In this document: positions 1-64,000 of the stretch, one piece after another
Layout of the letters: each line of letters opens with the position of its first letter
Numbering within the stretch: position 1 is the stretch's first letter
Assembly (NCBI RefSeq): GCF_032062105.1
Contig: NW_026930368.1
Location: forward strand, 248,001 to 312,000
DNA from: Saccostrea cucullata
Lineage: Eukaryota
Length of the DNA: 64,000 nt
Reading direction: 5' to 3'
The notes under the pieces: generated by a model
Database searches by the model: none
The model's input: only the letters and a program-made list of their open reading frames with translations
What the model was told of the DNA's origin: nothing
Position numbers and translations under genes: made by a program

Positions 1-1
1 G

Positions 2-817
2 TCCAGTTGAACACGCGGGGTCGTATAAAGTCAAGTCCTCCTTCCCAAGCGATTTAAGGAATTGCACGGAGTATTCTCGGAGGAAAACCTCCCCCTCTCC
101 AAGCTGAAGAGCAAGAGTCTCGTCGATTTCCCATCCTTCATCCGGGCAATGAATCTCCTCCTTGTAAGCCGTCTGTAGGACGGGGTAGGGGAATATAATC
201 TCCATGTGTTTAATGCGGTTCTGAACAATGTCGTGCATGATGTATTTTTTCTCGCCTGGTGTGAGCTCCTTGTAGTACACCACGAAGCCGTCGTCTTGTA
301 CGCGCTGATCAAACATTAGGCCGAGGATCATACTGGCTCTGATGTGACTACAGTGCAGCTCGCGGATTTTGCTAGCAATCCATTGATGCGACAAAATACG
401 CCGTCCTACTAGGGCACGCAACATTCCATTATGTTGCTGCCAACTCTTCAGCAGGAAAACGCTCTGAGGTAGTTCGTCCCATTTCTCAAAATAAATTTTG
501 GGAGGTCTCTGGCTAATTGCGTCCCAGTCAATTCCGTCAGAGGCCTTGACGTCATCGCTAATGTGACGCTCCTCATACGTCTCAACTTCTTTTAGAATCA
601 GCTCTATATTTCTCTTATCGTGTTTGTCCGTTGTGTCTTTGATTAACTCCTTGAATTTAGTCTTTGATTCTTCCCACTTTCCGTCAGTGATCAGTTTCTG
701 AGCTGCATAAAGTCTCTTACGAGTTTCGGGGTTGTTGACGTCACGGAATATCCCGTCAAAATCAAACGTGCTGTGTCCCTCTGTCGCGGTGGGCAGGCTT
801 CCTTCTTTAGCACTCAT
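2..817 (-). CDS. Isonocardicin synthase (Nat)-like SAM-dependent 3-amino-3-carboxypropyltransferase / class I SAM-dependent transferase; 3' end lies beyond the window start
   Basis: Hand translation from ATG at 817 gives 272 stop-free codons: MSAKEGSLPTATEGHSTFDFDG...MLRALVGRRILSHQWIASKIRELHCSHIRASMILGLMFDQ...IFPYPVLQTAYKEEIHCPDEGWEIDETLALQLGEGEVFLREYSVQFLKSLGKEDLTLYDPACSTG. The final YDPACSTG is a SAM-binding motif I. RRILS..IAS, HCPDEGW.. and YDPACSTG match Nocardia Nat as I recall it. No introns; visibly more GC-rich than the flanks. Confidence 0.8.
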   Translation of the reverse strand, partial: MSAKEGSLPTATEGHSTFDFDGIFRDVNNPETRKRLYAAQKLITDGKWEESKTKFKELIKDTTDKHDKRNIELILKEVETYEERHISDDVKASDGIDWDAISQRPPKIYFEKWDELPQSVFLLKSWQQHNGMLRALVGRRILSHQWIASKIRELHCSHIRASMILGLMFDQRVQDDGFVVYYKELTPGEKKYIMHDIVQNRIKHMEIIFPYPVLQTAYKEEIHCPDEGWEIDETLALQLGEGEVFLREYSVQFLKSLGKEDLTLYDPACSTG

Positions 818-1564
818 TGTTGGTTGTGATTTTGTAGGATACTGAGGCAACACAAAGTGTGGACTTGAGCAGCATTGACTGTATGTAGGAAAAGGCGTCC
901 TAACACGCAAAATAGGGAACGTCCTATATTCCACTGATAAAACTAAGTTTAAAAACCGTTTGATAACAGTATCTAAGACAAGGCGTGTGGTCTTTATCGA
1001 TGTTTACTAGTATGTTGTTGAAATCTATTCATAAATCATTAAAAAAAATTGTTGATTGTTTTGGAGAGATAAAAAAAAAAAAAACTGTCCTTTTTGACAG
1101 ATTTTATGTTATAAAATAAACTCTGGAATTTGAATACTTGATTGCAGAGTTTCTTTGATAAAATAAAATCTATCAGAAAGGACAAAACTAAAATGAGGTA
1201 TGAATTCAGTCAGTAAGAAATGCGAAAAAAAACCCAATGTCATATAAAGCTTAGTGTGACGAGTACACTTTCTCAAATGTATCAAACTTTATTTTTAAAG
1301 TGCAGGAAAAAAACCTCATTTTCATTACAAAACCGTACTATACCTCATGTTTACATGATAGCGATGTTAGGGACATACATATTTTTAGTTCATCGTTCCG
1401 AAAATAATCTGGTTAACAATTTCTTGGATTTTCTTAAAATCGGTAACTATGGAAAATAATGATTTTTACTTGCTTATTGAGATGGCAACGGTTTCACTTC
1501 ATTGGGAAATTAGAAAAAAAACCCTTTTCACCCATTTTTTCTTCAAATTTTCTATAACAAAAAT

Positions 1565-1980
1565 AAACAAGAGGCTCATGGGCCACATCGCTCACCTTAA
1601 AACTTTGGTCATGCTGTTCTTTAACAATCCCCCCTGTAGTTTTACTAATAACAATTGTGACCACGCCCTATCTCCAGGGGTTATGATTTAATCAATTTAG
1701 AGTCTACTCTACCCCAAGATGCTTTCACATAAGTTTCAGCTTTTCTGGCCCAATGGTTCTTGAGAAGTAGATTTTTCTATATATATATATTTCAATGTAA
1801 AACTTTGATTAACCATTATGGCCCGCTCTACCCCCGGGAGTCATGATTTGAACAATTTAGAATGTTCAATACCCCAGGATGCTTCCACAAGTTTCAGCTT
1901 TTTTGGTCCAGTGGTCATTGAGAAGATTTTTTAATGACCCCACCCTATTTTGTATTTTTTTGATTGTCTCCCATTACCCC
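1565..1980 (+). mobile_element. Helentron-associated non-autonomous element fragment with ~166-bp oyster satellite-like monomers
   Basis: Starts AAACAAGAGGCTCATGGGCCACATCGCTCACC, the reverse complement of the terminus at ~38555-38590. Degenerate monomers follow (GATGCTTCCACA...GTTTCAGCTTTTCTGGCCC...GAGAAGATTTT). Confidence 0.65.
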
Positions 1981-2440
1981 CCCCCCCCCCCGCCCCCACA
2001 ATGTGTTTAAAATTGCTTTATGAGGTTGAAAAAACTAAAATTAGATTTAACCCCACAAATCTTCACGGACATTTTTGGACACTACGCCTGCGCTCTGAAT
2101 TAGCGTGGGATGCGCCATGTTGCTTAGGTTAGACGGAGCACACCTTTAAGCAAATGCAGTAAGTCTTCTATTTTGTAACTCTGGAATGAAATCAGAGAAA
2201 GTATTTTAGCTAACATGAAACCTTTTAGATATTGTGCAGTTGTAGAATTTATTGAAAGTAAACAAAATCTGTGGTTCGACACTTTTTAACTGTTTAACAT
2301 GTTTGACCACGTGTTTAAAAAATTGATGTTGAGTTCAGTACTTTTTATTAGCGGCTGCGTTCAATGCATTTTTGCAGCATGTTCATAAATTGTCCAAACA
2401 GGCCCAGAGTTTCTGAAAACCTACCGGCAAAAGCGATAGA

Positions 2441-2738
2441 TTGATTGATTGTATATTGTTTAAGGTCCCTCTCGAGAATTTTTCACTCATGGAGACGCCA
2501 CCACTTGCCGGTGGAGGGCTACAAATTTTGTCCTATGCTCGGCACTTAGGGCCTTTGAGCAGTGAGGAATCTTTTCCGTGCCAGCACCTACTGCGACACG
2601 GGGCCTCGGTTTATACGGTCTCATCCGAAGGACCGGTCTCCAAGTCCCACAGTGGGATTCGAACCCGCGACGTAAGGATTGAATCCTTACTTCGCGACTC
2701 TAGAGCAGACGCTCTAACCACTGCGCCACGCGGGCGAC
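2441..2738 (-). mobile_element. Full-length tRNA-derived SINE
   Basis: Minus-strand head with A box TGGCGCAGTGG and B box GGTTCGAATCC; (AATC)n tail; perfect 13-bp target-site duplication CAAAAGCGATAGA at 2428-2440 and 2739-2751. Partial copies at ~53700-53840 and ~63890-64000. Confidence 0.9.
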
Positions 2739-3229
2739 CAAAAGCGATAGAAAATCGAAATGTCCGATAAAATTCACTACAGTACCGGTCCATGTGACCG
2801 ATTGTGGTGAGGGCTTGTCCTGATTAATTTATTATATCTGATCTATTGCAATGTCTTAATAAATGAATATTTTCAATGCAAAATGCTTCTATTTTTCGTA
2901 AATATCTATAGTCTTATAATTATAGACCTATTTGATGGCGCCTATTTATGAAAAGTGTTCAGCTTAAACAATTAAGATCATATATAATTTGCATATTAAA
3001 TGATTTACTATGCACAGAACATTAGTCAATGCAAATAATACAAAACTCATTTTCAACAATACAACGAATCCTATTCATTAATCAAGAATAAAAAAAATGG
3101 ACTAAGGTTTTTATCATTTTCATTAACCACCTATGCAATGATACAACTCTGAACTGTTCATATAAATGGTAGATTTCATCTTGTTGACTTGTTTACACCT
3201 CTCCAAAACCTTTCCATACTAACTAATTA

Positions 3230-4620
3230 CAAATTAATTAAATTTTTTTTTACGCTTTTTAACAAGGATTCCCGAAACTTTTTTTTGATGTTGTCTCTAG
3301 GTCTTTTGTGAATTAAACCATTTTCCCTTTCGCTTATTTTCATCTCTTCTATTTTTTTTTTTTTTGCCCAGGACATCTGTCCTCTGTAAAACACCTGCTG
3401 AATAAAGACAGCAATTCTTTTTCCTCCTCCTTGGACCACCTCTGTCTGAATTCTTTTTCTTTGGTGCTGAATGTGCACAAAAGGATAAATTACCGTTATA
3501 AATAAACAAGTTCAGCCTATCCAAACATTACCTTACAAATATGACGTTCAACTAAATACTGTGAAATCACATATTTTCGTGAGGTCAAATTTTCGTGGTT
3601 GAAGGAAAAATGTTGGTCAGTGGGTATTTGATTTCGTGGATGAAGAACCTGTCTCTTCATACCTCGAAAACAACGAAAATTAACCCCCCAAGAGAATTAG
3701 CGATTTCACAGTAACAAATTTGTAAACGTTTAACATCAACTTATTTTTGCAATCAAACCTATGTTGCTAACATTAATCAATTACATTGTGCAAGAGAAGT
3801 TATTTGATTATGTGCATGTAGAAAATTTATGTTTTTCTCTACTTGAACTGAATAAAATAAATTTAGATCCCATGCAAAATTCCAACTTTGTTTAAATGTT
3901 ACCTTTTTTAGATCAACTTTCTGAATCTGATTCTTCTTCGTCCTCTGAAAAGAACTCTAGTTCTGGAATCTCCATCTCATTCTCTGGAGAAGGCAATGAC
4001 AAGGACAAGGGTGGATCTGGTGGAAAGGTGGCCTTTGCAATTTCAACTCCTACTATATCTGGAAAAAAGAAATATGTACAATATATTACTAGTATTTTTC
4101 AAAATGAAAATGCTGATTTTTTTTTTCAAAGGTTATGTTTTTAATTCATTGTGTGATAATATTGCTATTTTAATTCTGTAGGCACTTATCACATGTACTT
4201 ACCATTAATCTGAATGTCTTTCAACTGTTTTCCCTTGAACCTGTGTACTATGTTTAAATCTTGAATCAGAAGTAGTTTTGCAACTTCCACTAGCTCCAAA
4301 ATATCAGATGTCTGACGGTAATGTTGCTTGTGGATGTTCATGGTGTGGCCTAGATGGTCAACGATCCACTGTCGTTCATTTTCAGTGGTATCTAAACTCT
4401 ACAAAGAAATGTTAAAGCAAATGTTATTTGGTTTCATTTATAAAGTGTTTATAACCACATACCACAATTTGTTAGTTACTGATTTAAAATATATTGCAAT
4501 TTACCTGCAGCATGTTTGCCATGTACTTTCTCATATTGATTGTTTTGATGAGGTTTGGGTTGGATAAGCCAGCAAGTTCACTAATACTTCTGATGGAATC
4601 ATATGCACGGAAAACTCCAG
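3230..4620 (-). pseudogene. Decayed, intron-containing tyrosine-recombinase (Crypton-like) gene, 3' part
   Basis: Exons 4505-4620 and 4203-4398 have GT-AG junctions; ~3903-4059 and ~3230-3478 are less certain. Translation: GVFRAYDSIRSISELAGLSNPNLIKTINMRKYMANMLQ|SLDTTENERQWIVDHLGHTMNIHKQHYRQTSDILELVEVAKLL, carrying the R...LGH...HY catalytic pattern, then an acidic linker and RWSKEEEKELLSLFSRCF. Frameshifts and a stop are present. Confidence 0.7.
3559..3711. mobile_element. MITE with TA|CTGT...ACAG|TA termini (Tc1/mariner-type TSD)
   Basis: TACTGTGAAATC...GATTTCACAGTA; lies in an intron of the recombinase remnant. Relatives at ~5952-6160, 13555-13754, 18307-18518 and 31730-31930. Confidence 0.7.
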
Positions 4621-4947
4621 CTTATATCAAAAGAAAAAAAAAATGAAAAGAACAAACTTTTCTTGTACTACAGATGTTTACCATATGCAATAAACATTTA
4701 TTTACTGGAGACTTTATTTTTTTTTTTTTTAAATAACGATAGTTTATAAAAGTAATCAATTTTTTAATTTAAAAAAAAAATCAAATTTAAACTGCAAAAG
4801 CCTCAAAGAACTAAATCTCATTAGAGTTAATTTTGGCCCCTTAAAATTAATATCTAAATTTCACTTTATAATATATAGATCTTTGCAGGGTTTTACATAT
4901 GTTCTTTATTGGTAATTTTCAATTTGATGAAAATGCCATTAGTTTAA

Positions 4948-5705
4948 GGGGTCCCGACCCTCTGCTATCAAATTTCACTCAGAAAATTTAATATTTCTAA
5001 TGTTGATTTTCATGAACAACAATAACATTAGAGCCACATGGAAAATAGTGTGATGTAAGAAGCGCAGCTTATTTTTTTAGAAATGATTTTTATGTGAGAT
5101 CATGATATGAAGAAATTTCAACATAGAGAACAGAAACAGTAACGATTTATTATCATAACACTTAATTTGAAATATGAGGTGTATATGAAAATAATACTTA
5201 GTATAATAACTATTGAAATCATGTCAGAAAACATCATGAAGCGATGCTTCCTAAGTCAGAAAATTACAATGTTGTATGTGGTTGTAAGAAAAAATACATA
5301 TGTGAGGAGGAGTTATCTTTCTTCTAAAGATTTCTTCATGTGAAAAAAATGTCATACTTATAAAAATTTTGTATTAAAAATGTCATACTTATAAAAATTT
5401 TGTATTAAGTACTTGAAACATTAAACCATTATTAAAATGGTCTTTTAAAAAATACAACTTATTCAATTTAAAATGCTTTTGAAGTAGGATTTAAATGTTT
5501 TATTGTTAAATATAATAAAACAATTAGTAAGAGATTGGCAAAAGAAATAGAAAGTAATGTTTCCATTTCATGTTAGATTTCATCGAATTGACTACTCAGA
5601 GGTCTAAATTAGGAAACTCTGATTAAGAAATCTGTGAATAGTATTCATATTTTGTACTCTGACTGTCTCTGAGAGTTATCTGTCATATCAGAGGGTCGGC
5701 ACCCC
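4948..5705. mobile_element. Non-autonomous DNA transposon with TTAA TSD (Kolobok-like)
   Basis: TIR GGGGTCCCGACCCTCTG versus reverse complement GGGGTGCCGACCCTCTG (16/17 match); TTAA at 4944-4947 and 5706-5709; purine-purine start. Confidence 0.8.
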
Positions 5706-5951
5706 TTAAAATATGACATAAAGTTCACGTTTCCCGTCATTGAAGACACCTATATTGCTTTTTGGAGTCTTTTACTTAAAAAAAGGCGGATTTTTTTTAA
5801 ATAGAAAAATAATGTTCAATGTTATGATAAAGTTTTTCTTCTTGAATAAATTGATGATTGTCATATATACAGTTGAAAACAAGTAAAATTTGGAGGGAGT
5901 CGTAAACGAAACATGATTTTTTTTTTGATAGACCGTATAAAACTGTGTTTA

Positions 5952-6160
5952 CTGTACACCAATTTTTATTCGCGTGCGAGAAATATCTGCGAGTTCCGCG
6001 ACCTCATTTAACTCGCGAATATTAATCGCCGCGAACCATTCATTTTGCTAAGGATTTGTAGAGAATGTCTCCTTGGTCGCTGAAATTAATCGTCGCGTAC
6101 TGATTTTAGACTTACGGATCGCGAATAAAAGATGACGCGAATAATAGTTGGTTTACTAGT
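5952..6160. mobile_element. CTGT...ACAG-type MITE, CGCG-rich
   Basis: TACTGTACACCAA...TTGGTTTACTAGTA with internal inverted TTCGCG/CGCGAA motifs. Confidence 0.6.
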
Positions 6161-6811
6161 ATTCTTTCAAAGCTCTTTAGTTTAACCGAGCCAGGCTATA
6201 ATCAAAAAAGTTGATAATACAAGGATTTAATGAAGCATTTTGTATATTCACTGATTGGTATAATGACTTCTTTAGCAAACCTAACCTAACCTTTAACCTA
6301 ACATTGTTTCTGATTTACATGTATTTCAAACCAAATTAATGTTTATCTTTTGTTTGCGGTCGATATTGGGCGTTCACTCCTTCAAGGCACCTGACCCCAG
6401 CCTTGGAATTCCAGCGGTCCATGTTTTCAGCCAACTTCACATATTTGTATTGTTTATCAATATATTTGAGATCAATCACTGATCGTTGAATTTGTCTTTT
6501 ATAATAACATTTCACACAAAATTTGAAAAAAAATACAGTGAATTGATGATATTTGAATTTTGCCGGTAAGTTTATGTTACTTATAATGTGGCTCCCAGTA
6601 ATACTAGTAAATCAATAATGCACGCGAAGCACAGAAAACTTCGGAAAATGCACAGAAAAGTGGAATAGTCAATTAAGAATTGTTCATATATATAATAGTT
6701 CCTTTATGTTATCAATATATTTTTATTTTTGCTTGCGACATTACAGTATATTTCAAATCCGAGTTTTTAGAAGAAGGGATAGAGGGGTTTAATCAATCTG
6801 CTCTTTCTTTA

Positions 6812-9252
6812 CACAGGAGTTCGCGTACCTATCAATTATACCGAAATTTTTATTAAACAAGCTAATTCAGAGAATTTGTGTCCCCCGCTTAGGGAAAAAG
6901 TAAATAATGCAGAGTTCGGGGGAGGGGGGAGTCGGATCCCCCTGACTGAATTTGTAGAATAGTTAAATGTATAGATGTATACTGAAGCAAATAAAATATG
7001 GCAATATGGATATAAAGATTTGATTACTTATTCTTTATTATGTGTATAGAAGATTCTTTTTATATGGAATATTTAACACACTGTAATGATGATCTTATGA
7101 GTTTGTACAAGCCACACCTCATAAATTTTTCATTTCACATGCTGAATATTATTATTTAATTAAAAAAAGTATTTCGGGAAAAAAAAAGATAACGAATCGT
7201 CTGGGAATCGAATCCGGGACATCTCACATGTGAAGCGAGAGACATACCACTAGACCACGGGGCCGCTCTACAATGAGGCAAATGATATGCAATCATGAAG
7301 TCACATACATGTATATATTCATGTTCGGTATTATCAAAATTTTACACAATCCACGGTGTTTGTTTTATTTAGCCTTAATTAAACAGTTCTAATAGATGTA
7401 CTAAGAACATAACGTCCGCCGAGAACCTGTTTTATACGCAATAACTCTCCTCATGCCCCTGTGCTAAAAATAGCGACATGTAATACTATAAATACTGATA
7501 AAACAAACGGGGCGGTGCACTTTGAAAGGGGTGAGAGAGGTCCTAGGGAGTTTTGATAGAGAATTACATTGCATAAGCTCAAAATCTTCTTGAAATATCG
7601 CCCGGAAATGATAGTGTTACACACAGAGAGAATGTATAAATTTACGACCTTGAACTTTGACCTTTTGACCTCAAAATCAATAGGGGTCTTCATTAGGCTA
7701 CAGGGAGTTGTTATGTAAAATTTCATTGCAATAGCTCAAATGGTTCGTGAGATATCGTGTGGAAACGAAAGTGTTATAGCAGACAGAATTTGCTTATTTA
7801 TGACCTTGACCTTTGACCTTTTGACCTCAAAATCAATAGGGGTCTTCTATAGTCCATAGGGAGTTGCTATGCTAAATTTCATTGCAAAAGCTCAAAGGGT
7901 TCTGGAGATATCGTGTGGAAACGAAAGCGTTACAGACAGACAGAAAGACGGACGGACAGACGGATAAACCCAAATTAATATCCCCCACTTTTCAAGCGGA
8001 GGACAATAAAAACAAGCTAATTCAGAGAATTCGTGTCCCCCGCTTAGGGAAAAAGTCGGCTCCCCCAGACTGAATTTGTAGAATTATTAAATGTATACAT
8101 GTATACTGAAGGAAATAAAATACATGTATGTCAGTATGCATATAAAGATTTGATTGCTTATTCTTTATTATGTGTAATAGAAGATTTTTTTATATGGAAT
8201 ATTTATCACACTGTAATGATGATTTTATAACCTCATAAATTTTTCATTTCACATGCTGAATACTTTCATTTAGTAAAAAAAAAAAAGTATTTAAAAAAAA
8301 AAAAGAGAGAGAGGTTCGACCGTGATTTGATCCCGGGACCTCTCACATTTGAAGCGAGAGACATAACCACTAGACCACGGAGTCGCTTTACATGGAAAGA
8401 AGTATATGCAGAACTGACGTCACATACATGTATATATTCATGTTTTCATGTTCGGTATTCTAAAAATTTTACACAATCCATGGTGTTTGATTTATTTAGC
8501 CTTTATTAAACAGTTCTAATAGATGTAATAAGAACATAAAGTCCGCCGAGAACCTGTTTTATACGCAATAACTCTCCTCATGCCCCTGAGCTAAAAATAG
8601 CGACATGTAATACTATAAATACTAATAAAACAAACGGGGCGGGGCACTTTGAGAGGGGCTAGAGACGTCCTAGGGAGTTTTGGTATAAAATTACATTGCA
8701 TAAGCTCAAAATCTTCTTGAAATATCGCCCGGAAATGATAGTGTTACACACAGACAGAATGTATAAATTTACGACCTTGAACTTTGACCTTTTGACCTCA
8801 AAATCAATAGGGGTCTTCTTTAGGCCACAGGGAGTTGTTATGTAAAATTTCATTGCAATAGCTCAAATGGTTCTAGGGATATCGTGTGGAAACGAAAGTG
8901 TTTTAACAGACAGAATTTGCTTATTTATGACCTTGACCTTTGATCTTTTGACCTCAAAATCAATAGGGGTCTTCTTTAGTCCATAGGGAGTTGCTTTGCT
9001 AAATTTCATTGCAAAAGCTCAAAGGGTTCTCGAGATATCGTGTGGAAACGAAAGCGTTACAGACAGACAGAAAGACGGACGGACGGACGGACGGACGGAC
9101 GGACAAACCCAAATTAATATCCCCCACTTTTCAAGCGGGGGACAAAAAAAACGTAATGCGTATAATAATATAGTGTTATTATTATAGGTATTACGTATCT
9201 TTTTTATTTACCGAAAATTTCGGCAAAATTGATAGGTACGCGAACTCCTGTG
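6812..9252. mobile_element. TIR element (P/hAT-like) hosting two tandem Helentron-type inserts
   Basis: Perfect 26-bp TIR CACAGGAGTTCGCGTACCTATCAATT starting at 6812 and ending at 9252; flanks TTTCTTTA / GTTCTTTA (7/8 match, 8-bp TSD). Confidence 0.8.
6856..9144 (+). mobile_element. Two head-to-tail Helentron-associated (HINE/Pearl-like) elements, units 6856-8005 and 8011-9144
   Basis: Each unit starts AAACAAGCTAATTCAGAGAATT, has internal tandem monomers (TTTGACCTCAAAATCAATAGGGGTCTTC), a GACA/GACG microsatellite and a 3' hairpin-like TCCCCCACTTTTCAAGCGG.GGACAA. Confidence 0.8.
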
Positions 9253-9845
9253 GTTCTTTATGGACTACCTCACAGTCATTTGTGGCCTTGGTCAACTCGG
9301 TCAAACACCGATGAAATGATTGGATGAATACAGATAAGGGTCAAACTAGATCACGAGATCCCAAATGAAGCATGTTATTTATTTAGGGATTTCTATTAAT
9401 CTGAAAGTTATCAAGCGCACTTTAACAGTATGCAGGAAGTAGACAACTGGTTTGGAGCACGCGTAGTCTCCATATCCAGGAAAACCCACTTTTAATATAG
9501 TCACATGAAAGAAAAACACTTTTCAACAGACTTAGGATCATTCATGTATGTATGTGTTTACTTAAATACATTGAGATGTTATGAAAGTATCAATACATTA
9601 ACGATAACACATATCGTAATATAATTGAAATGTTTTAGAACTGATTTTATTGAGTAAGATTACCTTAATTCATATCCAGGAAGTCGTCAATACTAAATAG
9701 GCTAATTTTGTTTAGTTTCTCTCTTATGTAATCTTTTTTCTCTATAACAGTACTCGCTTCAAAATAAAACAATATTTTTATTTAATTGGAATTTAATTTA
9801 CTAGAATTTAATCATTTCAGGTGTCAAATACCAAAGCCATAAGAC

Positions 9846-12452
9846 ATGGCACATGCTAGTTTTACTTCTGAGGATGACCAGTTGCGAGATAAATGCTTTT
9901 TGTCCCACTTTGCAGAAATTTTATCAAAGGTGAACAACGATGGGAATAAAGTGTTTATAGATGCATTGTCACTCATGGAGTTTACTTGTCTAAAACTACA
10001 TCATGATGAAATAGCAGGTGGACTATATTCTGAGTGTCACTATGTAGGTTCAGTGGGGGAAGGCATCTCAGGTTTAGATATTTTTTCAAACAATTCAGAT
10101 ATAGACATAATGTTTGTGATGAAATCAGTACATGTAGTTGAAAGACGTCCGATAAAAACAAATAAAAAATGCGAACAACTTCTGAAGATGATCGACGCTG
10201 ATACGACACCTGGTTATGTCAAACTGAAAATACTAGAAAATGAAATTGATGAAAACAATGCGATGAAAGAAGACGAATTCCTTCCTAACTCGATTGTACA
10301 AAAAACTTTCCAAGCATATGGCAATGCATCGAACGCTGGACTACTGAGCCGCATGGTTGAACTTCTTGGAGATAAAATGACCATCAATTGGTTTGTTAAC
10401 GGTCCTTCTTGTTCAACAAATTTGGAAACAGGCAATCGAAACATACTGACAAATAGATTAGTATGGATCGAGTCTGTAGATTGTGTTATAGGATTAAAAT
10501 GTAACGAATGGCCTGAAATAGCTGACGAATGGATCGAAAGAAACAGAGAGTACAACTGGCCTTCAGGAGACCTCATAGAAAAAGCAGTTTCTTTGGGATG
10601 CTATGTTGTCCCAATTGGTGGTCGTCAGAGTATAACTCAGGACCTCGAATGGCGCATATCTTTTGTTCTAGCAGAAAGACTTCTGGTTCGAAATATGAAA
10701 TACATGCAACTTTTCGTATATTCCTTGTTAAAATCTATCAGAAAGGAGATATTTGGGGAATTTTCCATTATAATATCGTCCTACATTATTAAAACGGTTG
10801 TTTTTTGGGTAATGGAAGAAAACGACGCACCATCCTGGAAACCAGAGCATGTGCTTAACTATGTCCAAATCTGTTTTCAAAAATTGTTGGAATTTTTAGA
10901 AGACGATTTTTGTCCTAATTACTTCATGAGAAAATGTAATTTGTTCCATTTGAAATATTCTGATAATGAAAAAATACGTTAATTCGTTTAGTCAAAGAAT
11001 TTATAACGTCTCCAAATTTTTTGAGATCGTTGTGTTCTCTTAATGCTATAGAAAACGTTCGAAGAAACATATACGGTTTATGTCGTATACCGGTAATATT
11101 TAGTACTTATATGAACTATGTAAAAGATATCCGCGATACTTTGGTTTTTAGATATATTTCAGAAGATGTAATTAATCGTTTTGCAGACAGCATGGTTAAT
11201 CGTTCAGAGGAGTCGGATGCTAATATTGCTATTAAATCCATAACTTTGGTACTCAAAGCTATGAAAAAGAACAAAGAAAATTTCTCACCCCTTCTGAAAG
11301 AGACAATCACAGGACATTTTTCTTGCTTGCAGATTCGCTCTGTGTGCGCTGCGACTCATCACAATAAGAAGGCTTTGTCTGAGCCATTTACACTTCAACA
11401 GCGATTTGATGTTGTTCATTATTTGATTGAAAATTCGAAGTTGAAGGTAGAAAGTCTTACTTTTGGAGAAGTTGCACAACTAGCCCATGTATTTTTTTCG
11501 TTTGGATGTATCAGGAATTGTTTGGATATATTAACGCCAGCGCTGGATAATATGATAAAAACACCACAAACTAGAGGTACTGTGAGCGATGAGCTCACTA
11601 AATGATACCCCCCGCCTCCCCTATGGTTATAAGTGGTGAAAAAGTCCATGTTTTCCTGTGGCCGGGAAACCCAAAATATGTGTCGGATCAAAAAGTAAAA
11701 TAGGAGGTGCACAATGGCAATATGTAATAAAGATTCTGTGAAAGTTTCATCAAATTTCATTCAGTGGTATGAGAGGAGTTACGGATAAGAGATGGGTACC
11801 CCAAAGCGTAACAGACGGACGGACAGACAGACAGACGGACGGACGGACGGACGGACGTACAGACGGACGGACGGACGGACGGACGGAATTAACGATTACT
11901 ATATACCCTCCCGCTTTTCAAGCGGGGGGTATAATAAGAATAGATAACTTCATGTCAATATTTGAAATCACAGCCTCATCTTTATTCACTTCTGAAGGAA
12001 ACGTGGCTCTAACTTCGCCATATCGCCCAATGCTACTTATACAACTCTATCCATTTGAATTTCAAATGCTTACTAAGGACATTCAAATTGAAATGCTGGC
12101 ATTGAAAATACAGCAAGACTTTTACTCAGAGGTGTTGAAACCTGGATTTACATTTAAAGTTACCGTGGACCCCGTGGTTTACGCTTGTTATTTGAAATTC
12201 AAATGTCTTCGCAATTTAGGAGACAACATTGGATCGTGCGTTGCCCTAAACCTGTTTGGAGAATTTGTACTCCAAAAAGTATCACATCGGTACATTGCTC
12301 TGAGTCTTCTCGGATGCTGCTTAAATGAAAATGGGTATACTGATAAAGCCTTTAAAATGTTTGCTCGGTCTTTCCGCGAGAATAAAGGAAGATTAGCAAC
12401 ACTTTACCATGTGGCAATAATGCTCAACTGTGAATTTGCTACATACATGTAA
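9846..12452 (+). pseudogene. cGAS-like receptor (cGLR, Mab-21 nucleotidyltransferase) copy 1, disrupted; 9846-10982 still encodes a 378-aa catalytic core
   Basis: Motifs VGSVGEG...SDIDIMF, VDCVIGLKC..WP..A.EW..R.R...WPS, EWRISFVLAE, SSYIIKT, CPNYF...NLF. A 1-nt deletion in the A-run at 10969-10974 and a transposon at 11570-11933 interrupt the C-terminal part. Acceptor TTTCAG ends at 9820. Confidence 0.9.
11570..11933 (+). mobile_element. Helentron-associated element inserted in the cGLR copy 1 coding sequence
   Basis: ACTAGAGGTACTGTGAGC...(GACG/GACA)n...CCCGCTTTTCAAGCGGGGGGTATA. Removing it restores IKTPQ-IRIDNFM, collinear with copy 3 LKSTSHIKVDNVM. Confidence 0.9.
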
Positions 12453-12966
12453 GTTACTAGTGAATATCTTGAAATAAAAACCCATTAAAATAAATTGAGC
12501 TTACGAAAAAGATGCCGTCGATGGATATACAGAACTTTATATAAATTCTAGTACGGAAAGTGTACACCCATGAAGATAAGATTAATATTTGCTATAGCAA
12601 GACAGAAAAGTGCCAAATGTTTAGTATTAAAGAGTAAATGAAGTGTGCATTTCGATGCTAAAAGCTGTGATTTGTAAAAGTTGGCAATTATGTTTCATTT
12701 ACAACTTTTTAAGATCTTGAATATTGCAACAATGCCTCTGGCAAGTCAAACTTTGAAACATTTGAGCATTTGTATTGTGTGATTTCCATTCGTATTGTTA
12801 TTTTTCCATTTGTATTGTAATTTTTCCCATTTGTATTGTAATTTCCATTTGTATTGTATAATTATGTATTGTATGTTTTATATGTTTTGTACAAATCTCC
12901 TTGCATTTTATTATATTGATTTCCTATTTGAATTATTTAACATTTTATTCTACTACATTTTTAAAT

Positions 12967-13442
12967 TATACCCCCGCTTGAAAAGCGGGAGGGTATATAG
13001 TAATAGGTATGTCCATCCGTCTGTCTGTTACGCTTTGGGGGTACCTATCTCTTATCCGCAACTCTCTCAAACCACTGAATGAAATTTAATGAGACTTTCA
13101 CAGAATCTTTGTCATACGTATAGTGACATTGTGCACCTCATATTTCACTTTTTGATTTGACACACATTTTGGGTTTCCAGAGCAAATCATGACACTGCCA
13201 TTTTTTCTATATTATTGAAGGGTGCCCATTTCTTATCCACAACTCCTCCTATACCACAGAATAAAATTAAATGATACTTTCACAGATTCTTTATTACATA
13301 ATTTCATTGTGCACCTCCTATTTTAGTTTTTGATCTGACTCTTATTTCGGGTCTACAAGAGCAAAACAGGGACGTTGTCTTTATAATCATATGGGAGGCG
13401 GGGGTATCATTTAGTGAGCTTGTTGCTCACAATATCTCTAGT
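12967..13442 (-). mobile_element. Inverted copy of the same Helentron-associated family
   Basis: Termini TATACCCCCGCTTGAAAAGCGGGAGGG...GCTCACAATATCTCTAGT are reverse complements of the 11570-11933 element. Absent from the paralogous 3' flank of copy 2 (~16900), which shows the empty site. Confidence 0.85.
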
Positions 13443-13554
13443 TTTAATTGTATAAATTTTTATTTGTATTATAAGATAATTGTTTTATTTGTGTCCTGTC
13501 TGATTATACGATGCAAATGGAAAAGATCGAATATTCAACATTTGACATGATATA

Positions 13555-13754
13555 CTGTAAATCATTTTTTTTATTCGCGAGAACTTTATTTTTGCGTAAT
13601 TACGCGAGACAGTGTAATCGCAAAAAAATCATTCTCGTGTATATTATTATTATTAAAGATTTTATATAGCAATAACCATAATTTTGTTTCGCTATTAAAG
13701 AGACAATGACTATCTCGCGAAAATAAAGTTTTGCGAAAATATAGTGATTTACAG
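13555..13754. mobile_element. CTGT...ACAG-type MITE
   Basis: TACTGTAAATCA...TGATTTACAGTA. Confidence 0.75.
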
Positions 13755-13759
13755 TACAT

Positions 13760-13889
13760 GCATGGGCTAGTTGTGCAACTTCTCCAAAGGTAAGATGCTC
13801 TACCTGCAACTTTGCATTTTCAATTAAATCATGAACAACATTAAATCGCTGTTGAAGTGTAAAGTGCTCCGACGAATCCTGCATGTTGA
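13760..13889 (-). pseudogene. Inverted orphan fragment of a cGLR C-terminal region
   Basis: NMQDSSEHFTLQQRFNVVHDLIENAKLQVEHLTFGEVAQLAH matches copy 1 ALSEPFTLQQRFDVVHYLIENSKLKVESLTFGEVAQLAH. Confidence 0.9.
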
Positions 13890-14544
13890 GATAACATCCT
13901 TTTGTATTTGTATTGTTTACTCTAAAGTTGACATGAAAAATGCTTAAGTTTCTGATTGACAATATCGATGAGGTTTTAGGAGTCCAGATCTTCCAGTTAT
14001 AAATTTCTTGCCAGATACATCACATTTTGTGAGTGCAGAAAGGTCAAATAATTGGTTTGAACATATTCTATTGTATAAATACTATACAAATGGTTCTAAC
14101 AACTTACTAGGTTCTCACCATACAACTGTCAATATATATACATAGGGAAAATAAGTGAAAAGGAATATTGATGTACAAACAAGTTTGTTAAATTGAAACA
14201 TACATTTGTTACATATGATAAATATATAATTATATAGAGTGTAAGTGTTAGGCAGTAATAATTAATTAAAGTCAAATAATTGATTATGCGAAGCAATTTG
14301 AAACTTTTTCTTAGTCACAATTTAAAAGTGTATTTTTTAAAATAGACTTATAGTTTATAGTTTATTTTGTTCCATGCTTTATTTGGATGAAAATATTTGA
14401 GGGAAAACGTTGAAGATGTAATTTTTTATTGAGACACAGATTTCAGTGCAAAAAGGTACTGTAGCGCTAAAAAATGCAAATTGACCCCATATTTTGATTT
14501 GATTTTTAATTAGGCTTTGTGTGTAGAAAGTAAAAATATACTAG

Positions 14545-14770
14545 ATATGTAAAGTTAGCTACTAGTAACTGGCTACGACAAGTGGTAAAGTTAGCTACTA
14601 GTAGCTGGCTACGAGAAGAAAGTTAAGTTGGCTACTAGTAACTGGCTACTAGTAGCGAGCTACGACAAATGGTAAAGTTAGCTACTAGTAGCTGGTTACA
14701 ATAAGTAAATAAAGTTGGCTATTAGTAATTGGCTACCAGTAACTGACTTGAACATTCTAGTAGTCTAACT
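14545..14770. repeat. Minisatellite (~36-bp unit with GCTACTAGTA subrepeats)
   Basis: Repeated AAAGTTAGCTACTAGTA(A/G)CTGGCTACGA. Confidence 0.85.
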
Positions 14771-14802
14771 TTTGTATTAAACTATGCTAATTTGGGAGAA
14801 AT

Positions 14803-15202
14803 TATCTGGCACTAAAGTTACCAAGATATCTTTATTAATAAACTCAGCTACTAGTACCATTAAAGGTGTGCAATTTTGGGAGATAAATGTTGTTATTATA
14901 CAAATAACTGGATTTTTACACCGCTGATATCCACTGATATTGTTGATAAAAACAATCTCTGAGCTTTTCCACATGATCTGGCACTAAAGTTAACAAGATA
15001 TCGTTAGTAATAAACTCAGCTACTAGTACCTTTTGTTTAAAATTCTGCAATTTTGTGAGACAAAAGTTGATATTCCAGAAGTAGCTGGATATTTACACCG
15101 CTGATATCAACTGATATTGTTGATAAAAACAATCTATGAGCTTTTCAACATGATCTGGCACTAAAGTTACCAAGATATCGTTATTAATAAACTCAGCTAC
15201 TA
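14803..15202. repeat. ~175-bp tandem repeat (about 2.3 units) abutting the truncated 5' end of cGLR copy 2
   Basis: ATCTGGCACTAAAGTTA.CAAGATATC recurs at ~14803, ~14976 and ~15153. Confidence 0.85.
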
Positions 15203-15203
15203 A

Positions 15204-16417
15204 CATGTTTAAAACTACACTATGATCAATCAACAGGTGGGCCATATTCTGAGTGTCACTTTGTAGGTTCCGGAGGAGAAGGCATTGCAGGTTTAGATAT
15301 TTTTTCAAACAACTCAGATCTAGACATTATGTTTGTGATGAAATCAGTGCATGTAGTTCAAAGACATCCAATGAAAGCAAATGAAAACTGCGAACAACTT
15401 CTCGAGATGAACGATGTTGATACAATGCTAGGGAAGGAAACTAATAAAAGCTCTGCGATAAAAAAAGATGAATTCCTTCTCAACTCATTTATACGAAACG
15501 CTTTCAAAGCATATAGCACCGCATCTAATGCCAGACTCCAAAGCCGCATGTCCGAACTTCTCGGAAATAAAATGAACATAAGCTGGTTTGACAATGGTCC
15601 TTCTTGTTCAACAAATTTGGAAGCGGGGAAACCAAAATATACTGACAAATAGAACGATATGGATCAAATCTTTGGACTTTGTTATAGGATTAAAATGTAA
15701 TGAATGGCCTGAAATAGCTGACGAATGGATTGAAAGAAACAGAGAGTACAACTGGCCCTCAGGAGATCTCATAGAAAAAGCAGTTGCCTTAGGATGCTAT
15801 GTAGTGCCAATCGGTGGTCGTCAAAGCATTACTGAAGACCTCGAGTGGCGCATATCTTTTGTTCTAGCAGAAAGACTTCTGGTTCGAAATATGAACTGTA
15901 TGCAACTTTTCGTGTATTCCTTGTTAAAATCTATCAGAAATGAGATATTTGGGGAATTTTCCAGTATAATATCGTCCTACATTATTAAAACGGTTGTTTT
16001 TTGGGTAATGGAAGAAAGCGGTGTACCATCCTGGAAACCAGAGCATGTGCTTCACTATGTCCAAATCTGTTTTCAAAAATTATTGGAATTTTTAGAAGAT
16101 GATTTTTGCCCAAATTACTTTATGAGAAGGTTACCATGGACCCCGTGGTATACGCTTGTTATATGCAATTCAAATGTCATCGCATTTTAGGAGACAACAT
16201 AGGATCATGCGTTGCCCTAAGACTGTTTGGAGAATTTGTACTCAGAAAAGTATCACATCGGTACATTGCTCTGAGTCTTCTTTGGTGCTGCTTAAATGAA
16301 AATGGATACCCGGAAGAAGCCGTTAAAATGTTTGCTCGATCTTTCCGCGAGAAGAAAGAAAGATTAGCAACTCTTTACCATTTGGCAATAATGCTCAACC
16401 GTGAATTTGCTAAATAG
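15204..16417 (+). pseudogene. cGLR copy 2 pseudogene (5' truncated, frameshifted, internally deleted)
   Basis: TCLKLHYDQSTGGPYSECHFVGSGGEGIAGLDIFSNNSDLDIMFV...; frameshift at ~15625; at ~16128 the sequence jumps from CPNYFMR to VTMDPVVY, losing the middle ~0.85 kb present in copy 3. Confidence 0.9.
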
Positions 16418-18306
16418 GTTACTAGTGAATATCTTAAAATAAAAACAAATTGAGTTGTAATTTGATGCGGTCGATAAATACAATATCAATGCTAATGTTA
16501 CATTAATTCTTATACGAAAAATGTTTACCCATCAATATAAGACTAATTTTTGCTACAGCAAAATGGAAAAAAGAAGGGCCAAATATATATTATTAAATGA
16601 TAAATGAAGTGTTTATAAATGAAAGTATGCTTAAAGTTGTGCTATGTAAAAATTGGCAGTTCTGTTTCATATGTATACAATTTTTTAATCTTGAATGTTG
16701 CAAAAAATGCCTCTAGTAAGTCAAACGTTGAAATATTTGATCCTTTGTATTGTTTAATTTCTATTTGTATTATAAAATTTCCATTTGTATTGTAATTAAA
16801 TTTTTTCCATTTGTATTGTATAATTTTATATGTTTTGTATAAATTTCCTTGTATTTTATGATTTTCTATTTGAATAGTAATGGAACCTTTTATTCTGCAT
16901 TTTTAATTTTAATTGTATAAATTCTTATTTGTATAATAAGGTAATTTTTTCATTGTTTCGTTCCTGACCTTTTTCATTCAACTTTGAAATATAATTTTTG
17001 TTGTGAAATATTATTTGGAACTTTTCTTTCATATCCCGAAAGTCTATCTAGGAATTACTCCACATTCAGGCGAGTAGCCAGAATGGAGTTAAGTGTTCGT
17101 AGAGAACGACAGGAGATCAAGGGGGGGGGGGGTGTTGATCGAGGCCCCTGGTAGGTCCAGCGCTGGTAGCTCCTTGGTTTTACCAAATATTTCAATCAGT
17201 TTCTTGCAGGATATATTATGTTATTTGAAGATTTATGTCTTTCAAACAAATTATCCCTATAGAGTACTCAAAATATGCTGGCTGCACAAGATCAGCAGTA
17301 TCAGAGTATGGAGAGTTGTATGAAAAAACAACTGTCATATCCGACCAAATAGAGAAAAGCGATGGAAATGTAACGTGATAAAAATGGAAACATAAGATAT
17401 ACCACGAGTATAATTGAATTGGTGTATTTTGATAAGAATATTTTCCTGGTTTCCACAAATGTACCGCTTTGAAGAAAATGGGTGGTAGCAGGTGTCATGG
17501 AGGAGTTATATAAGCATCCTCTTTCAACTTGTCATTCATGCTGTGTGCTCCTTGTCATGACAAGGTAAACAGGGAAATCTGCACAATACATTGTGAAAAC
17601 AAATACAGTGTGTTGGCTTGCATAAGAATGTATGGGCACAATACAATGTGTGCTACTAACCCGACGTTATCAGATACTTACCACTAAACAAACCAAACCT
17701 GATCATCCACACATTATTGAAACTAACTTATACCAGGTATTTTGACTTTTTATCTCATTTGAACTTAACCATTTGAGAAGATCAAATGTATTAAGAAAAA
17801 AGATTGTGTATAAACTCTTCGGATTCATTATCTGATCGAAGCCATTCATGTAATGTATGTATAACTGTTTTTTTTTTCAGTTTTAATGTTATGAATTTTG
17901 TTAACAAACCCTGAAATAATTTTTATTTTAAACAGAAAAAAGAAATAGAAAACAATCCCATGATACAATTAAAGTGAAAATAGAAAGCTGCCAATGATTA
18001 AAGACTTAAACAAATACAATTACATTAAAATATTTGAATGTATTTACTTAAAAATCATGGGAAAATTAATTAAATCAAAATATATTGTTTATCTTAAAAT
18101 ACAAGGTAGGTTTGAACCTCGGCCGCGACTGACCTTAGTCGAAATAAAAAACTGTAGAAGCACAAACTATTTTGTTGATTTGTCATATAAAATAGTTTCA
18201 TGGGCATTTAATTTCGTTGTTTTGAAATTCGCCCTATTCTATAGATAGTCATTAAAAAAAATTTCGTTGAGATTTAATTTCGTTGATAATTGTTAACAAC
18301 GAAATA

Positions 18307-18518
18307 CTGTAAAATCACATAATTTTGAGGGGTCAAATTTTCATGGTTTGGGGAAAATATATTGGTTTGTGAGAATCTGATTTCGTGGTGTAAAAATTGT
18401 TCAGTAGTAATATATGTGAAAAATTGGAATTCGTGGTGGACATTAATTAATTCTTGGGTCTCTTCATACCTTGAAAATAAAAGAAAATTAAACTCCACGA
18501 AAGTAAGTGTTTTCACGG
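18307..18518. mobile_element. CTGT...ACAG-type MITE
   Basis: TACTGTAAAATCAC...GTTTTCACGGTA; internally similar to 3559-3711. Confidence 0.7.
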
Positions 18519-19530
18519 TAAACGAAATTGACTAAAGCACTAAGCAATCATGTGATTAATTGTTCACATATTCCGTAAACTGAAGATAAAGAAAAGTGAT
18601 CCTTGTAAGCAATATAAATTGTAAACAGGGCATAAAAAGATACCTGGCAACACCAGAATTGTAATCAGTTGCTTACGGGAAGTAATTATCCCCCTATCGA
18701 CCGCTCAAACCCGCTGTCAGATTGCTCGCTGTATTGATCAAATATTTATGTTGTTAATCTTCACTTGATATGAATCTTTTAACTTTTAGTAATACAACCT
18801 AAAGATTATCTTGATAGATTGTATTTTGTTAATACGGTTATTAACGAATGTAAAATTTGTAAAAACGACTTCATCTCCTGTGTTTTCAAGTCCAGTTATT
18901 TGCTGGTTATATATATTTATAAAAACATCTTAACATGAAACCAGTATGATACATGTAGATCATGCGGTGTCATATCTTCAGTTTATTGGGATATCAATTC
19001 AACGTAATGAATAAGTAGGCCTTGATAAAACGTTGCCGATATGTCTAAAAATCGACCTTTTCATAAAGAATTTTCTTCTAATGACACAACTCTTAGTAAG
19101 GCAGGATAATTATTTCATTTGTTCGTTATGACCTCCTTCTCTCTCTCTCTCTCTCTCACGTAGCTGATTGAAATATAAAAAAAGAATTTCTCACACATTC
19201 CTCTTGGAGATTCTTGGTTTGGATTCCAAATTTTTTATATAATAATTTGTTTTTACCATTTCGGCTTTGAAATATGCTTTTAAATTTATATATCTCTGCT
19301 TATGCTCCAATATCACTTTCAAGGTATAGATTATATTATAATATCCTATGAGTATATAACAATATCCTATTTGAAGAAGAACAAGTGATCTTCCTTTACA
19401 ATTTTTTTGCGAAAATTAAAAAAGTTCTATTGTGTAAAGCAACCTAGAAGGTTAAGCGCTGTTGAATTTTGTTTATGCATCTGGATTTTTTCGTTACTAC
19501 TTATAAATTTAATCTCACAAATCATTTCAG

Positions 19531-21782
19531 ATGTCAAATACTAAACCAACAACAATGGAATGTGATACACCCAAGGATACATTTTTATCCCACTTAGCTA
19601 AATTCTTATCCGAGGTGAACAAAAATGGGACTAAAATACACATAGACGCAATGTCACTTATAGAGTTTACATTTATGAAAATACACCATGATCAATTCCC
19701 AAGGGAAATATTTTCTGAGTGTCACGTCGTGGGTTCAGCTGGAGAAGGCATAACAGGTTTAGATATTTTTACAAACAATTCCATATATAGATGCCATGCT
19801 TGTGATGAAGACAATGACTGTGATTGAAAGACATCCAGGAACACCAAATGAAAAATGCAAACTACTTTTAAGGATGAATAACACTGATACAATTCCTGGT
19901 TATGTTAAACTGAAATACTAAAAACTGAAACTGGTGAAAATACTAGTAATAGGAAGGCTGAAGATGAATTCCTTCCTAACACACTATTTCGAGACTCTTT
20001 TCAAAGGCATGGAAACCCATGTAATGCCAAGCTTCTAAGCCAAATGATGGAACTTCTTGGAATTCCTGGAGATAGAATAAAAGTTAACTACTTTGTCAAT
20101 GGTCCATCTTGTTCAGCGAATGTTGAAACAAAAGATCGAAATATACTAACGAGAAAATTAGTATGGATGGAGTCTGTAGACTCTGTTATAGGACTAAAAT
20201 GTAACGAATGGCCTGAAATAGCTGAAGAATGGATTGAAAGAAGCAGAGAGTACAACTGGCCTTCAGGAGACCTCATAGAAAAAGCAATCTCTTTAGGATG
20301 CTATGTGGTCCCTATCGGTGGTCGTCAAAGTATTTCGAAAGACTTCGAATGGTGCATATCTTTTGTTCTAGCAGAAAGACTTCTGATTCGAAATATGAAT
20401 TCTATTCAACGTTTCATTTATTCTGTTCTAAAATCGATCAGGAAGGAGATATTTGGGGAGTTTTCCGTTATAATTTCATCTTACATAATTAAAACAATTA
20501 TACTTTGGGTAATGGAAGAAAACGATACGTCCTCTCTTCAACCGAAGAATGTAATAGAATATGTCCAAGAATGTTTTCAAAAATTGTTGGAATTCTTAAA
20601 AGACGATTTTTGTCCAAATTACTTTATGAGAAAATGTAATTTGTTCCATCTAAAATATTCTGAAAATGAGAAAAGTGACCTTAGTAGTTTAGTAAGAGAT
20701 TTTGTATTGTCTCCAAATTTTCCGGAAATCTTGTGTTTTTTACAACCAATAGGAAATCTTCGACGTAGCCTATGCAGCGTATGTCAATTATCCGGACTAA
20801 CTGGTAGCATTTTTAATTTTGGAAGAGAACTTTTCGACACTTTACTATTTAAATATCAATTAGAAGAACCAATCAATCGTTTTGTAGACAGCATCGTTAA
20901 TGGTTCAGAAGAGTCTGATGCTAATGTTGCTGTTAAATCAATTAATGTGATATTGGAAACTCTGAAAGCAAACAGGGATAATTTTTCACCCCTTCTGCAG
21001 GAGACACTAACTGGAGTTTTGTCTTGCATGCAGATCCGCGCTGTATGCGCCGCATCTTTTCATAAGATGCAGACTTCATCTGAGCCTTTTTCACTTGAAG
21101 AAAGATTTAATGTTGTTAATTATTTAATTAAAAGTGCGAACTTGAAGGTAGAAAATCTGAGTGTCAGTGAAGTTGCACAGCTAGCCCATGTATTCTTTTC
21201 ATTTGGATGTATTCAAGACTGTTTGCATCTGTTTATGTTGACGCTGGATAGTTTAAAATCAACATCTCATATCAAAGTGGACAATGTTATGTCAATATTT
21301 GACGTTGCAGCCTCATTTTTATTCCATTTTCAAGAAAATAAAGCTGAAAATTGGCTGTGTCGACCAGTAATACTTACTAAACTTTACCCTTTTGAATTTC
21401 CTATGCTGACAAAGGATATTCAGGTCGAAATGCAGGCACTGAAAATACAACAAAATGTTTATTCAGAATTGTTAAAACGTAAATTAACTTTCAAAGTCAC
21501 ACTTGATCCTCTTGTTTACATTTGTTACATGAAATTCAAATGTCATCGCTTGTTAGAAGACAACATAGGGTCATGTTTTACCTTAAAAGAGTTTGGAGAT
21601 ATCGTACACAAAAAAGTATCTCATCGGTCTATTGCGTTGAGTCTTCTTGGGTGCTGCTTAAAAGAAAATGGACGTGTGGAAGAAGCCATTTTAATGTTTT
21701 ATCGGTCTTTCTTGAGGACAAGGAGAGATTGGCAACACTCTACCATGTGGCAATAATGCTTAAAGATGAATTCGCTAAATAA
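19531..21782 (+). pseudogene. cGLR copy 3, full length but with three frameshifts
   Basis: ATG directly follows the acceptor TTTCAG; VGSAGEGITGLDIF. A +1 shift at ~19782 falls inside the S-D-x-D motif; -1 shifts at ~19915 and ~21711. A 570-aa ORF (20044-21756) remains. Confidence 0.9.
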
Positions 21783-22284
21783 GTTAATTTTTTGGACTTT
21801 TCATGTCCATCCCTGAAAGGTTATTAGTCTGAATTGTACATGCAATACCTGTGAAACAAATAAGTCGATGAAAACCATTAAGGAATGGTTAAAGGATATT
21901 CTATTGGTTAAAAAATAAAAAGTAGAACTGTTATTGGTGTAAGATTATTTTTTATACACTCCTCCTCACTTCTCCATGCCCATGGCACCTGATCCCACCT
22001 ATGATGTTTTGGATGCGGATCCTTATTTGCACTGCTCCTATTTTGTATGGTTAAATGGACTTTTGAGCTTGAATACTGTTTGTTATCTCCAGATATTGCA
22101 AACAGCAATAATAATGAAATTACTAACTACTTGGAAGAGTGTGCAATGTAGATTAATTTTATATCATTGTGTAGACCATGTTTATAAATAAAAAAAAATA
22201 TTCTATTGATATTGCTTGAGTTTTTTGGTGAAAAAATATACATGTAATTGTACATGTCTTCTTGATTTGAGAGGGTTTAGAGGT

Positions 22285-23100
22285 AACTTGGGTATGAACT
22301 TATCCTGGTCACTCATTTAGAAAATGTAAATCAAATCTAGCATCCTTAGCAAGTGCAGAAGAATACATCCTTAGATGTATCGTATATGCAAGTTTGGCCC
22401 AGGTAAGGCAAATAACACTTACGAAATAACTGCTTCAAAAAGTTTAAATTGGTCTCTCATCTCAAAATGTTGGTCAAATCCAGCATCTGAAGCGATTCTA
22501 AAAGTCTGCTCCTTAGAGGTATGATATTATCTTTGCAAGTTTGGTCCATGCTCCAGAACTTTTAACCTGGTCACTCAGCACCCATTAAAGGAAGCAACGA
22601 ATTGTGCAGCCTTTTTTAATCATCAATGCAAGTTTAGTCAACATACCGGTATGCTTTAATTTGTTTAAGTAACTTTGGAATGAATCTGCTCCAAAAATTT
22701 TAACCTGGTCACTCAAAAGGAAAGCCAGATCCATCATCTGAACCAAGCCTGGTATGTACATCCTTAGATTATCATCCATGCAAGTTTGGTAAATATAAGG
22801 CTCATTGCGAAACTTTAGGGGAAATTGCTCCAGAACTTTATCCAAGTCACTCATCTGGAAAATGTAGGTCATATCTAAAAGGCTCCGAAACATTAACCTA
22901 GCTGGTCACTCACCCGGAAAATGCTGGTCAGATCCAGTATCCGAAGCAGGCCTGGAGAGTGCATCCTTAGATGAAGTATCATCCATGCAAGTTTGGTCAA
23001 CATAGGGCGAATAGCGCAGTTACAGTATTAGGATATTGGACCTGGTCCAAGAACTTTAACCTGCTTTAAAAAATTCAACCTGTTCCAAAACAGTAACCCT
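22285..23100. repeat. Degenerate tandem repeat array
   Basis: Recurring CCTGGTCACTCA...CATCCTTAGAT...CATGCAAGTTTGG...CCAGAACTTT. Confidence 0.6.
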
Positions 23101-23510
23101 GGCATATTTTACCTGAAATTGCACTATCTAAAACTTTGACTTGTACAATAAAATCATCCGTGTTCTTAATGAAAAAAAAGACATAGGAGGGTTGAAGTGG
23201 TGATTTGAGGAATGGGCGAATAGAAAATTTTGTTGATGAAATAACTGTTGAGTACAAATGAGACATTGTAATAAAGTTGTGTCCCCGAAATCGAAGATTG
23301 TGTCTGTTTGTCCTAAAAAAGACTAACTTTAACCATAACTTTAGATTGGTTGGAGTTGAGGCTTTTATATTTCACGAGTTCATTCCTTGCGACAAGGCTT
23401 ATCATTGGTACTTATATGTTTGACCTCTTGAATTTGATCTTGGAGTTTGATCCATTTTTACAAAAAATCACCAAACTTCCTTGATCGTAACTTAGGAACA
23501 TTTGGTACAA

Positions 23511-23854
23511 CATCGTCGCAAACCTCGGCCAAAATGTGCGATCCTCTCCCATTTGTGGTTGCATGAGAAGAGAATATTTCGTACTTCATTAAAATATTGA
23601 TCAATGTGAGTAAAGCATAGACGGAAAATGAACTTTGTCGCGACCTTTCAACAGCCAATCACAATGAACGAAATATTTTTTGTTTACTGATGATGTCAAT
23701 GTTGATTTCAATTACGATGGAAACAAATATTGTCATTGGCTGAACATGATGTCACAGCATAGAGGTGTAAATATTCAAGATTACGACACTTTATGTGATC
23801 AAGCAGCCACGGGTAGGAGAGAGCTACATGCGGACTCCCTGGCTTGAGACGATG
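23511..23854. mobile_element. MITE with CATCGTC termini and 9-bp TSD
   Basis: CATCGTCGCAA...TTGAGACGATG; perfect TTGGTACAA at 23502-23510 and 23855-23863. Sits inside an older degenerate repeat (~23280-24120). Confidence 0.85.
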
Positions 23855-25952
23855 TTGGTACAAGGGCTTCAAACATATATTCCATGTGACAATATCTTTT
23901 CATTAATAATTTTTTTCCTTTCGACCTTGACCTTTGAGTTTGACCCACTTAAAAAAATACTTTGGCTTTAACTTTTGAATATGGTCGGTGCTTGAGCTTA
24001 CATATTTCACAAGAATATTCATTGAGAAAGTCATTTTTGGGTGTCACAAAATGTTTTATCTCTTGACATAGGCCTTGGAGTTTGACTTGCATTAAAAGAA
24101 ACCTTTACCTTTGTCATAAGATACCATACGGTGTTTCTTTTTAAAAAAGCTTGTTTGAAATTGCATTTGGGACTCATGACTCATGAGGAGTGGGTAATAT
24201 TATGATATGAGATATCCTAGTTTGAGATCTCTCTCAGGATTACATTCTGGACGGTTGAATAGGACAGTTTCTGAAGAAAAGTCAAGATTGGAGGGGAATA
24301 AGAAGATCAATATAATAATCTAAAATGGAATTTAGATTATTACTTCCGTATATAAATGTAAATAAGTTGTCTTTGTTAGGTACTGAGAAGTTATTTAAGC
24401 TTTCCTACGATGCATATTTTAGCAAGTTGCTCAGTTTGGATCGAGAATTATTTTAACTTAAATTAATTTTGTTACGTCTACTCGATTACACATATTTCAG
24501 ATCTATTAGTAGAATAGAAATAAAGTCCTTGTTGTAGTGAATATAAACCTACTCTTCTCGAAATGTTGTTTGAAATAGCCTCGGCTTTTATATTTCAAAC
24601 AACATTTCGGGACCGGGATGATTATCTTGCGCGATATCGCAGACTTTATTTCTTAAGGTTCATAAACCCTCTGCTCACTCATATGAAATTTTTCTTTAAC
24701 TTTTATGATTTTCCAAAGGAAATGTATGTGCTGAATAGAATATAAACAATTATAGCATGGCTTGCGGGGCAAAATTTGACAAAAAAGGTACTTAAACTTG
24801 ACAAATTTATAAAGGAATAATAGACATTTGTGACATTAAGAGTTATCTCTCTTATCAGATTATCAATGTACCTTACATAAATGGCAACACAGGTTTAAAC
24901 ATTAAGCATGTTATATTATCAAAAAATAAATATTTCTAACTTTCTTTCCGACTCATGGCCCTGCAAAATCAAAGTACAAAACCTCAGCAATTTACATGTG
25001 TATACAATAATCAAGTATTCATATAATAATATAAAACACTAATCATAAATAAAATAGTCTCTCACTAATTAATACAAAAAATTTGCGCGTATCTTAACGC
25101 ATTGACTCAATATCGTTGTAGTTTTTAATGTTTTAAAATACATAAGTTTGATTTATAAAGTGGTCTCCACTGAATCTATCTAATTATGAAAGTTTATCAA
25201 TAAAATTAAAGTAATTTACACTTACATTTACAAATTACGTTTAGCAATCCGCTTACCAAAATAATGGAATTTAGGCTCTTCAATAAGTATTATCTGGAAA
25301 TTTACTAAATGCTCTGCTGTTCTAAAAAGAATCAAAAATGCAAGTTTTTAATCACTGGAAATACAGAAATGCAGAAATCTCATCCTGAAACAAGATTAAA
25401 AAAACAAAAAAAAAAAACAAACCAAAACCCATGACTGAAAATCCAAAAGCCCCCAAACTATAAACTCATAATACACAACCTGTTGGTACAAAAGCACGGG
25501 ACAAAAGTTACCAATACCTCAGAAAAATTCAAAAACCTGTGCATGGTCACCAGTCATGTGATAGGTCTGTACCAATCGCTCAACAGAGTTTTGGCGGGAA
25601 AATAATTAATTCAACAAAATTGTAAAATGAATTAACACAGACACTTTTAATAACTTTGTAATGAAACATGTTTGGAAAACTTACATTTACCTGCCTATAT
25701 TCATAATTATAAGTGCATAAAAATGAGAAACATAATTTTAAAGTTATATACAAATCTCTGATAATCTACATATAGAGCCCCCCCCCCCCCCCCCGCATCC
25801 TTTTCCTAGTATTTTCCAAAACATCTCTCATTTTCCATTTTTCATTATAACATTTGATATGCCAGGAAACATCAAATATAAAAATTCTTTTAACAGGCCT
25901 GGAAATTCGCTTACTAATCTTTCAGGACAATTTATTGTGCGACTGTTCAATA

Positions 25953-25973
25953 ACTTCCGGTAAAAGTGAAAGT
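25953..25973 (+). promoter_or_regulatory. Adjacent ETS (ACTTCCGG) and IRF/ISRE-like (AAAAGTGAAAGT) motifs upstream of CMTR2
   Basis: ACTTCCGGTAAAAGTGAAAGT about 350 bp upstream of the ATG; acceptor ...AACAG ends at 26292. Motif match only. Confidence 0.4.
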
Positions 25974-26324
25974 AGAAAATGAACTGCTAGAGACGAATTG
26001 ACAACGTGCAAAAAATGAAAAAAATCTTTGATTCAACAATTATGTTTATCAGTTTTATATTTTAATTTTTAAAATCATTTAATTTCAAGCTTTTATTTCC
26101 AGTTTATTATATTTACGTTGTCAAATCTGAACGAAGCGGACGCAAACTTGCAGCATGTGCTCTTTGGAAACCCATGGATTTATGTTTTTGTCATGAGACA
26201 AACACTTTTTACATACTATAACATAATTTTATGTGAAATTTCGACACAATGATTTAACATGATGACTTCTGATTTCGTTCATTCATGAACAGGGAACATG
26301 TATCGACTAAGCTGAAGGAATACC

Positions 26325-29300
26325 ATGGATCGTGTGAGGAAAAGGAAACTTTCGGGAACAGGAAACCAATTAGATCCAAGCTCAAAACAAAAAATAAAAA
26401 CTTTGTTTTATAAAAAATTTAAATACAACAGAGTTAACAAGTGGCATTTACCATCATTGTTTAAAAAAGAAGGTCAAAAATGGACACATCCAGTTCTTCA
26501 GAGTTTGAAGGAGAAACTAAACTGTGTGAAAGACAAGTTGAGTGATAAGGAAATTTATTCATGGCATGAACACACAAAATTCATGAACATTGCTGGCAGT
26601 GTAATATCAACTGTGAAACAAGTGATCCGTCCTGAACTGTGTACTCAAGCATGGTGCAAGTTTTATGAAATTCTTTCAGCTTATCCATTGATAAATCAAA
26701 ACATTGCAAATCTGAATACAGTTCATCTTTGTGAAGCACCAGGGGCGTTTATAACAAGTTTGAACCATTATCTTGTTTCCAGTGGTAAGTGCATTGGTCA
26801 TTGTTGAACTAGATGTATACATTTACACAATGAAGAAAATGAATTTAGGAGAATTATTTTTTATCTTGTTATGTCAGATATGAAGCTTTTAACACTAAAA
26901 TTGGACCTGCAAGTCTTCACAAAGCAGGCAATCATACAGTATACAAGTACATGTAAATTTTACAATGTACTATCAATATGGTTTGACTAATTTATATTAA
27001 AGGCAAGTCTTCTAGAAAATTATTCTTGTAAAAGTATAAATATTGCCTAGATGTTTAAAAGGAAAACTCAAATGGAGCGTAACATACTTTTTCTTTTTCA
27101 TCTAGACTATAATGGAACATGGACTTGGATAGGAAGTACTTTGAATCCTTACTATGAGGGGAACCCCCTGGGTAAGATGATTGACGATGATCGCTTCATC
27201 AGAGGAAGTTTGGATTACTGGTATTTTGGTGCAGACAACACAGGAAATCTGATGGAGTTCAGTAATTTAGAGGGTCTCCTTCATGTGGCTTCTACCATGG
27301 GAGATGTACAGCTGGTATGTTTATTCACTTTAGTGACTGTCATGATCAAGGACTCGGTCTCCTTAGAACTTGAAAAATAAGTAATCAGTCACAATGTGGT
27401 CATTGGTAATTTGTTCAACTTGGCATGCTTTAATCATTAATCATGTTAATTACATGATTATACCACTGATAGAAATTGTACAAATGCTCTTTAAATAGTG
27501 TAAAGAAATTTTGATTTAGTACGCAGCATTTGAAGGTAAGATATTCCATAATGGAATTTTAGTTTTCAGAAATATTAGAAGTATGTATAAAATGTATTTT
27601 ACCATTCATAATAAATGTATATTAGATGAAAGGAATAAGTGCTTCTCTGTCTATCTCTGATTTTGATTAATAAGTTTAAAAAAAATCATACCAGAATACA
27701 TCTTTTAATTAGTAAAACAGTGCTATTTACCACAGAAAATATTCATCTTTAAATTACAAGATGTATGTAAAATGTTAAACAGTCAAATTGAATATATATA
27801 GAATTTCTTTGATTCTATTCATGCCCAGGTCACAGCAGATGGCTCCATTGACTGTCAGGATGACCCCGGCGAACAGGAACAAATTGTGTCCCGCCTACAC
27901 TACTGTGAGGCCCTGGCGGGGATTCTTATTCTCTCCCCCGGAGGCCACTTAGTGATTAAGAAATTCACCATGTTTGATAGTGAGACTATCAGTCTGATGT
28001 ACATACTGTGCTGCTTATTTGAGGAGGTATTATGCTTGCTTTATATATGTTGTACTCGTTCCAAATTAGACTGACAAAATGTTTGATTGCTGTATTTTTG
28101 TGATCATTATCCTTTTTTGTAGATAAATGTTTTTAAACCTGCAACAAGCAAAAGTGGAAATTCAGAAGTTTATGTTATTTGTTTGAACTTTCTAGGACTA
28201 GGAGAAAGAATAGATGAATTCAAACAATTTTGTAAACCTTTTTTTGGTAAGTGTTAACATGCTAACGACTGTCTGAATCTGATTTGAATGCTCTGTAAAT
28301 GAGGGTATTATTTTTGAAATATATTGATGTCCACCAATTTCGAGAATAGTCCTTTTTCCTCAACTGGATTGAATTTTCAAAAACAATGACAGACACTATT
28401 TTATATAATTCTAATTATGCTCTATATGGAAACAAAAGGAAATTATTTGATGAATGTTTTGTCTACAGAGGATGAGAACCACGACTTCAGATTTCCTGAG
28501 AGTTGTCTCCCTTCAGAGTTTGTGTTGGAACACATCAGAATTTGTGAGGAGTTTACAGACCTACAAATGGACACCATTAAATGTAACCTGGACCATTATC
28601 CCAGAGTGTCTGAATCGTACAGTCGGTGGATGGAGGACATAAGAGATGCCTGTGCCGATTTCTATCTAGACACGTATAATCTCCACCCTATACCCATACA
28701 GAGCAGAATGCTGCCGTATCAAAAGGTATAAATCATGAATAAAAATCACATGACTTCAAAATAAGCAGAAAGTGGCAGCCAATGTATCTGTTGCACTAAT
28801 GTAAAATATTAAATGTGAGTTGTTTTTAAAATTAAAAACATTTTATTATGCTTCTGTGGTACAAATGGAAATAAGTTGAAGATTAACTATGGAAACCCCA
28901 GATTAAAATTGAAAAAAAAAAAAAAAAAGGGTTTTTAATTAATTTGTATTAATTTTGCAGATTCTGAATGCATGAACACATATTTTATTTTTTTTCCAGA
29001 AAAAGAAAAATTGCATGGCTTTGTATCAAAACAATTCTTTTCCTGTCAAGGAACTTGAAAAACCTAAGAAGGGAACTTTTAATGAAAGACAAAAGATGAT
29101 CGGTGCATCTCTGTATGAACAAGTGAAATTAATTGATCCTTATAAAGTAGAAACAACAAAGTCATTTAATTTTCAGGTAAGAATTAAATTCTGAAAATAA
29201 ATATATGCTCGTCTTTTATTACTGCATTTTCCAATTTGACATCTGAGCTAGATTTTAATTAGAGAGTTATACATGTATTTACTTTAAAACAAGGTAAACC

Positions 29301-31398
29301 TGATTTTGTTGTAATCTGTAATAGTCAGGGAAAGAGGATGTACAAGGAATAGAAAGGTGGACATTATCACATGGGAAACCTGTATTGAACATCCATAGCT
29401 CATGTTTTTGTTCTGGGAAGCTGGTGCAACAAATGAACCTTTTGCAGGTAAAGGAATAAGTCATATGCTGATGTTTTACATTTGTCAATTTTTTGACATT
29501 AATGTTTACATTTTCTCTAAACTAATTGGAAAACAATTTTACCGAGAACTAAAAGGAAATGATCCTTGTCACAATGAATGATGAAAGTTCACTTTACTTT
29601 TAAAACTGATTGTTAATAACATCATTTAAGTTTTTCTCTGTGAAAGATAAAAATAGTATTCTATTGCCTTCTGAATCAATCCAAAGATGGCTATGTATAA
29701 CCAAGATTGAATGTTTAATTTGCAGAGGTACGAAAAATCAGATACAAAAATAACAGACTTGGTTGTTGAGGCTTTATCAGTATTACATGCTGAAAATCAG
29801 AGACCGCTCTCAGTTGTTGTCAGTGAGACTATCCAGGGGAACATAACTGAGCAAAGCATCCAGTACCTTGACTTTGTAAACAAAGTGAGTAGTTTTCCTT
29901 ACGACTGACTTGCAGAAAATTAAGTATTTGAACTTTTCATGATTTATAAAAAGAAAAAAAAATGTTTGAAAGTTTTATTCAGAAATTGAACCACATACAT
30001 GTGTCACTAATGCACCCTTTATGTGCACTTCTCTACAGAACATAAGTCCACATGTACAGTTGCCAAATATTGAAGGAGAAAATGTGAGGGAGGAGATTGT
30101 TTGCCATGTGATGGGGACTGGATTAATGGATGAATTGGGGTCACAGATAATGATATTAGAGGAGGCTATTTCTCTTTTGCAGGTAATGAAAATTCAATAA
30201 ACATAATCCAGTAACATTAATCATTTACCTCCCTTGTAAAGGTAATGAATGAAAATCTGCATGAATAAACAGTTCATGACCACCATGAACTGGACATCTG
30301 TCAGAATAAAATTGGAAATTTTTATTAAAATATTTTTCTGTAAATAAATTGTTACAGTCAATCTAAATATATACATACTAATAATGTTGCTCAAACTTAT
30401 GGTGAATAATTTCTTGCTTCAGAACATTAAGGCTGGAGATTCCTTCATTTGGATACTATCAACCTGCCTCCTGAGGTGGACAGCTGGAGTTGTCTTTCTT
30501 TTATCAATTTGTTTTCATAAGGTTAGACATCTTAAAACTTTATATTCATTTGCTCATATAAAAGTAGAAATGCAGGATCTAGAAATTTAAAATTGAGATA
30601 ATCAGAGCTTCTCAAATTCTAATGTTTAGCCATAAAATATGTTCACACCAAGTACAAAATTGAAGGTCTCTTGAAGTGGTTAGCTTCACAAATGTGACAC
30701 AGATTTCATTGAACCCATGATTAAGAAGGATTGCATGTTCCAGTGAAAGACTATATTGTAGTCACCTCCTTAAACCCATGTATTTTAGCTCAAGCCAGAG
30801 GTTTCAAATGTCAGGCTTTTACTTCATCTGCTTCCTCTCACAGCACTTATACCATCCTTCGCAACCCATTATGAACCATCTAGATTTATTTTTAACTTGG
30901 TTCACAAATCAATTTTAAAATTACTGTAAATGCATTTACTTTTCAATTTTCTATAATAGATGAGTATAAAATGCTTAATGGATTCTTTGATGTTATCTTA
31001 TAGGTGCTAATGGTTCCCTCCCCTTCTTCGTCTCTAGCCCAGGCTTTAGTGTGTGTGCAGTACAAACCAGAAACTGCGTTAGATTTATCCCACATGGAGA
31101 ATATCAAGAAACAAAGATCAAAACATGGAACGCTGATAGAAACTGTCCCAATTCATATACTTCTCAACAGTAAGATATTAGTTTATTGTGCATTTCTGTA
31201 ACAAAATATTTTGTGAAAAATAATTGCATTTTAATATATTTTTAAAGCTTTTCATAGGAACAATTCTTATAGATGTGCATTCTGTTTTCAGATGATGAAT
31301 TTGCACACTTTTTAAGAAGCAGCAATGAATATCTTATCAAAAGTTTCATATCAGAATCCATGAGGAAAATTCAGACAACAGATAGTAAAAAGGAATGA
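26325..31398 (+). CDS. CMTR2: Cap-specific mRNA (nucleoside-2'-O)-methyltransferase 2, 12 coding exons, ~740 aa
   Basis: Exons 26325-26784, 27106-27314, 27829-28026, 28123-28246, 28469-28725, 29000-29176, 29325-29447, 29726-29884, 30039-30182, 30423-30521, 31004-31169, 31292-31398; all GT-AG and in frame. Motifs [55 protein letters not shown]. Confidence 0.93.
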
Positions 31399-31729
31399 AG
31401 TCAAAATTTAGACTTCCAAGAAATGCTCAGTATTTCATAGTTCCAGCAGGCAAAGGCAGCTTTCAGTTCTTCCAAATAAACATTTTTATTTTTCTTTGTT
31501 AATAAAAAATGCTGCAGATTTGATGGAACTCTCAGTGTTCACAGAGTAGCAAATCAAATGTTTTTCATCTTTTTAAAAATAAAAACAGCTATTGCTGAAT
31601 GAAATACCGGGGGTATGTTTGTCTTTTCATTCTGGAAAAAAGTTACGTTACTAGTAAATCTTTATAAAATTTAGATTGAATGGTATTGTAGATTCTTCAC
31701 AGTTGCTAGTGGAGAAAATATATCATGTA

Positions 31730-31930
31730 CTGTAAAAGCACAAATATTTGTGGGGGATAAAATTTTGCTTATTTTGTTGTAAACAATTATCAACAAAATA
31801 AAATCCCACACAAAATTTTATATGACTATATATTGAATAGGGTTACTTTCAAAACAACTTAAATACCCACGAAACCTTTTTAGATGACAAATAACAAAAT
31901 TTTATCCCACAAAAATTTGTGCTTCTACAG
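31730..31930. mobile_element. CTGT...ACAG-type MITE between the convergent CMTR2 and VHL 3' ends
   Basis: TACTGTAAAAGCACAAATATTTGTGGG...CCCACAAAAATTTGTGCTTCTACAGTA. Confidence 0.8.
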
Positions 31931-32742
31931 TATCTATTGTCCCAGTTTTGAGAAAGCCAGGGGACATTACATATCATTTGTTTGTCAGTCTGTCCCCAAA
32001 ACTGTTCTCCATGATTTGAATACATGCCAGGTATTCAAAGAGAATGGATATGCTTGAGAATTTCAATTTATTTTCATCATCATCTGAGCAGATGTTGTGT
32101 ATATAAAGAACTCGGATGACTGTAACGAATTGTACACTGCTTGTAGCAGGTTTTGAATTTTAATTGTTACATAATCTAACGTAAAACTGCACTTGAACAC
32201 AAAAAATACAGCTACCCAGGGTATATTATTTACTCAGTACTTGACATACATGTATACCCCTAAAAAGATTCACATTCCTACTTGAAATACATTTCATAGT
32301 CATCAGTGGGCTACGTTTAGCGTACTGTTCTTAATTAATACTAGTGACCATTAACCTCAGATTAATTTTATAAATCATCACATTCTGCAATGATTTTGGT
32401 AAAAAATTTTCAGTAGATTATTTATAGTTTTAAAATTACATGATTTAAAATCTTCCCATGCTGTTTTGGTTTTGAGGGTAAAAAATGAATGTTGAATATC
32501 AATGAGTAAATGACATGCAAGGGAACAATTTTATGAAGTCATCTCAGGGTTATCTTATAATATCTGTAATCTAAAAGCACTCTAGCACAAATGAATATAT
32601 ATAAATGTGTGTGCACAAAATACAATGCATTTTTGCACACATAGATTGGAAATTCCTGAATCCTTTTCTTCAAAATAGGAAATGAATAAGAACGAATGTA
32701 CAAAACATCTGTTTAAATTTTCCACATTCCTTGGTGGTTCCA

Positions 32743-33381
32743 TCAGTTCATTCCTTCTTGGTCAGGAGGGGGAATAACTTTTGCAGTTGATCGCAGTCCA
32801 CTGGCTATTGCAGGTGTGTCATATTTCTCATACATTTCTTGTAACAATGAAGTCGGCAGATCCAGTTTGTTGATGTTGTTTTTCGGCAGATGCTTTTTAA
32901 AAAACCTTATACAGGAGTCCTTTAATGAGTAAACTGGAAAAAAACCAAAGCACCTTATTACATTCACGATATACTTGGGAAAACAATTAAATATTGATCT
33001 GAATTTGGAGAGAATATAAATACACTGTATATACATACTGGGAATTGTAATATTGACAACTTTTCGCACTGGTTTTATCGGCCACTGGCTTGGTACCCAT
33101 CCTGTAGTAGGCTCATACACAGATTTCAGGTCAACAACCAGTCTCTCACCAGATTCCACATCCAAGAAAATCCAAGGATGCCCTACGTAAGTGTTCACAT
33201 CCACAAATTCATAGGCTTGCAAAGTCTTGTATTTCACTCTTGCACCTTCATAGTTTAACCAAATAATGTCAACGCCTCTTTCTGTTCTGTTTTTAAATCG
33301 GACAAGTGAGCAAACAATGGATTTTTTGGACTTCCTGACTTCTACCCCTTGGTCCATGGAACCCCCAGGGGCTCCAGCCAT
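32743..33381 (-). CDS. VHL: von Hippel-Lindau protein (E3 ligase substrate receptor), ~177 aa, 2 coding exons
   Basis: Exons 33039-33381 and 32743-32933. Beta domain VRFKNRTERGVDIIWLNYEGARVKY...NTYVGHPWIF; BC box YSLKDSC; LDLPTSL. Upstream acceptor at 33492; probable first exon ending at 35398. Confidence 0.92.
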   Translation of the reverse strand: MAGAPGGSMDQGVEVRKSKKSIVCSLVRFKNRTERGVDIIWLNYEGARVKYKTLQAYEFVDVNTYVGHPWIFLDVESGERLVVDLKSVYEPTTGWVPSQWPIKPVRKVVNITIPSMYIQCIYILSKFRSIFNCFPKYIVNVIRCFGFFPVYSLKDSCIRFFKKHLPKNNINKLDLPTSLLQEMYEKYDTPAIASGLRSTAKVIPPPDQEGMN

Positions 33382-34245
33382 CTTCAAGTTTTCTAAATGA
33401 CTATTTTGGTCATTTTGGAATTTGTAATGATACCAAAAACAGTCCTTAAATGTTAGTTGTTCTAGGTCACTCTCATATAATAAGTTCTTCACTAAAAAAA
33501 AAAAGAAGAATTAGCATGATTAGTATCTTTATATAAATAATAAGAAATGAAAGCTAAAAGATACATGTAAAATAAGAAACACCAGTCATATATTCTAATT
33601 ATTCTTATTCTAAGACTGAACTAGTTTTAATACCCAAAAATATATAGTTTTTGGTATGCTAGCAGTCTGTTCGTCTATTAATCTGTTTGTCAGATCTACA
33701 AAAACTTCAACTTTGCACAAAACTTTTGAATTTAATGTTTGGTGCAAAGGCTTTTATATTTCAATTGTATTGTGAATATTTCTTGTGGCACAACCATTCT
33801 TTGAGTGCCAACATTTCTGACCTCTTGTCCTTGATCTTGATCTTCTTTTGCAAAATTTTACCAAACTTTAACTTTAATCTTGGCCATTACTTTTAAATAA
33901 CATTGCTAAGGCTTTTATATTTGGAAAGTATATTCCATGCAACTAGAGCTTTCTTTGGATTCCAACATTTTTTGCCTTGACCTTGGAGTTTGACCTAAAT
34001 TTAAACAACTGAAGTCTTTCATCTCGGCCCTAACTTTTAATTGATCGCCATTTGGTTTTAGGACTCTCATTTATAGCAATTATTTCTGATCATGTGTCCT
34101 TGACCTTTGACCTACATTTTGTGAAAATCTTTTCTATAAGTTATACACATATACATGTATGATGTAGAATAACTCTTGAATGGTTGCTGGAGCAAGGTCT
34201 TTTAACAGGTTGGGACCAATCGCCAAAATGGGATATAATAGTCCA

Positions 34246-35265
34246 TTTGGGTATAATATCCCAAATGGGCCATAAATTTACAGTGCAAAAATTTAAAATT
34301 TTTATTTTGGCAATAAATATCATAAATCCGCATCAAAACACTTAAAAAGGAATAACATTTGGTAAGCAAGTTTTTCTGCAACCCTACCGTTTCTTAGATT
34401 GATCCCCAAGAAATTAAGGAACTTCCGAGGGATCAATCTCTTAAACAAGAGTGCGTCGATTTACCCAAATTGACCCAAATGGAACCCAAATGGACCCAAA
34501 TGGAAACTCAAATGGACCCAAATGGAAATCAAATGGACCCAAATGGAATATAAAATATATATGTTATATCGTATTCTCAAGTTTTTACTTATTTAAAATA
34601 TAGAAAATAATGAAATTAAAACAAAAAGAGAATATTTTAATATCATTATTTTCTTCAATGTATTTTTTAAAATGCGATTTAATTCTATTTGTAATAACTG
34701 TTGAACATAATTGAATACAAAACTGAAGTATTTGATAGTTTCTATGGCCGTAGGAACGGATGGGGGGGGGGGGGGGGGGGAGGCCATGTCACCCCACCCC
34801 CCGCCCCTACCCCCAAATAATTTTGCCGTCATATAGAATGCTAACTTCATGTTTCAAAATACAATATTAGAGATTAACAGGGACCTATATACTAACGTTA
34901 TATATAGGTCCCTGAGATTAATAATAAAAAAAAATCCATTTGTAACTGTAAGTTCATTTATTTTCATCATTTTAAATAAGTATTAAAATACGATAATACA
35001 TATTTAATATTCCATTTGATTTCCATTTGGGTCCATTTGTGTTTCCATTTGGGTCCATTTGTTTCCATTTGGGTTCCATTTGGGTTCCATTTGGGTAAAT
35101 CGACGCGCCGCCTAAACAATGAATGGGCATACAGGAAAACTTGTCAACCAAAAGTTATTCCTTTTTTAGTGTCCTGATGCGGATTTATAATATTTATAGC
35201 CAAAATAAAAATTTTAAATTTTTTCACTGTAAATTTATAGCCCATTTGGGATATTATATCCCAAA
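34246..35265. mobile_element. Nested inverted-repeat elements in the probable first intron of VHL
   Basis: Outer long TIR (TATCCCAAATGGGC.ATAAATTTACAGTG...AAATTTAAAATTTT) at both ends; inner element ~34449-35111 with TIR GCGTCGATTTACCCAAAT and CCCAAATGGA subrepeats; innermost 37-bp element at 34878-34914. Confidence 0.75.
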
Positions 35266-35443
35266 CAAGTGTAGGGTTGGTCAAAGAGAAAGAAGACAAA
35301 CTGGTCGTGACAGTTATGGCTTTGCATTGGAATTCCATTTGCTGTCTTTCTCAAAAAATTATCCATATATAAAAAAGAAAATTCATAGTAAACTTACGGT
35401 ATACCACACACGGTCATTTAAAACGCTTTTGTCGTTTTGACAT

Positions 35444-35731
35444 CTTTTCAGGACAGACTGTTTTTGAGGTTTGGCTAAAACCAGCAGTAAGTGCGTGTGT
35501 GGTTTTTTTAAAAATACTTTAACCATGTCAACACAAGAAAAATTAATGTAAAAATATATTCTAAATATATGTAAAATACGTATGTAAGAATCGTCATTAT
35601 TTAATTGTTAGTCGATTTATTTTACTTTTTTAAGTACATTAGTTATCCTTAGGACTTGTTGGCATTGTTTACTTCCGGTTTTAAAAGAGAAAGTAGGCTG
35701 TGAAGCTTAACGTTGATGTAATTGAAAGGAT
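35444..35731. promoter_or_regulatory. Putative bidirectional promoter between VHL and SRXN1
   Basis: Under 300 bp separate the inferred VHL first exon from the first SRXN1 ATG; ETS motif ACTTCCGG at 35671-35678. Confidence 0.5.
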
Positions 35732-36972
35732 ATGCTAATTTCGGAGACAACATGTAATAATTTGGGTATTGCATCCTACGTAAATATAGTGATTTTTCTT
35801 TTATGTGTCGTTTTAAGGAACAATATTCTTCACTCCCAATCTTTGAGCGGTGGTTGCCCTACTTTCACTTTTCCGGAAAATTGGTTTCTTGAGCTAGAAA
35901 GACGAACCCTTATGTCAAATGATAAACAAGCGTCTATTCACAGTAACCATATTGCAGAAGTTCACAATGTTCCAATATCAGTGTTGATTAGACCATTCAC
36001 ATCAGTATTAGATGAAAATAAAGTGGCATCCCTCATGAAAACTCTGCAAGTAAGTTGAAATATTATGAAATACTCATGATGCTTCTACATTCTTTCTAGT
36101 AGGGCTGTGTATTGAGCCAAAAGTTTCGATACGATACGATACAATATTTTTTAAAGCGATATGCGATATATTGGATTATGAAACAAGTCCATCAGAAAAG
36201 GCTTCTAAATCATTTTAATGCATACATTTCATAACAATTCGTGTTTTATTACCCATTTTAAAGTTCTATAGTCTCATTGTCATTAAAAATAACACTTCAA
36301 TTGAAACTTTTGATAACAGTAAAATCAACATGTTCAGATAAATTTCTCCTTGTATTTTGCAATAATTATGAAATTGTGTTATTTCCTTAGAAATTATATA
36401 ATTATTGAAGGTTTTAATTCAAAAAAGTAAAATATAATCTTTGGTGATTGAAATTCCCATCTTTTAAACAGAATTTGAAGAAAAAATGTCTGTCCGATAC
36501 GTATTGGAAGTTATTTTTCGATACGATATTTTTCTTGAATATCGATACGTATCGATATATCGATATATTGATACAGCCCTACTTTCTAGCATAATTTTCA
36601 CCTGAGGTTTCTTCAACAGAGTTCGCGAGCATTTGCTCTGTTGAACAGGCCTCTGAAGTCCCATTGATTTTTTTAAAGTTGTTTTATTATTGATATGATA
36701 CATCGATCAAATTCTGGGTACACTGTATATTCTTAACAATTCAGTCTTTTATTTTGTGTAAGGACGAAGAACAAGCAGACAACGTACCCCCGATTGATGT
36801 ACTCTGGATCAAAGGCCGTCAGGGAGGGGATTATTTTTATTCTTTTGGAGGATGCCATCGTTATGAAGCTCACAAACGACTGAACAGAGAAACTGTCCCC
36901 TGTAAACTGTTTCGATCTACCATCAGTGATCTGCGCACGTATTTAGGAAGCTCAACACCAGATCTGCTCTAA
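35732..36972 (+). CDS. SRXN1: Sulfiredoxin-1, 2 coding exons (start at 35732 or 35912)
   Basis: Exons 35732-36049 and 36763-36972. [18 protein letters not shown]...[30 protein letters not shown] (catalytic FGGCHR), YLGSSTPDL. Confidence 0.95.
36100..36581. mobile_element. hAT-type MITE in the SRXN1 intron
   Basis: TAGGGCTGT...ACAGCCCTA termini; perfect 8-bp TSD CTTTCTAG at 36092-36099 and 36582-36589; subterminal CGATA repeats. Confidence 0.9.
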
Positions 36973-37959
36973 CAGAATTTGTATTATTATTTTTAAAATA
37001 AATGTGTGATGCAATGATGTGTTTCACGTTTTTCATAAAAAATCAAAATCTGATTTTGTGCTCATTCAATTAATGAAATAAATATAGTATGTCTTTTGTA
37101 ATGTGTGTCTTCTGTAATAAGAAAGAAATCGTACGTGGATTATGTAAAGAATGTTTGATTGCAATTTCTACATTTTCTTAGAACTCATACATTTCATGTT
37201 ATACATGTATTTTTTTTTTACTCTGTGTTGATTGTGGGGCTTTAATAGTTGTATCTACTTATCTTATGTATGCTTTTTTGCCTAGACGGTACACTATATG
37301 ACTATAAACTAGACGGTACACTATATGACTATAAACTGATGAATATATTTTTAAAATAAAAAGGCATAATTAATAGATTAAAAGAACGGAAAATACTTCA
37401 GTTATTCTGTCTACACTTGTATGATGCAGGATTTGTTTTCCTTTGATATAATTAATATAGAACCTACGACAATGACAACTATTTAGCATTGCATCTTGAC
37501 TGGTTCGCGGAATTTTGAATTGAAAGCCATTGTTAACAGTTACTTTCGTTACTATTTTTTAACTCTTAAATAAAGTTTAGGAGTGCGAATTATAGTTTAT
37601 ACGCAGAACTGTCAACAGTAGCTTGCTTGTCTGAAAATATGGGATGGACGACCATCTCAATTTTTTTTCAGACCAGCGAGCTACAGTTTTGCACCTAATG
37701 ATAAATGTACTTTTATGACTTGTGAAACTTTCATGAACAAATGAAAAGAAAATTTTTATGGATATTTTCTGTGTATTTCTATATTTCTTTGATTGCCAAT
37801 ATGGCTCAACTCCCATACCCATGATTTAAACAAACGTGAGCATACACTATCTGTAGATGCTTCCGTATAAAGACTTATCATGGCTTTGCAGGTTTTCATC
37901 ACAGGCGCTTGTGGAAAGGACCCCCCCTCCCAATTATAATATATGACCCATAGCTTGTT

Positions 37960-38590
37960 ATCCTGTAGATTCTGAAGTGTACAAATTATGACCCTCGGGG
38001 GTTGGGCGGGGCCTCAATGGGGAATCAAAGTTTTACATAGAAATATATAGGAAAAATCTTTGAAAATCTTCTTTTCAAGAACCACTGGGCCAGGAAAGCT
38101 GAAACTTATGTGGAAGCATCCTAAGGTGGTATAGATTCTAAATTGTTCAAACCATTACCTCCGGGGGGTTGGGCGGGGCCACAATAGGGATTCAAAATTT
38201 TACATAGAAACAAATAGGAATTTTAAAAAAAAAATCTCAAGAACCACTGGGCATATGTAGAAACATCCTGGGTTAGTGTTATAGTTATACGATAGATTCT
38301 AAATTGTTCAAACCATGACCCCGGGGGGTAGGGCGGGGCCGCAATGGGGAATCAAAGTTTCACATAGAAATATATAGGACAAATCTTTGAAAATCTTCTC
38401 AAGAACCACAGGGCCAGAAAAGCTGAAACTTATAAGGAAGCATCCTAGGTTAATGTAGATTTTAAATTGTCCAAATTATGATCAGTGGGGTAGGATGGGG
38501 TCACAATATGTATTACAAGGGGAAATCTGGTAAAGAACAACATGTTCAAAGCTTCTCAGGTGAGCGATGTGGCCCATGAGCCTCTTGTTT
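37960..38590 (-). repeat. ~166-bp satellite monomers (Cg170/HindIII-like) within a Helentron-type element
   Basis: About 3.3 monomers (GGGCGGGGCC.CAAT.GGG.ATCAAAGTTTTACATAGAAA...CAAGAACCAC.GGGCCAG.AAAGCTGAAACT) ending in CAGGTGAGCGATGTGGCCCATGAGCCTCTTGTTT. Further degenerate monomers in the opposite orientation at ~38750-39580. Confidence 0.75.
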
Positions 38591-38988
38591 CATATTGTAG
38601 ACATGAAAAGGAAGTGTAATAGATATAATTTGTAATTCTTTTTGAACAAGCTAGGGGTCATATACATGTATTAGTATTGGGAGGGGGGGGGGGGTTCCTG
38701 TCCACGAGTACCTGTGAAAAATTCCTACATGCATGTGCTCCTACAAGAAAACTTTGATCTCCATTGTATCCCAACCTACCACTAGAAGCAAGCTTTGAAC
38801 GAACTTGAATTTGCACAACCTGAGGATGGATCCACCTATAAATTAATCATGGCTTTCCTGTTCTTGAGAAGACGATTTTCAAAAAGTTTTCCATACACAT
38901 AGTATATCCATCTAAATCTTTGATTTTAAGCCCAACCCCATCCAAGGGAGTCATGATTTGAACACTTTTGAATCTGTATTATCTGAGG

Positions 38989-39081
38989 CATCGTCTCAAG
39001 CCACGGTTCGGTGTCCGCATACAGCTCTCTCCTACCATAATGGGAGAGGATCGTACATTTTGGTCGTGGCTTGCGACGATG
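38989..39081. mobile_element. 93-bp deletion derivative of the CATCGTC-terminus MITE
   Basis: CATCGTCTCAAG...TTGCGACGATG; 9-bp TSD TATCTGAGG at 38980-38988 and 39082-39090. Confidence 0.85.
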
Positions 39082-41285
39082 TATCTGAGGATACTTTTAT
39101 AAAGACATGTCTGATCATGGCATTGCTTTGCTGTTCTTGAGAAGATTTTAAAGATTTTTATGCATACCCATATAAACTTTTGATCGTCCATAGTAGCGAC
39201 AATCTACCCTGGGGGTCTTGATTTGAACAGACTTAAATCTATATTGTTTCAAAGCATATTCACATAAGCTTCATCTTGCATTGTGGTTCTTAGAATTTTA
39301 TTTTATTTAATGACCCCATCCAATTTTTACCTTTTCTTCAATATCTTCCATTAGCAGAGGGGTTGATCCTTCTTTTGAATAAAATAAATCTACTTTACCT
39401 AAAGATACAGTCCGACATACATTGTGCCAAGTTTAGTTCAAATATGCGCAGTAGTTCCAGAAGCGAGAATGAAAGTGTAAAAATGTTTGTACAACACCGA
39501 TGACTATAATATATGCCGACAGCGATAGACATAATGCTCCGGAGAGTTAAGCTGAGCCGAATGCTCGTGTGGGCTAAAAAGCAAAGAATTACAATAATTA
39601 AAATAGTTTTAAAATTTCAGAATTACACGATTTTTGATTTTAAGACTCCTGAATTTCATCGTAAAATGCTATAATTTACCATAGTAAAAACTTCACAGTT
39701 CATGTTTTATAATTTATAAACTATAGTTAACTAAGTTTAATATTTTTTGTTTGGTCAGCGTTACAAAAGTTTCCTGATATTTATCAAGAATACAAGTGCA
39801 TTTGTACGTACCGCTGACCCTAACCTAGTATAAATCTTCAAGAATTGAAGAAACCAATATTTCGGATTTAAAACAAGTCCCCATAATTCATCAAGTACTG
39901 AAATTATCTCGATGTCCTGACGATAAATTACACAGAAAACTGCAGGGATGATCAGGGTTATTTAGACCAGTGCCCGCTAGTTTTAAAGAACGGTCAGTAT
40001 TTTTCACTTTTTAGAGCAGAAAAGAAAAAAGTTCATGTTACAGATTTCTGGAAAATCTTTAAACATAAGGAAAACTTGTATTATGTAAATAATTAATTAA
40101 AACACAAATGATGAAAAAACTACATATGTAATTATATACCTGGTACAATATTAAATGAGGAATCAAACAAAGAATCATTTTAACAGAATTCCCTGAGAAA
40201 GCCTGTGTGCATACTGTTAATCGTAGATACAATGGTATACTAGTATATTGCCATGAATTTCAAGGATTCATGGATTTGAAAGGTTTTTTATATGCTTCTT
40301 GGAAACCATATATCATTTCTGAAGTTTAGTATTAAATCCATGATTTATAGGCTTCTATGAATTTAGTGATGTGCTTTTAATATTTTTGCAACTTTTCAAA
40401 TATGTTACGTTTAAAGAAACTGTTAAAAAAACCCTTCCCATGTAAACTTTTAATAAGCGCAAAAGACGAAAGAACAATTATCATTGATTCTTTTTTGATA
40501 TTTTGCAAATAAAAATTAATTTAAAAAAAACGATAAAAACTAGAAAATTGGTAAGACAGACAAATGCCAATTGTCATCCCAAACTGATCTTTCTCCGTGT
40601 TCATAGTAAAGGCGACCAATTTAGATTGCATGCACAGCTACTCTAAGTAATTAAAAAAAATCATCATGTTATCTGTTAAAATTTAACAATGTAAGGTAAA
40701 GAAGCATTTAATATATATTTTTTAGGACTCAAAACGGATTTATGTTACTGAAAAAAGTATGCCAAGTAATTCATAAATTATACCTGAAGTATGATTGAAA
40801 ACAACGGTTACATTTTGATTTTACAAAAATCTTATTGTAATTAATGATTTTGTAATGATAAATTTCTATTTTTGTCTTAGTTTGACTGTGATTTAACCCT
40901 CAAGTTTGGACATATTAGGACATAGCACGAAATCAGTTAAATCCACTGGTTTTAAAACTCGAATAAAGTTGGCTGAATTTTAGTATGTATTAAACTTTAG
41001 GTGGCCTTTAAGAAAAGGTAAGAGGGTATACCCGGTATTATAATTACGATATCCTTTATTAATCTTTTATTCGTACATTCTGAATTAAATGTTAGACAAA
41101 ACGACATCGTTTCAAAAAATTAAGAATTTGCCAATGAACTGAATGTTTTGAAGATTACCACATATTTAAACCAATTAAAAGAAATGGCAGAGCATTTCAG
41201 TCCAAAAAAAAATGTACATGTACTTGAATTTTCAAGCATCTTAATAAAATTCTATTGAAATATTCTCTTAGATTGAGAAAAAAAA

Positions 41286-44200
41286 ATGCCGGTAAAGAAG
41301 AAGACATGTGAACTCTTGTTGATGCTCACCATAGGCCTAACTTGTTTGGGTTAGTTTGATTTAAAATATATTTTATCTAAATCAATGAAACGGATTGAAC
41401 AACAGGCATGAATGCCTAAGATCGAGTCGATACGATATATTCATATATCATGGTGAGCTTGAGATAAAAGATACTACCGAGTCTGAAACATATTTCATAT
41501 TTGGATATTTTACTTGAAAAAGACGTTAATGGTAATATAACAACCAAACTCTATGATAAACGTGATGACTTAATGTAACTTTTCTATCGTCAACTTCTCT
41601 TACTTATGCAGCAATATACCTTCATCACCTGCATACGGAGTTTATGTATCTCTGTTGATTCGATATGCAAGAGCATGCTCTTCGTATGAACAATTTTTAA
41701 AACGAGGTAAATTATTGACAAACAAGTTAATGAAACAAACATTTCAGCAGTCTCGTCTCAAGTCATCATATTTCGTAAATTCTATGGTCGATCCAATGGC
41801 CTTTTCAGCAAATACAATTAATCATTGAGTCAAATGCTGACTGACATTTTTCATGCTAATTGTTAGTCCATTATTTATACATTGAATTGACGACGGATTT
41901 TTCCGTTATTTCCCGATCATGACAAGGAGCACACGGCGGGTGTGACCGGTCGGCAGGAGATGCTCACTCCTCTAGGTCATCTGATCCCACTTCTGATGTA
42001 TTGAAGGTCCGTGTTTGCTCTGCTCCTATTTTGTATTGTTTTATTGACTTTGATCTTGAATACTGTTCGTTATCTCAATATGGTAATCATACAAGACTAT
42101 TGAACCCTAGTTTGCTTTGAACCTATTTTAGTTTATGTCTTTCTTCTTCATTTTCTACAGACATTTCCAAATTGCTACATTCATTTGAAGTTTTCATAAA
42201 AAAACTATACGGTGTCTTTACAGATAATTCTCTTACATGTCCTTGTTTTTCCTCTCTTTTCAATTATAGTCTTACTGGACACATCATTACTCATGATAAA
42301 CAATGAAAAAATGATGAACTAATAAAATAAAATCAAGGTGTGAAAATCACGGAGCAAACGTCTTTCAAATGCTGAGAGAACATTTTTACTGTAATGAACT
42401 ATACTTACGATAAAGAGTAGGCCAAATTGTGGAAAGGGGGGGGGGGGTTGGCACTTTATTTAGAATGGATAAAGCATTTTTTTGAGAATTGCAAATTTCT
42501 TTTAACATCAAAATGATTCAGCATCAGCTCGAAGGAAGTTCTTTGATCTTTCAGGGAAGGAGATTCCAGATAATCAGGGAAAGGAATTCATCATTGGATT
42601 CATGGAGGCCGACGAGGCTTGGTATGGAGATATATCAGATATACCATTGAAGTTGTTTATTACGACAGCGTCTGAAGTTCCTGTAAGTGTTAATGTTTCT
42701 GCTCCTATGTCCAAGACTCTTTACCATGGTGACCGATTTACCGTTAAAAGGGGGACCATAAAGCAGATATCGATTCCAAAGTCCCTTAGAGTAGAGGGAA
42801 CATGGCGTGCAAAGAAAGCAATTCACATTGTCTCGTCTGATGAAATTGTGGTGTTTGGAATAAACCAAGCGAGGCTTTCTACTGATGGCTTTCTTGGAAT
42901 GCCTTTGGATGTATTGGGAACTAAATATTTTGTTCCTTCCTTCTATTCAACTGCTCAAAATTTTTACCAGTCGGCCATTCTCATAGCTGGGACACAAGAC
43001 AACACCAAGTTGAACATCAAACTGCCAATGGAACATAACATTAATATACATCTTGAAGGAAAAAGTTATAATCAGGGTGACTGGATCAACATGACAGTCA
43101 ATAAATATGATACCTTACAGCTTCTTTGCCACGCCGATTTAACAGGTACGGTTGTTTTATCTTCAGAGAAAGTATCTGTTTTCGGAGGATCTACCATAAC
43201 TTCTGTTGGAGTAGGAACTTCACGGGATCACATCGAAGAACAAATACCACCTGTCAATGTTTGGGGGAAATCATTTGCAATAAATCCATTTCCCGATACC
43301 AATCCAAACGTTATCCGATTTTTGGCAAGTGAAGATGACACTTTTGTCAACATTGATGGTAAACCATCTGTTCACATGTCGGCTGGAAATTTTCATGAGT
43401 TGGAAATGGACAGTTTCTCTTTAATTACTTCCAACAAGCCAGTTTTATCTGTGCAGTATGTTCCCAGTGGAACATGTAAAGATTATGTAGTTCCAGGCTG
43501 CCACAAGGGCGATCCAGCTATGACTTTAATTCCCCCAATAGAACAAAGTAACACATTCTACTCGTTTTTAACACCGCTTTCATCTAAAAATTCTAACTAT
43601 AAAAACATATTCATGTTCTTTATAGAAGATTCCTACGAAAGTGGAATATTACTTGACAATAAACACATCAAAAGGAGAGCCTTCCACAATGTAGTGCACA
43701 GACACAATCTCTCTGTTGGTTATATAGACATTCTACCTGGTGGTCATACCATAGAACATTCTTCCAAAAATGTACCCTTTGGAGGGATACTTTATGGCGG
43801 TATCCAGTATGAATCGTATGCTTTCCCTGTTGGTCAAAGGTTTGCCACGATAAATAAGGTAGTTCTAATGATTAGTAAAACTTGATTTAAAAAAAAAATT
43901 GTTACTGTCTGTATTGAAAGTCCCACAGATGACTTTATTGAGTAAATAAGTTAACAATACAAAGAATAAATGCTCATCATATGATGAATATGCATATATG
44001 AATCTTCATTTCACCACATTTTCACTGCTTTTAGAAAGAATGTCGTCCTACTGTAATGACCATTGGAGATGGTATAGATAATGATTGCGATGGACAAGTA
44101 GATGAGGAGATTTGTAATGATCTACAAGGTAAATAGGTGAAGTTCTAAAGTATTAGATGAAACATTTATTAATTACTTAATCATTACCAAGACATTTGCT

Positions 44201-46473
44201 TATAATGACAAAGTAAAATGATGCGAGTGTGTATTCTATATATATTGCAGATACACTAGTGTATATTGTTGGTTTAATATTTTGGTAATTTCATCCATTG
44301 CTTTGTTGGATGAGTAAAGTTTTCAATTAAATCTTTGTCATAGAAAGCACATCTAAAACTCTAATAATAAGAAATCTATATATGGCTATAAAATAGTATT
44401 ATTGTCAAAAAATTATAAATACTATGAACAAGTAATTACTGAATACTTTTAATGCATCATTAGAGCAAGTGAGTTTGGCTTTCTTTAATATTTAACATAC
44501 TAAATATTTTTATAATTTAATAATGAATTCTCCTTCAGACGATGATAAAGACGGACAAAGAGATGAAGATTGTTTTAAAGCACTTAGTAAGTATATTCAA
44601 TGGCGTGTTAATTGAACATCTTTGCATTTTTGTTTGAATATTTAAGTTCAATTCATAAATGTTAAAATCTCAAATGTGATTTTTCTGTCAGGCACATTGA
44701 AAATTGTTGATATAGCATTTGTTGTCACTTTTTTTTTTTCCGTGTTTTTATATCACTTATGTACAAAAAGATTATAAAATGTATTTAAAACCAGAGTAAA
44801 GCTCAATATTATTTTTTTCTTTTATTCTAAGCTCTCTGATTGGAATCTGTGTATATGATAAACTTTCAGCATATAGAGGGTTGAAAAAGATTTACCTAAT
44901 GTGATTTTTCAGTCAGACACATTGATAGTGATTTTTATCGTTCAAAGAATCATTTTCTTCATCTGTGAACATATTTGTTTTTTAGAATCAAGTGGAGCAG
45001 GCAAAATATCAAATTAAGGTTAATATTGAATCGATTTCCAATCTTTCTAAGGTACAACAAAAACCATACCAACGACAACCACGACTACACAAATGTCAAC
45101 AACTACAACATCAACAGAACAGACACCAAAATCAACAACCATAAAAATCAAATCATCGACAACAGTTACAACTACACCAGTGCCAGCAACTACAATATCA
45201 CCTTACAGTCATAGTGGGACAACAGAAACACTGAAATCAACATCAATATCAAAAAATGAATTACCACCAACGATAGATACAGCTACATCCGTGTCCATGA
45301 TAACAGATTCAAAGACAACAACAACATCACCTTCGACTAAATCAAGTAAAACACCAAAAACACCGGGGACAAATTACACAACTACAGCAAAATCTTCGAC
45401 AACAGCGATACCATTGACATTAATTTCAGTATCAAGGACAGCTACGTCAAATCCACCAACTAGTAAATCTGCAGCTATAGCATCAAAAGGAACAATTTTG
45501 AATTCCAAGATGATAACTATTACAACAACGACAACAACTCGGAACCCACCAGTGACAACCTTGAGTTCAATACGCAAAGGTAGGTAAAGAAAAAAATGTT
45601 TTGTAAAAAAGGGATCCCTGATAATTCAGTTCTGTTTCCCCAAGTACAGACGATTGACGATCTCCAATTAAGTTCATTGAAGTGGATTTGTATACGATGT
45701 TATTATACAATCATTATCTCCCAAAAAGCATTCAAAAACAGATTTCAAAAACCTATATTTATATCATTATCACTTGTATATGTATATAAATAAATTTAAA
45801 AAAAACGTGGCTCATCTAAAATACATAAATCTTAGAATGTGGAAAGCTGTAATATAGAACTTAAAATAAAATTTGCTTTTTTGTTTCATCCGCAAAGTTT
45901 TGGAATCAAATAAACATTCCTATTTCTGCTCTTCTCAAATTTGTAAAATGTCTTTTCAGCAATTGAAGATATTGCAAATGATAATTATGTTTTGGTGATT
46001 TTGAAACGTTAACATTGGTTAATGTTCAAGAGGAATTACTGTCTTGTTAATAATAGCCCAAATTTTGGACCGGGTAGTATAATGTCAATTCTTTAAAAGG
46101 GGCATTACATTATTTATTCTTTATACATTGTCTTTTTAAATGTCACATATCAATATGTATATGTACATTTATTACAAAATTTATTTGTCTTTTATATAAC
46201 AATATTTTGTTAATAGACACAAACATGACAGATATGAATGAGGAACCTCAACATCCAACCTGGCTTTCCTTTGCAGAGTATGGCATAATTGGTTGTGTTT
46301 CAGCGGTTATTATTGGAGGCATTGGTGTGTGTTGCAAGAAATGTCTCGGTCTGTTATCAAAACGCGACAACGACGAAGATGAAGAACACAGGCGAAAAAT
46401 GTACAAGAAAGCTAGACAGGCTTTTGGGGCACCTGCTATCAGACCAATGTATATAGAAAATAAAAAGACATGA
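41286..46473 (+). CDS. IgGFc-binding-domain transmembrane mucin-like protein A (6 coding exons)
   Basis: Exons 41286-41349 (signal peptide), 42555-43858 (PDNQGKEFIIGFME...STDGFLG.P.DVLG..Y...DHIEEQIPPV..WG...GDPAM...ESYAFP), 44035-44128 and 44539-44586 (DGIDNDCDGQVDEEIC, DDDKDGQRDEDC), 45052-45579 (Thr/Ser-rich), 46217-46473 (TM and tail). Intron phases are consistent. Confidence 0.88.
41424..42075 (+). mobile_element. 5'-truncated Penelope-like retroelement in intron 1 of gene A
   Basis: Degenerate RT C-terminus ELEIKDTTES...YLDILLEKD...TKLYDKRDD.NFSIVNF.YLCSNIPSSPAYGVY.S.LIRYARACS, then the 3' tail CACACGGCGGGTGTGACCGGTCGGCAGG.GATGCTCACTCCT. Confidence 0.75.
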
Positions 46474-47134
46474 GCTATTGAAATTGAACTCTTTTGTTAA
46501 AATAATAAATGTTCGAAATTAATCATTTATGACATATATTTTCTTAACAAGGCTATCGTTCAAATTTATTGAATTTGCGAAATGTTGTCTGAACAAGATT
46601 GTTGATACTAGTACTATTGAATCACCAACTTATATGTCAATAGTCAATCAATAGTTCTTATAGTCATATAAGTCTAAAATTACAAACAGATCTTTATCTG
46701 CGGGGCTACCCTTCCCCCCACACACATTGCAAGTGTTTGAAGTTTGACGAGACCGTTCAGCAAAGACAGAAGTTATCTGTAGAATTTTTTTACAGTTATC
46801 GTATCATGCCGCGGTCTGTATTTACGCAGCTGTACTCTGAGTTTTCGAGCATATAAAGAAGATGTACGGTTAAGAATTTCATAATTATTATGGATTCTGT
46901 TGAAGATTACGCCAGGCAATGGGCCAGATATGAAAAAAAGAAGTTGAATCTTGTCAGAATGAATTAAATGTACCAGATCCATCTTAAAATTGCGTATTAA
47001 AAGATTGAGAGCAGTATGAAAACCATCTATCCTGTATTCAATAATCCAGACGGAAAAAAGAACTAGATAGATTGAGTGATCAGAACGTACTGGTCCCTGC
47101 TTACAAAACATGTCTTCGTTTGTAAGGCTGATTA

Positions 47135-48518
47135 TATAAGTTGTATTTTAAAAGAACTTGGATTTAATTCTACAAGTGGTATACCGAACATATACTCATA
47201 GTTCCCTTTTTTCAGGAAGAAATTCTTTAAAAGCACATGTCAGTTTTGAACATTTTTAATATCCCAAAGAACCAAAATGAATTTGAACTACGATATATAT
47301 AAAATATATTGGATTCCAAAACTTCATATGAATCTTTACAAAGATGCATAGCGGGTTCCAGTAAATGTTTAATCAGGCCTCTTTCTTTACTCATCACATA
47401 GATATTATCATTAGTGAAGGAGAAACAAGGAGTACAATGCAACAATATATTCAAGAAGTGGTGCAAATCAGATGTTGATACTTAAATATTTCAAGGAAGT
47501 TTTAGACAATTTGAAATCACAAGATTTTACCAAAATCACTAGCTTAAAAATCTTACGACTTTTTAACTTTATACACAATCATTCCTCATAATAAATTAAA
47601 GTCCAATCTTTTTTTAGATCTGAAATTAACAGCTGCTTTTGCATTCGTAACTCGAAAATTTACTTACATTGTCATTGGTCATTTGCAAAATTCTTTTGTT
47701 AAAAAAACATTCTGATTGTACACACAAGTACTCTGAAGTTGACATAAAAATGCTTGATTTTCTGATTGACAGTATCTCTGTGGTTTTTGAAAACCTGGTC
47801 GTCCAGCAATCTATTGAAATTCAAATGGGTACCAACTGCACCCCTTCATAAGCAGACCTATTTCTTCAAAAGCAGAATTTGTCCAAAATCTTATAATTGA
47901 AAAGATGAAAACACTTCCTGTGGCCTTCAACTCGATATTTTGATAAATTGCGTAAATTTAAATTGGTTATTTCCATTCTTATGCGATATATCCCGGCGAG
48001 CTTGAAATAACAAATACCACAGTGTCTGACACATCTGTTTCATATTTAAATATTTTGTTTGAAAAAGACGTTAATGGTACAAACAAGATGAATGACTTTA
48101 ACTTTTTCAATCGTCAACTTCCCTTGCTTACGCAGCAATATACCTTCATCACCTGCATATGGGGTTTATATCTCTCATGCAGTTGATTCGATACGCAAGA
48201 ACAGGCTTTACATATAAACAATTTTAAAAACGAGATAAGTTATTAACAAACAAGTTGATGAAACAAAACAAGAATATTAACAATCTCTTTAATGTAATCA
48301 TTTCGTAAATTCTATGGACGATACAATGACCTTGTCAGCAAATACAATTTATCATTGAATCAAATGCTGACTGACAATTTTCATACTTATTGCTGGGCCA
48401 TTATTTATACACTGAACTGTAGACAGGTTTTTCTGTTATTTCCCTATCATGACAGGGAGCACACGGCGGGTGTGTCCAGTCGGCAGGGGATGCTCACTCC
48501 TCCATGGCACCTGATCCA
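47135..48518 (+). mobile_element. Longer decayed Penelope-like retroelement
   Basis: KYSEVDIKMLDFLIDSI.VVF...QQSI.I.MGTNC.P..ADLFL, then the same SNIPSSPAYG segment and 3' tail as 41424-42075. Confidence 0.75.
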
Positions 48519-50086
48519 ACAGACCCACGGTGAAATCGGCTTCAAGTCCAGTGTTTAACTGTTTGAGTTTGTACATGTATAGATTATATAGGAACTACAT
48601 TATTGAAAGCCTATGTAATTTTTTCTTTTCCGTAAATATTATTTTATTTATTGCCATCATTACATCTAAGAAAATATTATAAAAAATAAAGAGATTAACC
48701 TAAGAGTTTTTTAAGTTTAAAACGACCGGTCAAGTAAATTGTATAATCGTTCAGTAAAATGCCTTTTGACCACATTTACTTTGCGATTTTGAGTCGTGCA
48801 ATACGAGTTCTTATCCAAAATATACCTATCAAAATCCTTGTTATAACTAATTTCGGGATTGACATACCTGATGATTTTTAAATAAAAGAACCAATAAACA
48901 TAATATGATGACACTTTTATAAGAAATGGAAGCACAAATTCTTTATAATGATTTTGAAAAAAATTTGAGACAAAATATAACAGTCAGTAAATTGGTCTTT
49001 TATGTATATTAGGAAATCTAGCTGTTTGTTTTATTTAAGATAATTTCAAAAGTCTTTTCAGTTTATATTCTTGCATACTGGATGGATGATATAGTTATGA
49101 ATAAAAGACTGAAGAATCAAAATAGATATATACAGAATTGCGTTCTTAAAAGAGGAAGAAAGTAAAGGTTACTAACTAATATTTGTAGCAGCCACGTGCA
49201 CAAAATTAGAATCACTGACACATCCCATGTAAAATAATACAAAAGGACTGACATCGCTTTTTAGTTAATTAATCTGAAATAAATTGTTGATATTTTTTTA
49301 AAGTAAATGATAACAACAGCCAAAATGATAGCAACAATAAACTTTTAAAATATTTAATAGAAGGTGTATTATAATTACCAAGGTCTTTTGTTATACAAGA
49401 CAAAAGTACATTTGAACTTTCTGTTGACCTTAGCTCCATCTAAATCCCTATAAATTCAACTATCCAATAGTTTGGGTATTAAGACAGCTCCTGTAGATTA
49501 TTTAGTATTTTAGTATTAGAATTATCTCAAGTTTTCTAACGAAAGATAAATCACACAGACCTCTCACTATATCTTAATTTAGATAGAAGTATTGTGGTCG
49601 CAAATTTTAAAAGACGCTGTTTACAACAAATGTTTTATTCTGATGATAAGTAATAAAAAATTATTACAGTTATGAAATTTCTTGATTATATGTCAAATGG
49701 TTTAGATAGATACATTTTCTACTTTAAATAATAAGATTGTCAAACCAAAATGTGAAAGTTATGAATCAGGCAAAGACTTTTGACTTAAGATAGTCTGAGA
49801 ATTGGTTTATAGAACATACAAAAAAACATTTATTTACAAATTAACACAAAAGAATAAAATTATCAAAATGCACTAGATGCTGGGGTACGAAAAAGATATT
49901 TTGCTGAAAGGTCTAAATTTGTAGTTTTCTAAAGGCAAATTGTGGCATCTTGATGGAAAAGTTCTTAAGAGAATGTTATAAAACTTCTGCCATACGTCGG
50001 TGTTATTAAATTATCTGTTAAATACTTTAATTCGTACATGTATCACTCATAGAATTAAAGAAGGTAAATTATTACAAACATGCATA

Positions 50087-63889: not shown

Positions 63890-64000
63890 ATTGATTGATT
63901 GATTAATTGTATGTTGTTTAACGTCCCTCTAGAGAATTTTTCACTCATAAATAGACGCCACCACTTGCCAGTGGAGAGCTACAAATTTGCCATATACTCG
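63890..64000 (-). mobile_element. SINE 3' end, cut by the window edge
   Basis: (TTGA)n...GTCCCTCTAGAGAATTTTTCACTCAT...CCACTTGCCAGTGGAG matches 2441-2540. Confidence 0.8.

Follow-up and report, generated by a model that had tools for sequence, protein, structure and literature searches.

The left end of the window (the whole 64-kb stretch of oyster DNA analysed here) carries part of a gene that quite likely encodes a functional, animal-encoded SAM-dependent 3-amino-3-carboxypropyl (ACP) transferase (ACT) of the Nat family, which lies outside the gene cluster of the bursatellin/oxazinin (bur-ox) pathway. Nat is the isonocardicin synthase of Nocardia uniformis (Reeve et al. 1998, as cited in PMC11869996). 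The new point that emerges from the analysis is that the molluscs keep two old paralogues of this enzyme, and that the unclustered copy, to which the window gene corresponds, is the more conserved and the more widely annotated of the two.

The original prediction had proposed a horizontally acquired ACT that makes an ACP-modified metabolite in a bivalve. The kind of enzyme and its acquisition both stand, but the presence of a horizontally acquired ACT in molluscs was already published in 2025, and the headline claim is not new. Nor does the family lack an assigned function, as had been supposed, given that its molluscan members were characterized in the same study as the bur-ox ACT (PMC11869996). 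Venugopalan and Schmidt (JACS 2025; PMC11869996) reported that the molluscan Nat homologue McalACT acts in the bur-ox pathway, the locus of which comprises the NRPS FmtATR, the ACT, a bacteria-like P450, and two FMOs. With SAM, the recombinant McalACT of Mytilus californianus converts N-formyl-tyrosinol and its analogues to phenolic homoserine ethers, with a gain of 101 Da (PMC11869996). The bur-ox genes were found across the bivalves and in some gastropods, an ancient horizontal transfer that predates the molluscan classes was proposed, and such genes are annotated by NCBI as “isonocardicin synthase-like” (PMC11869996). A full-text literature search for “isonocardicin synthase” recovered no relevant paper besides this one.

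The gene and its genomic setting

Translation of the minus strand between positions 2 and 817 of the window yields 272 codons without a stop, which begin at an ATG at 815-817 with the residues MSAKEGSLPTATEGH. As originally described, this open stretch is absent from the ORF track, because the frame leaves the window at its left edge. When the left flank is added, as had been suggested, the frame closes at 402 codons, which gives a complete single-exon gene for a protein of 402 aa, with no intron required, at L010 5609..6817 on the minus strand (L010 being C12505:242001-250000). The left end of the gene is at G000:C12505:247609, 391 bases beyond the left edge of the window. The window itself (G000:C12505:248001-312000) lies in the interior of a contig of 408,325 bases in a 1.17-Gb genome, so that it is the edge of the window, rather than the end of a contig, that cuts the ORF; the gene, which had been called hidden, is not hidden in any biological sense. 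The features recognized in this part of the window are as follows:

1..817, minus strand: part of the ACT gene (clade A), its first 272 codons plus one base; based on the ORF, the Nat match, the fold, and the invariant residues
1..211, minus strand: window part of the Rossmann/SAM-binding domain, up to the YDPACSTG motif-I variant at the left edge of the window; based on Methyltransf_25/11 at aa 260-360 and the invariant residues
212..607, minus strand: Nat-specific cap domain, approximately aa 71-202; based on the Nat alignment, which starts at aa 153, on bacterial homologues, which align from aa 70-110, and on the 305 columns that the fold comparison aligned with the complete Nat chain
608..817, minus strand: N-terminal extension of approximately 70 aa with predicted helices; based on the AlphaFold2 model and homologue alignments
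818..928, minus strand: probable 5' untranslated region; RNA-library contigs end approximately 110 nt 5' of the ATG
1086..1185, unstranded: interspersed, MITE-like repeat of approximately 100 bp, upstream of the gene; based on genome matches

The GC content of the gene is 0.46-0.49, in comparison with 0.28-0.33 in its flanks, which agrees with the raised GC that was first noticed. The eukaryotic repeat next door is equally real, with at least 60 matches in the genome (65 were counted, at 70-93% identity and on both strands at the same loci). To the left of the gene are XAB2/SYF1 HAT-repeat exons split by introns, and to the right, within the window, a Mab-21/cGAS-like ORF, a VHL-like ORF, and three ORFs with IgGFc-binding domains. 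The orthologue of Pinctada imbricata, which is 76% identical and is also a single exon, likewise adjoins a Syf1 gene, the exons of which match those of the window genome one by one at 70-93% identity. Flanked by animal genes and repeats to left and right, and with the shared XAB2/SYF1 neighbour, the gene is integrated in the host genome and inherited vertically. The gene calls for Pinctada, Mizuhopecten, Dreissena, and Potamilus give orthologues with one uninterrupted exon of approximately 1.2 kb, and the copy of Mytilus coruscus is split over several frames in its assembly. The window gene is a real, intact animal gene within an animal contig.

Part of the gene is contained in 24 public runs, four of which are recorded as RNA, with most of the others guessed to be RNA. 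Four runs were mapped as assembled contigs onto L010 5000-7600, where the contigs tile the ORF, extend approximately 110 nt 5' of the ATG (L010 6906-6928, which is window 906-928), and include a 3' tail. No contig joint falls within the ORF, which is thus covered in unspliced form. Further upstream, none of the four runs has any depth at L010 7001-7087 or 7262-7522, and runs X7 and X12 have some at L010 7088-7261. This pattern of coverage fits an unspliced mRNA, with the RNA support consisting of assembled contigs, for which a carry-over of DNA is formally possible. The absence of introns that had been claimed for the gene is seen in its 402-codon exon, in these contigs, and in the single-exon orthologues.

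The RNA-library contigs are approximately 96-97% identical to the window, and the divergence of 3-4% suggests that they come from another individual or a sister taxon. The ORF contains 23 listed differences, 21 of them in third codon positions, and there is one amino-acid change in total (binomial p ~1e-8), an excess of third-position differences which shows that the gene is under purifying selection. A 307-member cluster of 402-aa proteins, approximately 88% identical and located on Logan contigs 1.5-8 kb long that stem from a related species, points in the same direction.

Family membership and bacterial origin

In a sequence search of the PDB, the sole strong match of the protein is Nat (8zhu_A), with an E value of 5.6e-36, in which residues 153-401 of the query align with 83-325 of the chain at approximately 30% identity; the runner-up is at 0.02. 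An AlphaFold2 model built from a family alignment of 77 sequences has a pLDDT of 92.9 and a pTM of 0.91, and its four best Foldseek matches are all Nat chains (8zhu, 8zhv), with E values from 6e-29 to 4e-28 and a TM score (target) of 0.87-0.90 over approximately 305 columns. The alignment contains 16 invariant columns, all of which are present in the window protein, and these include D266, C269, S270, and G272, in a D-P-A-C-S-T-G variant of motif I, as well as G289 (in GQD), R328, N331, and G361 and T363, which both belong to GHTP. The motif-I variant, GQD, R..N, and GHTP are also seen in the sequence of Nat. The motifs that had first suggested the family (RRILS..IAS, HCPDEGW, and YDPACSTG) can each be found in the protein, within the part that aligns with Nat.

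The GQD, RFxNSE, and GHTP motifs belong to the remainder of the Rossmann domain, to the left of the window. On the side of the substrate, the cap domain covers a portion of the N-terminal strand/helix domain of Nat; generic methyltransferases lack it. In the N-terminal extension region, helices are predicted by the AlphaFold2 model at 30-44, 48-61, and 65-84; the extension is common to the two molluscan clades (A and B, described below) and the rotifers, and is absent from the bacterial proteins of approximately 335 aa. Given this agreement with Nat in the catalytic region, including the cap, in the overall fold, and in the invariant residues, the window protein is clearly a homologue of the Nat (isonocardicin synthase) family, and the initial assignment as a Nat-type enzyme is borne out by sequence, fold, and motifs alike.

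This family is small: a search of 1.8 billion representatives gave 198 clusters at E <= 1e-3. Its members outside the animals are bacterial and are located in true bacterial contigs, which belong to many phyla, and the matches with names include Bacillota, Actinomycetota (many of them Streptomyces), Pseudomonadota, Bacteroidota (Cardinium and Amoebophilaceae), Chlamydiota, Bdellovibrionota, Cyanobacteriota, and candidate phyla. Animal members were found only in molluscs and bdelloid rotifers, among a set in which many sequences have no taxon assignment.

Two trees were inferred, one of 175 sequences and the other, a quick tree, of 68 sequences with named bacteria, in which one mis-extracted row (L051 Xenorhabdus, with a branch length of 10) is to be disregarded. 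The molluscan and rotifer sequences are nested within the bacterial diversity in both trees, in which the deep nodes are weak and the root is not fixed. The molluscs group with the bdelloid rotifers (Rotaria socialis) in the larger tree (support 94), and the position of the rotifers is not settled by the smaller one. The closest non-animal group in the larger tree lies in contigs that carry flagellin, chemotaxis, and two-component genes.

This nesting among bacteria, combined with the restriction of the animal members to molluscs and rotifers, is the outcome that had been expected of a horizontal transfer, and it supports an ancient acquisition from bacteria, as proposed previously (PMC11869996). 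The trees, with their weak deep nodes, point to no particular donor, and molluscs and rotifers may have shared one transfer or received the gene separately.

Two molluscan clades and their gene neighbourhoods

Further copies, at 38-39% identity, are present in the window genome, as intact single-exon genes on contigs C22977 and C17120, and as a broken copy on C22977. In the trees, the window gene falls within a first clade (A, support 99) together with Pinctada, Mizuhopecten KP79_PYT04290, Dreissena, Potamilus, and the gastropod Batillaria. In the larger tree, Patella branches just outside this clade (support 89), and the smaller tree unites it with Batillaria within the clade. The protein of Mytilus coruscus (P0028), which shares 61-64% identity with that of the window, was too short and was left out of the trees. 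The second clade (B, support 98-99) contains the oyster paralogues, Mizuhopecten KP79_PYT01546, and many other sequences. The two clades are sisters in both trees (support 93-94).

Clade A includes both bivalves and gastropods, and Mizuhopecten and the window oyster carry genes of both clades, so that the duplication appears to be older than the split between bivalves and gastropods. Taken together, the clades share 80 common positions conserved at >=90%, including all of the SAM-motif residues, and are separated by 11 fixed differences, four of which are in the N-terminal extension, with the rest scattered (for example, Q273V beside motif I, and A236D). The mean pairwise identity is 0.59 in clade A and 0.56 in clade B, the former being slightly better conserved.

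The neighbourhoods of the two clades also differ, with a P450, FMO, or NRPS located within 10 kb in three of the five clade-B loci and in none of the six clade-A loci:

Clade B, Mizuhopecten: P450 approximately 350 bp from the ACT
Clade B, locus L039: multi-exon P450 with haem motif approximately 1.2 kb away, head to head
Clade B, locus L027: FMO-like genes 5-8 kb away
Clade A, window genome (80 kb covered), Pinctada, Mizuhopecten, M. coruscus, Dreissena, and Potamilus: none of P450, FMO, or NRPS

The long ORFs of the whole window (64 kb) contain no bur-ox-type domains, and the adjoining 16 kb on the left show no similarity to a P450 or FMO. Genome-wide scans for formyltransferase, thioester-reductase, carrier, NRPS adenylation, FMO, and P450 domains, with PF00551, PF07993, PF00550, TIGR01746, TIGR01733, PF00743, and PF00067 returned zero matches on contig C12505, with the P450 and A-domain scans having scored part of their candidates only. 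A putative NRPS-like locus, which may be that of FmtATR, was observed on another contig of this genome, C13191.

The window gene is thus not clustered with an FmtATR NRPS, a P450, or FMOs, and it does not share a clade with the ACT genes adjacent to a P450 or FMO (P0046, P0032, and P0039), which fall in clade B, in trees that do not include McalACT itself. In a PDB search, the best matches of the clade-B-adjacent P450 were eukaryote-type and BM3-type P450s. The clade-B copies of the window genome (C22977 and C17120) have only B-box/TRIM-like ORFs nearby, one copy being 5 kb away from the end of its contig and the second on a contig of 6 kb. Given that the P450 is close to the ACT in the published bur-ox locus (PMC11869996), clade B is taken here as the bur-ox ACT group, and the window gene as its unclustered paralogue; this assignment, based on the gene neighbourhoods (3/5 versus 0/6 loci), is only suggestive.

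Proposed activity and comparison with known enzymes

A bacterial-type, intronless gene may raise the suspicion of contamination with bacterial DNA, a chimeric assembly, or a pseudogene in decay, and the composition of the window gene also sets it apart, with a GC3 of 0.505 in comparison with 0.29-0.39 in six adjacent animal ORFs, with which its codon usage is poorly correlated (r = 0.10). The clade-B paralogue has a raised GC3 as well, and after such a long time this feature is unlikely to be a signature of the donor. A chimeric or contaminant contig end, named at the outset as a possible objection, is excluded by the interior position of the gene on the 408-kb contig, where animal genes with introns and animal repeats flank it to left and right, and the presence of the XAB2/SYF1 neighbour in Pinctada and of orthologues in many molluscs further contradicts it; the intact frame, the predominance of third-position changes, and the presence in RNA libraries exclude a pseudogene. 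The likelihood left to this group of explanations is negligible. It is also highly improbable that the protein is an ordinary class-I SAM methyltransferase, even though its only Pfam matches are to the generic Methyltransf_25, 11, and 31, and NCBIfam offers nothing stronger than weak UbiE/BioC-like matches. The Pfam matches are weak (E 1e-5 to 1e-10) and confined to aa 260-360, whereas the match with Nat spans 250 residues. In Foldseek, ordinary methyltransferases appear from 9e-10 onward and cover the Rossmann half only, the match with the Nat fold being 19 orders of magnitude better than that with any methyltransferase. The invariant D-P-A-C-S-T-G, moreover, stands in place of the usual glycine-rich motif I, and both of the characterized members of the family, Nat and McalACT, transfer ACP (PMC11869996). 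By homology with these two enzymes, the window protein would be expected to transfer ACP and not a methyl group.

A more serious alternative, although still an unlikely one, is that McalACT and the window gene are direct orthologues, the latter O-aminocarboxypropylating N-formyl-tyrosinol toward bursatellin/oxazinin, with clade B as a side branch. One ACT per species was reported, with paralogues unmentioned in the main text (PMC11869996), and it is the clade-A copy that most annotated genomes contain (Pinctada, Dreissena, Potamilus, Batillaria, and Mytilus coruscus). Patellogastropods have an ACT in the absence of the NRPS (PMC11869996), and the Patella protein groups with clade A, while animal gene clusters can also exceed the 10 kb viewed. 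Against this stand the lack of any P450, FMO, or NRPS at the clade-A loci, which include that of Mytilus coruscus and the 80 kb covered at the window gene, and the adjacency of the clade-B genes to a P450 (Mizuhopecten and L039) or to FMO-like genes (L027), which matches the published proximity. The clade-B copies of the window oyster are also not visibly clustered, which weakens the argument from neighbourhood for placing McalACT in clade B.

In the preferred reading, that of an ACT outside the bur-ox cluster, the window gene is probably a paralogue of the published enzyme, unstudied so far, with the same chemistry, given that the comparison of the two clades revealed no sign of lost catalysis. 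The protein would bind SAM as in Nat and McalACT, and the nucleophile of an acceptor would attack the C-gamma of the methionine part, to give a homoserine-type ether (the +101 Da ACP adduct) and methylthioadenosine. The nucleophile would most likely be the phenolic hydroxyl of a small molecule derived from tyrosine. Clade A would have arisen through the duplication of the anciently transferred bacterial gene, before the bivalves and gastropods split, and would have taken up a role outside the bur-ox cluster, either with a different acceptor or as a second, unlinked ACT that feeds bursatellin/oxazinin-type chemistry. It may be, although this is put forward only tentatively, that clade A represents a second, mollusc-wide and better conserved ACT, which parted from the bur-ox enzyme ahead of the bivalve-gastropod split, is independent of bur-ox, and uses another acceptor, in which case the molluscs would contain a further class of ACP-modified metabolites (homoserine ethers or amines).

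Animal-encoded enzymes of the natural-product type and of bacterial origin are rare, as are ACP transferases as an enzyme class, which are useful for placing reactive handles on phenols. If clade A has a substrate of its own, it would point to a further family of metabolites in food bivalves, and if it serves the same pathway, bur-ox would be only partly clustered, and the published picture of the cluster would need to be amended.

Among the known systems, Nat shares the two-domain fold (TM 0.87-0.90) and the D-x-A-C-S-T-G, GQD, R-x-x-N, and GHTP motifs with the oyster protein. Nat is a bacterial enzyme of 326 aa, which acts on nocardicin-precursor substrates and belongs to a beta-lactam cluster, whereas the oyster protein has approximately 70-95 additional N-terminal residues and is encoded in an animal genome, with no visible cluster. 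The same ACT domain is found in bacterial Nat-like proteins associated with A-T-R NRPS-like modules (P0144, P0149, and L078 of the Silvanigrellales), a pairing which mirrors the FmtATR and ACT core of bur-ox. In these uncharacterized bacterial systems, the ACT is fused or translationally coupled, whereas the window gene stands alone. Nicotianamine synthase/CntL, BtaA, TYW2, Tsr3, and MccD also use SAM as the donor of ACP, with folds or sequences that are unrelated or distant, and none of them appeared among the PDB-sequence or Foldseek matches.

The closest comparison is that with McalACT. The window gene adjoins no NRPS, P450, or FMO, belongs to clade A, and is approximately 38-45% identical to clade B, the group taken to contain McalACT. 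The two are alike in family, in length class (approximately 400 aa), in the N-terminal extension, and in the conserved motifs, as well as in being molluscan, single-exon, and bacteria-like, and the transfer of ACP from SAM to a nucleophile is presumably common to both.

Neighbourhood of the oyster gene

The aminocarboxypropyltransferase (ACT) gene of the window is arranged tail to tail with a multi-exon gene encoding the pre-mRNA splicing factor XAB2/SYF1, which lies to the left of the window (positions 79-3982 of locus L010 and 8660-9973 of locus L009), and this neighbourhood of the two genes is kept in Pinctada imbricata (L011). Other open reading frames (ORFs) are also found in the window:

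9846-10982, Mab-21/cGAS-like ORF
15588-16190, Mab-21/cGAS-like ORF
20044-21756, Mab-21/cGAS-like ORF
32743-33492, minus strand, 249-aa single-exon ORF whose product matches the VHL beta domain at E 1e-13
42602-43885, first of three tandem single-exon IgGFc_binding ORFs
52140-53441, second of the three
61539-62867, third of the three

The Mab-21/cGAS-like series (9846-21756) seems to be a locally expanded set of genes for nucleotidyltransferases of the cGLR type. The tandem ORFs, of 427-442 aa and spaced by approximately 9.5 kb, all contain the full IgGFc_binding domain (E ~1e-54 to 1e-57).

Paralogous copies and a candidate FmtATR

The oyster genome (G000) also contains ACT paralogues of clade B, which are 38-39% identical to the window gene, together with an NRPS-like gene:

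C22977:121013-122167, intact single-exon clade-B copy
C17120:4156-5310, intact single-exon clade-B copy
C22977:50854-51647, clade-B copy interrupted by a stop
C19136:61862-62032, short clade-B fragment
C13191:321018-326473, intron-bearing NRPS-like gene

The copies on C22977 are surrounded by B-box/TRIM-like ORFs. C17120, a contig of 6 kb, is possibly a haplotig. The clade-A gene of Mytilus coruscus (L024:10001-11211) is broken over several frames in the assembly, with an annotated product of just 253 aa, and could represent either an assembly error or a decaying copy. The NRPS-like gene has one exon for adenylation (at ~321.0 kb) and several for thioester-reductase/NAD_binding_4 (325.1-326.5 kb). 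It is a candidate oyster FmtATR, and is not linked to ACT clade A or clade B in this assembly.

Bacterial holders of the family and its NRPS-like partners

Among the bacteria that carry members of the ACT family, many live inside the cells of invertebrates and protists as symbionts or pathogens, including Cardinium hertigii/Amoebophilaceae (L048, L071, L059), Chlamydiae (L065), Rickettsiella (L076, L080), and Legionellaceae (L074). These lineages are plausible donors of the animal gene, but none of them is adjacent to the animal clade in the tree.

Nat-like ACT domains are recurrently linked to NRPS-like modules in bacteria. In a Silvanigrellales MAG (L078:230-4146), the first part of the ACT gene overlaps with a gene for a 962-aa A-(T)-R protein, in which Pfam identifies AMP-binding and NAD_binding_4 domains. 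The proteins P0144 and P0149 are A-T-R-ACT fusions, each of approximately 1200 aa, and P0143 has a T-TE-ACT architecture. These pairings parallel the FmtATR and ACT core of the molluscan bursatellin/oxazinin pathway (PMC11869996), which suggests that the pair could have been transferred jointly.
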